From: Clostridia bacterium
GTDB lineage: Bacteria > Bacillota > Clostridia > Christensenellales > CAG-1252
Assembly: GCA_024685775.1 (NCBI GenBank)
Contig: JAIKVL010000038.1
Location: 39,258 to 103,257, forward strand
Length of the DNA stretch: 64,000 nucleotides
Direction of reading: 5' to 3'
Position numbers and translations under genes: made by a program. This document shows positions 1 through 64,000 of this stretch, in pieces; within the stretch, counting starts at the first letter, position 1, and each line of letters starts with the position of its first letter. The notes under the pieces are model-generated. The model searched no databases, was not told the origin of the DNA, and saw only the letters and a list, made by a program, of their open reading frames with translations.

Positions 1-53
1 TATAAGCGAAAAATCTTTTTTCATACTAACGGCAAATTCAACGTGAGGTATTT

Positions 54-734
54 ATGAAAAAGATCGCGATTTTTCTTTTATTGGTCGCCGTTTTCGCTTT
101 CGTCCTCTTTCCGTTTTTTTCGGAATCCGAAAGTTCGGCGGAAGTTTTGAAAAACGGTTCCAAGGGAACGGCGGTGAAGACCGTCCAAACCAAACTTAAA
201 AACTGGGGGTATTACACGGGCTCGGTCGATGGGATCTACGGTCCGAAGACCGTCGCCGCCGTTAAGTATTTTCAGAGGGTGAACGGGCTTGCGCAGGATG
301 GGATCGTCGGCGCGAAGACCGCCGCGGCGATGGGGATCTCGCTCTCGTCGGGTTCGTCCTCTTCGGGCGGATCGACCTATTCTTCGAGCGATTCCTATCT
401 TCTCGCGAAGTGCATCTACGCCGAAGCGCGCGGAGAGCCGTACACGGGGCAGGTCGCGGTCGGCGCGGTGATCTTGAACCGCGTTCGTTCTTCGAAATTC
501 CCAAACAGCATTTCGGGGGTTATCTATCAGCCGTATGCGTTTACCTGCGTGGCGGACGGGCAGATCAACCTGACGCCGGACGCGAACGCCAAAAGGGCGG
601 CGCAGGACGCTTTGAACGGGTGGGACCCGACGAACGGTTGCCTGTACTACTACAACCCGTCGACCGCCACGAGCAGTTGGATTTGGTCGCGCCCCGTGAT
701 GCTCGCGATCGGCAAACATAATTTCGCGCTTTAA
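54..734 (+). CDS. sleB: spore cortex-lytic enzyme SleB (signal peptide, peptidoglycan-binding domain, SleB-type hydrolase domain)
   Basis: 226-aa ORF with a GAGG SD upstream. Hydrophobic N-terminal signal. PG_binding_1-like repeat GTAVKTVQTKLKNWGYYTGSVDGIYGPKT..GLAQDGIVG. C-terminal LLAKCIYAEARGEPYTGQVAVGAVILNRV..ISGVIYQPYAFTC is typical of SleB/CwlJ hydrolases. ypeB follows 9 nt downstream. Confidence 0.85.
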   Translation: MKKIAIFLLLVAVFAFVLFPFFSESESSAEVLKNGSKGTAVKTVQTKLKNWGYYTGSVDGIYGPKTVAAVKYFQRVNGLAQDGIVGAKTAAAMGISLSSGSSSSGGSTYSSSDSYLLAKCIYAEARGEPYTGQVAVGAVILNRVRSSKFPNSISGVIYQPYAFTCVADGQINLTPDANAKRAAQDALNGWDPTNGCLYYYNPSTATSSWIWSRPVMLAIGKHNFAL

Positions 735-743
735 GGTGGGAAT

Positions 744-2117
744 ATGGCACAAGGAACTTATAAAAATCGAAAATGGAAAGGGAAGGACGTCGCGGCGATC
801 GCGGTGATCGTTTGCCTGACCGCGGCGGCGGTGCTGTTCGCCTCGTTGTATGCTCTGTCTAAGTCAAAAGCCGAAGCGGAGAACTCCCGTTACAAGACGA
901 CGATGGAGAACGTCTATCGCAAAAGCTATTACGGACTCGTCTATAATACGGACGGGCTGGAAACGGCGGTCACGAAGCTTTCGGTCGCGCGGTCGAAAGC
1001 GATGAAGCAGGAATATTTGTCGGATATGACCGCCTATTCCACGGCTGCCGCGGAGAATATGGCGAACCTCTCGGAAAGGGGCGCGGACAATAGCGCGATC
1101 TTGAAATTCATCAACCAAACGGGAGATTTCGCGAAGTATCTCGATAACAAACTGAATAAGGGCGGCGACCTGACCGAAAAGGATAAAGAGACGATCGGCG
1201 AGATCGCGTCCGTCCTTCGCGAGATCAAGACTTCCCTGCAAAAAGTTTCGGGCGAGGTCGAAAAGGACGGCTTTTCCTTTTTGACCGCGATCGGTGAAAC
1301 GGAGGGCGGATTTTCGGGGATGGTCAAGTCGTTCGAGAACGAGGAGATCGACTATCCTTCGATGATCTACGACGGACCGTTCAGCGATTCGATGACGGAA
1401 AGGCGGGCGAAAGGTCTTACGGGGAAAGACGCGACCGAAAACGAAGCGATCGATAGGCTTTCCGAGCTTCTTCCGAACACGGAAATTTCAGAAATATCCG
1501 TGCATAACGGAAGTAAAAACGTTTTTGAAACCTTCGACTTCGAGCTTTCGACTTCGCGCGGAAAATGCTTCGTTACTCTCGCGAAAAAAGGCGCGTTCCC
1601 CGTCGCTTTCTCCTTTGCGGAAGAGCGCGCGAACGCTCCGACTCTGACCGCCGAGCGGGCGGAGCGCGCGGCGGAAGCATATGCGGAGAATATCGGGCTT
1701 TCCTCGATGAAAGCCGTTTGGGCAAGTAATTACGACGGCGATTATTACGTCAATCTCGCGTATGCGGAAAAGGGCGTGATTTTCTATCCCGACCTGATCA
1801 AAGTCAAGGTCAACGGCGAAACGGGAGAGATCGAAGGAATGGAGAGCCTGAACTATATTTTCAATCATACCGCCCGAGCCTCCTTCGAATCTCCGATTCC
1901 GCCGTCGGAGGCGGTTTCGTCGGTCAGCGAGGATCTCGATATTCAAAGCGTACGGCTCGCCGTTGTCCCGACCAAAGGGGACGGGGAAACGCTTGCTTAC
2001 GAGGTCTACGGGACGAAGGGAGAGGAGAAGTACTTCGTGTACGTCGGAGCAAGCTCGGGCGAAGAACTCAAAGTGATGAGAGTCGTGGACGGGGAGCGCG
2101 GTCTGTTGTTGCAATAA
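744..2117 (+). CDS. ypeB: germination protein YpeB (SleB partner, PepSY-domain protein)
   Basis: 457-aa ORF with N-terminal membrane anchor (VAAIAVIVCLTAAAVLFASLYAL). Contains the conserved YPSMIYDGPFSD motif and C-terminal PepSY-like repeats. Shows the canonical sleB-ypeB gene order. Confidence 0.8.
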   Translation: MAQGTYKNRKWKGKDVAAIAVIVCLTAAAVLFASLYALSKSKAEAENSRYKTTMENVYRKSYYGLVYNTDGLETAVTKLSVARSKAMKQEYLSDMTAYSTAAAENMANLSERGADNSAILKFINQTGDFAKYLDNKLNKGGDLTEKDKETIGEIASVLREIKTSLQKVSGEVEKDGFSFLTAIGETEGGFSGMVKSFENEEIDYPSMIYDGPFSDSMTERRAKGLTGKDATENEAIDRLSELLPNTEISEISVHNGSKNVFETFDFELSTSRGKCFVTLAKKGAFPVAFSFAEERANAPTLTAERAERAAEAYAENIGLSSMKAVWASNYDGDYYVNLAYAEKGVIFYPDLIKVKVNGETGEIEGMESLNYIFNHTARASFESPIPPSEAVSSVSEDLDIQSVRLAVVPTKGDGETLAYEVYGTKGEEKYFVYVGASSGEELKVMRVVDGERGLLLQ

Positions 2118-2175
2118 GCGGGCGCGTCCGATCGCCGAGACGCGTCCTGCCGGAGCTTCGGTTTTTATGCGTTTT

Positions 2176-2204
2176 ACCGCGCGGGGAGTCCCGCGCGGTT
2201 TTTC
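2176..2204 (+). terminator. rho-independent terminator after ypeB
   Basis: GC-rich hairpin ACCGCGCGGGGA GTC CCGCGCGGT followed by TTTTT. Confidence 0.6.
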
Positions 2205-2313
2205 GTCGCGCGCCAGAGCGAAGAATGTGCGGGGCGGCTGCCGATCGCTCGGATTTCCCCGATTTTTTTCGGCGTTTCCGCACATTTTTTTTATTTATAA
2301 TAAATAAAGATGA

Positions 2314-2343
2314 TTGACAATGCTCAAACGATAGTTTTATAAT
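2314..2343 (+). promoter_or_regulatory. sigma-A type promoter of PFOR gene
   Basis: TTGACA (2314-2319), 18-nt spacer, TATAAT (2338-2343), in an AT-rich intergenic region. The ATG at 2342 used by the ORF track lies inside the -10 box. Confidence 0.6.
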
Positions 2344-2386
2344 GTTCTTAATTTACTTTACAGTATCCATATTAAGGAGGTACGTT

Positions 2387-5300
2387 ATGAGTTTCAAACA
2401 AACTGTGGACGGTAACACCGCTGCGAGTCACGTTGCTTACGCATTTTCCGAAGTCGCCGCGATCTACCCGATTACTCCCTCTTCCCCGATGGCGGAAGTG
2501 GCGGACGAATGGTCTGCGCAAGGTCGCGTCAATATGTTCGGTCAAAAGTTGCGTCTCGCCGAGATGCAATCCGAAGGCGGCGCCGCCGGCGCTGTGCACG
2601 GCTCCTTGGTCGCCGGCGCTTTGACGACGACGTATACCGCGAGCCAAGGCTTGCTCCTCATGATCCCGAACATGTATAAGATCGCGGGCGAGCTCCTTCC
2701 GACCGTCTTCCACGTCAGCGCTCGCGCTCTTGCCGCGCACGCTCTGAACATCTTCGGCGATCACGCGGACGTTATGGCTTGCCGTCAGACGGGCTTTGCG
2801 ATGCTTGCTTCCAACTCCGTTCAGGAAGTTATGGACCTCGCTCTCGTCGCGCATTTGTCCACGCTCAAAGCGAAAGTTCCTTTCCTCCATTTCTTCGACG
2901 GTTTCCGCACCTCTCACGAAGTGTCCAAGATCGATATGATCGAATATGACGAGATGAAGACTCTCGTCGATATGAAAGACATCGAAGATTTCCGCGCTCG
3001 CGCCCTCAATCCGGAGCACCCGATCCAGCGCGGCACCGCGCAAAACGCGGATATTTACTTCCAAAACCGCGAAACCGCGAACAAGTACTACGAAGCGACC
3101 CCCGCGATCGTCCAAGAAATGATGGATAAAGTTTCCGCTCTTACCGGCAGAAGCTATCACTTGTTCGATTACGTCGGCGCGCCCGACGCGGAGAACGTCA
3201 TCGTCCTTATGGGCTCCGGTGCGGACGCGGTCGAAGAGACCATCAACAGAATGAACAAAGAAGGTCATAAAGTCGGCCTTTTGAAAGTCAGACTTTACAG
3301 ACCGTTCGCGGTCAAGGCGTTCCTTGCCGCGCTTCCGAAGAGCGTCAAGAAACTCGCCGTCCTCGATAGGACCAAAGAAGCCGGCTCGCTCGGCGAGCCC
3401 TTGTACCTCGACGTCTGCTCCGCGCTCCTCGAAAACGGCAGAGCGGATATCAAAGTCGTCGGCGGAAGATACGGCCTCGGCTCCAAAGAATTCAATCCTT
3501 CGATGGTCTTCGCGGTTTATAAGAACCTTGAACAAGCCGAACCGAAGAATCACTTCACCGTCGGTATTTACGACGATTTGACCCACACCTCTCTCGATTT
3601 CTCCGAGAAGTACGACGCGGCTCCCGCGGGAACGATCTCCTGCAAATTCTGGGGTCTCGGTTCGGACGGAACGGTCGGCGCGAATAAGAACAGCATCAAG
3701 ATCATCGGCGACCATACCGACAAGTTCGTCCAAGGTTACTTCTTTTACGACAGTAAGAAATCCGGCGGTATCACCGTTTCTCACTTGCGTTTCGGCGACA
3801 CGAAGATCCAATCCGCGTATTTGATCGACGCGGCGGACTTCGTCCAATGCTCGAACCCCTCCTACATCACCCGCTACAACATGACGGGCGATATCAAAGA
3901 GGGCGGCTCCTTCCTTCTCAATACCTCCGCTTTGACGGTCGAAGAGCTCGAACACGTCCTTCCCGCTTCCGTTAAGCGCGACATCGCGAAGAAGCACGTC
4001 AATCTGTACGTCATCGACGCGATCAAGATCGCTGCCGGTCTCGGACTCAAAGGCAGAACGAACACGATCCTTCAATCCGCTTTCTTCAAGATCGCGAACA
4101 TCATTCCTTACGATCAAGCGGTCGACTTTATGAAGAAAATGGCGTATAAGTCCTTCGCGAAGAAAGGCGACGCCGTCGTCAATATGAACTACGCGGCGAT
4201 CGACTCCGCGGAAGCGAACCTCGTCAAGATCGACGTTCCCGCTTCTTGGGCGGAAGCGACGACCGGCGCGGAAATGGCGAAGGTCGAAGGCAGCGACTAC
4301 TTTATGAACACCGTCGCTCCGATCATCGCGCAAGAAGGCGACAAGCTTCCTTCTTCGGCGTTCAACGCGGACGGCTCCGTCCCGACCGGCACGACGAAGT
4401 ACGAGAAACGCGGCGTCGCGGTCCTCGTCCCGAAGTGGAACGCGGAAAAATGTATCCAATGTAACCAATGTTCTTTCGTCTGCCCGCACGCTTGTATCCG
4501 CCCCGCGGTCGTGAAAGAAGATGCGGAAATGCCCGCTTCCTTCACCACCAAGGCGATGACCGGAAACAAGGGCTATGCGTTCCGTATGCAGGTTTCCCCG
4601 CTCGACTGTATGGGTTGCGGCGTTTGCGCGAATATCTGCCCCGTGAACGAAGGTGCGGATAAGAAGGCGATCGCTGCGGGTCAAAAAGCGGCGGCTCCCG
4701 CGGAGCGCGCGCTCAATATGGTTCCGCTCGGCTCCCTCGTGGACGATGAGACCGTCAACTACAAGTTCGCCGAAAACCTCCCCGCTGTGGACGTTTCCGC
4801 TTGCCCGGGTTGCAAAGAAACCACCGTTAAGGGCAGCCAGTTCAAACAACCGTACTTCGAGTTCTCCGGAGCTTGCGCGGGTTGCGGCGAAACTCCTTAC
4901 GTCAAAGTCATCACCCAAATGTTCGGCGACAGAATGATCGTCGCGAACGCGACGGGTTGCTCTTCGATCTACGGCGGCAGTGCTCCGACCTGCCCGTACA
5001 CGGTCAACAAAGAAGGCCACGGACCCGCTTGGGCAAACAGCCTCTTCGAGGATAACGCCGAGTTCGGTTACGGTATCAACCTCGCTTATGCGCAGCGCAG
5101 GGCGAAGCTCGCCGAGAAGATCGAAGCTTTGAAAGAAGCGGCGCAGAAAGAGGAAGTCAAGGCGGCGGCGCAAGAATGGCTCGACAACAGAAAGAGCGCG
5201 GAAGGCAGCAAAGCGGCTTCCGAGAAGCTCCTCTCGTTGATCTCGAAATGCACCGAAGAATGCGCTTGCTATCCGATCGTCAAAGAGATCCTCGCAGCGA

Positions 5301-5962
5301 AGGATTGCCTCGTTAAGAAGTCCATTTGGATCTTCGGCGGCGACGGCTGGGCGTACGATATCGGTTACGGCGGCTTGGATCACGTCCTCGCTTGCGGCGA
5401 AGACGTCAACGTCCTCGTCCTCGACACCGAGGTCTACTCCAACACCGGCGGTCAATCCAGTAAGTCCACCCCGACCGGATCCGTTGCGAAATTCGCCGCG
5501 GCGGGCAAGAGGACCAAGAAGAAGGACCTCGGTATGATGGCGATGAGCTACGGCTACGTCTACGTCGCACAATGCGCGATGGGCTCGAACAAACAGCAAT
5601 TCCTGAACGCGATCACCGAAGCGGAAGCTTACGACGGACCGTCCCTCGTCATCTGCTACGCGCCCTGTATCAACCACGGTATCAACATGGCGAATTCGCA
5701 GACCGAAGAGAAGAAAGCGGTCGATTGCGGCTACTGGCAGCTCTATCGTTACAACCCGACCTTGGCGGACGAAGGCAAGAACCCGTTCTCGCTCGACTCC
5801 AAAGATCCCACCGCGGATTATCAAGCCTTCCTTGCGGGTGAAACCAGATACGCGTCCTTGAAGAAGACGCAACCGCAAATTGCGGACGCGCTCTTCGCGA
5901 AGACCGAAGCGGATTCCAAAGCAAGGCTTGCCGGATATAAGAAACTCGCAGGCAAAGAATAA
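2387..5962 (+). CDS. nifJ: pyruvate:ferredoxin (flavodoxin) oxidoreductase, single-polypeptide PFOR
   Basis: 1191 aa counted from the ATG at 2387, which is preceded by AAGGAGG. Two ferredoxin-type cluster motifs, CIQCNQCSFVCPHAC and CMGCGVCANICP. TPP-binding region GGDGWAYDIGYGGLDH. Length and domain order are typical of NifJ/PFOR. Confidence 0.95.
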   Translation: MSFKQTVDGNTAASHVAYAFSEVAAIYPITPSSPMAEVADEWSAQGRVNMFGQKLRLAEMQSEGGAAGAVHGSLVAGALTTTYTASQGLLLMIPNMYKIAGELLPTVFHVSARALAAHALNIFGDHADVMACRQTGFAMLASNSVQEVMDLALVAHLSTLKAKVPFLHFFDGFRTSHEVSKIDMIEYDEMKTLVDMKDIEDFRARALNPEHPIQRGTAQNADIYFQNRETANKYYEATPAIVQEMMDKVSALTGRSYHLFDYVGAPDAENVIVLMGSGADAVEETINRMNKEGHKVGLLKVRLYRPFAVKAFLAALPKSVKKLAVLDRTKEAGSLGEPLYLDVCSALLENGRADIKVVGGRYGLGSKEFNPSMVFAVYKNLEQAEPKNHFTVGIYDDLTHTSLDFSEKYDAAPAGTISCKFWGLGSDGTVGANKNSIKIIGDHTDKFVQGYFFYDSKKSGGITVSHLRFGDTKIQSAYLIDAADFVQCSNPSYITRYNMTGDIKEGGSFLLNTSALTVEELEHVLPASVKRDIAKKHVNLYVIDAIKIAAGLGLKGRTNTILQSAFFKIANIIPYDQAVDFMKKMAYKSFAKKGDAVVNMNYAAIDSAEANLVKIDVPASWAEATTGAEMAKVEGSDYFMNTVAPIIAQEGDKLPSSAFNADGSVPTGTTKYEKRGVAVLVPKWNAEKCIQCNQCSFVCPHACIRPAVVKEDAEMPASFTTKAMTGNKGYAFRMQVSPLDCMGCGVCANICPVNEGADKKAIAAGQKAAAPAERALNMVPLGSLVDDETVNYKFAENLPAVDVSACPGCKETTVKGSQFKQPYFEFSGACAGCGETPYVKVITQMFGDRMIVANATGCSSIYGGSAPTCPYTVNKEGHGPAWANSLFEDNAEFGYGINLAYAQRRAKLAEKIEALKEAAQKEEVKAAAQEWLDNRKSAEGSKAASEKLLSLISKCTEECACYPIVKEILAAKDCLVKKSIWIFGGDGWAYDIGYGGLDHVLACGEDVNVLVLDTEVYSNTGGQSSKSTPTGSVAKFAAAGKRTKKKDLGMMAMSYGYVYVAQCAMGSNKQQFLNAITEAEAYDGPSLVICYAPCINHGINMANSQTEEKKAVDCGYWQLYRYNPTLADEGKNPFSLDSKDPTADYQAFLAGETRYASLKKTQPQIADALFAKTEADSKARLAGYKKLAGKE

Positions 5963-5984
5963 GCCTGAGGTTGCTTAGAAAGCG

Positions 5985-6012
5985 AGGGGAGCGCCGGGAA
6001 CGGGGCTCCCCT
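5985..6012 (+). terminator. possible terminator hairpin after PFOR
   Basis: AGGGGAGC..GCTCCCCT stem, but only a weak T tract follows. Confidence 0.35.
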
Positions 6013-6067
6013 TATAGTGTATAAACGACGAAACGCGATTTCCGTCGCGTTTCGGGGAATAAAGAAA

Positions 6068-6901
6068 ATGCCCGTAAAATTTCAAAACGTCAGTTACGAA
6101 TATCCCGCCGAAGAGGACGCGCTCCTCGCGGTCAAGAATGTCAGCTTGGAAATAGCCGACGGAACTTTCGTCTGCGTTTGCGGCGAGAACGGGAGCGGGA
6201 AAAGCACGCTCGCCAAGCTGATGAACGGGCTTTTGATCCCCTCGGAAGGGGAAGTTACGGTGGACGGCGACAGCACGAACACGACGGACGAAACCGCTCT
6301 TTTCGCGATCCGCAGTAAGGTCGGAATGGTCTTTCAGAACCCCGACAATCAAATGGTCGCGTCTATTATCGAAGACGAGATCGCGTTCGGCCCCGAGAAC
6401 CTCGGCGTTCCGCGCGAGGAGATCGAAGAGCGCATAACCTACGCGCTCGATGCGGTCGGAATGACGGCGCACAGGCATCACACGCCCTATAAACTTTCGG
6501 GCGGGCAGAAACAGCGCGTCGCGATCGCCGCAGTCCTTGCGATGCGCCCGAAGATCCTCGTCCTCGACGAATCGACGGCGATGCTCGATCCGAAGGGCAG
6601 GACGGAAGTCTTGTCCGTCGCGCACGAACTCAATCGGCAAGGGATCACCGTCGTCCTGATCACTCACTTTATGGAAGAAGCGGTCAAAGCGGACCGCGTC
6701 ATCGTTATGAAAGGCGGTTCCGTCGTGATGGACGGAGCGCCTTCGGAAGTCTTTCGCGACGCGGAAAAGATCAAGTCGTTCGATCTCGAACTGCCCGTCC
6801 CCGATTACGTCGCGTCCGAACTTAGAAAGAAGGGCTTTTCTCTCCCCTCCGCGATCTACGGGGAAGAGACCTTAGCGGAGGCGATATGTCAATCTCTGTA
6901 A
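6068..6901 (+). CDS. ecfA1: energy-coupling factor transporter ATPase EcfA1
   Basis: Walker A GENGSGKST, signature [12 protein letters not shown], Walker B ILVLDEST. Start moved to MPVKFQNVSYEY (ATG 6068). Overlaps the next ATPase gene. Confidence 0.9.
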   Translation: MPVKFQNVSYEYPAEEDALLAVKNVSLEIADGTFVCVCGENGSGKSTLAKLMNGLLIPSEGEVTVDGDSTNTTDETALFAIRSKVGMVFQNPDNQMVASIIEDEIAFGPENLGVPREEIEERITYALDAVGMTAHRHHTPYKLSGGQKQRVAIAAVLAMRPKILVLDESTAMLDPKGRTEVLSVAHELNRQGITVVLITHFMEEAVKADRVIVMKGGSVVMDGAPSEVFRDAEKIKSFDLELPVPDYVASELRKKGFSLPSAIYGEETLAEAICQSL

Positions 6902-7743
6902 GAAATCTGTCATACGTCTATTCTCAGGGAACGCCCTATGCTTCCTCCGCTCTCCAAGGCGTCGACCTCGAAATCACCGAGGGCGAATATCTTGCGATCA
7001 TCGGCAAGACCGGTAGCGGAAAATCGACTTTTATTCAGCACTTAAACGCCTTGATCAAACTGCAAAACGGCGAGATCAAGGTCTTTGATATCGACCTTTC
7101 CGCGAAGAAACCCGACCTGAAAAAACTCAGGGGAACGATCGGAATGGTCATGCAATACCCCGAATACCAACTCTTTGACGAAACCGTCGAAAAGGACGTC
7201 GGCTACGGACCGAAAAACCTCGGTCTTTCGGACGAGGAGATCCAAACGCGCGTTCAAGAAGCGATCACCCTCGTCGGACTCGATTACGACGAGATCCGCG
7301 ATCGTTCTCCGTTCGAGCTTTCGGGCGGGCAGAAACGGCGCGTCGCGATCGCGGGCGTCATCGCGATGAAACCTCGCGTCTTGATCCTCGACGAGCCTAC
7401 GGCGGGGCTGGATCCCGTCGGAAAGCGGGAAATCCTTTCTTTGATCCGCAAACTCAAAGAGACGACCTCTCCGACCGTCATCATCGTTTCTCACGATATG
7501 GAAGCGGTTTCGGAGAATTGCGATCGCGTCGCGGTCTTTTCGGGCGGCAGAATTCTGAAAACGGGTTCTCCCCGCGAGATCTTTTACGATGAGGAAACTT
7601 TGATCGACGCCGAGATGGACGTCCCGTCCGTCGTCAAGATCGTAAAAGCGCTCGAACGGCGCGGCGTCACCCTTTCGGAAAAGCCCGTCAAAAAGAGCGA
7701 ACTGATCGAAGCGCTTGCGAAGCGGAGGGCGAGAAATGAATAA
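6886..7743 (+). CDS. ecfA2: energy-coupling factor transporter ATPase EcfA2
   Basis: Walker A GKTGSGKST, signature LSGGQKRRVAIA, Walker B VLILDEPT. Gene order is ecfA1-ecfA2-ecfT. Confidence 0.9.
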   Translation: MSISVRNLSYVYSQGTPYASSALQGVDLEITEGEYLAIIGKTGSGKSTFIQHLNALIKLQNGEIKVFDIDLSAKKPDLKKLRGTIGMVMQYPEYQLFDETVEKDVGYGPKNLGLSDEEIQTRVQEAITLVGLDYDEIRDRSPFELSGGQKRRVAIAGVIAMKPRVLILDEPTAGLDPVGKREILSLIRKLKETTSPTVIIVSHDMEAVSENCDRVAVFSGGRILKTGSPREIFYDEETLIDAEMDVPSVVKIVKALERRGVTLSEKPVKKSELIEALAKRRARNE

Positions 7744-8572
7744 TATCGTTTTCGGACAATATTATCCGACGGAATCCGTCGTCCATAAGCTGGATCCCCG
7801 CGTAAAGCTTCTTCTCGTGATCGCGTATATCATCACGATCTTTTTCTGCGAAGATTACGCGATGTACGGCGCGCTGTTCCTTTTTATCGTCGGGATCGCG
7901 CTTCTTTCCAAAATCCCTTTGAAAATTCTTTTCCGCACCGTTCGGACGGTCGTTCTTTTGGTCTTGATCACGTCCGTTATCAACTTGTTCTTTACGAAAG
8001 GGGAGAACCTTTTGTGGGGGTGGAAATTCATAAAAATCTATTCGGAAGGCGTGGAACGCGCGATCAAACTCGCGCTGAGGCTGATCCTTTTGATGCTGTT
8101 CCCCGCGCTTTTGACGCTGACGACGACGCCGATGGAACTCACCGACGCGATCGAGAGTCTGCTCGCTCCCTTGAAACTCATCAAAGTTCCCGTGCACGCG
8201 CTCGCGCTCATTATGAGTATCGCGCTCCGTATGATCCCGATCCTCGTCGAGGAGACGGATAAGATTATGCTCGCGCAAAAGGCGCGCGGCGCTTCGTTCG
8301 ACACGGGCGGGGCTTTTCAAAAAGCCAAAGCGATGATCCCCGTCCTCGTGCCGCTGTTCGTCGGCGCGTTCCGCAGGGCGGATGAACTCGCGCTCGCGAT
8401 GGACGCGCGCTGTTACAGCTCGGTCGCGAAGCGGACGAAATATCGCGTGATGAAATTGCATATCCGCGACGCGGTCGCGGCGATCCTTTGCCTTTCCGTC
8501 TTCGCGCTCGTCTTTTTGAATAAATATCTTTTGCCTTTCGATTCTTGGATCGTCGGGCTTTTCCGCCGTTGA
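7736..8572 (+). CDS. ecfT: energy-coupling factor transporter transmembrane subunit EcfT
   Basis: Polytopic membrane protein beginning MNNIVFGQYYPTESVVHKLDPRVK (typical EcfT/CbiQ N-terminus). Contains the conserved AQKARGA motif. Start set at ATG 7736, overlapping the ecfA2 stop. Confidence 0.85.
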   Translation: MNNIVFGQYYPTESVVHKLDPRVKLLLVIAYIITIFFCEDYAMYGALFLFIVGIALLSKIPLKILFRTVRTVVLLVLITSVINLFFTKGENLLWGWKFIKIYSEGVERAIKLALRLILLMLFPALLTLTTTPMELTDAIESLLAPLKLIKVPVHALALIMSIALRMIPILVEETDKIMLAQKARGASFDTGGAFQKAKAMIPVLVPLFVGAFRRADELALAMDARCYSSVAKRTKYRVMKLHIRDAVAAILCLSVFALVFLNKYLLPFDSWIVGLFRR

Positions 8573-8573
8573 T

Positions 8574-9338
8574 ATGAGAGTTTTGCTTCGCGTGGAGTAT
8601 AACGGCAGCAAGTATTGCGGCTGGCAACGGCAGAAGAACGGGCTTTCGGTTCAGGCGGTTTTGGCAAAAGCCGTCTTCGAAGTCACGGGGGAGAACGCCG
8701 TGATGCACGGCAGCGGCAGGACGGACGCCGGGGTCCACGCGATCGCGCAAGCCGTCCATTTCGACACGGCGACGAAGATCCCGCTCGAAAAACTCCCGAT
8801 CGCTTTGAACGCGCATCTTCCGAAAAGCGTCCGTGTAAAATCCGCGCGCGAGGTGGAGAAGGATTTCAACGCGCGTTTCAACGCTCTTTCCAAAACGTAT
8901 TTATATCGTCTCGTTTGTTCGCCCGTAAGCAGTCCTTTGCGGGAAGATTTCGCCGCGTTCGTCCCCAAAAAACCGAACGTCGAGGAGATGCGCCGCGCCG
9001 CGGCTTTTCTTATCGGGGAGCACGATTTCAAATGCTTTCAGGCGGCGGGCGGTCACGTCAAAACGACCGTTCGGACGATCTATTCCTTTACGATCGAAGA
9101 AATGGGCGACGAGATCCGATTCGAAGTCACCGGAAACGGGTTTTTATATAATATGGTCCGTATTATGGTCGGAACTCTTTATTACGTCGGGATCGGGAAG
9201 CTCAAAGCGGAGGAGATCCCCGAGATCATCGCTTCCCTCGATCGCACCCGCGCAGGCAAAACGATGCCGCCCGAGGGCTTGTATCTGAAAGCCGTCCGTT
9301 ATGCGTTCGACGAAGCGGACGAACCGAAAAACGAGTGA
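8574..9338 (+). CDS. truA: tRNA pseudouridine(38-40) synthase TruA
   Basis: N-terminus RVEYNGSKYCGWQRQ and catalytic-Asp motif GSGRTDAGVHA. The ecfAAT-truA arrangement is common in Firmicutes. Confidence 0.9.
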   Translation: MRVLLRVEYNGSKYCGWQRQKNGLSVQAVLAKAVFEVTGENAVMHGSGRTDAGVHAIAQAVHFDTATKIPLEKLPIALNAHLPKSVRVKSAREVEKDFNARFNALSKTYLYRLVCSPVSSPLREDFAAFVPKKPNVEEMRRAAAFLIGEHDFKCFQAAGGHVKTTVRTIYSFTIEEMGDEIRFEVTGNGFLYNMVRIMVGTLYYVGIGKLKAEEIPEIIASLDRTRAGKTMPPEGLYLKAVRYAFDEADEPKNE

Positions 9339-9343
9339 CCGTA

Positions 9344-9373
9344 TTGACAAAAATCGACGAAACGCGCTACAAT
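9344..9373 (+). promoter_or_regulatory. sigma-A type promoter of mscL
   Basis: TTGACA (9344-9349), 18-nt spacer, TACAAT (9368-9373). Confidence 0.55.
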
Positions 9374-9420
9374 AAAAAAGAACAATTCGCGCGTTGATCG
9401 CGATAAAAGGGAGGATTGCT

Positions 9421-9981
9421 ATGAAGAAACTTATCAAAGAATTCAAAGAGTTTATCAGTCGCGGCAACGTTATGGATCTTGCCGTCGGCATGATCATCGG
9501 AGCGGCGTTCACCGCGATCATTACGGCTGTCGTAAACGGCATTTTGAAACCGCTTATCAACCTGATCCCGATCAGCGAGACGGGCTTACAGACCATTCTT
9601 CGTCACGCTGTCGTGGACGCGGAAGGAAACGTCCTGACCGAAGCGTTGGTCCTCGATTGGGGCGCCGTCATTTCCGCGATCATTACGTTCCTTTTGACCG
9701 CGCTCGTCCTGTTTATCATCATCAAGGCGTACAATAAGGCGCAAGCGGGTCTCGGAAAAGTCAAAAAAGGATTCCTCGTCCTTATAAAACCCGAAGTCCG
9801 CGCGCTCCGCAGAGAAGGCAAGAGCTGGGCGGAGATCCGCGAGATCGACCAAAAGCTCGCCGCGGAGAAGAAAGCCGAAGAAGAGAAGGCGGCGGCGGAA
9901 GCGGCTGCCGAAGCCAAAGCGAATTCCACCGAAGGTCTTTTGGCGGAAATTCGGGACCTTTTGAAGGAAAAGAAAAACTGA
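9421..9981 (+). CDS. mscL: large-conductance mechanosensitive channel MscL (long loop and charged Ala/Glu/Lys C-terminal tail)
   Basis: Canonical N-terminus MKKLIKEFKEFISRGNVMDLAVGMIIGAAFTAI starting at ATG 9421. Two TM helices. 186 aa, which is longer than typical MscL. Confidence 0.85.
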   Translation: MKKLIKEFKEFISRGNVMDLAVGMIIGAAFTAIITAVVNGILKPLINLIPISETGLQTILRHAVVDAEGNVLTEALVLDWGAVISAIITFLLTALVLFIIIKAYNKAQAGLGKVKKGFLVLIKPEVRALRREGKSWAEIREIDQKLAAEKKAEEEKAAAEAAAEAKANSTEGLLAEIRDLLKEKKN

Positions 9982-10010
9982 TCTCAAATCAAAAAGAAAA
10001 ACAAAAAAAG

Positions 10011-10038
10011 AGAGCGGAGCGATCCGCTCTTTTTTTTT
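10011..10038 (+). terminator. rho-independent terminator after mscL
   Basis: AGAGCGGA GCGA TCCGCTCT followed by T8. Confidence 0.8.
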
Positions 10039-10143
10039 GCGCAAATCGCAGAATCGTACGGTGATCCGAAAGAGATTCATCACAGTGTGAAAATAATTTT
10101 ATTCGAAAATATGAAATAAAATTCATATTATGCCGTGTTTTTC

Positions 10144-10173
10144 TTGACATCGGCGCATCGGCGGGCGTAAACT
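10144..10173 (+). promoter_or_regulatory. possible promoter of ABC exporter operon
   Basis: TTGACA (10144-10149), 18-nt spacer, TAAACT. The ~115-nt leader contains the inverted repeat GTTAG CGTAGA CTAAC. Confidence 0.35.
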
Positions 10174-10288
10174 TGATTCGGTTAGCGTAGACTAACTTGC
10201 GTCGGCTGCTTGATCTTTTTTTAGAAGTGGAGTAGTCTTTGCCGAAAAAACGATAAAGGGGAGAGGGGATTTCTCTCGGAGGGGGAAT

Positions 10289-12064
10289 ATGAAAAAGAAG
10301 AAACGAGGAATTTTATCGTGGGTGCTCGAATTCGCGGGGAGAAAGCGGGCGTATTTCGGCGGCAGCGTCGCGCTTGCGATGCTCGGAGTCGCTGCGTCTT
10401 TTATTCCCTATATTATCATTGCGGGGATCGTCGAACGCTTGCTTGCCGGGAATGGGAATTGGGGCTATTATTTGATTCAGGTCCTTTTGATGGCTTTGTT
10501 TTGGCTTATCAGAATGACGTTGCACTCCTTTTCGACTTCTCTGTCGCATGTCGCGACTTTCACCGTCTTGGGAGGTATCCGAGAACAGCTTTGCGAGAAA
10601 CTTTCAAAAATTCCGCTCGGATCCGTTCTCGACGACAACAGCGGAAGCTATAAGAATATAATCGTCGAACGCGTGGATTCCATGGAAACCACTTTGGCTC
10701 ACATCGTGCCGGAGTTTACGGCAAACCTCATTTTGCCTATCGTAATGTTCGTTTACATTATGACGATCGATTGGCGTATGGGACTCGCCAATCTTGTCGG
10801 AGCGTTTATAGGGCTTATATTCATGGCGATTATGATGGCAAAGTCGAAGGGCGGATACGAGCTTTCGGTCGCGAAAACGAAAAAGCTCAACGATACCGCC
10901 GTGGAATATATAAACGGCATAGAAGTAATAAAAGCCTTCGGCAAGACGGGCAGTTCGTACGAAAAGTTCGTTACGGCGGCAAGAGAAGGTGCGGACGTGT
11001 TTATCAGCTGGATGAGAAGGTGCATTTGGCCGCAATCGGGCACGATGGCGTTTTTGCCGGCAACTTTTTTGGGAGTTTTGCCGATTGGTTTGCTCCTCGT
11101 TCGCGGCGGTTCGCTCACTGTGGGTGAATTCATAACCTGCATCATTTTGTCGGCAGGGTTGATCACTCCGCTCGTGGTCGCGTTCTCTTATACAGACGAC
11201 TTATTGAAAATGGGGACCATCTTTGGGGAAGTTACCGAGATCCTCGAAAGAAAGGAAATGGAAAGACCTTCCGAATTGACAAGGGTTCCGCAAGGCTCGG
11301 ATATTTGTCTTAAAGACGTAAAATTTTCGTATAAAGAAAAGGAAGTTCTGCACGGCGTGAATATGTCGATCAAGCAAGGAGAGTTCGTCGCGATCGTCGG
11401 TCCGTCCGGATCGGGGAAAAGTACCGTCGCGCGGCTGATCGATTCGCTTTGGGACGTCGATTCGGGTTCGATAACTTACGGCGGCGTGGACATAAGAGAG
11501 TTGCCGCTGAAATGGTATATGGAACAAATCTCGTACGTCGCGCAAGAGAATTACCTATTCGATCTGTCGATTAAAGAAAATATCCGCCTCGGAAGAGCGG
11601 GCGCAACGGATGAAGATGTCGTAAACGCTGCCAAAGCAACGGGCTGTCACGAGTTTATTATGGGGCTTGAAAACGGCTACGACACGGTCGCCGGCGGAGC
11701 GGGCGGTCATTTGTCGGGCGGCGAAAGGCAACGCATCTGCATCGCCCGAGCAATGCTCAAAAACGCCCCCGTCGTTATCCTTGACGAAGCGACGGCGTAT
11801 ACCGATCCCGAAAACGAGGCGCTTGTCCAGACGAGCGTGGCGAAGCTCGTTGAAGGCAGAACGCTTATCGTGATCGCGCATCGACTTTCGACGATAACGG
11901 CGGCGGATAAGATCTTCGTCATAAACGACGGCAACGTCGTGGCGTCGGGCAAGCAAGAGGAGTTGCTGGACGATTGCGATCTGTATAAAAAGATGTGGGA
12001 AGCTCACAGTATCGCAAAAGATGAAGACACCGATGCGGGCGTGATTTCCGCAAAGGAGGCTTAA
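10289..12064 (+). CDS. ABC exporter, fused permease/ATPase subunit (heterodimer partner 1)
   Basis: 591 aa. N-terminal six-TM domain, Walker A GPSGSGKST, signature LSGGERQRICIARA, Walker B VVILDEATA. Confidence 0.85.
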   Translation: MKKKKRGILSWVLEFAGRKRAYFGGSVALAMLGVAASFIPYIIIAGIVERLLAGNGNWGYYLIQVLLMALFWLIRMTLHSFSTSLSHVATFTVLGGIREQLCEKLSKIPLGSVLDDNSGSYKNIIVERVDSMETTLAHIVPEFTANLILPIVMFVYIMTIDWRMGLANLVGAFIGLIFMAIMMAKSKGGYELSVAKTKKLNDTAVEYINGIEVIKAFGKTGSSYEKFVTAAREGADVFISWMRRCIWPQSGTMAFLPATFLGVLPIGLLLVRGGSLTVGEFITCIILSAGLITPLVVAFSYTDDLLKMGTIFGEVTEILERKEMERPSELTRVPQGSDICLKDVKFSYKEKEVLHGVNMSIKQGEFVAIVGPSGSGKSTVARLIDSLWDVDSGSITYGGVDIRELPLKWYMEQISYVAQENYLFDLSIKENIRLGRAGATDEDVVNAAKATGCHEFIMGLENGYDTVAGGAGGHLSGGERQRICIARAMLKNAPVVILDEATAYTDPENEALVQTSVAKLVEGRTLIVIAHRLSTITAADKIFVINDGNVVASGKQEELLDDCDLYKKMWEAHSIAKDEDTDAGVISAKEA

Positions 12065-12065
12065 A

Positions 12066-13802
12066 ATGATTAAAATGGTAAAGAAATTCTTTGCGTTTTG
12101 CAGCAAAAAGAATAGGAAGAAATTCTATCTATCCGCCTTGCTCGGCGTAGTGGAAGCGATTTTTACCGCGATGAAGATCCCCGCCGCATTTTTCGCGATG
12201 AAAGCGGCGATCGGAAACGCAATCGACGTAAAAGCGATTCTTCTCGTTGTCGGACTTATGCTTATAAGCACGCTCGGCAAAATGTGCGTCAGCCGCTTTT
12301 CCTCCATGCTTCAAACGGAAGCGGGTTACGATACCTGCGCATTGAAAAGAATCGAGATCGGCGAACATTTAAGGTATCTTCCCATGGGGTACTTTAACGA
12401 TACGAGCCTCGGGCATATCACGTCCGTCACGACCAATACGATGGAGCAGACGGGTGATATCGCGACGCGCGCGATTATGATGGTAATGCAAGGCAGTATC
12501 ACGACGGTGGTGGTCGCGATCTTTATGTTCGTTTTCGACTGGCGCATCGGTCTGATTGCCCTTGCGGGGATAGGCGCATTTTTACTTGTCAATATGTGGA
12601 CGAACAAAAGCGTCGCCAAGGTCGCGGATGAAAAACTTTCGTCGGACAGGGATATGGTCGGCGTGATATTGGAATACATTCAAGGCATCGCCGAGATAAG
12701 GAATTACAATATCGTCGGGCAGAATCGGTCAAGACTGAAAAATGCCATCGAAAGAAAGAAAAAAGCCGATATCAGAGCCGAACTCGCGGCAATACCCGCG
12801 GTCGGAGTGCAAAACTTTATCGTAAAACTGATCGGCGTCGTCATAGCCGGCGCGTCTGTCGCCTTGTATTTAGGCGGCTATATGAAACTCGTTTATACCA
12901 TAACGATGTTGCTATGCTCGTTTATCGTGTTCGAATCTTTGGATCTTGCGGGGACTTATACGGCGCTTCTGAAAATAATCGGCAAAGGCGTCGATCTCGC
13001 AAACGAAATACTCGACGTCGAGCAAATGGATATCGACGGCGAAACCATCAAGCCCGAAAACAGGAATATTCATCTCGAACACGTCGGATTCGCTTACGAG
13101 AAACGCAAGATCATCGACGATATCACGCTCGATATCAAAGAAAACACGACTACGGCGATCGTGGGTCCTTCGGGCGGGGGCAAGACGACGATGACTGCTC
13201 TTATCGCAAGATTTTGGGACGTAAACGAAGGAGCTGTCACGCTCGGCGGAAGAAACGTCAAAGATTTCAGCTTCGACTCGCTGATGGAAAATTTCAGTTT
13301 CGTTTTCCAAAGGGTCTATTTGTTTGAAGATACCATTGCAAACAATATCCGATTCGGAAGACCCGAAGCGTCGATGGAAGAGGTAATAGAGGCGGCGAAG
13401 AAGGCATCCTGCCACGATTTCATTGCCGCTCTTCCGAACGGGTACGAAACGATCGTCGGCGAAGGCGGCGCGTCGCTGTCGGGCGGAGAAAAACAGCGCA
13501 TAGCAATCGCGCGCGCCATAATGAAGGATGCACCGATTATCATTTTGGACGAGGCGACCGCAAACGTCGATCCCGAAAACGAAAAAGAACTCACCGAAGC
13601 GATCGAGAATCTCACCAAACAAAAAACGATCATTATGATCGCGCACAGGTTGAAAACCGTCCGTAACGCAGATCAGATCGTGGTTGTCGATAAAGGGAAA
13701 ATCGTTCAGCAGGGCAAACACGACGAACTCGTAAAGCAAGACGGTATTTACAGAAACTTCATTACGGGCAGGAAAAAAGCCGTCAGCTGGAAATTGTCGT
13801 AA
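12066..13802 (+). CDS. ABC exporter, fused permease/ATPase subunit (heterodimer partner 2)
   Basis: 578 aa. TM domain, Walker A GPSGGGKTT, signature LSGGEKQRIAIARA, Walker B IIILDEATA. Starts 1 nt after the stop of the previous gene. Confidence 0.85.
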   Translation: MIKMVKKFFAFCSKKNRKKFYLSALLGVVEAIFTAMKIPAAFFAMKAAIGNAIDVKAILLVVGLMLISTLGKMCVSRFSSMLQTEAGYDTCALKRIEIGEHLRYLPMGYFNDTSLGHITSVTTNTMEQTGDIATRAIMMVMQGSITTVVVAIFMFVFDWRIGLIALAGIGAFLLVNMWTNKSVAKVADEKLSSDRDMVGVILEYIQGIAEIRNYNIVGQNRSRLKNAIERKKKADIRAELAAIPAVGVQNFIVKLIGVVIAGASVALYLGGYMKLVYTITMLLCSFIVFESLDLAGTYTALLKIIGKGVDLANEILDVEQMDIDGETIKPENRNIHLEHVGFAYEKRKIIDDITLDIKENTTTAIVGPSGGGKTTMTALIARFWDVNEGAVTLGGRNVKDFSFDSLMENFSFVFQRVYLFEDTIANNIRFGRPEASMEEVIEAAKKASCHDFIAALPNGYETIVGEGGASLSGGEKQRIAIARAIMKDAPIIILDEATANVDPENEKELTEAIENLTKQKTIIMIAHRLKTVRNADQIVVVDKGKIVQQGKHDELVKQDGIYRNFITGRKKAVSWKLS

Positions 13803-13865
13803 CGGATTCGTACGCGGAGCGTCGAAGGATTGCTCCGAGAACTTATTACGAACGAAAAACTCATA

Positions 13866-13893
13866 AAAAGCACCTCATGCGAGGTGCTTTTTT
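13866..13893 (+). terminator. rho-independent terminator after ABC exporter operon
   Basis: AAAAAGCACCTC ATGC GAGGTGCTTTTTT. Confidence 0.8.
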
Positions 13894-14092
13894 GCACTAT
13901 TAAAATTTTTCGTAATCGTTAAGAAAAGACAGGTCGGAATGAAAATGCCACGTCGCGTTTACGCCGAAACGGCGGCTCTTTTTGCATCCGAAACCGATCG
14001 GGAAAGAAAGAAATCAGTCCTTCCCGTTTTGAAAAAGATATGCGCGATTGAGCGGAGCAAGCGAGCGGATCGCCGACGGAGCGGGTAGGGTA

Positions 14093-14122
14093 TTGACGGT
14101 ATCCTCGCGATTGAAGTATAAT
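14093..14122 (+). promoter_or_regulatory. sigma-A type promoter upstream of the hypothetical/response-regulator pair
   Basis: TTGACG (14093-14098), 18-nt spacer, TATAAT (14117-14122). The leader contains an exact tandem duplication TTTTTGTAATA x2 (14176-14197). Confidence 0.5.
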
Positions 14123-14246
14123 GGATTCGAAAAAAAATATAACGCGCGGAATCAAATGATTTCAGAGATCGACGCTTTTTGTAATATTTTTGTAATACTC
14201 GCGGTGCTACAATGAGAGTATCTCAGAGTAGATTGGAGTGTCGGTC

Positions 14247-15506
14247 ATGGGCGCATTGAAGGATCTGTATCAGATGATTTGGAAAGAACTCGGCGGAAGT
14301 CGAGCGTTTTCCGACGCCTCCGAACCTCTTTCTCGGGAGAATCTCAGGCGGGAGATCGCTCGCCACGGCGTCGCCAGAGAAGTGAATAATTTAGCTTGTA
14401 TGTTGTTGCTGAATCCTCGGCAGAAAGGCTCGTTGCCGCTTTATAAAGAAAGCGACGAAGCCGCTCCGATCGATGATTTGGAACTCATCGTCAAAAACAA
14501 CGTTACCGCAAAAAAATACGTTAAAACCATAAAAGATTGCATCCTCGATTTGGATGAATTATCCGCGGGCGCGGACCAAGCGGAAACGGAGGCTCTGCAT
14601 AAGGACGAGCTGTCCGTCGCCGTCCTCAATCTGCTGCATCGCCAAGCGGCGCAAATCCTCGTTTTAAGCGGCGCGGATGAGAAAAATCAGCTGGAACTCT
14701 TTCTCAAACAGCCGAAGAATTTCGTTCGATCCGTCTTGCTCAGCGGGGATCGGGCTCCTTTCGCCTTCGACGGTATGGAATTTGCGAAAGACCTTTCGTC
14801 GGTAGATTCCGATTGCCGCGAATTCATTCGTAAATCGCATTTGGAGAAAAAGCATAACGCCGTTCGCAAAGAAGACGAACGGTTTAACAGAGACGCGCTG
14901 AAAATCGGCAGAATCATTCGGAAATTGGATCGGGCGTTGATCGAGGCGAAAGGCAAAAAATACGAGACTTTGGAGAGCAAGAAGGCGAGGGCGGAAGAGC
15001 TTCTCGCGAAATCGACGATGCTTCGGCGCAGCGCTCTCAGGGACGCTTTCCGCGCGGGCGATATCAGCGATTATTATTATCGTGAACGTGGCGAACAGTT
15101 GCAAAACAGCATATTTACGCACGTTCCGGAGATGTTTGAAGCGGACGCGCTCAAAGACAAAGAGGAGTACTTAAAGGAGCACGATCTGCAAGATCTCAGC
15201 AAAGAAGAAAGAGAAGACGTTTGCAATCTTGCGAGAAAAAAGACCGAAGCGGACAAAGAACTCTATTTCAAAAAGAGATTTCTGACCAATCGGAAACTTG
15301 CGCGCTCGAATCGCTATATGATCTCGGAAATGTTTTTGATCAAAGAACGGTTTTATCGAGGTCTTGCAGAGGAGAACGGGGTTTATGAAGACACGCCGAA
15401 AACGGGCGAAGCGATAGGAAACGGAGAAACCGAAACGGCGATGCGGCAAAACCCGCCGACCGAAGAAAAAACAAGGAGCGTGAAAAATGATCATTTTAGC
15501 AGTTGA
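14247..15506 (+). CDS. hypothetical cytoplasmic protein, Lys/Glu/Arg-rich and predicted helical, no recognisable domain
   Basis: 419 aa from ATG 14247, with GGAG 9 nt upstream (the track starts at GTG 14238). No TM segment and no kinase H-box or ATPase motifs seen. Its 3' end overlaps the response regulator gene by 20 nt. Confidence 0.6.
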   Translation: MGALKDLYQMIWKELGGSRAFSDASEPLSRENLRREIARHGVAREVNNLACMLLLNPRQKGSLPLYKESDEAAPIDDLELIVKNNVTAKKYVKTIKDCILDLDELSAGADQAETEALHKDELSVAVLNLLHRQAAQILVLSGADEKNQLELFLKQPKNFVRSVLLSGDRAPFAFDGMEFAKDLSSVDSDCREFIRKSHLEKKHNAVRKEDERFNRDALKIGRIIRKLDRALIEAKGKKYETLESKKARAEELLAKSTMLRRSALRDAFRAGDISDYYYRERGEQLQNSIFTHVPEMFEADALKDKEEYLKEHDLQDLSKEEREDVCNLARKKTEADKELYFKKRFLTNRKLARSNRYMISEMFLIKERFYRGLAEENGVYEDTPKTGEAIGNGETETAMRQNPPTEEKTRSVKNDHFSS

Positions 15507-16275
15507 CGACGAAGCTTTGGCGTTGAAATCAATTTCGGACACAATAAAAAAGATCAAGCCGGACGCCGAGCTTTATATGTTTCGCGATCCTGTTCCCGCT
15601 TTGCAGGCGTTGGAGAGCGGGGTGAAGCCCGACGTCGTTTTCAGCGACGTCAGAATGTATGATATGACGGGAATCCAATTCGCGCACCGCGTAAAAGTGA
15701 TTTACCCGCGCGCGAATATCGTTTTCGTGACGGGATATTCGGATTATATGATGGACGCGATCCGCCTTCACGCCAGCGGGTACTTGCTGAAACCCATCGA
15801 CGAAGGTCAGCTGAAAGAACAATTCGAAAATCTCCTGTACCCGACGACGGGGAAGGGGAACGGACAGAAGTTTTACGCGCAAACCTTCGGAAATTTCGAA
15901 TTTTATTGCGACGGCGCGCCCGTCCGATTCGCCCGCGCGAAAGCGAAAGAACTCTTGGCGTATTTGATCGATAAGAACGGCGCCGCATGCACGCGCTCGG
16001 AATTGCTTGTAAACGTCTTCGACGACAGTGCGAGCGGGGATCAATCCTTGTCGCAGGCGTTTTCCGTTTTGAGTAAGACGCTGGCTTCTCTCGGCGGCGG
16101 CTCGATCCTTCTCAAAGCGCATAACTCTTACGCGATCGATCCCGATATGATCGGTTGCGATTATTACGATTATCTGAAAGGCGATATCAAGGCGATCAAC
16201 GCGTATCAGGGCGCGTATATGGCGAACTACGCGACTTGGTCGGATCTGACGGGACCGAAAAAATACAGGATGTAA
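15487..16275 (+). CDS. response regulator, REC domain plus winged-helix/SARP-like (COG3947-type) output
   Basis: Receiver motifs ILAVDDE, VVFSDVRMYDMTG and GYLLKP. C-terminal FGNFEFYCDGAPVRFARAKAKELLAYLIDKNGAACTRSELL resembles SARP/OmpR-type wHTH activators. Confidence 0.85.
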   Translation: MIILAVDDEALALKSISDTIKKIKPDAELYMFRDPVPALQALESGVKPDVVFSDVRMYDMTGIQFAHRVKVIYPRANIVFVTGYSDYMMDAIRLHASGYLLKPIDEGQLKEQFENLLYPTTGKGNGQKFYAQTFGNFEFYCDGAPVRFARAKAKELLAYLIDKNGAACTRSELLVNVFDDSASGDQSLSQAFSVLSKTLASLGGGSILLKAHNSYAIDPDMIGCDYYDYLKGDIKAINAYQGAYMANYATWSDLTGPKKYRM

Positions 16276-16289
16276 GGAGACTCGGCGCT

Positions 16290-16919
16290 ATGGACGAAAA
16301 CGTCAAAAAAAGAAACGAACTTCTCGCCGGAAAGATCATAAAAGGACTTTCGTCGCGCAATATGCAAGGCTATTACGCCGAGAACAAAAGCGAAGCGTTG
16401 AAGATCGCTTTGTCATTGATCCCCGAGGGATCGGTTGTTACGATGGGCGGCAGCATGAGCGTAAAGGAGATCGGATTGACGGACGCGTTAAAGGCGGGGA
16501 ATTACCGCTTTATCGATCGCGCCGAATATCAAAACCCCCGCGAGGCGATGCTTCTCGCTTATGACGCGGACGTCTTCCTCGCAAGCGCAAACGCGATCAC
16601 CGAAGACGGGATCATGGTGAATATCGACGGCAACGCAAACCGCGTGTCCGCGATCGCGTTCGGTCCGAAAAGATTGGTTTTGGTGGTCGGGATGAATAAA
16701 GTCGCTCCCGATCTCGACGGCGCGATCAAGCGCGCCAGAAATATCGCAGCCCCCATAAACGCGCAGCGTTTCGGGCTGAAAACGCCCTGCGCGCTGACGG
16801 GATCTTGCGCCGATTGCAAAAGTCCCGACACGATTTGCTGTGAGTTTCTGATCACGCGGTATTCCCGCCACAAAGATCGGATCCACGTCATTTTGGTAGG
16901 AGAAAATTTGGGATATTGA
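16290..16919 (+). CDS. LUD-domain (LutC/YkgG-like, DUF162) protein
   Basis: 209 aa from ATG 16290 (MDENVKKRNELLAGKIIKGLSSRNMQGYYAENKSEAL..). C-terminal Cys cluster CALTGSCADCKSPDTICC. Start chosen to avoid overlap with the regulator gene. Confidence 0.7.
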   Translation: MDENVKKRNELLAGKIIKGLSSRNMQGYYAENKSEALKIALSLIPEGSVVTMGGSMSVKEIGLTDALKAGNYRFIDRAEYQNPREAMLLAYDADVFLASANAITEDGIMVNIDGNANRVSAIAFGPKRLVLVVGMNKVAPDLDGAIKRARNIAAPINAQRFGLKTPCALTGSCADCKSPDTICCEFLITRYSRHKDRIHVILVGENLGY

Positions 16920-17008
16920 TCGCGTTTTCGATCGAGGAAACGCAAAGCGGAAAGCGAGGGTCGCTTCCTGCGGCAAAAGAGAACGTCCGACGATTCGAGA
17001 GGTGATAA

Positions 17009-18331
17009 ATGGAACGTTTGCAAGCGTTACAAACGGAAATAATGATCGCGTTGATCGGCATTTGCGTCGTCGTCTCTCTTTTCGCGGTAATCACGAAATC
17101 CATTCCGAAAAATAAAAAAATTCCGATGGTCCTTTTGGAAATCACGGCGGCTTTCCTCTTGCTCTTCGATTATTTTGCATACATGTACAGGGGAGACGTC
17201 AGTCGACTCGGATTCTGGATGGTTCGGATCTCCAATTTCGCGGTCTTCTTCTTGACGATCTTGGTTTTATTCGCGTTCAATCTTTATTTGACCGACGTTT
17301 TCAAAGATAAGTGGAACGGGGAAACGCCCTTTCGTCTCAAACTCGTAAAATGGCTCGCGCTGGTCGGCGTCGCTGTCTTGATCGTTTCGCAGTTTACGGG
17401 ATTGTATTACACGTTCGACGAAGCCAATCGCTATGTTCGATCCCCCGGATTCATCGTTTGTTATCTTTTCCCGATTATCATTTTGATTCTTCAACTTTCC
17501 GTCATCATTCAATATCATCGGAATCTTTCGACTCGAATGCAGATCGGTTTGATCGTCTTTTCCGTCGCGCCGTTGATCTCTTCCGCCGTGCAGGTGTTTA
17601 CCTATGGATTGTCCCTGACCAATATTTCCACCGCCGTTACCGCGGTCATTCTTTACGTCTTCGTTATTTTCGATATCGATAAAACGATGATGGAAGCGCA
17701 CGAACGCGAAACGGAGTACTTAAAAGAGCGCAAGCATCAAAAGGACGTCTTGCTCAATCAGACGGCGTTGGTTTTGGCAAACGCCATCGACGCGAAAGAC
17801 AAATACACGCACGGTCACTCTACGCGCGTTGCGAAGTATTCCAAAGAGATCGCGTCTCTCGCGGGAAAGAGCGAACAGGAATGCGAAGAAATCTATTACG
17901 CGGCTCTCGTCCACGACGTCGGGAAGATCGGAATTTCCGACTCCGTTATCAATAAGAAAGGGCGGCTTACGGACGAGGAATACGAGGAAATGAAAAAGCA
18001 TCCCGTTATCGGGAAAGATATTCTTTCAAGCGTCAACCTCTCTCCGTTCTTGGTCGAGGGTGCATACTCGCATCACGAGCGATACGACGGCAAAGGATAT
18101 CCGGAAGGGAAGAGGGGCGAAGAAACGCCCGAACTCGCGCGGATTATCGCCGTCGCGGACGCCTACGACGCGATGACTTCCAAGCGCAGTTACCGCGATC
18201 CGCTTCCGCAGGAAAAAGTCAGGGCGGAGATCGAGCGGGGCGTCGGAACTCAATTCGATCCGAATTTCGCGAAAATTATGCTTCGATTGATCGACGAGGA
18301 TACGGCGTACGAAATGCGCGAAAGAGGTTGA
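17009..18331 (+). CDS. membrane-bound HD-GYP domain c-di-GMP phosphodiesterase
   Basis: N-terminal half has ~6-7 TM helices. C-terminal motifs HGHSTRV..LVHDVGKIG..HHERYDGKGYP form the HD-GYP signature. Confidence 0.85.
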   Translation: MERLQALQTEIMIALIGICVVVSLFAVITKSIPKNKKIPMVLLEITAAFLLLFDYFAYMYRGDVSRLGFWMVRISNFAVFFLTILVLFAFNLYLTDVFKDKWNGETPFRLKLVKWLALVGVAVLIVSQFTGLYYTFDEANRYVRSPGFIVCYLFPIIILILQLSVIIQYHRNLSTRMQIGLIVFSVAPLISSAVQVFTYGLSLTNISTAVTAVILYVFVIFDIDKTMMEAHERETEYLKERKHQKDVLLNQTALVLANAIDAKDKYTHGHSTRVAKYSKEIASLAGKSEQECEEIYYAALVHDVGKIGISDSVINKKGRLTDEEYEEMKKHPVIGKDILSSVNLSPFLVEGAYSHHERYDGKGYPEGKRGEETPELARIIAVADAYDAMTSKRSYRDPLPQEKVRAEIERGVGTQFDPNFAKIMLRLIDEDTAYEMRERG

Positions 18332-18350
18332 ATCGACAACGAATCAAGAG

Positions 18351-18377
18351 GGCAGGACAAAATCCTGCCTTTTTTTC
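18351..18377 (+). terminator. rho-independent terminator after HD-GYP gene
   Basis: GGCAGGA CAAAA TCCTGCC followed by T7. Confidence 0.75.
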
Positions 18378-18476
18378 TGCGACGGCAGGATCGGCGGCGG
18401 GGCGGTTGTAAATCGGATATTGACGGATCGGGATGGGAATGGTATACTGAAAATATCAACGAAGGGAGGTAGGATT

Positions 18477-19151
18477 ATGCATTTTATTTTCTTCGGACCG
18501 AGCGGCTCGGATGCGGCGGAAAGAGTCAAAAACGCGTATACCGCGGTTCGCAGTACCGAGAATTTCAATTGGACGTTCATCTTTATTTTGGCGGTCGTGT
18601 TTTACGTCTATTGGACGGAGATCAAGAACAAGAATTACGACGCCGTCGTCGCGGGAATCGCGCTCTATTCCGTGCATTGGTTCTACGAGATTATGAACGC
18701 CGTGATCGGAAAGGCGTCGGGGTATCCTTTGTGGTGCGTGTCAGGCGCGAGCACGACCTTTATTCTGTTGATCGGTGTTTGCTGGGAACTCTCGATGATG
18801 TTCTCCATCGCGGGTATCATCTCTTATAAAATGCTCGGCGATAATCCCGATAAAGTCCTTTTCGAGCGCGGCAAATTCAAGATCACGATGCGTTTCGCAG
18901 GAGTCCTCGGAATGTCGCTCCTGTTCGCGTTGATCGAATCTTTCCTCGCGGGGACGGAAAACGGCTCCTTTATTTGGGTCTATAAGTGGTGGGGCGTCCT
19001 TCCCGTCTGGATCACGACCTACGTTCCGTTCTTTATCGCGGCGAATTACGTCCCGAAGATGAAGCCCAAGGCGAAAAAGATCTTCCTGTTCTCGCTCGTC
19101 GGGCTGAATATTCTGTTACTTGCGATTCTGATCCCGCTCGGCGTGATCTGA
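18477..19151 (+). CDS. hypothetical polytopic membrane protein
   Basis: 224 aa from ATG 18477, preceded by GAAGGGAGG. About 6 hydrophobic helices. No recognisable motif. Confidence 0.55.
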   Translation: MHFIFFGPSGSDAAERVKNAYTAVRSTENFNWTFIFILAVVFYVYWTEIKNKNYDAVVAGIALYSVHWFYEIMNAVIGKASGYPLWCVSGASTTFILLIGVCWELSMMFSIAGIISYKMLGDNPDKVLFERGKFKITMRFAGVLGMSLLFALIESFLAGTENGSFIWVYKWWGVLPVWITTYVPFFIAANYVPKMKPKAKKIFLFSLVGLNILLLAILIPLGVI

Positions 19152-19286
19152 TCGGAACGATCGTTTTTCATCGATCGAAACGGAAAATGCGAGCGGGGGT
19201 TTTGGCTTCCGCTCGTTTTCGTAAACCGCGTTTTGCGGAAAAAGTCGGATATTGACTTTTTTTCGCATAGGCTCTATAATTCATTT

Positions 19287-20579
19287 ATGGAGCTGTATTA
19301 CTTTGATTTGGCAATTTCTTGTATCGCCGCGGTGCTCGCGATCTTGGCATCGCTCAGCATAGCGTTTTTTTCTCGCGCCAAATCGGATGAAAAGGTTAAT
19401 AAAATCATTATTCTTTTGATGTTTTTGGTAATCTCGATTTTCGGCGGGATTTCTCGGGTTTATATCGCGCAGCCGTATGCCGCCCGCGGACCGATCTTTG
19501 CCTTTCGCAGCATAACGATCGCGGCGAGCCTCGGGCTTCTTTGCGCAATCTTTTGGGCGGTCGGTCGTCTCGCTTCCGTCCCGCCCAAGAAATATTTGGT
19601 ATGGTCGATCGTTATAACCGCTTTATCCGGCGTCGCGGCGATCTTGCTCGTCGTCAACGGGTTTACGCACTTTTTGTTTGACGTCGGCAAAGGAAACCAA
19701 ATTTTTATCGGAAAGGCGTTTTGGATCCTTCCCGTCTTGGAAGGAGGGCTTTGGCTTGCCGGCGTGGTTTGGGCTGTTTTGAACCGACGCGCGCTGTCGA
19801 GGCAGGACGCGATGATGTTCGTGATGCTGTTCGGCTTTTTCGCGGCGGGTACTGCGCTCGATATCGTTTTCCCGCAGATCACCTTTTTCGCGATGCTCGG
19901 GATCCTCGGTTTTTTGGCGGCGCTTGCGGTGGAATGCTCGAAAAGCGAGGTTCGTTTAGAAAAGGAAAAAGAAGAAGCGGATCGCCTGCGGAAAGACGTT
20001 ACCCGCGCGAACGAACAACTTTTGCACAGTCAAGTTTCGCCGCATTTTATTTATAACGCTTTGACGGCGATCCAAGCGCTTCCGAACAATCCGGACACGA
20101 CGAAAAAAGCGATCGGCGATTTCGCGAGATTCCTGCGCCAAACGCTGACGACGATCAATGAAAACCAGCTGATCCCCTTCGATATGGAGCTCGAAAACGT
20201 GCAAACCTATTTTCGCCTGGAAAAGATTCGCTTCGGGGAAAAACTGAAAGTCGATTACGATATCGAAGAAGATAATTTTTACGTTCCCGCGATGAGCGTC
20301 CAAATCCTTGCGGAAAACGCGGTCAAGCACGGCGTTTCGGTCAAGCGCGAGGGCGGGACGGTCAAGATCACGACGAAGAAAAGGGGCGATTCGGTCTTTA
20401 TAACGATCGAGGACGACGGCGTCGGGTTTGACGTCAATAAAGCGCTCGATTCGACGCATATCGGGATCCGAAACGTTAAAAACAGGCTTCATACGCTTTC
20501 GGCGGGAGCTTTGTATCTTTTCAGCGAGATCGGGAAAGGGACGACGGCGTCGATCGAGATCTACACTCAGAAAAAATAA
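19287..20579 (+). CDS. sensor histidine kinase, LytS/YesM type (His_kinase + HATPase_c), no adjacent cognate regulator
   Basis: N-terminal multi-TM sensor. H-box region HSQVSPHFIYNALTAIQAL. ATPase motifs ENAVKHG, DDGVGF and GIGIRNV. Start set at MELYYFDL (ATG 19287). Confidence 0.85.
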   Translation: MELYYFDLAISCIAAVLAILASLSIAFFSRAKSDEKVNKIIILLMFLVISIFGGISRVYIAQPYAARGPIFAFRSITIAASLGLLCAIFWAVGRLASVPPKKYLVWSIVITALSGVAAILLVVNGFTHFLFDVGKGNQIFIGKAFWILPVLEGGLWLAGVVWAVLNRRALSRQDAMMFVMLFGFFAAGTALDIVFPQITFFAMLGILGFLAALAVECSKSEVRLEKEKEEADRLRKDVTRANEQLLHSQVSPHFIYNALTAIQALPNNPDTTKKAIGDFARFLRQTLTTINENQLIPFDMELENVQTYFRLEKIRFGEKLKVDYDIEEDNFYVPAMSVQILAENAVKHGVSVKREGGTVKITTKKRGDSVFITIEDDGVGFDVNKALDSTHIGIRNVKNRLHTLSAGALYLFSEIGKGTTASIEIYTQKK

Positions 20580-20636
20580 AAATTTTCCCTCGTTCGGAGT
20601 TTTTCCCCGAAAAAGAGACACGTTTTTTTTGAATGT

Positions 20637-20668
20637 AAAACGGCGAATGATCTCGCCGTTTTTTTTCT
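20637..20668 (+). terminator. rho-independent terminator after kinase gene
   Basis: AAAACGGCGA ATGATC TCGCCGTTTTTTTT. Confidence 0.8.
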
Positions 20669-20722
20669 TTCGGATCATCAAACGGAATTTCCGAAAAGGA
20701 AAGTTTTGAACGAAATACCCCA

Positions 20723-20752
20723 TTGACGAAAGACGATTGAATGGAGTATAAT
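20723..20752 (+). promoter_or_regulatory. sigma-A type promoter of the large lipoprotein gene
   Basis: TTGACG (20723-20728), 18-nt spacer, TATAAT (20747-20752). Confidence 0.55.
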
Positions 20753-20804
20753 ACAAAAAATGTTATGTTTTGCATTCATTGTTTAGAATCGGAGGGAAAA
20801 GACA

Positions 20805-23800
20805 ATGAGCGAAAAGTTGAAACGATTGATTTTGATCACCGCGATTTTTGTCCTCGCGCTGAGCCTTGCGCTCGTCACGGTTGCGTGCGATAAGCCGGGG
20901 GCAGACCCAAAACCCGAGCCCGAAAAACAGATCGTGCGGTTGGACGCCGCGCCTTCCGCAGACTCGGACAAGACGGTTTCGGAGGGAAAGTTCGTCCTGC
21001 CGGAAGGGCAGGCGGTTTCGTTTTCGGTGAGTGATTTTGCGGTAAAAGCCGTTTATTCGGATGGGAGCGAGGCTTCGATCACGGGCGGCTTTTCCATCGA
21101 CGCAAGCTCGATCTCGGAAAACGTCACCGCGGGAACGTATTCCGTCACGATAACCTACGGGTCGCACAACGCTTACGTCTCGGTCGAAGTCGTAACTTCG
21201 CTGACGCCGCTGCCCGCTCTCGACGATAGCGTCGAAAAGCGTTTTTCGTATGAGGGAACCCCGTTTGACCTTATAACCGAGCTCGACGCGCAGCGCGAAC
21301 AAGCGGATCGGATCGAGACGCTTCTTTCCGACGGCAAAATTTCGATCTCGACCGAAGAAAATCTCGGCACGCGCAGCGCGACGGACGCGGGGGATTATAT
21401 GCTTTGCCTCGTCGCCGCGCCCGGGTACGCTTGGGTGGATCAATACGGAGGAAACGTCACGGAAAAAACCTTCCGTTGGTCGATCGCGAAAAAGATCGTT
21501 CCGATCCCGTCCGTAGACGGCCCTACGACGTTTGAATACACGGGGCAGGTAATCACGCTCCCCGTCAATTTGCACGGATTCGGCGATCATATCACGCTGT
21601 CGAACGGGGTTTCGGAGACGAATCAAGGGATCGACGCGAACGGGGAAGACGGCGGCTATTTCTGCTACGCCTTTATCAGGGACGAAGATCAAAACAATTA
21701 CGTCTTCGAAGGCGGCATGGTCGGCGCGGACGTCTGCTCTTGGAAGATCACGCCGAAGAAAGTCGCATATCCGACTCTTTCCGGGTATCAGTGGAGCGAG
21801 ACGCGGAACGGCGTCGAATACTATCACTATCCTTATACGGGAAGCGAGATCGCAGTCGCGACCAATTTGGATAACGATCCTGCTTTCACCGTTCGGAAGA
21901 ATGCCGGCGGCTTGATCGTGGACGTCTATCCCTTTGAAAACGGATCGTACTTCGTGGAGATCGATCTCGCGGATCAGACGAAATCGGGCAACTATCGTTG
22001 GGCGGACGGAACGCGGATTTCCGCCGTTTCGCTTAACGTCGTCGTCGACCCGATCGATTACGTCCTTCCGAGCGCGGTCTCGTCCGCTACCCTGAAAGCG
22101 AGCGCCGACTATTCGTCCTCGGGCTCTTTCGAGACCATCGGCGCGAACGCGTTTACCGAGGCAACGCGCGATTTGCTCGCGGATCAAGAGGTCTGGATCG
22201 ACGGCGTCTCGGACGTGACGTATAACGACGGCGCGACCTACGGCGCGGGCGTACAAACCCTTCAATTCCTGTTTAAGCGCAGCCAAAACTATAAACCGCT
22301 TCCGATCGAAATCGAAGTGACGATCAATCGCGCGGTCGTAATCGTTCAGTCGCCCGCGTGGTACGGACCGCAGAACACGACCGATTCGGAGAACGTCTAC
22401 GACGTCGGAGAAGGGAATTTCCTCTATAACGGTTTGCCGCAGAGAAAAGAACTCGACTTGTACTATTACTCCTACGCTTTGCTTGACGAGTTGCTTTACG
22501 CGAAAGTTACCTACGACGTTTATTACGGAACGGAAGAGGGCGTCTACGGAGAAACTCCGATCGCGCACAACGTCGTAACGAGCAACGATTACGGCAGGTA
22601 TCGCTTCGCGTACGACGGAGAAAACAGCGCTGCCGCCGGCTACTACAAGACGGTCGCGACCCTTTCGATCGACGGCGGGAATTACGTCTTTATAGATGAG
22701 AATCAAGCCGAAGTCACTTCGGTCGAGACGACTTGGAAGATCGAAAAGGCGAAATTGGTCCTGTATCCCGCCCTCGGCGGCACCCATTACAGCAATCAAG
22801 GCTTCATTTATCAAGCCGGGAGAAACGCGGAAGAACGCCCGTACGGCTACTACACGGGCATAGATAAGACCGTCGTCTTAAACGAAAGCGAAACGGGACT
22901 TGAACTTGCGGATCGGTACGGAAACGACGGGACTCCGAAAGCGGTAAGCGTTACGGTCGCCGATTACGTCGAGATCGGAGAGCTGAGTCATTTTGTCTAC
23001 GACGTTGGCTCGGCGACGTGGATCGCGGCGTTGAATACGTCGGAGACGGGCAAATACAAAACGACCCTCGGCGCATCTTTGAAAGAAGGACTTTCCGCGA
23101 ATTACGAGCTTACGGTCAAGGAGAGCGAGTGGAGGATTTATTCCGACACGATCGACGCGAGAAGTCTCGCTTGGGTGAACCTCGGGCAATACGCTTACGG
23201 CAAGGGCGAACCTTACGTCTTTAACGTCCCGGATGGGCTTTCCGTTTGGACTTCGTTGGACAGTGACGCGACCTATCAGGGCGGAAACGTCGGCTTGAAT
23301 CGCAAGTATTGCAGGGTCTACGCTTCGGAGTTTGCGGACGGTTACGAAGGCGTTACGATCCTGAAACCCGATAGCTGGATCTATAACGAGCCGAATCACA
23401 ATATTTCGAGCACGTCGGAGTACACGATCACGAAAAGGGTCTTGACGAAAGACGATTTCTATATGAACGTCGTGATCAACAGACCCGAATCGCCGCTTCC
23501 CGAGATCCGCAAAATGACGGATGATTACGAGGTCGGGTTTGAGGACGGCGCGGGGTATTACGGAGATCTCGGATACGACGATATGCGGGATTTCGGAATT
23601 ATGATCGAGCGCGACGTTTGGGCGGATAATTTGCACGGTTGCATTTCAAACGAATTCGAGCGCGGAGAGTACACGTTCAGCGGATTCGTCTGGATCCAAA
23701 ACGCGACGAACGGCAACTACGGGTTCGACGAGACGCAGGATTACGTCGAGCTTTTGACCGAGGACTATTACTGGGGAGAGGAGGAGATCGTCGATTACGA

Positions 23801-23855
23801 CAGCTTGTCTTATAAATATATTTTGCGCTTCTCCTTTACTTGGAGTATCGTTTAA
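20805..23855 (+). CDS. large surface lipoprotein with repeated Ig-like/beta-sandwich modules
   Basis: 1016-aa ORF. Lipoprotein signal LALSLALVTVAC|DK followed by a Pro/Glu/Lys linker. Repeated modules end in W-x-I-x-K-K/A motifs (FRWSIAKKIV, CSWKITPKKV, TTWKIEKAKL, SEWRIYSDTI) with GxY..Y signatures such as AGTYSVTITYG. Confidence 0.8.
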   Translation: MSEKLKRLILITAIFVLALSLALVTVACDKPGADPKPEPEKQIVRLDAAPSADSDKTVSEGKFVLPEGQAVSFSVSDFAVKAVYSDGSEASITGGFSIDASSISENVTAGTYSVTITYGSHNAYVSVEVVTSLTPLPALDDSVEKRFSYEGTPFDLITELDAQREQADRIETLLSDGKISISTEENLGTRSATDAGDYMLCLVAAPGYAWVDQYGGNVTEKTFRWSIAKKIVPIPSVDGPTTFEYTGQVITLPVNLHGFGDHITLSNGVSETNQGIDANGEDGGYFCYAFIRDEDQNNYVFEGGMVGADVCSWKITPKKVAYPTLSGYQWSETRNGVEYYHYPYTGSEIAVATNLDNDPAFTVRKNAGGLIVDVYPFENGSYFVEIDLADQTKSGNYRWADGTRISAVSLNVVVDPIDYVLPSAVSSATLKASADYSSSGSFETIGANAFTEATRDLLADQEVWIDGVSDVTYNDGATYGAGVQTLQFLFKRSQNYKPLPIEIEVTINRAVVIVQSPAWYGPQNTTDSENVYDVGEGNFLYNGLPQRKELDLYYYSYALLDELLYAKVTYDVYYGTEEGVYGETPIAHNVVTSNDYGRYRFAYDGENSAAAGYYKTVATLSIDGGNYVFIDENQAEVTSVETTWKIEKAKLVLYPALGGTHYSNQGFIYQAGRNAEERPYGYYTGIDKTVVLNESETGLELADRYGNDGTPKAVSVTVADYVEIGELSHFVYDVGSATWIAALNTSETGKYKTTLGASLKEGLSANYELTVKESEWRIYSDTIDARSLAWVNLGQYAYGKGEPYVFNVPDGLSVWTSLDSDATYQGGNVGLNRKYCRVYASEFADGYEGVTILKPDSWIYNEPNHNISSTSEYTITKRVLTKDDFYMNVVINRPESPLPEIRKMTDDYEVGFEDGAGYYGDLGYDDMRDFGIMIERDVWADNLHGCISNEFERGEYTFSGFVWIQNATNGNYGFDETQDYVELLTEDYYWGEEEIVDYDSLSYKYILRFSFTWSIV

Positions 23856-23871
23856 GAAGCGTAGCGAACGC

Positions 23872-23908
23872 TCGGAAAACGGGAGAACCTTCCTTCGATG
23901 GAAGGCTC
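23872..23908 (+). terminator. rho-independent terminator after lipoprotein gene
   Basis: GGAGAACCTTCC TTCGAT GGAAGGCTCTCC followed by T7. Confidence 0.8.
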
Positions 23909-23955
23909 TCCTTTTTTTCGGATGCAATTGACGGTTGACAAAATTTTCGAGGGTA

Positions 23956-23984
23956 TTGACAATTTGGGATATATATACTAAAAT
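23956..23984 (+). promoter_or_regulatory. sigma-A type promoter driving the riboswitch leader
   Basis: TTGACA (23956-23961), 17-nt spacer, TAAAAT (23979-23984). Confidence 0.55.
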
Positions 23985-23994
23985 ATAATTAACT

Positions 23995-24072
23995 TAATAA
24001 TCGGCAAAATCGGGGAAACCCGATGACGCAAAGCTATAGGGCCTTTAACCATGGCAGCCAGTTGCACACCTT
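23995..24072 (+). ncRNA. c-di-GMP-I (GEMM-I) riboswitch aptamer
   Basis: Sequence aatcGGCAAAatcggGGAAAcccgatGACGCAAAGCtataGGGCctttaaccatGGCAGCCagtTGC. This matches the conserved GGCAAA, a GNRA-capped P1b hairpin, ACGCAAAGC and the CAGCC..UGC elements of GEMM-I. It lies in the 5' leader of a GGDEF gene. Confidence 0.75.
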
Positions 24073-24131
24073 TTACGATCGAATTCCGTGAATCGTTCAG
24101 TCGGATCCGATCGATCGAACCGTGTATGAAA

Positions 24132-24167
24132 CCGTCGCTCTTGCTTTGCGTGTAGCGGCGTTTTTTA
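24132..24167 (+). terminator. intrinsic terminator forming the riboswitch expression platform
   Basis: Stem CCGTCGCT..AGCGGCG (includes one G-U pair) followed by TTTTTTATT, 38 nt before the GGDEF start codon. Confidence 0.55.
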
Positions 24168-24204
24168 TTGTAAGCGCCGAATCGACGTAGAAAAAAACGA
24201 GAGG

Positions 24205-25596
24205 ATGAAACGTAACGACGGAAAACAAAACAGAAACGAAACGCGAATTCGGAGACCGATCAAAAGGACTTTGCTGATCCTTTCCGTTCTCGTTATCGTC
24301 GTCCTTTGCGGGCTGACGACTTTGCTGTCGTATTTATTCGTTTCTTCGATCATTGAAAAAGATAACAGTGAACGCCTTACCGATATCGTTTCTTATATTG
24401 AGACGCGGGTCGACGCCGATGATTTGAAGGCTTGCCGCGACACGGGGGTAAAATCCGCGAAATACGTCGAATTGCAAGCCTTTTTGAATGAATTTATCGA
24501 CGAGTTCGATATTGTCTATCTTTATATCGTCGTTCCGACGAAGACGGAGATGGTCAACGTCATTTCCGCGACCAGCCGAGAAGAGCGCGACGCGGGCGAG
24601 GACGATCTCGAACTCGGCGAGATCAGCGACGCATACACCGAAGAGGAACTCAAACCCTATTGCGACCTGTACGGGAAAAAGGAGATCGGATTTTTTGAAG
24701 AGTCCTCGGATTGGGGAACGTATTTTACCGCCTGTAAAACCCTTTTCGACAGCAACGGAGAGAAAGTCGCGCTGATCTGCGCGGACAGAGATATCAATGC
24801 GATCCGCAGACGCACCGCGATGATGGTCGTTACCGTCGCGGGATCGGTCCTCGCCGCCATCACGATCTTCGCGCTCGTCGTCAGATTCCTGTTCCGAAAG
24901 AACGTGACGGGTCCGCTTTTCAATCTTGAAGAGAACGCGCGTTCCTTCGCGAGCGATGTTAAAAACGGTTCCGAGATAACGAAAACGGATTACGTTTCTC
25001 CCGAGATCAAGACCGGAAACGAGGTCGAGTCGCTTGCCGATGCGATCGAGTATATGGCGACCAGCTTGAAAGAAAGCGCGCAAAAATCCATCGACGCGGC
25101 GCGCGAGTACGCGAAAAATCTGTACGCCGCCCGCGAACAAGCGGACAGCGACGCTTTGACGGGCGTAAAGAACAAGCACGCGTATATCGATCTCGAAGGG
25201 CAGATCAATCAAACGATCGAAGAAGGGAATCCGAAACCGTTTGCGGTCGTGATCTTCGATATCAACGGATTGAAGCGCGTAAACGACACCGAAGGTCACG
25301 TCGCCGGCGACGACTTTATCCGCTCGGCGTGTAAACTTATCTGCGACGTGTTCAAGCACAGCCCCGTCTTCCGCGTAGGCGGCGACGAATTCGCCGTGAT
25401 CGCCGAGGGCGAGGATTATGTCGATATCGAAGAACGGGTCGAAGAAGTCGAAAAGAGAAATCAAAAGAATCGCGAGAGCGGGCAGGCGACGGTCGCATGC
25501 GGGTTCGCGAGATACGACGGAGAAACCGACGTGATGTCCGTCTTTAAGAAAGCGGATGCGCGGATGTATGAAAACAAGCGAAAAGCCGAGCGATAA
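24205..25596 (+). CDS. membrane diguanylate cyclase (Cache-like sensor domain + GGDEF)
   Basis: 463 aa. Two TM helices flank an extracytoplasmic domain (YLYIVVP..GTYFTACKTLFDSNGEKVALICADRDI). C-terminal motifs DALTGVKNKHAY, FDINGLKRVND and RVGGDEFAV are present. Confidence 0.85.
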   Translation: MKRNDGKQNRNETRIRRPIKRTLLILSVLVIVVLCGLTTLLSYLFVSSIIEKDNSERLTDIVSYIETRVDADDLKACRDTGVKSAKYVELQAFLNEFIDEFDIVYLYIVVPTKTEMVNVISATSREERDAGEDDLELGEISDAYTEEELKPYCDLYGKKEIGFFEESSDWGTYFTACKTLFDSNGEKVALICADRDINAIRRRTAMMVVTVAGSVLAAITIFALVVRFLFRKNVTGPLFNLEENARSFASDVKNGSEITKTDYVSPEIKTGNEVESLADAIEYMATSLKESAQKSIDAAREYAKNLYAAREQADSDALTGVKNKHAYIDLEGQINQTIEEGNPKPFAVVIFDINGLKRVNDTEGHVAGDDFIRSACKLICDVFKHSPVFRVGGDEFAVIAEGEDYVDIEERVEEVEKRNQKNRESGQATVACGFARYDGETDVMSVFKKADARMYENKRKAER

Positions 25597-25623
25597 AAGC
25601 AAGGCTCAATAAGGAGGATCAAA

Positions 25624-26172
25624 ATGGCAAAGGCAGAAAACAAGTATTCGGGAACGCAAACCGAAAAGAATCTCGAAGCGGCGTTCGCGGGCGAATCGCA
25701 AGCGCGCAATAAATATACCTATTTCGCGTCCGTCGCGAAAAAGGAAGGTTACGAGCAGATCTCGGCGCTTTTCCTGAAAACCGCGGAAAACGAAAAAGAA
25801 CACGCGAAACTTTGGATCAAAGAGCTGAAAGGGCTCGGAAGCACGGCGGAGAATCTCGAAGCCGCGGCGGACGGGGAAAATTACGAATGGACGGATATGT
25901 ACGAGTCCTTCGCCGTCACCGCCGAAAAGGAAGGCTTCCCCGAGCTCGCGAAGAAATTTCGCCTTGTCGGGGCGATCGAAAAGCATCACGAAGAGCGCTA
26001 TCGCGCGCTTTTGAAAAACATCGAAACGGCGCAGGTCTTCGAAAAAAGCAGCGTCAAAGTCTGGGAATGCCGCAACTGCGGGCATATCGTCGTCGGCGAA
26101 AAAGCGCCCGACATCTGCCCGACCTGCGCGCATCCTCAATCGTATTTCGAGATCAATTGCGAGAACTATTGA
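25624..26172 (+). CDS. rbr: rubrerythrin
   Basis: Ferritin-like N-terminus [37 protein letters not shown]-terminal rubredoxin-like motif CRNCGH..CPTCAHP. Confidence 0.9.
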
Positions 26173-26496
26173 TCCGAAAAGGAGGAGAAAAAGCGATGTA
26201 ATTTCGGTTTTATGGATCTTCGGGGCGTACTTACCTTTCTTTCTGTATAACGTTTTTTCGGTATGCCGCGGTAAATGCAAAGCGAAAAGGGACAGCGAAG
26301 GATTTCGGAGAAGATTCGACCGCTCGTCCTTATTCGGGGAAGCGTACGGAGGCTTTCCCCGGCGATGCGGGCGATTCGCCCTCAATCGGGATTCGACTTT
26401 GCGACCGCGTTCGACGTGCCGCTCCATACAACGTTGTTCGGGTGCGTTCCGTCGGTCTTTAAGATCTGATTTCGCCGAGTGCGGATCAGGGGAGAG

Positions 26497-26524
26497 AAAG
26501 ATCGGCTGATTGCCGATCTTTTTC
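26497..26524 (+). terminator. rho-independent terminator in the rbr-sigma intergenic region
   Basis: AAAGATCGGC TGATT GCCGATCTTTTT. It lies ~325 nt downstream of the rbr stop. Confidence 0.6.
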
Positions 26525-26548
26525 TGCCCTTTTTCAAAACTTTGATTA

Positions 26549-26584
26549 TTTTTGTCACATTTTCGGGAAATGGAAGCAACTATA
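26549..26584 (+). promoter_or_regulatory. candidate alternative-sigma promoter (copy 1) upstream of the sigma factor gene
   Basis: TTTTTGTCACATTTT-N14-AACT-N3-AAG, with TGTCACA at 26553 and AACT at 26578. The same motif with identical 25-nt spacing recurs at 27967-28002. Confidence 0.45.
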
Positions 26585-26682
26585 AAGCGGACGGCGCGGA
26601 TCGCGGGCGTAACTTGACGACTTTTTCCCCGAGGTGATATGATAAAACCGACACGCGGAAGCTCCGCGGGAAGGAGAAAACC

Positions 26683-27192
26683 TTGAACGAGAGCGAATTC
26701 AACAGATTGCTTTTGTCCGTAAAGACGAGCGAACGGGCGCTGACGAAACTGCACGGGTATTATTTCGGCAGGATCGTTTTTCACGTCGCAAAGACCTACG
26801 GAAAACCTTTCGCCGAAGACGTCGCCGAGGATTTCTTTCTGTGGCTTCTGAAAGCGGAGCATCTGCCGCACGTCCTGTATCCGACTGCTTGGGTCTATCT
26901 CCAATGCGACAGTATCGCCAAGCGAAAGGTGCAAAAAGAAGCTCGTTACGTTCACGGCGAGATCGAATTCGAGCAGGAAGAAAAGCATAAGGAAGAGCTG
27001 TTCGGCGATCTGTACGAAGCGATCGGCGGACTCGGCGAGATCGAGAAAAAGATCGTCGAAATGCATTACTGGGAAGGCTATTCTTTAAAGGAGATCGCGC
27101 CGATCCTCGGGATCGAGTACGCCGCCGTTCGCCAGCGGCATAAAAGGCTTCTATCGAAACTGAAAGAGACGTTGAAGAAGATCGGGATCTGA
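26683..27192 (+). CDS. sigma-70 family (ECF-like) RNA polymerase sigma factor
   Basis: 169 aa with a TTG start. Region-2-like DVAEDFFLWLL. Region-4 HTH EMHYWEGYSLKEIAPILGIEYAAVRQRHKRLLSKL. Confidence 0.75.
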   Translation: MNESEFNRLLLSVKTSERALTKLHGYYFGRIVFHVAKTYGKPFAEDVAEDFFLWLLKAEHLPHVLYPTAWVYLQCDSIAKRKVQKEARYVHGEIEFEQEEKHKEELFGDLYEAIGGLGEIEKKIVEMHYWEGYSLKEIAPILGIEYAAVRQRHKRLLSKLKETLKKIGI

Positions 27193-27203
27193 CGGAGGGA
27201 AAT

Positions 27204-27956
27204 ATGTCGAAAGAAAAGAAATTGAAACGATATGCCGAAAACAGGCTTTCCTCTTTCGCCGACGGCGAAGATTCGTTGGCGCGCCTCAAAAAAGAGCAGA
27301 CGTTGAACGCGCCGCGCAAGGAAAAGAAAGAGCGGAGCCCCTTCCTTTTCAAAAAGGCGGCGGTTACTTTTTCCGCGGTCATCGTCATTGCTGCGGTGGC
27401 GGTTTGTTTTGCGCGATTCGCGCCTATTATGACTCCGAATAAAGCGATTCCCACCGCGTCGAACAGTTCGGCTTCCGAGTCGAAAGGTTCTTTTTGGCAT
27501 TGGGGCGCGGACGATGCGTCCGGAAACCACGGATTCCTTCCGTCGCCGAAAGGCGGATCGCAGACGGAAAACGCGGGGGAATCCTCTTCTCCGAGCAATG
27601 CCGAGATCCTTGCGGAACTCAACGCTGCAACCGAGTTTTTGAAAGTCACGCTTCCGAGTGGGGCGTCGGCGCGAAAATCGGACTCGGTCGATGGCTACGA
27701 AATTACTCTCTATGACGGCGGGAAGTATTTGTTCGGCGCGCTTGTCTCGTTTGAAGAGGCAGATCCGGAGGATGCCGCTTTCGGCAATCATCGGGCGACT
27801 GTCGGAGAGCAACCGTTTGTCTACAAGGAAGATAGCGCAGGCGTTTGGCAAGGAATCATTACGACCGAAAAAGAAATCGTCTACGTTGTTTACTGCGTAA
27901 GTGAGGGCGAAGAAAACTTCCTCAGGACGGTAGGCTCGTATTTTTCAAAAAAATAA
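27204..27956 (+). CDS. putative single-pass anti-sigma factor
   Basis: Starts 12 nt after the sigma gene. Short cytoplasmic N-terminus, one TM helix (AAVTFSAVIVIAAVAVCFARFA), Ser-rich linker and an extracytoplasmic domain. The call rests on position and topology only. Confidence 0.5.
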   Translation: MSKEKKLKRYAENRLSSFADGEDSLARLKKEQTLNAPRKEKKERSPFLFKKAAVTFSAVIVIAAVAVCFARFAPIMTPNKAIPTASNSSASESKGSFWHWGADDASGNHGFLPSPKGGSQTENAGESSSPSNAEILAELNAATEFLKVTLPSGASARKSDSVDGYEITLYDGGKYLFGALVSFEEADPEDAAFGNHRATVGEQPFVYKEDSAGVWQGIITTEKEIVYVVYCVSEGEENFLRTVGSYFSKK

Positions 27957-27966
27957 TTTTTTCGAT

Positions 27967-28002
27967 TTTTTGTCACATTTTTCCAAAGAAGCGGTAACTG
28001 AT
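27967..28002 (+). promoter_or_regulatory. candidate alternative-sigma promoter (copy 2) upstream of the vWA lipoprotein gene
   Basis: TTTTTGTCACATTTT-N14-AACT-N3-AAG, with TGTCACA at 27971 and AACT at 27996. Confidence 0.45.
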
Positions 28003-28050
28003 AAGTGAACGAAGGTTTCGCAAGGGAAACCGAAAGAAAGGAGAAAGAAG

Positions 28051-29469
28051 ATGAAAAGAATTCTTGCGATAATTCTATTGGTCGTTACGGCGTTCGCGCT
28101 GGTCGCGTGCAGCGGTAAGTCCGTCAAACCGACGGCGCATCTCGTAAACGATGCGTTTCCCTCCTCGGGCGGATACTATAAGCCCGCTGCCGAGCCTGCG
28201 AAAGGCACGGGGGACGGCGGTTACGCTTATAGAGAAAGCGGCGAAGGTTTCGCGGCAGACTTCGGCGAGTACGGGGAAGGCGGACTCCCCGCTTCGGAGA
28301 ATAAAAATCAGATCCGCGCGGGGCAACTGACCGCGAAGGCGCAAAACGATAACGATGCGTACGAGGATTGGAAAGACCTGTTCGCGCCTTTTACCCAAAA
28401 CCAAAAGGAAGGACAATTCCATCGCTATTGGGGCGAGGGTGACGATATTTGGATCTGCAATACCGTGAAACGTGTAAAAGTAACCGTTAAAAACGGTGAG
28501 ATTCCCGCAGTCGGCGCGACCGTTACCTATACCGATTCAAATCAAGTCGAATGGATCTCGAAGACGGATCTCGGCGGCGTGGCGTATCTTTTCCCGACGG
28601 CGGACGAAGGCGCGCTTGCGGTCGCTTCGGGCGAGACGAAAAAGAGCGTGAACTTCACTGCGGAGAATCGCGATCTTTCGGTCGATCTCTCGGCAAACGA
28701 AGAAAAAGCGAATCTCGTTAAACTGATGTTCGTGATCGACGCGACGGGGTCAATGGGCGACGAAATGGATTATCTCGCCGCCGAACTCTCGGACGTTATC
28801 CATCGCGTGGCGGCGCAGGCGAACGGGGTGAAGATCGATCTCGCGCTCCTCTTTTATCGCGACGACGGCGACCAAGAGAAATTCGCCTATTCGGATTTCG
28901 AGACGGTTTCCGAAGAAGAAGGACTCAAAAAACAGCTGAAAGTTCTGGATGCTCAATCCGCTACGGGCGGCGGCGACACGCCCGAAGCGGTGGACGAAGC
29001 GCTCGTCCTCGCCGCGGAAAAGAATTGGGGAGAGGAGAATTCCACGAAATTGATGTTCTTGGTCCTCGACGCGCCCTCTCACCGTTTGCTTGAAAATCGC
29101 AACCGCACGTCGAGCGCGGTGAAAACCGCCGCGGCGAAGGGGATCCGCATTTGCCCCGTGCTTTGCAGCGGCGCGGATCTCTTCTGCGAATACGTAACGA
29201 GGACGGCGGCGATCCTGACGGGCGGCACTTCGATTTTCATCACCGACGATTCGGGAATCGGCGGTTCCCATCTCGATCCCGAACTGCCGGACGTTACGGT
29301 GGAAAAACTGAACGATCTTCTCGTTCGCCTGATCGTAGGATATCACACGGGCGATTTCGGAGAGGCGAAGGCTTGGAACAAGGGCGAAGAACAAACGCAA
29401 TTTCCGGAAGGCGAAGCCGATCCCGAGACCTCGGGCGATCCTGCGTCTCCCGTGCCGACGGAAGAGTGA
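28051..29469 (+). CDS. lipoprotein with carboxypeptidase-regulatory-like beta-sandwich and von Willebrand factor A domain
   Basis: Lipobox FALVAC|SG. VKVTVKNGEIPAVGATVTYTD..GGVAYLF is beta-sandwich-like. MIDAS-type motif MFVIDATGSMGDE. Acidic, Pro-rich C-terminus. Confidence 0.8.
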   Translation: MKRILAIILLVVTAFALVACSGKSVKPTAHLVNDAFPSSGGYYKPAAEPAKGTGDGGYAYRESGEGFAADFGEYGEGGLPASENKNQIRAGQLTAKAQNDNDAYEDWKDLFAPFTQNQKEGQFHRYWGEGDDIWICNTVKRVKVTVKNGEIPAVGATVTYTDSNQVEWISKTDLGGVAYLFPTADEGALAVASGETKKSVNFTAENRDLSVDLSANEEKANLVKLMFVIDATGSMGDEMDYLAAELSDVIHRVAAQANGVKIDLALLFYRDDGDQEKFAYSDFETVSEEEGLKKQLKVLDAQSATGGGDTPEAVDEALVLAAEKNWGEENSTKLMFLVLDAPSHRLLENRNRTSSAVKTAAAKGIRICPVLCSGADLFCEYVTRTAAILTGGTSIFITDDSGIGGSHLDPELPDVTVEKLNDLLVRLIVGYHTGDFGEAKAWNKGEEQTQFPEGEADPETSGDPASPVPTEE

Positions 29470-29505
29470 TCGAAACGCTCGGAGGGATAATAAATCGAAA
29501 AACGG

Positions 29506-29533
29506 AAAAGGTCGGCAGTCGCCGACCTTTTTT
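29506..29533 (+). terminator. rho-independent terminator after vWA gene
   Basis: AAAAGGTCGGC AGTC GCCGACCTTTTTT. Confidence 0.85.
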
Positions 29534-29569
29534 CGTAAAAACAAAAAGAGAGTGGGGCTTCTTTCCGCG

Positions 29570-29599
29570 TTGACAAATCGCGCCGAGGGGGAGTATACT
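29570..29599 (+). promoter_or_regulatory. sigma-A type promoter of fumC
   Basis: TTGACA (29570-29575), 18-nt spacer, TATACT (29594-29599). Confidence 0.55.
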
Positions 29600-29643
29600 T
29601 TTTTATGAAAAACCGCCGACCGCGCGGCTCAGGGGAGGAAGCT

Positions 29644-31008
29644 ATGGAGTACAGAACCGAACGGGACAGTATGGGCGAAATTAAGGTGCCCGCCGATCGC
29701 TATTGGGGCGCGCAGACTCAGCGCAGCTACGAGAACTTCCGAATCGGAGAAGAAAAGATGCCGAAAGGAATCCTTCGCGCGTTCGCCGTCGTCAAAAAGG
29801 CTTGCGCGCTGACGAATTATTCGCTCGGACTTTTGGATGAAAAACGCGCGACCTTGATCTCTTCCGTTTGCGACGAGATCCTCGCGGGCAAGCTCGAAGG
29901 TCATTTTCCTCTCGCCGTTTGGCAGACGGGCAGCGGCACGCAAAGCAATATGAATTTTAACGAAGTCATCGCGAATCGCGGAAACGAGATCGCAGGGGAA
30001 AAGCTCCTTCATCCGAACGATCACGTCAACCGTTCGCAAAGCTCCAACGATACTTTCCCGACCGCGCTGCATATCGCCGCGGTCGTCGCGCTCAAAGAAA
30101 AGCTCTGCCCCGCCCTCGAAGAAATGATCGCCGATTTCAATCGTCTCGAAAAGGAGAACGAAGGCGTCGTCACCGTCGGGCGCACGCACTTGCAGGACGC
30201 CGTCCCCATCGCGTTTTCTCAGGAGATCAGCGGATGGCGGGCGATGGTCGAGCGTTCGCTTTTTATGATCCGAAACGCTTCGGACGGACTTCTCGATCTC
30301 GCGCTCGGCGGCACCGCCGTCGGAACGGGACTGAATTGCCCCGCGGGATTCGCGGAAAAGGTCGCGGAAGAAGTCGCAAAGGAAACGGGCGAACCCTTCC
30401 GTACGGCGCCGAATAAATTCCACGCGCTTTCCTCGAAAGATGATATCGCGTTCGCGCACGGCGCTCTGCGCGCTCTCGCCGCCGATTTGATGAAGATCGC
30501 GAACGATATTCGCTGGCTTTCTTCGGGCCCCCGCTGCGGACTCGGCGAGATCCGTATTCCCGAGAACGAGCCCGGCTCGTCCATTATGCCCGGGAAGGTG
30601 AATCCGACCCAATGCGAAGCGCTGACGATGGTCTCCGCCGAAGTCATGGGGAACGACGTTACGATCGGAATCGCGGCGTCGCAGGGAAATTTTCAGTTAA
30701 ACGTCTATATGCCCGTGATCGCCTATAACTTTTTGCAATCGGTCGGGCTTCTCGCGGACGCGGTCCGCTCCTTTACGGCGCATTGCCTTTCGGGCTTGAC
30801 CGCCGATCGGAAAAAAATGAAGGAAAACTTGGATCGGACGCTGATGTCCGTTACGGCGCTATCGCCGCATATCGGCTACGATAACGCCGCGAAGATCGCG
30901 AAAGCCGCGCATAAGAACGGGACGTCGCTTCGCGAAGAAGCGATCGCGCTGGGATTTATGACGGGCGAAGAATTCGACCGTCTCGTAAAGCCCGAAGAAA
31001 TGATTTGA
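29644..31008 (+). CDS. fumC: class II fumarate hydratase
   Basis: 454 aa from ATG 29644 (MEYRTERDSMGEIKVPADRYWGAQTQRS). Contains GSGTQSNMNFNEVIANR and the fumarate-lyase signature GSSIMPGKVNPTQCEA. Confidence 0.9.
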   Translation: MEYRTERDSMGEIKVPADRYWGAQTQRSYENFRIGEEKMPKGILRAFAVVKKACALTNYSLGLLDEKRATLISSVCDEILAGKLEGHFPLAVWQTGSGTQSNMNFNEVIANRGNEIAGEKLLHPNDHVNRSQSSNDTFPTALHIAAVVALKEKLCPALEEMIADFNRLEKENEGVVTVGRTHLQDAVPIAFSQEISGWRAMVERSLFMIRNASDGLLDLALGGTAVGTGLNCPAGFAEKVAEEVAKETGEPFRTAPNKFHALSSKDDIAFAHGALRALAADLMKIANDIRWLSSGPRCGLGEIRIPENEPGSSIMPGKVNPTQCEALTMVSAEVMGNDVTIGIAASQGNFQLNVYMPVIAYNFLQSVGLLADAVRSFTAHCLSGLTADRKKMKENLDRTLMSVTALSPHIGYDNAAKIAKAAHKNGTSLREEAIALGFMTGEEFDRLVKPEEMI

Positions 31009-31069
31009 TAAAATCGGAAAATCGAAAAAGAAAAGGAAAGGGCGCGGAAGCGCGCTCGCGGTGTGAAAA

Positions 31070-32248
31070 ATGAACTATGCGGAAGAATCCTTAAAGAAGC
31101 ATTACGAATGGAAGGGAAAGCTCGAAACGGTCCCGAAGATGAAGATCGAGAATCGCGACGACCTCTCTTTGGCATACACGCCCGGCGTCGCCCAAGCGTG
31201 TTTGGAGATCAAAGACGATCCCGAAAAATCCTATCTTTTGACCGGGCGCGGAAACCTCGTCGCCGTCGTGACGGACGGGACGGCGGTCCTCGGACTCGGA
31301 AATATCGGACCCGAAGCGGGTATGCCCGTTATGGAAGGGAAGTGCGTCCTGTTCAAGGCGTTCGGCGGCGTGGACGCGATCCCGCTTTGCATTCGCAGTA
31401 AGGACGTCGACGAAATCGTAAACACCGTGGCGCTCCTCGCGGGAAGTTTCGGCGGGATCAACCTCGAAGATATCGCCGCGCCGCGCTGCTTCGAGATCGA
31501 AAGAAAGCTCAAAGAGCGCTGCGACATCCCCGTCTTTCACGACGACCAACACGGCACCGCCGTCGTCGTCCTCGCCGCGGTTCTGAACGCGTTGAAGGCG
31601 GTCGGAAAGGAGATCGGGAAGATCAAAGCGGTCATAAACGGCGCGGGCTCCGCCGGGATCGCGATCGCGAAACTCCTCTTGTCCCGCGGTTTGAAAAATT
31701 TGACGATGTGCGATAAAAACGGCGTGATCGCGGAAGGACTCGATTGGCTGAATCCCGCGCAATCGGAAATGGCGAAGGTCACGAACCGCGAACGCGTTAC
31801 GGGAAAACTCGCGGACGTTCTCGCGGGCGCGGATCTCTTTATCGGCGTTTCGGCGGGAAACCTCGTTTCGCCCGAAATGGTGAAGAGCATGGCGAAAGAC
31901 GCGATCCTTTTCCCGATGGCGAATCCGACCCCCGAGATTATGCCCGACCTCGCGCTCGCTTCGGGCGCCGCCGTTGTCGGAACGGGCAGGAGCGATTTCC
32001 CGAATCAGATCAATAACGTTTTGGCGTTCCCCGGGATCTTCCGCGGCGCGCTCGACGTCCGCGCGAAAGAGATCAACGAAGCGATGAAACTCGCCGCGTC
32101 GGAAGCGCTCGCGAATCTCGTCTCGCCCGAAGAACTCAAAAAGGACTATATCCTGCCGCGCGCCTTCGATCCGCGCGTCGGTCCCGCCGTCGCGAAAGCC
32201 GTCGCGAAAGCCGCGAGAGAAAGCGGCGTCGCGCGCGTGAAAGAATAA
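31070..32248 (+). CDS. NAD(P)-dependent malic enzyme (short form)
   Basis: 392 aa. Motifs LSLAYTPGVA, FHDDQHGTA, and the Rossmann motif NGAGSAGIAIAKLL. Confidence 0.9.
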   Translation: MNYAEESLKKHYEWKGKLETVPKMKIENRDDLSLAYTPGVAQACLEIKDDPEKSYLLTGRGNLVAVVTDGTAVLGLGNIGPEAGMPVMEGKCVLFKAFGGVDAIPLCIRSKDVDEIVNTVALLAGSFGGINLEDIAAPRCFEIERKLKERCDIPVFHDDQHGTAVVVLAAVLNALKAVGKEIGKIKAVINGAGSAGIAIAKLLLSRGLKNLTMCDKNGVIAEGLDWLNPAQSEMAKVTNRERVTGKLADVLAGADLFIGVSAGNLVSPEMVKSMAKDAILFPMANPTPEIMPDLALASGAAVVGTGRSDFPNQINNVLAFPGIFRGALDVRAKEINEAMKLAASEALANLVSPEELKKDYILPRAFDPRVGPAVAKAVAKAARESGVARVKE

Positions 32249-32261
32249 ATGTTTTACGGAT

Positions 32262-32299
32262 CCGCGTTTCGCAATCGCGAAGCTCTGCGCGTTTTTTTT
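32262..32299 (+). terminator. probable terminator after malic enzyme gene
   Basis: Imperfect hairpin (CGCG/TTCGC..GCGAA/CGCG) followed by T8. Confidence 0.5.
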
Positions 32300-32381
32300 C
32301 GGGGAAGAGCGATTTTTCGCAAAGCTTCGCTGCGATTTATTATCTTGCGTTTCGGAGGTTTTACGGGAATGGCGATGAAAT

Positions 32382-32410
32382 AAAAAAAACGGCGAATTCT
32401 TTCGCCGTTT
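32382..32410 (-). terminator. rho-independent terminator of the esterase gene (minus strand)
   Basis: On the minus strand: AAACGGCGAA AGAA TTCGCCGTTTTTTTT. Confidence 0.8.
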
Positions 32411-32432
32411 CCCGTCAAGAGCGTTATTATCT

Positions 32433-33353
32433 TTATTCGCCGAAAACGCCCGTAATGAAATCGATCATTTTTTTTCGCGCGGCGCGCGCGACTTTGTTGT
32501 TCAAATTGATCGAAAACGCGTGATTATCCAAAAAATGCGTGCTGTGATATTCTTCGTAAGGAACGCTGTTCTTTTCGAGCTTTTCGATAAATTCTTCCGC
32601 TTGTCCCCAAGCGAAAAAGTCCATCTTCGAATAGATCAAAAGGGATTTCGGGAAGGCGGGGGAGACGTGATCGACGGGGCAGGCGAATGGCATATATTCC
32701 CAAGTCAGCGCCTCTTTGGGTTTCAGATTCGTGATATCCTTGCAGACGCCCCTCGTAAAGCCCAAAGGAACGGGGTGCTTGATCGAGCGGACGAGATCGA
32801 AGATCGCGCAGTTGAAAAGCCCTGCGGTAAAGGTGTGTCGCATTTCGCCGTAGATCTTCTGCAATTCGTCGCTTCCTTGGATCGCGGCGAGCATCGCGGC
32901 GTAATACGCGCCCGAGCTGTCGCCCATAACGATGGTTTTGGAGAGGTCGAGACCGAACGCTTCAGCGTTGTCTTCGAGCCAATTCGCCATTCTGACGAGG
33001 CATTTTAAGGGGATCGGACCGGGATTTTCGGGGCCGAGCGGGTGATTGACGTTCAGAATCGCGCAGTTCGTCGCGTTCGCGATCCGCGCGCAGTAATAAT
33101 CGCGGAAACGCTTGTCGCCTGCGGAAAAGCCGCCGCCGTGAATGTAGAAAATGACGGGGACCTTTTCTCCGCTCGCGCGGGGCTTGATCAAAAGATCCAT
33201 TTTGCAGTCCGAGAATTCTTCCGAAGGAGAAAGATCGCGCGTCACGTTGAGCGAAGAAAGGGCTTCCGCCGTCTTTTTCGGCGGATTCTGCGATTTATAA
33301 AAGATTTTGTCCACGAGTCGGAAGATTCGCTTCGTAAAAGTGCTTTTTACCAT
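32433..33353 (-). CDS. alpha/beta hydrolase, hormone-sensitive-lipase-like esterase
   Basis: 306 aa. Oxyanion motif IHGGGFSAGD and nucleophile elbow GDSSGAYYA. Confidence 0.8.
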   Translation of the reverse strand: MVKSTFTKRIFRLVDKIFYKSQNPPKKTAEALSSLNVTRDLSPSEEFSDCKMDLLIKPRASGEKVPVIFYIHGGGFSAGDKRFRDYYCARIANATNCAILNVNHPLGPENPGPIPLKCLVRMANWLEDNAEAFGLDLSKTIVMGDSSGAYYAAMLAAIQGSDELQKIYGEMRHTFTAGLFNCAIFDLVRSIKHPVPLGFTRGVCKDITNLKPKEALTWEYMPFACPVDHVSPAFPKSLLIYSKMDFFAWGQAEEFIEKLEKNSVPYEEYHSTHFLDNHAFSINLNNKVARAARKKMIDFITGVFGE

Positions 33354-33502
33354 TTCTCTCCTGCGCTTTCCGTTTTGCTTTTCGGCGCGGTTTTTCGATT
33401 TTGTAAAAATATTATAACATATAAGATCGGAAATTCAAAATAAAAAACGCCAATCCGATTTTTCGTTTCGAAAACGTCTTGCGTTACTTTACAAAACGCG
33501 CG

Positions 33503-33943
33503 TTATGCTCTCGAAGCGGCGTCGATTCGCTCCGACAATTTTTCGAAAAGCTCCTGCGTCTTCGCTTTGGTTTTTTGATTGAAGACGATCGCGGAACCGT
33601 CCTTTTTTACGCAAACGATATAGTTTTTGTCGTTTTCGGTGTAGGTCAGCCGATAATGGGAACCGAGTTCGTCGTTTCGGTAGACGCCGAATTCCTTTGC
33701 CTGTCCGCCGTGTCCGCGCTTGGTTTTGGATTTATACTCTTCCGAAAGGGCGATGCTTCGGACGTCCGCATAAGCGATCGTCTCTTCGTGAAACAGACAT
33801 TGGATCGAAAAATCGCTCTCGTCGAGAGATACCTTGATCGGCGCTGCGACGAGCGTGATTGCGTAGGCGAGACCCGCCGCCACGGCGATCGATAAAACGC
33901 CGAGAACCCAAGCGATAACGGTTTCTTTATGCGGCTTTTTCAT
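33503..33943 (-). CDS. hypothetical membrane-anchored protein (possible bacterial PH-like domain)
   Basis: 146 aa with one N-terminal TM helix. Separated by 1 nt from the upstream small ORF, in the same operon as rlmH. Confidence 0.5.
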   Translation of the reverse strand: MKKPHKETVIAWVLGVLSIAVAAGLAYAITLVAAPIKVSLDESDFSIQCLFHEETIAYADVRSIALSEEYKSKTKRGHGGQAKEFGVYRNDELGSHYRLTYTENDKNYIVCVKKDGSAIVFNQKTKAKTQELFEKLSERIDAASRA

Positions 33944-33944
33944 T

Positions 33945-34130
33945 TCACCACCAATCTTTTTCTTTGAATTTGATGTCGTCGTAATACTCGCCGTACTTTT
34001 CTTTGAACGCTTTCGGATCTTTATCCCCGTATTCTTTCAGGAGATCGGAGAGTTCGTAATCCTCGTAACGGATTGCGTCCTCGTCCTGATATTCGGCAAG
34101 TTTCATAAGTTCTCTTTCGGTCATACGCAC
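33945..34130 (-). CDS. small acidic hypothetical protein
   Basis: 61 aa. Packed 2 nt after rlmH and 1 nt before the next gene. Support comes from operon packing only. Confidence 0.4.
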   Translation of the reverse strand: MRMTERELMKLAEYQDEDAIRYEDYELSDLLKEYGDKDPKAFKEKYGEYYDDIKFKEKDWW

Positions 34131-34132
34131 CT

Positions 34133-34594
34133 CTATTTGTGATAAGAAACGCCGTGAAGAATGGTTTCCGCGCGGTAAATCTGTTCGAGAAGGACGACGC
34201 GAAACAGGCGGTGGGGCAGCGTCACGTCGCCGAAAGAAACGATTTCTTTCGCCGCGGCTTTTACTCCTTCCGACACGCCGTTGCTTCCGCCGATCACAAA
34301 AGTGAGTTCTCCGTTACCCGCGAGGACGGCTCGGTCGATCAGTTCCGCGAACGATTCGCTCGAAACTTTTTTTCCCTTAACGTCCAAAAGAACGAGGAAT
34401 CCTTTCACCCTTTTTAAGATCTCTTCCCCTTCCGCGATCCTCTTTTTTTCGGGATCGGTCAGATAGGAAGCCTCTTTGACTTCCTCGATCTCCGTTTTCG
34501 CCCATTTGCCGAGGCGTTTGACGTACTCCCCCGCGGCTTCGCGGTAATAGGTCTCTTTCATATCGCCCACGGCGACGACTTTGATTTTCAGCAT
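34133..34594 (-). CDS. rlmH: 23S rRNA (pseudouridine1915-N3)-methyltransferase RlmH
   Basis: 153 aa SPOUT protein. MLKIKVVAVGDMKETYYREAAGEYVKRL..TFVIGGSNGV..LPHRLFRVVLLEQIYRA. Confidence 0.9.
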   Translation of the reverse strand: MLKIKVVAVGDMKETYYREAAGEYVKRLGKWAKTEIEEVKEASYLTDPEKKRIAEGEEILKRVKGFLVLLDVKGKKVSSESFAELIDRAVLAGNGELTFVIGGSNGVSEGVKAAAKEIVSFGDVTLPHRLFRVVLLEQIYRAETILHGVSYHK

Positions 34595-34720
34595 ATAAAA
34601 AGTATACCTTTTTTCTCGATCAAACGCAACCGATTCGCGCGAAAATCCGACGCGCTTCGAACGGCGTAAATCTCATTATAGTTTATACATAATTTTATAG
34701 AAATTATTCGCCGAATTGAT

Positions 34721-34750
34721 TTTACAAACGCGTGGGCGCGGGTTTATAAT
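34721..34750 (+). promoter_or_regulatory. sigma-A type promoter of the symporter/arylpyruvate cluster
   Basis: TTTACA (34721-34726), 18-nt spacer, TATAAT (34745-34750). Confidence 0.5.
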
Positions 34751-34822
34751 TATTAAGTCGTTTCCGCCGCTCGGTTTCGGGGGGAAAACGCGGCAAATTC
34801 AGGTAAAACAGAGGAAAGAAAA

Positions 34823-36376
34823 ATGTTTGGAATCGATATAGCCGTCATCGTGCTTTATCTCATCGGAATGATCGTGATCGCCGTCTATACGCGCAACAAA
34901 GCGAAGACGGTGAAAGACTACCTCCTCGCGGGCAATAAAGGGCTCAACGGATGGATGAGCGCCTTTGCTTACGGGACGACGTACTTCTCCGCGGTCATCT
35001 TTATCGGTTATGCGGGCAAGTTCGGCTTCGGTTTCGGTCTCGCCGCGGTTTGGATCGGCATCGGAAACGCTATCGTCGGCGCCTTCCTTGCTTGGAAAGT
35101 TCTCGCTCGCAAGACGAAGAATATGACCGTCCGTTTGGATGCGAAGACGATGCCCGACTTTTTCTACAAGAGATACGGCAGCGAAAAAATGAAGCTCGTG
35201 TCCGCGATTGTGATCTTTATCTTCCTGATCCCGTATGCGGCTTCCGTCTATAACGGTCTCGGAAATTTGTTCTCGATCGTTTTCGGCGTGAAAGGCTGGA
35301 TCGTGATGCTCGTTCTCGCCGCCGTTACCGCTTTTTACCTCTTCCTCGGAGGATATATCGCGACTTCTTTGACGGATTTCATTCAGGGGATCATCATGTT
35401 CGTCGGCGTGACGGTCATGCTGTTCTTCTTCCTCGCCGCGCCGCAGGTCAATTGGGGCGAAGGGCTGAAAACCCTGACCGATAATCAAATGGGTCTGTTT
35501 ATGGGCGGAACCTCGGCGGGCAAGTTCATTTACGGCAAAGAGATGAGTTTGATCTTCTTGATCCTCTTGACTTCTTTCGGCGTTTGGGCGCTCCCGCAGA
35601 CGATCCATAAGTACTATACCGTCCGCGACAAAAAAGCCATTTCGCAGGGGACGATCGTCAGCACGGTCTTCGCTCTCGTCATCGGGTTCGGCGCGTACTT
35701 CATCGGCGGTCTCGCCAAACTCTTTTACGAAACCGCGCCCGGCGGAAACACCGACAACGTGATCCCGCATATGATCAAGGATACTCTCCCGAACGGGCTT
35801 TTGGGCTTGATCGCCGTCCTCGTCCTCGCGGCTTCGATGTCCACGCTGGCTTCCGTCTCGCTTGCGTCTTCGTCCGTCGTTACGATCGATATTTACAAGG
35901 GCAGCATTCAAAAGGACGCTTCGGATAAAAAAGTCACGATGATGATGCGCGTTTTGTCCCTCGTCTTCGTCGTCATCGCGACGGTGATCGCCTATTTGAA
36001 CACCAAATTCAACATCACCGCCATCGCTTATATGATGGGTCTGAGCTGGGGAACGCTCGCGGGCTGCTTCATCGGACCGTACGTCCTCGGCGTCGTCTGG
36101 AAAAAGACGACGAAAACCGCCGCTTGGACTTCGATCGTCGGCTCTCTCGTCCTGACGGTCGCTTTGATTATCATCGTCGGCTACGATAAGCTGAATTGGA
36201 ACGCGTCTTTCGGGAAAGCCGTGCAGGCGGGCGTCGGCGCGTCGCCGATGATCGGCGTCATTTGTATGGCGTATTCGATGCTCTCGACTTTCATCGTCAG
36301 TTTGTTTACCAAACCGCTTCCCGAAGAAAAGATCGCGGAAGCCTTCGAAAAGCCGATCGAAAACGAAATTCAATAA
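34823..36376 (+). CDS. sodium:solute symporter family transporter
   Basis: 517 aa, ~13 TM helices. SSS-type N-terminus DYLLAGNKGLNGWMSAFAYGTTYFSAVIFIGYAG. Confidence 0.85.
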   Translation: MFGIDIAVIVLYLIGMIVIAVYTRNKAKTVKDYLLAGNKGLNGWMSAFAYGTTYFSAVIFIGYAGKFGFGFGLAAVWIGIGNAIVGAFLAWKVLARKTKNMTVRLDAKTMPDFFYKRYGSEKMKLVSAIVIFIFLIPYAASVYNGLGNLFSIVFGVKGWIVMLVLAAVTAFYLFLGGYIATSLTDFIQGIIMFVGVTVMLFFFLAAPQVNWGEGLKTLTDNQMGLFMGGTSAGKFIYGKEMSLIFLILLTSFGVWALPQTIHKYYTVRDKKAISQGTIVSTVFALVIGFGAYFIGGLAKLFYETAPGGNTDNVIPHMIKDTLPNGLLGLIAVLVLAASMSTLASVSLASSSVVTIDIYKGSIQKDASDKKVTMMMRVLSLVFVVIATVIAYLNTKFNITAIAYMMGLSWGTLAGCFIGPYVLGVVWKKTTKTAAWTSIVGSLVLTVALIIIVGYDKLNWNASFGKAVQAGVGASPMIGVICMAYSMLSTFIVSLFTKPLPEEKIAEAFEKPIENEIQ

Positions 36377-36403
36377 AACAGTATACAGGAAAGGAGAAAG
36401 AAA

Positions 36404-37708
36404 ATGATTTGGTCTGAAATGGAAACGCTTCCGAGAAGCGAGATAGAAAAGATTCAGCTCGAACGCTTGCAGGAGACGGTCAAACGCGTCTACGAAAAGG
36501 TGCTTCCGTACCGTAAGAAGATGGACGAAGCGGGCGTAAAACCCGAGGACATCAAGTCCTTGAAGGATCTCGCGCGCCTTCCCTTTACGACGAAAGCCGA
36601 CCTGCGCGACAATTATCCGTTCGGTCTGTTCGCCGTTCCGAAAAAGGATCTCGTCCGCGTCCACGCGTCTTCGGGGACGACGGGTAAACCCACCGTCGTC
36701 GGATACACGAAGAACGATCTCGCGACTTGGACGGAATGCGTGTCGCGTATCGCCGCGATGGGCGGAGCCACGGCGGACGATATGGCGCAGATTTGCTTCG
36801 GTTACGGAATGTTTACCGGCGCGCTCGGACTGCATTACGGCTTGGAGAATATCGGCGCGACGATCGTCCCGTCTTCGACCGGAAACAGCGAAAAGCAGAT
36901 CATGTATATGAAAGACTTCGAAACGACCCTTTTGGTCGCGACTCCGTCCTACGCGCTTCGCCTCGCCGAAGTCGCCGCGGAAATGGGCGTGGATATCAAA
37001 AAGGATCTCAAAGTCCGTATTGCGCTCGTCGGCAGCGAACTTTTGACCGACGCGATGCGCGAAGAAATGCATAAGGTTTGGGGCGACGATTGCTTGGTCA
37101 CCAGCAATTACGGAATGAGCGAACTGATGGGCCCCGGCGTTTCGGGCGAATGCGAAGAACTTGCCGGAATGCATATCAACGAGGATTTCTTTATCCCCGA
37201 GATCATCGACAGCGTGACGGGCGAAGTCCTGCCCGCGGGATCGAAGGGCGAACTCGTCGTCACCTGCATCAAGAAAGAAGCGCTTCCCTTGATCCGTTAC
37301 CGCACGAAGGACGTGACCCGTTTGATCTACGAGCCCTGCAAGTGCGGCCGCACGACTTGCCGCATGGAAAACCTCGACGGCAGGACGGACGATATGCTCA
37401 AAATCCGCGGCGTGAACGTCTTCCCGTCGCAGATCGAAGAGGTCCTGCTCCACACCGAGAATATCGGACCGCACTATGAGATCGTCGTCACGAGGGAAGG
37501 GCATTCGGATAAACTCGAAATCCGCGTCGAACTCAAAAAGGCGACGGATAATTTCGCGGAGCTCAAAGAAATCGAAAACAAAATCAAATCGAAATTACGC
37601 GTCGTTTTGGGATTGGACGCAAAGATCAGTCTCGAATCGCCGAACACCCTTCGCCGTTTCGAAGGCAAGGCGGCGAGGGTCAAAGATCTGCGTAATTTAA
37701 GGGGGTAA
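36404..37708 (+). CDS. paaK: phenylacetate-CoA ligase family protein (copy 1)
   Basis: 434 aa. PaaK-type N-terminus ([48 protein letters not shown]). AMP-binding motif [11 protein letters not shown]. Confidence 0.85.
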   Translation: MIWSEMETLPRSEIEKIQLERLQETVKRVYEKVLPYRKKMDEAGVKPEDIKSLKDLARLPFTTKADLRDNYPFGLFAVPKKDLVRVHASSGTTGKPTVVGYTKNDLATWTECVSRIAAMGGATADDMAQICFGYGMFTGALGLHYGLENIGATIVPSSTGNSEKQIMYMKDFETTLLVATPSYALRLAEVAAEMGVDIKKDLKVRIALVGSELLTDAMREEMHKVWGDDCLVTSNYGMSELMGPGVSGECEELAGMHINEDFFIPEIIDSVTGEVLPAGSKGELVVTCIKKEALPLIRYRTKDVTRLIYEPCKCGRTTCRMENLDGRTDDMLKIRGVNVFPSQIEEVLLHTENIGPHYEIVVTREGHSDKLEIRVELKKATDNFAELKEIENKIKSKLRVVLGLDAKISLESPNTLRRFEGKAARVKDLRNLRG

Positions 37709-37711
37709 CGT

Positions 37712-39454
37712 ATGAAGAAATTGATGTTAGGAAACGAAGCGATCGCGCGCGGCGCGTACGAAGCGGGCGTTAAAGTGTCCGCCGCGTATCCCGGAACGCC
37801 GAGCACGGAGATCAGCGAGAATTTCGCAAAGTACGGCGAAGTGTACGCCGAATGGGCGCCGAACGAAAAAGTCGCGGCGGAAGTCGCGATCGGCGCGTCG
37901 ATCAGCGGCGTTCGCAGTATGTGCTGTATGAAGCACGTCGGCTTGAACGTCGCCGCCGATCCGCTCTTTACTTTTTCTTATACCGGCGTGGGCGGCGGAA
38001 TGGTCGCGGTCGTCGCGGACGATCCCGGTTTGTACTCCTCGCAGAACGAGCAGGACACGAGGCTTATTGCGCGCGCCGCGATGATCCCGGTTATCGAGCC
38101 GTCGGACAGCGCGGAGGCGAAAGAGTTTATCAAACTTGCCTACGATCTCAGCGAAAAGTACGACACGCCGATCATTCTCAGGACGACGACCCGCCTTTCT
38201 CACTCGCAAGGCGTCGTCGAGCTCGAAGAGCGCAAAGAGGTCGCAGACAAGCCTTACGAGAAGAGAATCGATAAGTACGTTATGATGCCGGGTATGGCGA
38301 AAAAGCGTCACGTCCTCGTCGAAAAACGCCTGAACGAAATGGCGGAGAACGAGTGCGGCGCGCCGTTGAATCGCATTGAGTACGGTGACAAAAAGATCGG
38401 ATTCATCACGAGCGGTATCGCGTATCAGTACGTCAAAGAGGCGATGCCCGAAGCGTCCGTCTTGAAGCTCGGTCTTTTGAATCCCCTTCCCGTAAAATTG
38501 ATCAAAGAATTTGCGGCGAACGTCGACACCTTGTACGTCTTCGAGGAACTCGAACCCCTTGTCGAAGAAAAAGTAAAATCCCTCGGGATCAAATGCATCG
38601 GCAAAGAGATCTTTACCCGCCAAGGGGAGTACAGCGCGAATCTGCTCCGCAAAGCCGTCCTCGGCAAAGCGGATTACGAAGCGCCTCTCGCGGATCTTCC
38701 CGCGCGCCCGCCCGTCCTCTGCCCGGGTTGCCCGCATAGGAGCGTCTTCTCCGTTATGAAGAAGCTGAAACTGCACGTTATCGGCGATATCGGGTGCTAC
38801 ACGCTCGGCGCCGTTCCTCCCGTCTCCGTCATCGAAACGACGATCTGTATGGGCAGCAGTATTTCGACCCTTCACGGCGTCGAAAAGGCGAAGGGCAAAG
38901 ACTATATCAAAAATTGGGTCTGCGTCATCGGCGACAGCACCTTCCTTCACACCGGCGTAAACAGCCTGATCAACTCGGCGTATAACGAAAGCACCGGCAC
39001 GGTCGTCATCCTCGACAATTCGACGACGGGTATGACGGGTCACCAAGAGCACGCCGCGACGGGTAAGAACCTCAAAGGCGATATCGCGCCCGCGATCGGT
39101 CTCGAAAACCTGTGCCGCGCGATCGGCGTAAAGAACGTCCGCACGGTCGGCGCGTTCGACCGCGAAGCGCTCGCCGCCGCTTTGAAAGAGGAAACGCAGA
39201 GGGAAGAGCTTTCCGTCATCATCTGCAAAGCGCCCTGCGCGCTTCTCAAAGGCAACGTCTTTAAGGAGAAAGTCTTCGTGGACGCGGAAAAGTGCATCGG
39301 GTGCGGCGCTTGCATCACCTGCGGTTGCCCCGCGCTCAGCAAGGACGAATTCGGGAAAGCGAAGATCAACCCCGAAATGTGTAACGGTTGCGGGCTTTGC
39401 GCTTCGAACTGCCGTTTCGGCGCGATGGAGAAAAGGGAGGTCGTAAAGAAATGA
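37712..39454 (+). CDS. iorA: indolepyruvate:ferredoxin oxidoreductase alpha subunit
   Basis: 580 aa. TPP-enzyme N-terminus, CPGCPHR, and two C-terminal 4Fe-4S motifs CIGCGACITCGCP and CNGCGLCASNC. Confidence 0.9.
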   Translation: MKKLMLGNEAIARGAYEAGVKVSAAYPGTPSTEISENFAKYGEVYAEWAPNEKVAAEVAIGASISGVRSMCCMKHVGLNVAADPLFTFSYTGVGGGMVAVVADDPGLYSSQNEQDTRLIARAAMIPVIEPSDSAEAKEFIKLAYDLSEKYDTPIILRTTTRLSHSQGVVELEERKEVADKPYEKRIDKYVMMPGMAKKRHVLVEKRLNEMAENECGAPLNRIEYGDKKIGFITSGIAYQYVKEAMPEASVLKLGLLNPLPVKLIKEFAANVDTLYVFEELEPLVEEKVKSLGIKCIGKEIFTRQGEYSANLLRKAVLGKADYEAPLADLPARPPVLCPGCPHRSVFSVMKKLKLHVIGDIGCYTLGAVPPVSVIETTICMGSSISTLHGVEKAKGKDYIKNWVCVIGDSTFLHTGVNSLINSAYNESTGTVVILDNSTTGMTGHQEHAATGKNLKGDIAPAIGLENLCRAIGVKNVRTVGAFDREALAAALKEETQREELSVIICKAPCALLKGNVFKEKVFVDAEKCIGCGACITCGCPALSKDEFGKAKINPEMCNGCGLCASNCRFGAMEKREVVKK

Positions 39455-40020
39455 ACGTAAATATTATGATCGTCGGCGTGGGCGGACAAGGCACGCTTTT
39501 GACGAGCCGCATTCTCGGCGGCATCGCTATGGAAAAAGGCTACGACGTAAAACTTTCGGAAGTTCACGGTATGGCGCAGCGCGGCGGAAGCGTCGTGACG
39601 TTCGTGCGTTACGGCGACAAGGTCGCGGAGCCCATCGTCGAAGAAGGGCAGGCAGACGTCTTGATCGCGTTCGAAAGGCTCGAAGCCGCTCGTTATCATC
39701 AATTCTTGAAGAAGGGCGGCGTTATGATCGTGAACGACGTCGTGATCGAGCCGATCACCGTCATTTCCGGCGCGGCGAAATACCCGTATAACGTCCTCGA
39801 CAGCTTGGAGGATAAGTATAAGATCGTCAAGATCAACGCAAACGAGATCGCAAGCGCGGTCGGTAATCAAAAGGTCTTCAATACCGTCGTGCTCGGCGTC
39901 GCGGCGAGGTTTATGGGGGTCGAAAAGGAAACTTGGCTCAAAGTCATTGAGAACACCGTTCCGCCGAAGACGGTCGAGATCAATAAAAAGGCGTTCCTGA
40001 CCGGTTTGGAAAACGGTTGA
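39451..40020 (+). CDS. iorB: indolepyruvate:ferredoxin oxidoreductase beta subunit
   Basis: 189 aa from ATG 39451, which overlaps the iorA stop (ATGA). MNVNIMIVGVGGQGTLL..EVHGMAQRGGSV. Confidence 0.85.
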   Translation: MNVNIMIVGVGGQGTLLTSRILGGIAMEKGYDVKLSEVHGMAQRGGSVVTFVRYGDKVAEPIVEEGQADVLIAFERLEAARYHQFLKKGGVMIVNDVVIEPITVISGAAKYPYNVLDSLEDKYKIVKINANEIASAVGNQKVFNTVVLGVAARFMGVEKETWLKVIENTVPPKTVEINKKAFLTGLENG

Positions 40021-40038
40021 TCGCAAATGGGAGAACGT

Positions 40039-41337
40039 ATGATTTGGAATAAAGAAATGGAGACGATGAGCCGCGAGGATATGCGCGCGCTGCAAAGCGA
40101 AAGGCTCGTCAAGACGGTCAAGCGGGTGTATGAAAAAGTCCCCGCCTATCGCGCGAAGATGGATGCGATCGGTTTGAAACCCGAAGACATCAAAGGGGTC
40201 GAGGATCTCTCGAAGCTTCCGTTTACGACGAAAGCCGACCTGCGCGATAATTATCCCTTCGGGCTGTTCGCCGTCCCGCAAGAGGAGATCACGAGAGTGC
40301 ACGCTTCTTCGGGAACGACCGGAAAACCCACCGTCGTCGGGTACACGGAGAACGATATCAAGATGTGGAGCGAATGCGTCGCGCGTTGTATGACGATGGC
40401 GGGCGTCACGAAGAAAGATATCGTCCAGATCGCCTACGGTTACGGGCTTTTTACCGGCGGACTCGGCGCGCATTACGGCGCGGAATATATCGGAGCGACG
40501 ACCGTCCCGATGAGCACGGGCAACACGCAAAAACTCATCACCTTGATGAAAGATTTTCAGGCGACGGCGATCGCCTGCACGCCTTCTTATCTTTTGCATA
40601 TCGCGGAAGTTTTGAAAGAGGGCGGCGATCTCGACAAGATCAAACTTCGCGCGGCGATCTGCGGCGCGGAACCTTGGACGGAAGATATGCGCCTGAGAAT
40701 CGAGAATATCCTCGGCGTCAGCGCGCACGATATTTACGGGCTTTCCGAAGTGATGGGTCCGGGCGTCGCTTGCGACTGCGAATATCATAACGGACTGCAC
40801 GTCTGCGAAGATAACTTCATTCCCGAGATCATCTCCCCGACGACGTTGGAGCCTTTGAAAGAGGGCGAGACGGGCGAACTCGTCTTTACGACGATCACGA
40901 AAGAGGGGCTTCCCTTGATCCGTTACAGGACGCGCGATCTGACTTCGATCTCTTACGAGCCCTGCAAGTGCGGCAGGACGACTTGCCGCATCAGCCGCTT
41001 TAAGGGAAGATCGGACGATATGCTGATCATCCGCGGCGTAAACGTCTTCCCGTCGCAGGTCGAAGAAGCCCTGCTTCGCGTGGACGGCGTAAGCCCGCAT
41101 TATCTGATCATCGTCGATCGCGTCAACAATCTCGACACGATGGAGATCATGGTCGAAGTGGATGAACGGTTTTTCAGCGACGAGATCAAAGGTCTCGAAG
41201 CGTTGGCGGTCAAGATCGGCAAAGCCGTTCAGCAGATGATCGGTCTGAACGCGAAGATCAAACTCGTCGAACCCAGAACGATCGAGCGCAGCATGGGCAA
41301 ATCCGTGCGCGTTCAAGACAAACGCAAACTTGTGTAA
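40039..41337 (+). CDS. paaK: phenylacetate-CoA ligase family protein (copy 2)
   Basis: 432 aa. Clear paralogue of 36404-37708, colinear along its length, with [11 protein letters not shown]. Confidence 0.85.
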
Positions 41338-41352
41338 AAGGAGGAGGAAACT

Positions 41353-41784
41353 ATGCAAGCGAAACAAGTATCGGTTTTTATTGAAAACAGAGAAGGCAGG
41401 CTCGAAGAGGTCCTCGCCGCGATCAAAGCGGCGGGCGTCAACATTTTGTCTTTGTCTCTCGCGGACACGAGCGAGTACGGGCTTTTGCGCCTGATCGTTT
41501 CCGATCCCGACGCGGCGGATAAAGCCTTGAAAGAAGGGGGATTTTCTTCGATGCTGACGAGCGTCCTCGTCGTCCGTTTGAATAACGAAGTCGGCTCTCT
41601 GCAAGATCTTCTCGTCGCCGTCGCAAAAGAAAAGATCAATCTCGAATATATGTACGGCTTGACGATCGAGAAAGAAGGCAAAGCGTCGCTCGTCATCAAA
41701 GCGTCCGATCTCGACAAGGCGGCGGCTGTCCTGAAAAAGGCGGGCGCGGATCTTTTGTCTAACGAGGAGATTGTCACCCTGTAA
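41353..41784 (+). CDS. ACT domain protein
   Basis: 143 aa with two ACT-like repeats (VSVFIENREGRLEEVLAAIKAAGVNILSLSLAD ; VVRLNNEVGSLQDLLVAVAKEKINLEYMY). Confidence 0.7.
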   Translation: MQAKQVSVFIENREGRLEEVLAAIKAAGVNILSLSLADTSEYGLLRLIVSDPDAADKALKEGGFSSMLTSVLVVRLNNEVGSLQDLLVAVAKEKINLEYMYGLTIEKEGKASLVIKASDLDKAAAVLKKAGADLLSNEEIVTL

Positions 41785-41785
41785 T

Positions 41786-42601
41786 ATGATCATCGACTTT
41801 CACGCGCACGCATTCCCCGACGCTCTCGCGGAGCGTTCGGTCTCGTTTCTCGCCGCGCAGGCGAATCTTCCCGCTTTTTCGGACGGAACGACCGCGGGGC
41901 TTATTCGAAGCGCGAAGACGATCGGCGCGGACGGCGCCGTCGTCCTTCCCGTCGTGACCAAGCCTTCGCAATTCCGCTCGATCAACGCGTTCGCGAAGAA
42001 GATCGATAGCGGCGAATTCGATCGCGACGGAGTAAAACTCCGCTCGTTCGGCGGCGTTCATCCCGATTCGGAAAGCGTAAAAGAAGACGTGAAAGCGATC
42101 AAAGCGCTCGGCTTGAAGGGGATCAAACTGCACCCCGATTATCAGGGCGTTTTCGTGGACGACGACAAGGTCCTCCGCGTGATCGACGCGGCGATGGAAG
42201 AGGGACTTTTCGTCTCGATCCACGCAGGTTTGGATCTCGGATTTCCCGGTCAGGAAATTCGTTGCACGCCGAAGCGCGCGAAGAGAATGCTTTCTCTGAC
42301 GGGGGCGACGAACGTCATCCTCGCCCATATGGGCGGGTTTATGCTTTGGGAAGAGGTCGCGGATCTGCTTGTCGGCAAAAACGTGATCTTCGACACGGGC
42401 GTCGTCGCGAAATATATGGACGTTTCTCTCGCGCGAAAGATCGTCCGCGCGCACGGTGCGGATAAGATCCTGTTTGCGACGGATTCCCCTTGGGCGAGCT
42501 ACGAGGACAGTTTCGCGTTCGTTCGTGCGATGGGGCTTTCGAAAGAGGAAGAAGATTTGATTTTCGGCTTAAATGCCGCGAAAATTTTGGAGGAAAAATG
42601 A
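41786..42601 (+). CDS. metal-dependent amidohydrolase-fold protein
   Basis: 271 aa from ATG 41786. MIIDFHAHAFPD is a typical amidohydrolase/TIM-barrel N-terminus. Confidence 0.65.
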   Translation: MIIDFHAHAFPDALAERSVSFLAAQANLPAFSDGTTAGLIRSAKTIGADGAVVLPVVTKPSQFRSINAFAKKIDSGEFDRDGVKLRSFGGVHPDSESVKEDVKAIKALGLKGIKLHPDYQGVFVDDDKVLRVIDAAMEEGLFVSIHAGLDLGFPGQEIRCTPKRAKRMLSLTGATNVILAHMGGFMLWEEVADLLVGKNVIFDTGVVAKYMDVSLARKIVRAHGADKILFATDSPWASYEDSFAFVRAMGLSKEEEDLIFGLNAAKILEEK

Positions 42602-43782
42602 TCTGTAACGAAAAAATGTACGCGCTCGGCGCGAAACGGTCGGTCATACGCGAACTCTTCGAGTACGGCAAAAAGAGAAAAGCCGAAGTCGGAGAGGAGA
42701 ACGTCTTCGATTTCAGCCTCGGCAATCCGAGCGTCCCGCCACCCCAAGAAGTCAAAGAGACGCTGACCCGCCTTTTGCTCTCGGGGAACGAAACCGCGCT
42801 TCACGGTTATACCTCGGCGCAGGGCGATAAAGGCGTTCGCGAGACCATCGCGAAGAATTACGAAAAAGCGTTCGGCTTCGCGTTCGATCCCGAACTGATG
42901 TATATGACTTGCGGCGCGGCGGCGTCCTTGACGATCTCGCTGAACGCGATCGTAAAAGACGAAAAGGATGAGATCGTGACTTTCGCGCCGTTCTTCCCGG
43001 AGTATCGCGTCTTTACCGAAAAGGCGGGCGCGACTCTCGTTCCCGTCGCTCCCGCGGAAGGGCTGGATATATCCCTCGAAGGGCTCGAAGCCGCGCTGAA
43101 CGAGCATACGCGCGCGGTCATTATCAATTCGCCGAATAACCCGAGCGGCGTCGTCTACTCGGAGGAGAAACTCAAAAAGGTCGCGGAGATCCTTGCCGCG
43201 GCGGGTAAAAAATTCGGTCGCCCGATCTATTTGATCTCGGACGAACCCTATCGCGCGCTCGTCTTCGACAAGAAGCCCTCGTGCTTGCCGAGCCTTTATA
43301 AGGACACGATCGTTTGCTATTCCTATTCGAAGGCGCTTTCCCTCCCGGGCGAGCGTATCGGATATATCGCGATCTCGCCGCTTGCGGAAGAAGCGCAGGA
43401 GCTTTATCTCGCCGTTTGCGGGGCGGGCCGCGCGCTCGGTTACGTTTGCGCGCCGAGCCTCTTCCAATATCTCGTCAAGGAATGCGACGAAAAGACCGCG
43501 GATATAAACGTCTACCGCGCGAATCGCGATCGCCTGTACTCCGCGCTGACCGAAATGGGCTTCGAGTGCGCGTATCCGTCGGGCGCGTTTTACCTCTTTA
43601 TGAAATCCCCGACCGGAAGCGCGTCGGAGCTTTCGGAAGAAGCGAAAAAGCTGGATATCCTCGTCGTTCCGAGCGATAGTTTCGGGTGCGAAGGTTACGT
43701 CCGTATCGCGTACTGCGTAAGTCCGGAGATGATCGAAAAGAGCTTGCCCGCGTTTGAAAAGCTCGCGCGCAGGTTCTTTTAA
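42598..43782 (+). CDS. class I/II PLP-dependent aminotransferase (aspartate/aromatic type)
   Basis: 394 aa from ATG 42598 (ATGA overlap with the previous stop). FSLGNPSVPPP near the N-terminus. PLP-lysine motif YSYSKALSLPGERIGY. Confidence 0.85.
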   Translation: MICNEKMYALGAKRSVIRELFEYGKKRKAEVGEENVFDFSLGNPSVPPPQEVKETLTRLLLSGNETALHGYTSAQGDKGVRETIAKNYEKAFGFAFDPELMYMTCGAAASLTISLNAIVKDEKDEIVTFAPFFPEYRVFTEKAGATLVPVAPAEGLDISLEGLEAALNEHTRAVIINSPNNPSGVVYSEEKLKKVAEILAAAGKKFGRPIYLISDEPYRALVFDKKPSCLPSLYKDTIVCYSYSKALSLPGERIGYIAISPLAEEAQELYLAVCGAGRALGYVCAPSLFQYLVKECDEKTADINVYRANRDRLYSALTEMGFECAYPSGAFYLFMKSPTGSASELSEEAKKLDILVVPSDSFGCEGYVRIAYCVSPEMIEKSLPAFEKLARRFF

Positions 43783-43810
43783 TTCCGCAAAATCGAAAGG
43801 GTTTTCTGCG

Positions 43811-44630
43811 TCATTCCGAACGGAGTGAAGAATCCCTAAACGCGAAGTAGGAAGCGGATGAGATCCTTCGACACGCTCGATTCTCTCGCGGCTCAGGATG
43901 ACGATATTATAATTCCTCGTCATATTGAGCGGAGCGAAGCGGAGTCGAAATATCCCCTAAGGCGAAGCGGCGTGAAATAAGGATGAGATCCTTCGACACG
44001 CTCGATTCTCTCGCGGCTCAGGATGACGAATAGAGGAAGGAAGGCTTCGCGGGTTGCAGGACAAGGCGATCCCTCGGCAGGCTCGGGATGACAAATAAGA
44101 AGTGACAGCGCAGGAAAAGTCTCTATTGTCATTTCGACCGAAGCGGAGAAATCGCCGATTACCGTTCGTCATATTGAGCGAAGTGAAGCGGAGTCGAAAT
44201 ATCCCCTAAGGCGAAGCAGTGAGAAATAAGGTTGAGATTCTTCATTTCGTTCAGAATTACGATTTATAAAAAGCGGAGGAGATCCTTCGACACGCTCAGG
44301 ATGACGAATGAAGAAAGCGGGGTTTCGCGGGTTGCAGGACAAGGCGATCCCTCGGCAGGCTCTGGATGACAAATAAGAAGTGACAGCGCAGTCGAATGCC
44401 CTATTGTCATTTCGACCGAAGCGGAGAAATCGCCGATTACCGGTTATTGAAAGCGGGGCTTTGCGGATAGAAATACAAGGCGATCCCTCGGCAGGCTCGG
44501 GATGACGATATTATAATTCCTCGTCATATTGAGCGGAGCGAAACGGAGTCGAAATACCTCCTAAGGCGAAGCAGTGAAGAATCCCCGAATGCGAAGCGGC
44601 AGAGGTCTTTCGGCTTCGCATAGGATAAGA
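43811..44630. repeat. intergenic array 1 of short hairpin-module repeats (~14 modules, both orientations)
   Basis: Units of 25-43 nt of the form GTCAT-stem-loop-stem-ATC, for example GTCATTTCGACCGAAGCGGAGAAATC and GTCATATTGAGCGGAGCGAAGCGGAGTCGAAATATC. The inverse forms also occur: GATCCCTCGGCAGGCTCGGGATGAC and GAGATCCTTCGACACGCTC(GATTCTCTCGCGGCTC)AGGATGAC. Confidence 0.9.
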
Positions 44631-44653
44631 ATAAAAGAAAAAAGGAGAAAACT

Positions 44654-45166
44654 ATGTCTTATATCGAAAGCAAAGAACAAACGGATACCGTCAAAATCGA
44701 AATGGAAAGCGGCAGCAGCCTTGTGATCGCGCTTGACCCGAAGAATGCGCCCATCACGGTCCAAAACTTCAAAAAGCTCGTCGGCGCGGGCTTTTATAAC
44801 GGCTTGATCTTTCACCGCGTGATTTCCGGCTTTATGGTGCAGGGCGGCGACCCGACCGGGACGGGGATGAGCGGAAGCAAAGAGAAGATCAAGGGCGAAT
44901 TCTTGATGAACGGCGTCCGCAACACCCTTTCGCATAAGCGCGGCGTGATCTCGATGGCGCGCACGAACGACCCGAATTCGGCTTCTTCGCAGTTCTTTAT
45001 CTGCCACGCGGACGCGAACTTCCTCGACGGACAGTATGCGGCGTTCGGCGCGGTCGTTGAAGGGATCGAGACGGTGGATGAGATCGCCGCGGCGCCGACG
45101 AATTCGATGGACAAGCCCATTAAACCGCAGGTGATGAAACGGGTTTATTTCGTCGAGCGCGTATAA
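44654..45166 (+). CDS. ppiB: cyclophilin-type peptidyl-prolyl cis-trans isomerase
   Basis: 170 aa. FHRVISGFMVQGGDPTGTG and SMARTNDPNSASSQFFI are cyclophilin signatures. Confidence 0.9.
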   Translation: MSYIESKEQTDTVKIEMESGSSLVIALDPKNAPITVQNFKKLVGAGFYNGLIFHRVISGFMVQGGDPTGTGMSGSKEKIKGEFLMNGVRNTLSHKRGVISMARTNDPNSASSQFFICHADANFLDGQYAAFGAVVEGIETVDEIAAAPTNSMDKPIKPQVMKRVYFVERV

Positions 45167-45210
45167 TAAAACGGCTTTGCCTATTGCGCGATTGATTTGT
45201 TTCTGACTTC

Positions 45211-45257
45211 AAAATCGCACGGTTACGTACAAGTAGTACGCGCCCGTGCGATTTTTT
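45211..45257 (+). terminator. rho-independent terminator after ppiB
   Basis: Long hairpin AAAATCGCACGG..CCGTGCGATTTTTT with an inner CGTAC/GTACG stem. Confidence 0.75.
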
Positions 45258-45292
45258 GTCGTGCCTCGCACGCACTATCCGATGCAAAGCCG

Positions 45293-45895
45293 TTTATTGA
45301 AAGAGTGGCTTTGCGGGTCGCAGGACAAGGCGATCCCTCGGCAAGCTCGGGATGACAAGTAATAAGGAAGTGACGGTGCAGGAAAAGTCTCTATTGTCAT
45401 TTCGACCGAAGCGGAGAAATCGCCGATTACCGTTCGTCGTATTGAGCGGAGCGAAGCGGAGTCGAAATATCCCCTAAGGCGAAGCAGTAGAAAAGCGGAT
45501 GAGATCCTTCGACAGGCTCAGGATGACGAATAGAGAAAGAAAGGCTTCGCGGGTTGCAGGACAAGGCGATCCCTCGGCAAGCTCGGGATGACGAATAAAA
45601 AGAGACTGCGCAGGCAAATTGTCTCTTGTCATTTCGACCGAAGCGGAGAAATCGCCGATTACCGCTCGTCATATTGAGCGGAGCGAAGCGGAGTCGAAAT
45701 ATCCCCTAAGGCGAAGCGGCGTGAAATAAGGCTGAGATCCTTCGACAGACTCAGGATGACGAATAGAGGAAGCAGGGGTTCGCGGGTCGCAGGACAAGGC
45801 GATCCCTCGGCAAGCTCGGGATGACAAATAAGAAGTGACGGCGCAGGAAAAGTCTCTATTGTCATTTCGACCGAAGCGGAGAAATCGCCGATTAC
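45293..45895. repeat. intergenic array 2 of hairpin-module repeats (composite unit repeated in tandem about 2.5 times, period 233-236 bp)
   Basis: GGCTT(T/C)GCGGGT(T/C)GCAGGACAAGGCGATCCCTCGGCAAGCTCGGGATGAC starts at 45307, 45543 and 45776. Each copy is followed by the same ordered modules (GTCATTTCGACCGAAGCGGAGAAATC, GTCATATTGAGCGGAGCGAAGCGGAGTCGAAATATC, GAGATCCTTCGACAGGCTCAGGATGAC). Confidence 0.9.
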
Positions 45896-45925
45896 AAAAA
45901 GTACGGTTGCGATTTGCAACCGTGC
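45896..45925 (-). terminator. rho-independent terminator of the lipid kinase gene (minus strand)
   Basis: On the minus strand: GCACGGTTGC AAATC GCAACCGTAC followed by TTTTT. Confidence 0.75.
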
Positions 45926-45985
45926 TTTAAGTGAATGATAAGGAATAAAAAGGTATTTCCGCGCCTTGGTCTCGGTTCGAAGGGA

Positions 45986-46861
45986 TCAAAGGAACATTTT
46001 CAGCTTTCCCTTTACGATCTTTGCAGAGATCTTACTTTCCGAGCGAACTTCGCCGTCGATTTGGAGCTTTCCTTCGCCCGCATCCAAAATCTCGACTTCG
46101 GCTTCGGTCGAGCGATACACTTTCGTGTAGGGTTGCAGGTGAATTTTCCCGCCGAGGAATTTCAAAAGAGCGGGAAGAATTTTTCCTTTCTTCAAGTTGT
46201 CGATGACGACGAGATCGAGCGCGCCGTCGCGCACGTCGGACGCGGGAGAGATCGGCATTCCGCCCCCGATAAAAGAGCCGTTCGCCACCGCGACCATAAA
46301 GACGTCTTGTTCGTTTTCGACGTCGCCGATCTTGAAGCGGACGTGATGGGGTTTGAAATGGCTGAGGACGTAAAACAGCGAAAGGTAGTACTTGATTTTC
46401 CCGTGAAAATGCTTCATCGAAGCGTATTTTACAAGGACGTCCACGTCCATTCCGAGTCCGCAAACGTTCAAACAGCGTCGATTCGCGAGCTGAATATAAT
46501 CGAGGTTTTGGATTTTGCCCGCCAAAACGATGTTCAGCGCATTTTCGGCTTTCTTCGGAATTCCGAGCTTGCGCGCGAAATCGTTGCCCGTTCCGCAAGG
46601 GATCAAACCGAAGGTCACTTTGTCGAAATCTTCCACGCCGTTGATGGCTTCGCTGAAAGTCCCGTCCCCGCCGATGACGATAATATTCGTCTCTTCGCCG
46701 GAAGAAGTAATTTCGCGCACGATATCCGTGCAGTGTCCTTGGCTTTGCGTCGGATGCTCGATAAAAGCAATGCCGTTTTTATTGAGTTCGGATTTTACGT
46801 ATTCCGCGGTTTTCAGCGTCTTTTTCTGACCCGCGGTCGGATTATAAACGATATGAAACAT
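45986..46861 (-). CDS. diacylglycerol/lipid kinase family protein (YegS/BmrU-like)
   Basis: 291 aa. MFHIVYNPTAGQKK..VIGGDGTFSEAINGV..IPCGTGNDFAR are the DAGK catalytic-domain motifs. Confidence 0.85.
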   Translation of the reverse strand: MFHIVYNPTAGQKKTLKTAEYVKSELNKNGIAFIEHPTQSQGHCTDIVREITSSGEETNIIVIGGDGTFSEAINGVEDFDKVTFGLIPCGTGNDFARKLGIPKKAENALNIVLAGKIQNLDYIQLANRRCLNVCGLGMDVDVLVKYASMKHFHGKIKYYLSLFYVLSHFKPHHVRFKIGDVENEQDVFMVAVANGSFIGGGMPISPASDVRDGALDLVVIDNLKKGKILPALLKFLGGKIHLQPYTKVYRSTEAEVEILDAGEGKLQIDGEVRSESKISAKIVKGKLKMFL

Positions 46862-46934
46862 AGCGCCCTCGCTTAATGATGTTAACTTATTCTAACACGC
46901 GAAGACGGAAATGTCAATATGCGATAATAACGGG

Positions 46935-47405
46935 GAATCCCTCGGGTGCGCTCGCTTCGTTCGCTTCTCGGGATGACGAATTGATTTTTCCATGCGTCAT
47001 TCTGAACGGAGTGAAGAATCCCCTAATGAAGCGGACGAGATCCTTCGACACGCTCGATTCTCTCGCGGCTCAGGATGACGATTTACAAAAAGCGGATGAG
47101 ATCCTTCGACACGCCTTGCGGCGGCTCAGGATGACGAATAGAGGAAGAAAGGCTTCGCGGGTTGCAGGACAAGGCGATCCCTCGGCAGGCTCAGGATGAC
47201 GAATAGAGAGTGAAGGCGCAGGCAAATTCTCTCTTGTCATTTCGACCGAAGCGGAGAAATCGCCGATTACCGTTCGTCATATTGAGCGGAGCGAAGCGGA
47301 GTCGAAATATCCCCTAAGGCGAAGCAGTAGAAAAGCGGATGAGATCCTTCGGCTTCGCTCAGGATGACGATATATTAAATAAGGATGAGATCCTTCGATT
47401 TCGCC
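46935..47405. repeat. intergenic array 3 of hairpin-module repeats (~9 modules)
   Basis: Same module families as arrays 1 and 2. These include GTCATTCTGAACGGAGTGAAGAATC (46996) and the composite segment GGCTTCGCGGGTTGCAGGACAAGGCGATCCCTCGGCAGGCTCAGGATGAC (47151). Confidence 0.9.
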
Positions 47406-47514
47406 TTGGAGGAAGGTATTCTTTTCCTCGAAAAAACAAGAGTCGGCGTCTCGTTTTCGCGCAACTTTGGTTTGACTTATTGCCTTTTTGATCGGCTTAT
47501 GGTAATATAAAGCC

Positions 47515-48369
47515 ATGAAGAAAGAGAACAAAGAAAAGCTTGTGATAGAGCAAGAAAAGAAACCGAGCCTTTTCAAATCGAAAGAAGGCAAGGATCTTAA
47601 AAAAGAAAAACTTCCGAAGACCGATAAGGATCTTAAAGATGCGGAAGGCATTCGCAAGGAGCTCGGCGAACTTAAAAGGCTCCTTACTCTTCCCGAAGTC
47701 GCGAGGGACGAGCGCCTTTCCCGCAGTTACGTTAAAAGGATCAACGCGATCTCTCCCGTCTCCGAAGCGTTCGACACCTATGCTTTGAGCGGGGACGACG
47801 AGGACGCGGAGAATCTCAGCAAAGAGCTTTTGAAGCTTTCGCTCGAATCCTTCGGTCCGGACGTTCACGCGGGCGCGGGCGTGTGCGTGCGTACATTAAA
47901 TAATAAGGCGCCTCTCGACGAAGAAGAGATCGAAGCGATCCTCAAAAAGCAGTTGCCCATCTTCGGCGTCAAAGTTCGCGCCGCAGAACTCGGCTCGGAC
48001 TTTGTGCGCTTCGAATGCGTCGGCGAAAAGGCGTATGCCGCCGTCTCGCAAATGGAAAAGGACGTTTTCGGAAAGGATATCGCGTTTTCCTTCTACCCGA
48101 TCCTCGTGGCGCAGAATAGGATCTCGGAGGAAGACGTCCGCACGGATATTTTCAACAGCTCGGGGAAGGGCGGGCAGAACGTCAATAAAGTCGAGACCGC
48201 CGTCCGTATGACCCATATCCCCACGGGGATCACCGTTACCTGCCAAGACGAGCGTTCGCAGCTCCAAAATAAGAAGCGCGCCGCGATGATTCTGAAAGAG
48301 CGCGTCGCCGAATACTATGAAAACGAGCAGGAAGCCTTGATAAAAGAGGCAAAATCCAAGCTTTTTTAG
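47515..48369 (+). CDS. peptide chain release factor-like GGQ protein (RF2-derived, atypical N-terminus)
   Basis: 284 aa. The C-terminal part [50 protein letters not shown] is a clear RF-1/GGQ domain. The N-terminal ~90 aa are Lys/Glu-rich and unlike the PCRF domain. Confidence 0.75.
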
Positions 48370-48397
48370 AGAAAAAGGTATATTATATACCAAAATT

Positions 48398-48450
48398 ACT
48401 CTCAAAATGAACTATGTAGCTTACGAAATTCATTTTGAGAGTTTTTTTTC
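48398..48450 (+). terminator. rho-independent terminator after RF-like gene
   Basis: ACTCTCAAAATGAA..TTCATTTTGAGAGT (14-bp stem) followed by T8. Confidence 0.85.
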
Positions 48451-48599
48451 GTCCGAAAAGGACCGATATGCGGCTCGAAAAGAAAAAGTGCGGAAATTTA
48501 GGAGAATTTTTATCGGCGGACCTGCATAAGATTTGTTAAGAAAACGGTGATTTTGTTTAAGAAAAGTTAACATTGTTGAAAAAATGTTAAAAATGGGTA

Positions 48600-48628
48600 T
48601 TGAATTTTGGGTTTTTATATGGTAAAAT
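48600..48628 (+). promoter_or_regulatory. strong sigma-A promoter with extended -10
   Basis: TTGAAT (48600-48605), 17-nt spacer, TGgTAAAAT (48620-48628). Phased TTGTT-A-tract repeats lie upstream, and the hairpin GTAGGGGG ATGGT CCCTCTAC (48648-48668) lies in the 5' UTR. Confidence 0.65.
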
Positions 48629-48714
48629 GACGATAAGAAAGAAAGGGTAGGGGGATGGTCCCTCTACGACGAACAATTTGTTTAGTGCAAAATGTTTAAT
48701 AAGGAGGTATTAAA

Positions 48715-49650
48715 ATGAAAAAACGTTTATTGATTACTTCAATCGTAATGATGCTTGTCGTTGCCGTCGCTCTTTCGACCGCAACCTACGCATGGTTTAC
48801 GAGCAACAGCTCCGTTACCGCGAGCACCATTAAAATAACCGCGCAAACCAGTAATGCCAGCGCGCTCGGTATCGGCTGGATCGGATCTTCTGCTTACGGA
48901 ATTGCTTCCAACTCCATCACCGCGACCGGGCCTTCGACGTCTTTCGCGCCTATGGTTCCTGCAGAACTTACGGTCAACTCAACGACAAGTTCCCTTTCCT
49001 TTACCGGCGCTACGATCAAGAGCGTAGGCGGTAACTTTGTCTTCAACACGGATGCCGGTGCAAGAACGCCTTATACTTTCACCGACGGCACCGATGAAGA
49101 GTTCTACGTAAAGAACCTCTCTACGGCGAACGACGTCGCGAACCTTAGAATGACGATCACTTGGGCGCCGGGTGATACCTATACCCGTGCGACTGCTTTC
49201 AAGAGCGGTGAAACCTACTACACGGCGGGTGCGAATAACAGCTATACCGCGGCGGAGCCGCAACCCACTTCCGGAACTTTCGGCGACGGAACCTACTACG
49301 TCAAAGACACGAAAGATGACGATTTGGTCAGAATCGCGGTCTTTGCGAGAGCTGCCGCGAAACCCGAATCAGTTCAGAGCTCCAATTATGTACTTAAAGG
49401 CATCTTTGGTAAGAGTGCGAACCTCGATACCGAATTCGGTACGGTCGCGGCGAACGGAGACGTTGAAGGTCTCTGCACCACTCCGCGTAAGACCGTTACG
49501 GAAATCAACTTCGGTGCGCTCGCTGCGGAACAACAAATCGATATGGTCGTTATCGCTTGGCTCGACGGTGTGGCTTTGAACGATGCAACCGCCGGAAGAG
49601 TATCGTCTTTCAGCCTTGACTTCGCTGCTACCGCTGCGGTTGGCGCTTAA
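48715..49650 (+). CDS. exported Ser/Thr/Ala/Gly-rich protein with TasA/camelysin-like (SipW-type) N-terminus; candidate fibre subunit
   Basis: 311 aa with a perfect SD (TAAGGAGGT). N-terminus MKKRLLITSIVMMLVVAVALSTATYAWFTSNSSVTASTIKIT resembles the TasA/CalY signal region (..GGGTWAAFND / GGGTFAFFSD followed by a beta strand). The C-terminal pattern IAWLDGVALNDATAGRVSSFSLDFAAT is also TasA-like. No LPXTG, SLH or CWB motifs. Monocistronic, lying between a strong promoter and a strong terminator. Confidence 0.55.
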   Translation: MKKRLLITSIVMMLVVAVALSTATYAWFTSNSSVTASTIKITAQTSNASALGIGWIGSSAYGIASNSITATGPSTSFAPMVPAELTVNSTTSSLSFTGATIKSVGGNFVFNTDAGARTPYTFTDGTDEEFYVKNLSTANDVANLRMTITWAPGDTYTRATAFKSGETYYTAGANNSYTAAEPQPTSGTFGDGTYYVKDTKDDDLVRIAVFARAAAKPESVQSSNYVLKGIFGKSANLDTEFGTVAANGDVEGLCTTPRKTVTEINFGALAAEQQIDMVVIAWLDGVALNDATAGRVSSFSLDFAATAAVGA

Positions 49651-49689
49651 TCGAAAGTAGAAAAAGAATTTGCGACTAAACACAAAATC

Positions 49690-49717
49690 GGCTACCCGAA
49701 TTCGGGTAGCCTTTTTT
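49690..49717 (+). terminator. rho-independent terminator after the candidate fibre subunit gene
   Basis: Perfect hairpin GGCTACCCGAATTCGGGTAGCC followed by T6. Confidence 0.9.
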
Positions 49718-49932
49718 GTTGATCGCGAGGGATCGGGGTGAAGAAGGAAAGGATCTCGCCCCTCGGAGCGCTTGGGGATCGAAGGAAGCCGATCACGCTC
49801 GGTGAATATATTTCGCATTTATGCATAATTTATTAAAAATACGAATAAATTCACGGATATGAATAAATATACGCATAAAATCGTGAATAATGAAAAAATA
49901 TTGAGTTTTTTCGAAAATTATACATTTTTCAT

Positions 49933-49961
49933 TTGACAAAACCTCGGGCGGGTGATAGTAT
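49933..49961 (+). promoter_or_regulatory. sigma-A type promoter of the amino-acid ABC transporter operon
   Basis: TTGACA (49933-49938), 17-nt spacer, TGaTAGTAT (49953-49961). An AT-rich region containing three GAATAA(A)T repeats lies upstream. Confidence 0.5.
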
Positions 49962-49990
49962 AGCAATATCAAGTTTAAGGAGATTTGATT

Positions 49991-50836
49991 ATGAAAAAAG
50001 TTATCGGAATTGTTTTGGTTCTCGCGATCATCGCGACCTGCGTCGCAGCGTTTGCGGCTTGCTCGAAGACCGCCGTCGCGGAAGTCGAAGTCAAAGACAT
50101 CGAACTGACTGCGGAATCCTATGCGTTTATCGTTAAGAAGGGTAACACCGCGATGCAGACCGCGGCGAACGAGCTTCTTGCGGAGCTCAAAGCGAACGGC
50201 GAACTCGCCTCGATCATTAATTCTTTCTTCGACGGCACCGCTACCTTCGAGTACACGAATCCCGCGAGCCGCCAAGGCTGCCTGATCGTCGCGACGAACG
50301 CGTACTTCCCGCCTTTCGAGTACTACAACGGAAATAAGCTGACCGGCGTCGATATGAAGATCGCTTCTTTGCTTGCGGCGAAGCTCGGCAAGACCCTCTT
50401 CATCTTGGACGAAGATTTCGACGCGATCTTTACGAGCGTCAACTCCGGCGAAGCGGATATCGGTATGGCGGGCATTACGGTGAACGAAGAGCGCCAAAAG
50501 AGCTATGATTTTACCGAAGAATACTATGAGTCCGCGCAAGTCCTCGTCGTCAAGAAAGACGACACGCTCTTCGACGCTTGCACGACCGCGGCGGACGTCG
50601 AGAACGTCATCAAAGCGCAAAACAAGAAATACACGATCGGCGCGCAAAACGGAACGACCGGCTATATGTACACCGCGGGCGACGACGATTTCGGTTACGA
50701 CGGTTTCGCCAACATCACGGTGAACGGCTACAAGACCGGCGCGCTTGCGATCAAGGATCTTCAAAACGGAAAGATCAACGGAGTCATCATCGATAAGCAA
50801 CCCGCTTTGATGATCTCGAAAGCATTGAATAAATAA
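49991..50836 (+). CDS. polar amino acid ABC transporter substrate-binding lipoprotein (apparently circularly permuted SBP_bac_3 fold)
   Basis: Lipobox AAFAAC|SK. Core LIVATNAYFPPFEYYNGNKLTGVDMKIA..GEADIGMAGITVNEERQKSYDFTEEYY. The segment normally found at the C-terminus (ESYAFIVKKGNTAMQTAANELLAELKANGELASIINSFF) sits directly after the signal peptide. Confidence 0.8.
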   Translation: MKKVIGIVLVLAIIATCVAAFAACSKTAVAEVEVKDIELTAESYAFIVKKGNTAMQTAANELLAELKANGELASIINSFFDGTATFEYTNPASRQGCLIVATNAYFPPFEYYNGNKLTGVDMKIASLLAAKLGKTLFILDEDFDAIFTSVNSGEADIGMAGITVNEERQKSYDFTEEYYESAQVLVVKKDDTLFDACTTAADVENVIKAQNKKYTIGAQNGTTGYMYTAGDDDFGYDGFANITVNGYKTGALAIKDLQNGKINGVIIDKQPALMISKALNK

Positions 50837-50851
50837 TAGGAAATTCGGAAA

Positions 50852-51574
50852 ATGTCCGTTTGGCAAATCTTTTACAGACAGTTTGTAACCCTCAGCGGTT
50901 ACAAACTTGTCTTAGAAGGGCTTCTGAACACCCTTGTCATCGCCGTTTTCGGCTTATTGATCGGTCTTTTGATCGGAAGCGTCGTCGCCGTCGTCAAGGC
51001 GATCCCTTCTCAAAAAAATCCCGTCGCGAAAATCTTTCAGATCCTCGCCGACGCTTATATCACGATTTTCCGCGGGACGCCTATGGTCGTCCAGCTTCTT
51101 ATTATACACTTCGTCTTGTTCCCGCTTATGGGGATCAATTTCAAAAACCTCGTGATCGGCTCGTTCGTCGTCCAAGGCGTCGTCATCGAGGCGGTCATCG
51201 CCTTTGCGCTGAACAGCGGCGCGTATATCAGCGAGATCATGCGCGGCGGCATCAATTCGGTCGATAAGGGTCAGCTCGAAGCGGGGCGCGCTTTGGGGCT
51301 TTCTTATTCGAGATCGATGGTCAGCGTCGTCATCCCCCAAGCGATCAAAAACGTCCTTCCGACCCTCGGAAACGAATTCATCGCCTTGATCAAAGAGACG
51401 TCCGTCGCGAGTTTTATCGCGGTCACCGATCTGACGAAGGCGTTTCAGAATATGGCGAACAGCACCTACGAGTATATCGTCCCGTACGTCGTGCTCGCGT
51501 TCTGCTATCTCGTCTTGGTTATCCTCATCACGCTCCTCGTTCGCTTGATGGAGAAGAAGATCAGGACGGCGTAA
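50852..51574 (+). CDS. polar amino acid ABC transporter permease (His/Glu/Gln/Arg family)
   Basis: 240 aa, 5-6 TM helices. EAA-loop-like SVDKGQLEAGRALGLSYSRSMVSVVIPQA. Confidence 0.85.
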   Translation: MSVWQIFYRQFVTLSGYKLVLEGLLNTLVIAVFGLLIGLLIGSVVAVVKAIPSQKNPVAKIFQILADAYITIFRGTPMVVQLLIIHFVLFPLMGINFKNLVIGSFVVQGVVIEAVIAFALNSGAYISEIMRGGINSVDKGQLEAGRALGLSYSRSMVSVVIPQAIKNVLPTLGNEFIALIKETSVASFIAVTDLTKAFQNMANSTYEYIVPYVVLAFCYLVLVILITLLVRLMEKKIRTA

Positions 51575-51586
51575 AAGGAGGAGCCA

Positions 51587-52678
51587 ATGGAAGAAAAAGA
51601 GAAGAAACCTCTGATCGAGGTCAAATATCTTACGAAAAAATTCGACGATCTTTTGGTTCTGAACGAGATCTCGACGACGATCTACGAGGGCGAGCGCGTC
51701 GTCATCGTCGGTCCGTCCGGCGGGGGCAAAAGCACCTTTTTGCGCTGCTTGAACGTCCTCGAAGATCCGACTTCGGGCGAGATCATTTTCGACGGAGACG
51801 ATCTGACCGACTTAAAGATCAATATCAACGTCTGCCGCCAAAAGATGGGAATGGTCTTTCAGCAGTTCAATTTGTTTAATAATCTGACCGTTTTGAAAAA
51901 TATCACGCTCGCGCCGATCCTCGTCGATCGCAAGCGTTATTTCGCCGCGAAGAGAAACAACGCGATCCTGCCGAGATATAACGCCTATCTTGAAAAGCAC
52001 AGCGACAAGATCAAAGCGAAGATCGATAAAAAGATCGCGAAACAAAAGGAGATCGTTCGAAAATGCGACGAGCTTTTGAAACCGATCGAAGAAGAATGGG
52101 CGAAGACGAAAAAGACCGTCGAACGCGCGGGCAAGACTTTCGTTACTTACGACAAGGCTTTGACGCGCAAAAAACTCCGCATCGTTACCAAGATCGAGAA
52201 CGCCGAGCGCGCGATCGATCGGGCAAAATACCCGGAGCCGAAAAAGTATATCGACTTCCCGTATAAGGACGTCAAAGAAATAAAAAAAGCAGCGGAAGAA
52301 AACGCGATGCGTCTTTTGAAGCGCATCGGGCTCGAAGAAAAAGCAAACGTCTATCCTTCGACGCTTTCGGGCGGGCAAAAGCAAAGGATCGCGATCGTTC
52401 GCGCGCTTGCGATGAACCCGAAAGTTATGCTCTTTGACGAACCCACGAGCGCGCTCGACCCCGAAATGGTCGGCGAAGTCCTCGACCTCATCAAGACCAT
52501 CGCCGAAACGGGAATGACGATGATCATCGTTACGCACGAAATGGGCTTCGCGAGAGAAGTCGCGTCCCGCGTCTGCTTTATAGACGGCGGCAAGATCAAA
52601 GAAGAAGCTCCCCCCGAGGAATTCTTCGCGAATCCCCAAGACCCGAGACTGAAAGAGTTTTTGTCGAAGGTGCTGTAA
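51587..52678 (+). CDS. polar amino acid ABC transporter ATPase with a ~114-aa insertion in the helical subdomain
   Basis: Walker [11 protein letters not shown]-loop MVFQQFNLF, signature [14 protein letters not shown], Walker [14 protein letters not shown]-loop VTHEM. 363 aa, compared with ~240 aa for typical GlnQ/ArtM-type ATPases. Confidence 0.85.
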
Positions 52679-52712
52679 GTCGATAAACGCGATTCGCCGC
52701 AGGGGCGGATAT

Positions 52713-52747
52713 TAAAAAAGCTCGTTGTGATCCAACGAGCTTTTTTA
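52713..52747. terminator. bidirectional terminator between convergent ABC ATPase and GGDEF genes
   Basis: AAAAAAGCTCGTTG TGATC CAACGAGCTTTTTT, with an A-run on one side and a T-run on the other. Confidence 0.85.
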
Positions 52748-52779
52748 ATAATTCATCGTTGCTTTGTCAAATTTTATCG

Positions 52780-54135
52780 TTATTCTTTATAAAAACTGCA
52801 GCACGCTTTTCCTGCGTTTTTGCTTTCGTAAAGAGCGACATCCGCGTTCTTCATCAGAGATCTGTCAAGTTTTTTCCCAAACGCGACTCCTGCGCTGAGC
52901 GTCACCTCCGGCGCGCCGTTTTGCGCTTCTGCGGTCAAAAAATCGTTGATGCGTTCGTATTTGCTTTGGATGATCGTTTTGCTGTTTTCGTCAATGCCGA
53001 ACAGGGTTACGGCAAACTCGTCGCCTCCTATGCGGAAGATGCTGTCCGCCGTGCGGAAATTTTCACGCATGGCAGTCACCACGCTTGTCAAAACCTTGTC
53101 GTCCGCAAGATGCCCGTATCGATCATTGATCTGTTTGAAATTGTCGATATCCACGATCAAAAAAGCAAGTTGCCCTTCCTCTGCCGTGTTGAGGATGTTT
53201 TCAAAAGCATTGCGGTTGAGCGCACCGGTCAAACCGTCGTGTTCCGCTTTGAACTTCAAGCGTTTTTGACTGCGGCGGTTGGATTCGTACATCAAGTTGT
53301 AGGCATAGGCAAACATTTTGATTTCGTATCCGCCTTGTACCGGGAGGGGCGCGTCTTTTTCGATATAAGGGATCGCGCGGATGAGCGGCGTGAAGATGCG
53401 GCTTGAAGTTAAGATTACGATCAAAATGGAAAGAGCGATAAACGTGGCGATCAAAATCAGCTCGTAAATCATGGCGATGCGAAGACGGAACTCCGCGCCG
53501 TCCTGTGTCTTTTCAAGTTCCTGAACGAGACTTTTTACACAAAGATCGACTTCGCTTGAGATCGTCCCTTTGGAAGAAGTGTAGTTTCGGTCAAAAAGGA
53601 TATTGGTTGCAAGTTCGGCTTTCCCCAAAGCGGAAAGAGCTTGTTCTTCCTCCGTTAAAACTACGGTGCGAACTCTTTCGTCGTACGTGGAAAGGTCGTC
53701 CCCCGCAGATTCCGCTTTGAGACGCATCGATTTGAACTCGGTATTCATCAAATTGCGGGATTCGATCATTGCTTTTTGCAAATGTTCCGCGGCGGGAGAG
53801 TTCGGAAAATTCTCTTCAATAAAATCGAGGGCGTCATCGCGGCGGCGGTTTTCGTCGGCTTCCGTGAAATAGGCGGTCATATGTTCCGCAGCGCCCGTTG
53901 CCGCAAAGGAGCGGGCCTGATCGGTAAGATAATCGGAAGAAACGATCATTTCTTTGGATTTTTCTTCCCAAGTGACGTAATTTTTTGCGACGTTGATCAG
54001 GTCGCGATAATTCATCCAGTTAAAAACGATAACGACGATAAGAAGAGCGGAAACCAGCGCCATAACAATGGCAAAAATAGTAACCGTGCGCTTCAATGGA
54101 ATTCCATGCTTGCGCACTTGCGAAAAATCTCCCAT
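52780..54135 (-). CDS. membrane diguanylate cyclase (helical periplasmic sensor between two TM helices + GGDEF)
   Basis: 451 aa. TM1 TVTIFAIVMALVSALLIVVIVF and TM2 IAMIYELILIATFIALSILIVIL. Motifs DGLTGALNRNAF, VDIDNFKQINDRYGH and RIGGDEFAV. Divergent from the 54381 operon. Confidence 0.85.
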   Translation of the reverse strand: MGDFSQVRKHGIPLKRTVTIFAIVMALVSALLIVVIVFNWMNYRDLINVAKNYVTWEEKSKEMIVSSDYLTDQARSFAATGAAEHMTAYFTEADENRRRDDALDFIEENFPNSPAAEHLQKAMIESRNLMNTEFKSMRLKAESAGDDLSTYDERVRTVVLTEEEQALSALGKAELATNILFDRNYTSSKGTISSEVDLCVKSLVQELEKTQDGAEFRLRIAMIYELILIATFIALSILIVILTSSRIFTPLIRAIPYIEKDAPLPVQGGYEIKMFAYAYNLMYESNRRSQKRLKFKAEHDGLTGALNRNAFENILNTAEEGQLAFLIVDIDNFKQINDRYGHLADDKVLTSVVTAMRENFRTADSIFRIGGDEFAVTLFGIDENSKTIIQSKYERINDFLTAEAQNGAPEVTLSAGVAFGKKLDRSLMKNADVALYESKNAGKACCSFYKE

Positions 54136-54308
54136 AACCCCTTCCCATCTTTTGTTTTTGAAAACGTTTTCTCAAGATTATACTTACTACTACATAAATT
54201 ATTAGGATATTTTCGCGCGAATGTCAAATAAAAATGGTGAAATAGCGATAATTTTGTAAAGAATTTCAGGAAAACTCTACCAAAAAAAAGATATTTGAAG
54301 AAAAAGGG

Positions 54309-54338
54309 TTTACACAAAATAATAAGTAAATATATAAT
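54309..54338 (+). promoter_or_regulatory. sigma-A type promoter of the 54381-64000+ operon
   Basis: TTTACA (54309-54314), 18-nt spacer, TATAAT (54333-54338), in a very AT-rich divergent region. The perfect palindrome GTGCGCGCAC (54353-54362) lies between the -10 box and the SD. Confidence 0.5.
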
Positions 54339-54380
54339 ATATATGTATAATTTTGTGCGCGCACGTAAAGAGGAGTTGGG

Positions 54381-55322
54381 ATGAAATTGTTTGGCAAGCA
54401 CGTTTCCGAAAAAGACAAGAAGGAGCTGTTGATGCAGCTTCTCGCCGTCGTGCTGTCCGGCATTTTTGTCATTACGCTTGGGGTGGTCAGTTTTGCCTGG
54501 TTTTCACAGAACGTCTCCGTGGAAAACTCCGGTATGCAGGTTGTTGTCTCTTATGAAACGGTGGAGCTTTTGATCGACAGAACGACGGAATACGACGACT
54601 CTTCCCGCTATGAAGGCATGGTAGGAGCGGGCGGCTTTAAGTCGGTGCTTGCCGCAAAAGAATTTGACTTTACCGAGACGTATACGGCCGAAGCGCCCTT
54701 GCTCGCTTATGAGCTTATTGTGGCGGAAAACACCTTCGAAAACAAAAAGTATTTGGTCCCCGGCGCGTACGGTATGTTGACATTTTACATTCGCCCGAAA
54801 ACGGGACACGACGGCGACACGGTGTTTTTCAATCTTTTCTTCGAAGGGTACGCAAACTTTTATGAGGAAGGGCAGGCGGTTTCTACGATTCAACAGGTCA
54901 CCAAGGAAAGCGTTTGCAATTTGTTAAAGGGGCATATTTTGTTTTTTAAGGAAAGAACGGGGGCGGCATATGCCGATTACGTTTATACCGAGCAGATCAC
55001 GGGAGGCGCTTTTAATTATGATATGTCACAGCACGCCAAGTGTTCCGATCCCGGCAAAACGGACCTTTATAAGGTGACGTTGTACTGGGAGTGGCCGCTC
55101 ACCTACTATGCCATCCGTGACGATCTGTCTACCGAGTCCCCCGCAACGACAAAAAAATATCCGACGGAGACGGGGGCGTATGTTGCAAACAACCCTCTTT
55201 ACTTCTACCCCCCGAGTGCGGCGATCGCGACGGATGAAGAAAAAACCGACGCCTATAACGACGGCGATCAGTTGATCGGCGACAACGTGGAATACTTTGT
55301 CGTCCGCATCGGCATTGTTTGA
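54381..55322 (+). CDS. exported protein A with TasA/SipW-type N-terminus (paralogue class of 48715 gene)
   Basis: 313 aa, SD AAGAGGAG. N-terminus ..LLAVVLSGIFVITLGVVSFAWFSQNVSVENSGMQVVVS. Internal LVPGAYGMLTFYIRP and C-terminal YNDGDQLIGDNVEYFVVRI resemble the TasA/camelysin beta-sandwich pattern. Confidence 0.55.
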   Translation: MKLFGKHVSEKDKKELLMQLLAVVLSGIFVITLGVVSFAWFSQNVSVENSGMQVVVSYETVELLIDRTTEYDDSSRYEGMVGAGGFKSVLAAKEFDFTETYTAEAPLLAYELIVAENTFENKKYLVPGAYGMLTFYIRPKTGHDGDTVFFNLFFEGYANFYEEGQAVSTIQQVTKESVCNLLKGHILFFKERTGAAYADYVYTEQITGGAFNYDMSQHAKCSDPGKTDLYKVTLYWEWPLTYYAIRDDLSTESPATTKKYPTETGAYVANNPLYFYPPSAAIATDEEKTDAYNDGDQLIGDNVEYFVVRIGIV

Positions 55323-55329
55323 GGAAAAA

Positions 55330-56055
55330 ATGAAAGGGAAAGGATTGTTACAAGCCCAAAAGATTGCTTTCGTCCTGCGTTTGTTGGTCGTAACTCTTCT
55401 TATGCTCGGCGTCATAGGCGCCGCCACGTTTGCTTGGTATTCTTTCCGTGCCGGGACGGCGGCGTATGTCCCCGTTTTCTCCCCGGAAGCTTTGTACATC
55501 GGCGCGGGACACCGCGACGTGGACGAGGACGTTTACGAAGACATTCGATATTTGTACTTCAACGGGCTTGATGCCGAGGGCGGCGACTATGTGGACAAAG
55601 TTTTCAGCATTTACGGCAAGGGCGTCGGTGCTTACAAGATCCAAATCGCCTACACGACAAACAACTCGTTTTCTTACAGCATTTTTCATGCTACGGAATC
55701 AAAAACCGAGACAGAGGGCGCTGTGCAGTACGTCACGCACCAAGTTCCTGCGGAGGCGTATTTTTATACTGCAGACGGCGAAGCGATCGCGGGGACTTAT
55801 TTGAACAGGACGGAAGAAGACGGAAAAGGAATCGCCACTTCCGACTACCATGCCGCCACGTACGACTCGTACTCTTCCGTTCACAAAAACGCGGAACCCA
55901 TTTACTGGCAGACGACTTCTGCCGAGATGGGGAATAACAGAGGAGATTTTGTCAACTACTATCTGCTTCGTATCTATAAAAACGGCAAAGCCACCAATGA
56001 TCGCGAAACCGACGTTCTCTGTATTGCGGCAAAAGCGGTCACGGTGCATGAATAA
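55330..56055 (+). CDS. exported protein B with TasA/SipW-type N-terminus
   Basis: 241 aa from ATG 55330, 7 nt after the upstream stop. N-terminus ..LLVVTLLMLGVIGAATFAWYSFRAGTAAYVPVF. Confidence 0.5.
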   Translation: MKGKGLLQAQKIAFVLRLLVVTLLMLGVIGAATFAWYSFRAGTAAYVPVFSPEALYIGAGHRDVDEDVYEDIRYLYFNGLDAEGGDYVDKVFSIYGKGVGAYKIQIAYTTNNSFSYSIFHATESKTETEGAVQYVTHQVPAEAYFYTADGEAIAGTYLNRTEEDGKGIATSDYHAATYDSYSSVHKNAEPIYWQTTSAEMGNNRGDFVNYYLLRIYKNGKATNDRETDVLCIAAKAVTVHE

Positions 56056-56064
56056 GAGGGAAAG

Positions 56065-57042
56065 ATGAAGGAACGCAAGGGGAAAATCACATTCGTTTTG
56101 TTGATCGTGATCATCGCGGTTCTTCTTGTCGCGGGTACGGCGATGGGCAGTTATGCCGCCTATATCGGCAGCCGCAGCGCTCAACGTACCGTCGCCACGT
56201 ACGACGCGCAGGGGGAAAGATTTTCGTCCAACACGTTGGTCAGAGGATACAGCAGGGATAACGTCAAAACTCTTTACGTAACCGATTCTTCCGTTGTGCC
56301 GGCGTCTGTCGTTACGATTTGTAATTATGAAAGGGGGAAACAGACGCTTCCCAACTCCGAGCCGATCACGTATTCTTTGCTTTTCCGATTTGTCAAACAC
56401 GATCCTTTATCGGATGCGGGGTATGTTCCGGTGGACGCCGCTTATATGACGGCGAACGCTTTGACCGCTTATACAGCAACGCTTCGCTTGGGGTCGACGG
56501 TGGTCACCTTGAATTCTTCGCACCTCAGCGACAACAGCTTTTCGGGGGCGTTGAATGCCAACATCGCGGATTCCGATTCGTATACTTTGACCTTTGGCAC
56601 GGAGTTCGTTTCCGGAGAACAAGCTCCAAACCTGTACGTCGAGATGGTGGCTACTCCGCAAAACGTGGGATTGCACGCGATCGGCGGAATTTTTAAAACC
56701 GGCGTACGCGCGCCGGGCGCGGCCAATTCTTGGACGGGGGATTTCAGCGACGATAAGGCAAACGCGCCCTCTGTTTACGACGGATACAATTATCTGATTA
56801 CCGGCGTCGGCGAAGGGACGGTCACCTTGACGTGGGATAATACCCGCGTTGAATTGAGCGATTATTCTAAACAGATCCTTCTTTCCATTGAAGGGGCGAC
56901 GCAAACGGGCAGCAGTGTAACCTTCCGCGTTGATTCCGACGTGGAAAGTCGTTACGACTTGCAGTTTTATAAGAGAAACGTCACTACCGAGACGTGGAGC
57001 GATATGCTTGCCACGGTGGTTACGTTCCGATTCGGAGCATAG
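56065..57042 (+). CDS. exported protein C with related N-terminus
   Basis: 325 aa, starting 9 nt after the upstream stop. N-terminus MKERKGKITFVLLIVIIAVLLVAGTAMGSYAAYIGSRSAQRTVATYD. Ser/Thr/Val-rich and beta-rich. Confidence 0.5.
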   Translation: MKERKGKITFVLLIVIIAVLLVAGTAMGSYAAYIGSRSAQRTVATYDAQGERFSSNTLVRGYSRDNVKTLYVTDSSVVPASVVTICNYERGKQTLPNSEPITYSLLFRFVKHDPLSDAGYVPVDAAYMTANALTAYTATLRLGSTVVTLNSSHLSDNSFSGALNANIADSDSYTLTFGTEFVSGEQAPNLYVEMVATPQNVGLHAIGGIFKTGVRAPGAANSWTGDFSDDKANAPSVYDGYNYLITGVGEGTVTLTWDNTRVELSDYSKQILLSIEGATQTGSSVTFRVDSDVESRYDLQFYKRNVTTETWSDMLATVVTFRFGA

Positions 57043-57051
57043 GAGAGGGCT

Positions 57052-60000
57052 ATGAGCAAACGGCTAAGATTTAAAACGAATTTGCTTTTTGCGGCGCTGG
57101 CGGTGTTCTTCTTTGCTATGCTTGTTTTTTCGACAACGTTTTCTTCGGGCGTGACTGCGTATGCGTCCGAGCCGGTGCAGATATACAATTTTTACAGCGT
57201 TTCGGAATTTACCGCCTACGCAAGAGCTTATGCGGCGGGCGACAAAAATCCGGAGGACGTTATTTATCTTACGTACAATGAAGGAAACGAGCTGACCGAT
57301 GATCAATACGTCAGTTTGGGTACTTCAGACAGGCCCTTTGCCGGCACGATCTATATTCCGAGCGTCGGTATCGACACGTTTCGTTTGTTTAACTGTCCGC
57401 TTTTCGATTACGTATCGACCAAAGCCCGCATTATGTACAACGGGACGACGACAAACGCCTCTGTCAAAATCATTCGTGAGGCGGCAAACGAAATTCCTGC
57501 GGAAGGGGTGCTGACTTCGGGCGCGGCGTTTGCAAATCACGTAGTAAAAGGGGAGAGCGCGGCTTTTTGGAATGTGCAACTTCTTCCCTATGAAGGAGAG
57601 GGCTCGTCGGCAAGCAATTACGAGGGGTTGATCGGATCTATTGCAAACGAGGCATCGGTTACCGTCTCTTTGACAAATACCTCTTCTCTTCCCGTTGTAA
57701 GAGCGGGGGATGCAGGCTTGATTTGCGGCACGTTAGGAGAGGATGCCTCTCTTACGGTCGGGACAAGCGGTTCCGGCAATGCCGTCACCGTTACTTCGAC
57801 AGGGAACAATGCCGGCGGGTTGGTCGGTACGATGCTTTCCGGCGCTGAGCTTACGCTTTCTTCCGCGAATAACACTCGGGTAAGTGAGGTCACGGGTAGC
57901 AAATATGCAGGCGGGTTGGTCGGCAGCGCGATCAATCCCGTCGTTACGCTTGGTACGGGTCTCGCTTCGTATGCGATCTCGTCTTCCGTTACGGGGGGAA
58001 GCGGCGCCGGCGGCGTTTTCGGATACTGCAAAACGCAAGCGGCGAGCGAGACTTTCGCGGCGAACAAATACGATTTGGCTAACGGCTTGGCGGTATCGTC
58101 GACAACTTGCGCCGGCGGCTTCTTCGGATTGTTGGACAGCGAATGCGAAGATCTTATCTTTGACGGATGCGCAACAAGCGGCAAGTCCTTTGCTTTTGCT
58201 CTTACTTCGACTTCGGCGCGCGGCGGCGTCGCGGGTAGGTATAAAACGAATGCGCTTACAAACAGCTTTGAGATTTCAAACGTTGATTTTTCGGTTACCG
58301 CCGCCGGATCCGGCGGACAGTCGGCAGGGATTATCGGACAGATTATAGACGGACCCGCATATCTTTCTCTTCATGATATCGAAGTAACGCAAAGAGGAAA
58401 CGCTTTGTCGGGCGGGCTGATCGGCAATCTCGGTAACGGCGGATCTTTTGCCGACGTGAGGGACGTCGTCATAACCGGCGGATTTGATGCGGGACTTATC
58501 GGAAATATGCCGCAAGGCGTTTTGCGCATTCAAGGAGAAACGGATTTTTCTTCTTACAATCAGACTTCAGCCAATGCGGGATTGATCGTGAGAGATCGCG
58601 GGCGCGCTCTTATTTATGCGCTTGGAAACGGTTCGGACGCAGGTTGGACGGTTAAAAGAAACGTAAACAATGATATCGACGACGTTCGCGGGTGGGGCGA
58701 AGTCCTTCGCGCGGATGGAACGATTCTCCGAGAAAGTGATCTTGTCACCGTGGATGGCACGGCGCATACCGTTACTATAAACGCGGCGGCTCCCGCGATC
58801 GGGACGATTACGCAATTTGCTTTGACCGCTTTAAATATTCAATTGAATACGACGACGGCGTCCGGGGCATTGCGTTTTACTTCCGGTGACGCGAACAAGA
58901 GCGCCTCTCTTCTTTCGGGCACGATCGAGTTTATCGCGGATATTACGCTTGCGGGGACGGGCTTGACCGGTTTTACGAGAGATGACGGAGCAAATGACGT
59001 CTTTACGGGAACTCTTGACGGAAACTTGCATACCGTGACTCTTACCACGGGGGAAAAGTACGGACTGCAGGGCAACGGTTCCGCGCTTGCGTCAAATTCC
59101 ACGCAGGGCGCCATCCATCGCCATTTTTACAACGGATTGTTTGCCAAAATCGGAGGCGGAGCGTCGATAAACGATCTCGCAATCGACGGTGATATCAAGA
59201 TACAGCAAAGCGAAAGCGGAATGTTCGCGGGCGCTCTTGCGGCGTATGCAACGGGAGCGGTTTCGATCTCCGCGTTGACCGTTACGGTTGAGCTGGCTTA
59301 TCGCACGACGACGGATTGTTTGATTACTTTCGGAGGCGCTATCGGTACGGCGGTAGGTTCAAACGTCGCCGTTTCCGCGTCGGATTCAAACGTTCATCCC
59401 ATTGTTTCCGATTCGACGGAATCAAGGATCGGGGGCTCGAGTTTCGGCAGGATCGGGGGATTCCTCGGCAGTATGATGCTTGGCAGTACGGACTCTCCCT
59501 CGCAAAGCGTAATGATAGAGAATAGCCTTATCGGATTGACCTATACAGAATCCCCCAATACGTCGAGGGCGTCCGTTTTCGGCGGGGTGATCGCCGTGAT
59601 CGGTAATTCCACTTACGTAAAGGATCGCAGGACGGTCGTTTTGGATACCGTTTCGCTTTCCGTTACGGCAACGGGTACTGCTTCAAACGGTATTTTCGGC
59701 GGGCTATTCGGGACAAATTGGCTTTCTTGCGACGTAACGGTGGATGGGGTGACGGTAAACGCTACGATCAGCGCAACGGGCGGCGTCACGCCTTTCGGCG
59801 GGCTTGTGCAGACGGCGACTGGCAGGTGGGATATTTCGGATATCACCTTAACAAGCGCATCTTACACGTTGCCGAATAACGGCTCGTCGTTCGGTTTTGT
59901 GGCAAACAAGACCCATACTGCGGAGCCGCTTACCTTAAACGGCAACACGATCTATCCCGAAAGCGCGCTCTACCTTGACGTGAACGACACCTCTTCGCAT

Positions 60001-63000
60001 TACGATATCGGGGCGTTGACTTTTACGGGGAGTCCCACCTTTTCGGTCTATGACGAGTTGGTGGCAAGCAGCGTTGCTTTTGGAAGCAACGTGACGGCAA
60101 ACGGGAATTCCGTTGTTTCCGTTACCACGAGCGGCAACGTGATCGATACGACGGGCACCGCTTACAACACCTATCTCAATAAAACCGCTTATGGCAGATC
60201 GTCGGGCGTTGTCAACGCCGGTACGCGGTATTACTACAATCTTGCCTATGCGCGGGCAAATCTTTCGATTGCCAAATACAAGTTTTTGGTTTGGTCGGTC
60301 AAGGAATACGCGCATGCTTCTCTTGCGGCTTGGTTTGCCGCCGAAGCTTCCTTTACGGGCAATTTGGATATGACGGGGGTTTCGTATTATCCGATCAACG
60401 TTTCGGGAACCGTTTCTTTTACGTCCGTCACAATAAAGTTGGATAATATTTTGACGGAATCATCCGTGCATTTTGCTTATCGTTACAACAACGGTTCGTT
60501 GCAGTCTTCCACTATGAGAAGCACGCGCGCAAATACCAATCAACACTATTTGATGCACACTTCCGTCTTTTTGAACGCCGTGGGGACAATCGTTGTAAAC
60601 AACGGCACGTTGCAAGGAAACGTACCCGCCCTTTCCGATACTTCTTGCGGGTTCTTGGTCGCGGGGGTTTTGGGCGGTTCCGACGCGATCAAAGCTAAGT
60701 GCAACTTCTCGTCGTTGACTTTGGACGGCGTGTATATTTCAAACGGCAACGGACATTTTGTCGACACCGCCTACGCCCCTTTGATTATCAACAAAGTAGG
60801 GAAAAACACCACGATCGATTGGGCGGGCGCCGAGCAGACTTCCGCTTACGCTGCTTACGAGGCAAGCGGATATTTTGCCGCTTCGTCTTTGATCGGCGAC
60901 GTGGGCGACGGCGCGGCGCGCGCAATTTATTTGACCTTCGGCGGATTGGCGCTTGACTCTCGTACTTCGCATATTTCCATCGACAACTTCGACACGGTGT
61001 ACGGGACGGGAAGATCGGTTTTCAGTCGCGCAACGATTTTGAATTCCTTCCTTTATTTTGCGGAGAGTTCCGGCAGCTACAATTTTGAGATGGACGAGGA
61101 TCGCACGGGGATAAGCACCGCGACGCACAGCGTTACTTACGGTAAAGAGATCACGTCTTCTTTGGAAAATGTGAATAAGCAAAAAAAATATTACGGCTCG
61201 GAATACTATGTCCACCCGACGCTGTATCAGTCGACGACGGAATATGATTTCTCTTTATCTTTCCATCCTTACGTTTATGTTCCGTACAACCTCGGGGAAT
61301 ATAAGCACGAGATTTCCGTCAACGTCACTTTCAGCAGTGTGATCGCGGGTTGCGGCAAATACGGCGATCCTTACGTGATCGACGACAACGACAAGCTTCC
61401 CATTCTGTCCGAGATCATCGCAGGCACCGACGTGGGCAATACGGTGCAACTGTATTTGCCGGATGATTTAACAAGTTACGATTATACGGGTACTTCTTAC
61501 ACCAAATATCTTTACAACTTCGGCATCACAAGTTTTGAGCCTTCCGACGGCGGTTCTCAGCAAGCCAACGCCAACGTACGCAGATATCTTGCGGGCGCTT
61601 ATTACGTCATCACCAAGGACGTGACGTTGCCCGCTTCGTATACGGCGCTTGGGACGACGTCATCGGAGGAGTACGCCTTCCGCGGCGTGTTGATCGGTAG
61701 GGGAAACCCCATCGTAACCAATAAGTCGAGGAATCCTTTGATTTACTCTTCAAACGGATGCGTGGTCAAGGACCTTACGGTGGAAGTGGATGTGGACTAC
61801 AACAGCAGCGACGTCATTGAACTTGCCGCACCGATGGGCAGTGACGTTTATTCTTACAGCGGCGGTATCCAGTCTTACGGCGCAGTCATTCAGCAAATCA
61901 TGGGTGGCGACACGTTTATCGACAACGTACAAGTGACTTTTACAAACGTCACGTTTTCGGTTACGGCGTTGAATTCTTCGTATTATCCCACGTTGACCCC
62001 CGTCGGTGGATACGTGGGCGTTTTGGTCAACGGAGGATTGATCTTCCGCAATATGACAGGGTCCAACGTCGGGTTGACGGCGTCGGCGTACGACAAAGTC
62101 GCCCATAATGGATATCTTTACGTTAACGCCATCATCGGGCGCGTGATTGCCGGCTACGCTTTCAATGAAAATGAAGTTTATCATGCGACGGAGACGACCG
62201 TCACTCTTAAAAACGGTGAAAAGAATTATACGATTACGGATCTTGTTCTTCCATCCGCGGATTCCGATAAACTAAATGTAACGTACGCTTCCGGCAACAC
62301 GTATGACATAGCAGTCCCCAACGGGCAAGCGTGGTACGTTTTGGGTGCGATCGTAAACAGCGGCGCGGCGTCGGCGTCGTATCACGTTTCCAACGTTAAC
62401 GCATATCAAGCTCTTACGGATTATTGGTCCGCTTATCGCGCTCAAACGACGGCAAGGGCGGGCGCTACGTATGATGCCGTAGGCGTTGCCGGTTTTTCTT
62501 TCGATGAAGACTATACCGATTACGCCGTTTTCGACTCTTATACGGCGGACGGCGCCAAGATTCCCTATATCATCCGCGCATATACGGCAAAGTCCGGATC
62601 CGCGTATTTGGCTCGTTGCATTTCGGAAAACAGTGCCAAAACCAGAATTACGGTTACGAGTGATTGCGATGTCGCACAAGGGTTTCGAGGGGTAGGAAGT
62701 ATTTATATTGATAGCCCATACGTTAGCCTTAATATGATGCGCCTTATCGGCGGAAACCGAACGATCACGCTGCATATGCGTTACGTTGAATACGATCACA
62801 AATCGGTTTCCGCGTATATCGCCACGCCGGCGACCGCAGGATTCGGGTTGTTTAATTATCTTAGGTTCAGCTCTCCGTCCGAAACGAATTCTCTTAACGG
62901 TTTGGTCCTTTCCGGTAGCGTTTATTACGATATGTACACCGTAGAAGGCTACCAAAGCAGGTATTTGTCCGCAAACTATTCGGGCGACAACTATGATGAT

Positions 63001-64000
63001 GTCGCCAACATAAGGAATGAAACGATTGATAACGTCAACAGACCAACGATTCTGTCGGCAGGAGGATTGCTGGGATTTGTGAACGCGGCTTATTACATCA
63101 AGAACGTCACCTTTAACGGGTTGTCCGTGGAAGGGGCGAAATCCGCCGGCGGTTTAATCGGATTGGCTTACAGTAACAATAACAATGACGTTGCTCATTT
63201 GAAATTTGACGGAAATACGACAAATACGGGATATGTCAACGTTGTCGCGGGTTTGCACGCAGGCGGTTTGTTCGGTCAAATTTACAAAAGGAAAACCGAA
63301 ATCATAGGTGCCGACGGCGGAACTGACGTTATCGTTAAAAACATTGAGATGAAAACCGACGTTCCCAATGAAAACAATATGGATTATTACGGCGACATCT
63401 ACAACGGAGTCGGCGGGATCATAGGAAACTACTATAATCTTAACCAAGGAAACGATACAGAAACCATCCACGGGACGCGGACCAAGCAGACCAGGCGTCT
63501 TTATATAAGCAATATACGCGTAAAGAAAGGGACGGAGCCTGCGTTTGTAAAAGTGAGAAACGATTCTTCTACCGCTATGATGGCAAATTATGCAGGCGGG
63601 TTCATCGGGTCGTGCCATAACGTTATCCTGCATATTTACGATTGTTCTTTAGTCGGTGTAAACGTAAGGGCGAACACCGTCGGCGGATTGGTCGGCAGAT
63701 TGACGCAAAACTATTTTATGACCGTGCGGAACGTCACGATAGACGGAAGCGACAAAACGGCATCATTGATCGGCACACGTTTTGCGGGAGGGGCCGTCGG
63801 ATGGTTGACCGGACGTGACGGCTACTATTTCGGTTGCAACGGTTTGAAGGTAAAAGACTACGAAATCATCTCAACCTATACGGAAAACGATATATGTGCG
63901 TCCGGTGGCATTGTCGCGTTTGCGGAAGGAGACAATGTCGCCCTGAACAATCAGTACAGTTTCGTTTGCGATATCAACAATGCGACGGTTACGGGTTGTC
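57052..64000 (+). CDS. giant secreted protein with GLUG-like repeats (partial, continues beyond the window; >2316 aa)
   Basis: Not in the supplied ORF track. ATG at 57052 follows AGGAGAGGG, with an in-frame TAG at 57040. My hand translation of that frame runs to position 64000 without a stop, and the track lists no + strand ORF in that frame across this span. Sec signal MSKRLRFKTNLLFAALAVFFFAMLVFSTTFSSGVTAYA|SEP. At least 15 GLUG-type motifs are present, including NAGGLVGTM, YAGGLVGSA, AGGVFGY, SGGLIGNL, AGGLIGLA, HAGGLFGQI, VGGLVGRL and AGGFIGSC. There is also an FTGTLDGNLHTVTL motif. Confidence 0.85.
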   Translation, partial: MSKRLRFKTNLLFAALAVFFFAMLVFSTTFSSGVTAYASEPVQIYNFYSVSEFTAYARAYAAGDKNPEDVIYLTYNEGNELTDDQYVSLGTSDRPFAGTIYIPSVGIDTFRLFNCPLFDYVSTKARIMYNGTTTNASVKIIREAANEIPAEGVLTSGAAFANHVVKGESAAFWNVQLLPYEGEGSSASNYEGLIGSIANEASVTVSLTNTSSLPVVRAGDAGLICGTLGEDASLTVGTSGSGNAVTVTSTGNNAGGLVGTMLSGAELTLSSANNTRVSEVTGSKYAGGLVGSAINPVVTLGTGLASYAISSSVTGGSGAGGVFGYCKTQAASETFAANKYDLANGLAVSSTTCAGGFFGLLDSECEDLIFDGCATSGKSFAFALTSTSARGGVAGRYKTNALTNSFEISNVDFSVTAAGSGGQSAGIIGQIIDGPAYLSLHDIEVTQRGNALSGGLIGNLGNGGSFADVRDVVITGGFDAGLIGNMPQGVLRIQGETDFSSYNQTSANAGLIVRDRGRALIYALGNGSDAGWTVKRNVNNDIDDVRGWGEVLRADGTILRESDLVTVDGTAHTVTINAAAPAIGTITQFALTALNIQLNTTTASGALRFTSGDANKSASLLSGTIEFIADITLAGTGLTGFTRDDGANDVFTGTLDGNLHTVTLTTGEKYGLQGNGSALASNSTQGAIHRHFYNGLFAKIGGGASINDLAIDGDIKIQQSESGMFAGALAAYATGAVSISALTVTVELAYRTTTDCLITFGGAIGTAVGSNVAVSASDSNVHPIVSDSTESRIGGSSFGRIGGFLGSMMLGSTDSPSQSVMIENSLIGLTYTESPNTSRASVFGGVIAVIGNSTYVKDRRTVVLDTVSLSVTATGTASNGIFGGLFGTNWLSCDVTVDGVTVNATISATGGVTPFGGLVQTATGRWDISDITLTSASYTLPNNGSSFGFVANKTHTAEPLTLNGNTIYPESALYLDVNDTSSHYDIGALTFTGSPTFSVYDELVASSVAFGSNVTANGNSVVSVTTSGNVIDTTGTAYNTYLNKTAYGRSSGVVNAGTRYYYNLAYARANLSIAKYKFLVWSVKEYAHASLAAWFAAEASFTGNLDMTGVSYYPINVSGTVSFTSVTIKLDNILTESSVHFAYRYNNGSLQSSTMRSTRANTNQHYLMHTSVFLNAVGTIVVNNGTLQGNVPALSDTSCGFLVAGVLGGSDAIKAKCNFSSLTLDGVYISNGNGHFVDTAYAPLIINKVGKNTTIDWAGAEQTSAYAAYEASGYFAASSLIGDVGDGAARAIYLTFGGLALDSRTSHISIDNFDTVYGTGRSVFSRATILNSFLYFAESSGSYNFEMDEDRTGISTATHSVTYGKEITSSLENVNKQKKYYGSEYYVHPTLYQSTTEYDFSLSFHPYVYVPYNLGEYKHEISVNVTFSSVIAGCGKYGDPYVIDDNDKLPILSEIIAGTDVGNTVQLYLPDDLTSYDYTGTSYTKYLYNFGITSFEPSDGGSQQANANVRRYLAGAYYVITKDVTLPASYTALGTTSSEEYAFRGVLIGRGNPIVTNKSRNPLIYSSNGCVVKDLTVEVDVDYNSSDVIELAAPMGSDVYSYSGGIQSYGAVIQQIMGGDTFIDNVQVTFTNVTFSVTALNSSYYPTLTPVGGYVGVLVNGGLIFRNMTGSNVGLTASAYDKVAHNGYLYVNAIIGRVIAGYAFNENEVYHATETTVTLKNGEKNYTITDLVLPSADSDKLNVTYASGNTYDIAVPNGQAWYVLGAIVNSGAASASYHVSNVNAYQALTDYWSAYRAQTTARAGATYDAVGVAGFSFDEDYTDYAVFDSYTADGAKIPYIIRAYTAKSGSAYLARCISENSAKTRITVTSDCDVAQGFRGVGSIYIDSPYVSLNMMRLIGGNRTITLHMRYVEYDHKSVSAYIATPATAGFGLFNYLRFSSPSETNSLNGLVLSGSVYYDMYTVEGYQSRYLSANYSGDNYDDVANIRNETIDNVNRPTILSAGGLLGFVNAAYYIKNVTFNGLSVEGAKSAGGLIGLAYSNNNNDVAHLKFDGNTTNTGYVNVVAGLHAGGLFGQIYKRKTEIIGADGGTDVIVKNIEMKTDVPNENNMDYYGDIYNGVGGIIGNYYNLNQGNDTETIHGTRTKQTRRLYISNIRVKKGTEPAFVKVRNDSSTAMMANYAGGFIGSCHNVILHIYDCSLVGVNVRANTVGGLVGRLTQNYFMTVRNVTIDGSDKTASLIGTRFAGGAVGWLTGRDGYYFGCNGLKVKDYEIISTYTENDICASGGIVAFAEGDNVALNNQYSFVCDINNATVTGC

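Follow-up and report, generated by a model that had tools for sequence, protein, structure and literature searches.

A conserved four-gene cassette of a rumen Clostridia contig that is probably part of a cell-surface fibre or adhesion apparatus

Organization and control elements of the locus

The window analysed here, a 64-kb stretch of a rumen Clostridia contig, carries on its plus strand a coupled operon of four genes, A1-A2-A3-giant (hereafter the cassette), and upstream of it the monocistronic gene A0. The genes and their control elements are arranged as follows.

48715..49650, plus strand: A0, monocistronic ORF of 311 aa, 100% identical to NCBI MAG protein K5753_07315
49690..49711: strong bidirectional intrinsic terminator ending the A0 transcription unit (9-bp stem, 7 G-C pairs, T-run)
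52711..52752: bidirectional terminator between a convergent ABC-ATPase gene and the GGDEF gene, hairpin AAAAAAGCTCGTTG...CAACGAGCTTTTTT
52780..54135, minus strand: sensor diguanylate cyclase (GGDEF gene), 451 aa, PF00990 4e-31, divergent from the cassette
54136..54380: AT-rich divergent control region, a 245-nt spacer between the GGDEF gene and the cassette
54227-54198, minus strand: promoter-like site for the GGDEF gene, TTGACA-18-AATAAT
54309-54338, plus strand: promoter-like site for the cassette, TTTACA-18-TATAAT
54381..55322, plus strand: A1, 313 aa, signal-anchor, predicted cut SFA|WF (A39|W40), then a predicted beta-sandwich with helices
55330..56055, plus strand: A2, 241 aa, signal-anchor, predicted cut TFA|WY (A35|W36)
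56065..57042, plus strand: A3, 325 aa, signal-anchor, predicted cut SYA|AY (A31|A32)
57052..64000, plus strand: giant exoprotein, first 2,316 of an expected ~3,300 residues, ORF open to the window end

The ORFs of A0, A1-A3 and the giant lie where the first-pass annotation of this DNA had placed them, and the tight coupling that it described (gaps of 7-9 nt) was borne out: the cassette genes start at 54381, 55330, 56065 and 57052, are separated by 7, 9 and 9 nt, and each ATG is preceded by a Shine-Dalgarno sequence. The two promoter-like sites of the spacer score 11/12 each and point away from each other, in a consensus scan that as a whole was not above shuffled controls; no riboswitch was found between 54136 and 54380. 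The terminator at 52711..52752, whose sub-threshold Rfam matches were owed purely to its hairpin, forms the left edge of the module made up of the GGDEF gene and the cassette, and our locus maps showed that synteny with the CoCoPALM-carrying relatives described below breaks there. GC3 was 0.58-0.63 for A0, the GGDEF gene and the cassette versus 0.63-0.73 for the neighbouring genes; the codon-usage contrast proposed earlier is modest.

The sensor GGDEF gene is indeed divergent from the cassette, as had been stated. Its product has an extracytoplasmic domain of ~185 aa between two transmembrane regions, followed by a GGDEF domain with an RxxD I-site; the I-site and the active site are intact (RTAD-5-GGDEF, with RTADSIFRIGGDEF present). 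A0 belongs to a superfamily of 2,725 clusters at 50% identity that has no Pfam model. With its own promoter-like site and strong terminator, the A0 family resembles an abundant secreted structural protein.

The giant begins with an ordinary Sec signal (AYA|SEP, A38|S39), and G, S, T, A and V are abundant in its sequence. Protein P0176, which is 100% identical to it, is annotated as partial at 2,393 aa, so that the contig must end ~230 nt past the window. The search returned 288 homologues; of the 120 that were listed, those that are complete measure 3,197-3,781 aa. Orthologous giants run uninterrupted for 3,230-3,780 aa. No wall anchor or C-terminal transmembrane segment was found in the full-length orthologues, no Pfam domain in the complete homologues among the 120 listed, and no PDB sequence match for the giant. 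We could not confirm that it is packed with GLUG repeats: the Pfam GLUG model was absent from the whole protein at E<=1, and a search of 300-aa pieces gave only a faint match at nt 63673-63747 (E=0.41, with 11.6 bits where the cutoff is 20.5). The ~10 xGG[LIVF]xG motifs of the protein fall into two clusters (aa 254-453 and aa 2003-2284), in which the GGxxG turns are spaced 29-38 aa apart.

Conservation of the cassette and its neighbourhood

Comparison of ~35 independent loci revealed that the four genes are strictly co-conserved, a point on which the first-pass annotation had called for a check. The order A1-A2-A3-giant was contiguous, where the contig reaches, in all cases but one (the L012-type loci, with A1-giant-A2-A3), even though A1 identity ranged from 23 to 76%. 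A1 has 55 full-length homologues, and an A2 orthologue was present in every cassette locus whose contig extends that far. The cyclase has an orthologue of 60.6% identity in the same divergent position in locus L010, its gene is also retained in L013, L014, L015, L017 and L021, and GGDEF/EAL genes lie within 10 kb of the cassette in 9 of the 22 cassette loci. The c-di-GMP link suggested earlier recurs across loci.

In both close and distant relatives, the cassette lies beside a block that encodes an S26B peptidase, a McrB-like GTPase, a McrC-like DUF2357 protein and a second S26B peptidase. The S26 proteins score 71.6 bits with TIGR02228 (cutoff, 51.85), also match the SipW model NF046067, and have the Ser/His motifs and transmembrane segments at their N- and C-terminal ends. 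The McrB-clade GTPase is extended at its N terminus by a transmembrane and coiled-coil region and bears the NxD-type motif GTANNDDS, and the DUF2357 McrC homologue contains a long coiled coil. This block matches the system named CoCoPALM; the association with a GTPase/McrC-like pair set between two peptidases had been missed by the first-pass annotation.

Among 34 dereplicated lineages, CoCoPALM neighbourhoods contained S26 (30), DUF2357 (30), A0-family (20), EAL (19), A1-like (13) and giant (7) genes. The core adjoined the cassette, however, in only 6 of the 22 cassette loci for which 8 kb or more of upstream sequence is available. The 64-kb window itself contains no S26/SipW-type peptidase or CoCoPALM core gene, in agreement with the earlier remark that a sipW-like gene is lacking there; in this genome the block, if it exists, must be located beyond the window. 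The occurrence of A0-family genes beside the core in 20 of the 34 lineages supports the earlier grouping of the separately transcribed 48715 gene with the wider system. However, the tie of A0 to the cassette operon is indirect, since in locus L002, where the cassette is absent, A0 keeps its own housekeeping surroundings.

Signal type and mature domains of A0-A3

The N-terminal motifs STATYAWFTSN (A0), VVSFAWFSQN (A1), GAATFAWYSF (A2) and MGSYAAYIGS (A3) were present as quoted in the first-pass annotation, and the common N-terminal design claimed there was verified by hhalign, which aligned the modules at 95% (A0-A1), 91% (A0-A2) and 94% (A1-A2), with weaker values of 58-62% for A3 against the other three. 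The similarity was limited to the first 34-55 columns, from the transmembrane segment through the motif to the first strand. In A0, the signal-anchor (aa 1-26) ends at a predicted SipW-type cut, TYA|WF (A26|W27). At the predicted cleavage site, the -1 residue is A, G or S in 229 of 230 sequences and the -3 residue is S, T, V or A, followed by W-F or A-Y; W40 and F41 of A1 are nearly invariant. The SipW-cognate signal model TIGR04088 was the top NCBIfam match for A0 (18.5 bits) and A1 (15.2 bits), both below the cutoff of 19, and gave no match in A2 or A3; JGI annotates the homologue P0074 with a 'SipW-like signal peptide'. Together with the S26B peptidases beside the cassette in relatives, these data uphold the proposed SipW-type N-termini, and LPXTG and prepilin motifs are absent, as reported.

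The segment after the predicted cut is highly conserved, with the motifs YAPIxSPEALYIGAGH in A2 and YTNSxxAQRTIAxYDxxGERFSSNYL in A3. In A0 it is a beta-prone stretch (aa 27-45) that precedes an all-beta sandwich. The AF2 monomer models of the sandwiches are confident (A0, pLDDT 88 and pTM 0.80; A1, pLDDT 86.8), yet pLDDT falls below 50 in aa 27-41 of A0 and aa 39-57 of A1. In TasA, the donor strand is formed by the first 11 residues past the SipW cut, and TapA is similar to TasA in that N-terminal part only (PMC9674648).

A possible but rather doubtful alternative to cleavage is that A1-A3 remain membrane-bound as type II (N-in) anchored proteins and form, without a fibre, a complex for export, peptidoglycan crossing or tethering of the giant, the aromatic motif being an interaction or positioning element. 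The AF2 helix of A1 (H10-42), which runs on through the motif, is consistent with such anchors, as are the TIGR04088 results, a giant that has no anchor of its own, and a 1:1:1:1 gene stoichiometry that suits a complex rather than a polymer; in addition, the large protein BsaC of C. perfringens is secreted only with pilin-like helpers (PMC11580942). However, small residues at -1 and -3 are conserved in all four families, many lineages have a pair of dedicated S26B peptidases co-occurring, and the N-terminal module is common to A0, with its resemblance to an abundant secreted structural protein.

The mature domains did not significantly resemble TasA, CalY-type proteins, AbpA or any pilin, and the earlier assignment of A0-A3 to the TasA/camelysin family or fold was not supported by Pfam, PDB profile searches, hhalign or Foldseek. 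That A0-A3 are nevertheless highly diverged homologues, with the same jelly-roll fold and donor-strand-exchange polymerisation, seems unlikely. Their signal type is TasA-like, the sole local hhalign alignment of A0 with TasA falls on the C-terminal strand (LNDATAGRVSSFSLDFAATA versus VQNKYQGNSIKLQFSFEATQ; not significant, E=0.4), and the weak Foldseek list of A1 includes the donor-strand pilin CfaB and, at rank 13, the TasA fibre 8aur (E=0.19, TM 0.19-0.24). Against this, PF12389 gave no match in A0-A3 at E<=1, nor did any TasA-class Pfam or NCBIfam family match; the family profiles found nothing in the PDB at E<=10; the hhalign probability with verified TasA was 0.06-0.15%; TM-scores to TasA were ~0.2; Foldseek returned nothing at E<=1e-3 for the A0 and A1 models (best E, 0.023 for A0 and 0.065 for A1, with CfaB); and none of 83 distant A0-superfamily members carries a Pfam domain.

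Proposed function and comparison with known systems

The cassette probably belongs to an uncharacterised apparatus for cell-surface fibres or adhesion, given that in relatives its neighbours are two SipW-type peptidases, a membrane-anchored McrB-like GTPase system and c-di-GMP enzymes. On balance, we favour the view that the genes of this region specify the structural components of an assembly secreted to the cell surface. A0, A1, A2 and A3 would be inserted through Sec by their signal-anchors, and an archaeal/SipW-type (S26B) peptidase would cut between the conserved small residue and the aromatic pair (TYA|WF, SFA|WF, TFA|WY and SYA|AY). The freed, beta-strand-prone N-terminal segment, the sole part common to the four families, may act as a docking or donor strand, like its counterparts in TasA/TapA and BsaA. 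A0, the candidate major fibre subunit, would polymerise as the bulk subunit, and A1-A3, encoded 1:1:1 with the giant, may link the anchorless ~3,300-aa protein to the fibre or cell as minor or adaptor subunits. In relatives, processing and assembly could be supplied by the adjacent CoCoPALM block (S26B, McrB-like GTPase, DUF2357 and second S26B). The divergent cyclase and the EAL/GGDEF genes of related loci may place the apparatus under c-di-GMP control, which would be in keeping with attachment, or with the building of a matrix, in the rumen or gut.

It is very improbable that the cassette instead serves a McrBC-derived immunity system as its effector or surface-remodelling arm: although the GTPase falls in the McrB clade and matches the PADLOC candidate family PDC-M26A (3e-36), the cassette of L008/L011 adjoins AbiH, HicB and Gp49-type genes, and its genomic contexts vary, A0-A3 and the giant have no PADLOC match, each of these five proteins has an export signal, Pfam shows no nuclease domain in the McrC-like partner, no relatives were found in viral contigs, and adhesion and biofilm loci typically include c-di-GMP enzymes.

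The surface assembly favoured here can be compared with several systems. Relatives of the locus hold exactly the set described for CoCoPALM (McrB-clade GTPase, DUF2357 McrC homologue and signal-peptidase-family proteins), although the core genes are all absent from the window. CoCoPALM is already named yet never described: the source publication devotes two or three sentences to it, defers the description, and includes no substrates, giant protein or c-di-GMP link, and we found no follow-up paper in the literature. In the LapA/LapD/LapG system of Pseudomonas, the gene of a very large repetitive exoprotein likewise lies next to c-di-GMP turnover genes, and both systems plausibly function in surface attachment; however, that system is Gram-negative, uses type I secretion and RTX repeats and controls retention by a periplasmic protease, and no cassette component is homologous to Lap proteins.

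The archaeal bundling pili of AbpA and other TasA-like donor-strand filaments depend on an archaeal-type signal peptidase and consist of beta-sandwich subunits joined by an N-terminal donor strand (PMC9245690), features that are predicted or proposed here; the Foldseek and profile matches were not significant, however, and our host is bacterial and encodes a giant partner protein at the locus. In the clostridial sipW-bsaA-bsaB-bsaC operon of C. perfringens, SipW is encoded together with two TasA-class paralogues and with a larger protein that is secreted and putatively adhesive; the oligomers are anchored via the membrane and not by sortase (PMC11580942). The first-pass annotation, which knew of no characterised system that joins several TasA-class paralogues to a GLUG giant, missed this analogous operon, in which such paralogues are already paired with a larger secreted protein. 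In contrast to A0-A3, BsaA and BsaB are recognisable remote TasA homologues; BsaC is a 70-kDa VWA protein, whereas the giant has 3,300 aa and no known domains, and bsa has no McrBC-like component.

With tapA-sipW-tasA of Bacillus subtilis, the locus has in common SipW-cognate signal peptides with a small residue and then an aromatic at the predicted cut, a dedicated S26B peptidase encoded with its substrates (here in relatives), proteins without LPXTG, and paralogues alike only in the N-terminal segment that is the donor strand in TasA/TapA (PMC9674648). It differs in mature domains without detectable sequence or structural likeness to TasA, in having three accessory proteins and a ~3,300-aa giant in place of TapA alone, in peptidases duplicated around a McrB/McrC-like pair in relatives, with no peptidase gene in the window itself, and in a link to c-di-GMP rather than SinR. 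The interpretation given in the first-pass annotation is partly supported, and the system is best regarded as a variant of the SipW-dependent fibre/matrix systems.

Organization of the cassette and its genomic setting

The first-pass annotation had described an operon of four tightly coupled genes, with gaps of 7-9 nt, divergent from a GGDEF gene, and the coordinates in our ORF list agree with this description. The window holds the gene for A0 (a small protein with a SipW/TasA-style N-terminus), the GGDEF gene, and the cassette, which encodes three further small proteins of this style (A1, A2, and A3) and the giant protein:

48715-49650: A0, 311 aa
~52711-52752: bidirectional terminator between an ABC-transporter operon and the GGDEF gene
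52780-54135, minus strand: GGDEF gene, 451 aa, divergent
54381-55322: A1, 313 aa
55330-56055: A2, 241 aa
56065-57042: A3, 325 aa
57052 to the end of the window: giant, open over 2,316 codons

The intergenic gaps within the cassette were 7, 9, and 9 nt, with a Shine-Dalgarno sequence at each start; for A2, an alternative TTG start at 55297 is disfavored, since it is the ATG that has the ribosome-binding site. The 245-nt AT-rich spacer between the GGDEF gene and A1 contained two 11/12 promoter-like sites facing apart, and A0 had a promoter-like site of its own, the whole scan for such sites showing no enrichment over shuffled sequence. A strong terminator followed A0 (49690-49711). No riboswitch, for c-di-GMP or otherwise, was found upstream of A0 or A1, where the only matches were terminator-driven and below threshold. 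The GGDEF protein matched PF00990 (4.1e-31) and TIGR00254 (7e-31) and had an intact active site (RTAD-x5-GGDEF), features by which the minus-strand gene is classed as a genuine diguanylate cyclase. A second GGDEF-domain protein of 463 aa was encoded at 24205-25596 (GGDEF HMM, 4e-16). The metagenome-assembled genome (MAG), which is of the rumen type at NCBI, carries the locus tags K5753_07315, K5753_07340, and K5753_07355.

Just beyond the bidirectional terminator, the GGDEF gene is bordered by an operon for an amino-acid ABC transporter. In the related genome L002, the order is ior, DAGK, RF-like gene, A0, and ABC transporter, and both the GGDEF gene and the cassette are absent; it thus seems that the GGDEF-cassette module was added beside an ancestral A0-ABC arrangement. 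The transporter ATPase (51587-52678, 363 aa) had a coiled-coil-like, K/E-rich insertion of ~110 aa that splits the two halves of the ABC domain, and the insertion was retained in the L002 orthologue (375 aa; ABC_tran as two separate matches). Directly upstream of A0, and with synteny kept in L002 and L003, lies a gene (47515-48369) for a 284-aa protein with a peptidyl-tRNA hydrolase domain of the RF-1/GGQ type ([10 protein letters not shown]) behind a K/E-rich N-terminal extension of ~60 aa.

Neighbourhood look-ups and a scan, with one genome taken per species, yielded 34 further cassette loci, nearly all from rumen MAGs (buffalo, yak, goat, and cattle). Local HMM mapping revealed that A1, A2, A3, and the giant were contiguous and in the same order wherever the contig permitted, down to an A1 identity of 23-26%, the exception being one clade with the order A1-giant-A2-A3; the four genes are strictly co-conserved. 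When the other ORFs around the cassette were clustered, no further family was consistently adjacent. As a discrete unit of four genes, the cassette occurs in many different genomic contexts.

The MAG record of the giant is annotated as partial at 2,393 aa, and the contig therefore ends ~230 nt past the window. We found 288 homologues; among the 120 listed, the complete members were uniformly 3,197-3,781 aa in length, none had a precomputed Pfam domain, and all came from metagenome bins of Clostridia, Oscillospiraceae, Ruminococcus, and Lachnospiraceae. The full-length orthologue P0177 (66% identity) had a Sec signal at its N-terminus, lacked both a C-terminal transmembrane segment and an LPXTG motif, and found no relative in a PDB sequence search. 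The giant had been described as packed with GLUG repeats, which was not borne out: PF07581 gave no match at E<=1 in the whole window giant, and 300-aa pieces gave one faint match of 11.6 bits (E=0.41) against a gathering score of 20.5 bits. About ten xGG[LIVF]xG motifs were present in two clusters with a spacing of 29-38 aa, a pattern that would be compatible with beta-helical coils. Scans of the full-length giant against Pfam and NCBIfam yielded no match. In L010 (contig k141_737317), the orthologous giant and a response-regulator-GGDEF-EAL gene are followed by a called gene of 10,929 residues (22757-29969), which exceeds the giant in size and runs off the end of the locus.

The N-terminal module and fold of the small proteins

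Overall identity among A0-A3 was 21-25%. Alignment of family profiles with hhalign supported the shared N-terminal design that had been proposed for them, with probabilities of 95% (A0-A1), 91% (A0-A2), and 94% (A1-A2), and of 58-62% for A3 against the others; the match was confined to the signal-anchor, an aromatic motif, and the next strand. In 229 of 230 sequences (37-80 members per family), an A, G, or S preceded the aromatic pair, and position -3 was S, T, V, or A across the four families; positions +1 and +2 were W-F in A0, A1, and A2 and A/I-Y/F in A3. The -3 and -1 residues conform to the classic pattern of a predicted type I signal peptidase site.

When the N-termini were scanned alone, the NCBIfam model TIGR04088 (SipW-dependent-type signal peptide) was the best for A0 (18.5 bits, E=0.0016) and A1 (15.2 bits), and also for the homologue P0074 (17.8 bits), the curated cutoff being 19; A2 and A3 gave no match. 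The same signal type is the JGI label of one A0 homologue, and 9 of 83 distant A0 relatives matched TIGR04088 weakly. Thus, the top-scoring model and the -3/-1 pattern favor the SipW-type signal that had been claimed for all four proteins, although the scores stay below 19 bits and A2 and A3 are unmatched. Neither a C-terminal LPXTG sorting signal nor an N-terminal G|F(T/S)LxE prepilin site was detected when A0-A3, the window giant, and its full-length orthologues P0177 and P0179 were scanned with regular expressions; for A0-A3, the first-pass annotation had already noted this.

Assignment of the small proteins to the TasA/camelysin family was another matter. No Pfam or NCBIfam domain, including PF12389 (Peptidase_M73), was found in A0-A3 at E<=1, and a PDB profile search with 111 relatives of A0 and 55 of A1 returned nothing at E<=10. 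The hhalign probability of each small-protein family against TasA, whose query sequence was confirmed to be identical to chain 8aur_A, was 0.06-0.2%. Among the 83 distant A0 relatives, no bridging Pfam or NCBIfam family emerged beyond weak SAG1386/EF1546 and TIGR04088 matches. AlphaFold2 yielded confident models of A0 (pLDDT 88, pTM 0.80) and A1 (pLDDT 87, pTM 0.76), in both of which a helix at the N-terminus leads through a linker of low confidence into a beta-sandwich; A1 has additional helices. Foldseek searches of the PDB with these models gave no match at E<=1e-3: for A0, carbohydrate-binding modules and generic jelly rolls came first (best E=0.023), for A1 the CFA/I pilin CfaB did (E=0.065), and the TasA fibre 8aur ranked 13th for A1 (E=0.19, TM 0.19/0.24) and outside the top 50 for A0. 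Since neither HMMs nor structure prediction showed a TasA/camelysin-like fold, the point on which the annotation had itself staked the assignment, the TasA-family claim fails or is at best open, whereas the signal-type claim is not refuted. The locus is probably a variant of SipW-dependent fibre/matrix systems for which TasA membership is not demonstrable.

The segment directly after the predicted cut was among the best-conserved parts of A0 and A1 (WFTSNxxVTAS(T/S)(V/I)x(L/M)T in A0), yet its pLDDT was <50 in the monomer models. This behavior would fit a donor-strand role, of which it is the sole indirect sign.

The CoCoPALM core in related loci

In the closest relatives of the window (L004/L010, L013, L014, L015, and L021; A1 identity, 48-76%), the divergent GGDEF gene was conserved, and upstream of it lay a block encoding an S26 peptidase, a 520-aa AAA protein, a DUF2357 protein of up to ~960 aa, a second S26 peptidase, and a GGDEF-EAL protein. 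A peptidase-GTPase-DUF2357-peptidase core also adjoined the cassette in the distant locus L012, whose giant is 29% identical, together with an EAL protein, an A0-like gene, and the membrane protein g249. Of the 22 cassette loci whose upstream sequence extended for 8 kb or more, six adjoined the core and nine had GGDEF/EAL genes.

The peptidases, usually two, were found beside the cassette in seven lineages and also beside A0-family genes in CoCoPALM loci. They scored 71.6 bits against TIGR02228 (cutoff, 51.85), also matched the SipW model NF046067, and had SMxP and H motifs as well as transmembrane segments at either end, the C-terminal tail being charged; on sequence grounds they are archaeal/SipW-type (S26B) peptidases. 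The AAA protein carried two transmembrane helices at its N-terminus together with a coiled coil, the Walker A and Walker B motifs, and the signature GTANNDDS, which mark it as a predicted McrB-clade GTPase; its conservation (55-95% identity) was far above that of the cassette proteins. The DUF2357 partner contained a long coiled coil rich in E, K, and R, and Pfam detected no nuclease domain in it. The GTPase-DUF2357 pair occurred in L004, L012, L013, L021, L023, and 80 metagenome loci. The 960-aa DUF2357 protein of L004 (2361-5243) contains an internal duplication (~1-150 versus ~640-790; BLAST, 32% over 154 aa), the N-terminal copy of which weakly matches the PADLOC candidate family PDC-S18.

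This core matches the "CoCoPALM" systems as worded by Bell et al. (2024), who named them in a few sentences and deferred their description (PMC11090510); our search found no later publication describing them. A plasmid search with the GTPase returned generic McrB-like AAA proteins only.

The GTPase had at least 447 relatives in a metagenome scan, and the best 80 loci, from rumen and many human-gut samples, were mapped; with six CoCoPALM loci they formed 34 lineages at 90% GTPase identity, many of them on short contigs.

Table. Gene families neighbouring the GTPase (lineages of 34)
S26 peptidase: 30
DUF2357 protein: 30
g249: 21
A0-family gene: 20
EAL gene: 19
A1-like gene: 13
GGDEF gene: 11
Giant: 7

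The recurrent order was A0-like, EAL, g249, (A0-like), S26, GTPase, DUF2357, S26, g140, g75, A1-like, and giant, g140 and g75 being further neighbour families. Chance proximity of an ordinary restriction system was rejected as an explanation of the CoCoPALM pair because the order S26-GTPase-DUF2357-S26 recurred in 30 of the 34 lineages and no nuclease domain was detected. The lineage counts suggest that A0-type proteins are the commonest putative clients of the core and that the giant cassette is an optional add-on. The GTPase, DUF2357 protein, and S26B peptidase were all absent from the 64-kb window, in agreement with the earlier remark that it has no sipW-like peptidase; the window therefore represents putative client genes rather than the core.

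One locus type with both core and giant (L076-L108, L115, and L119) was near-unchanged in 35 independent human-gut assemblies, which indicates that its carrier is a prevalent human-gut species; it comprises A0-like, EAL, g249, S26, GTPase, DUF2357, S26, g140, g75, A1-like, and giant genes. The g249 protein (L012:2343-3092), which is not encoded in the window, is ~250 aa, membrane-anchored, and nearly always flanked by the EAL gene on one side and the first peptidase on the other, with the conserved motif Y(V/I)xS(L/V)(F/Y)xK(F/Y)GSFTV after the transmembrane segment. Its C-terminal domain was weakly similar to that of A0 (hhalign, 64%).

The A0 superfamily comprised 2,725 clusters (50% identity) at E<=1e-3 and 566 at E<=1e-10, with no Pfam model. 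In L001 (10001-14646), three A0 paralogues (333, 440, and 324 aa) accompany two small paralogous proteins (147 and 152 aa); the N-terminal 31 residues of two of these A0 paralogues are near-identical to those of the window A0, and their mature domains are 32-44% identical. A subset of the superfamily (among P0329-P0416; ~470-550 aa) matched the A0 profile in N- and C-terminal stretches, which points to ~200-250 aa being inserted midway through the sandwich domain.

Proposed function of the locus

Taken together, the first-pass observations were largely correct and their interpretation was partly supported. We consider the following course of events somewhat probable: A0-A3 would be exported by Sec, cleaved by an S26B peptidase, and assembled via their common N-terminal strand; A0 would be the bulk subunit and A1-A3 adaptors for the anchorless giant, and the whole apparatus would be under c-di-GMP control. 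By inference, the CoCoPALM GTPase may gate or drive processing or assembly. The main rival explanation is that A1-A3 stay membrane-anchored and help in the export or tethering of the giant. A role of the locus in defence is unlikely because A0-A3 and the giant had no PADLOC match and all bear export signals, and because neither a nuclease nor viral relatives were detected. Phage origin was ruled out, there being no relatives in viral contigs.

The link to a named but undescribed McrBC-derived system is the most interesting part of these results. We tentatively raise a wider and rather doubtful possibility, namely that A0-A3 and the giant are clients of an undescribed Gram-positive surface-appendage machinery consisting of a membrane-anchored McrB-type GTPase hexamer, a nuclease-less McrC-like coiled-coil partner, and two SipW-type peptidases. 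The hexamer and its partner would couple to the peptidases via the cytoplasmic coiled-coil tails of the latter, and the coupled complex would gate or drive how the subunits that have the common module are processed and assembled; this would amount to a c-di-GMP-controlled, NTP-dependent pilus pathway derived from a restriction system and widespread among Clostridia of the rumen and human gut.

In the rumen and human gut, ecology is shaped by attachment to plant fibre, mucus, or partner cells. The families of A0 (~2,700 clusters at 50% identity), A1, A2, A3, and the ~3,300-aa giant have no domain annotation and are common in Clostridia of these habitats. Their tie to SipW-type peptidases, c-di-GMP enzymes, and the CoCoPALM GTPase offers a concrete, testable hypothesis that bears on how Gram-positive anaerobes display anchorless giant exoproteins and on the role of a McrBC-derived GTPase in a setting apparently unrelated to defence.

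Among characterised systems, the nearest analogues are tapA-sipW-tasA and sipW-bsaA-bsaB-bsaC (PMC9674648, PMC11580942). The donor strand of TasA is formed by the first 11 residues past the SipW cleavage site, and the resemblance between TapA and TasA is restricted to this region (PMC9674648); likewise, A0-A3 are alike over the N-terminal module alone, and it is by analogy with TasA and TapA that a donor strand is proposed here.
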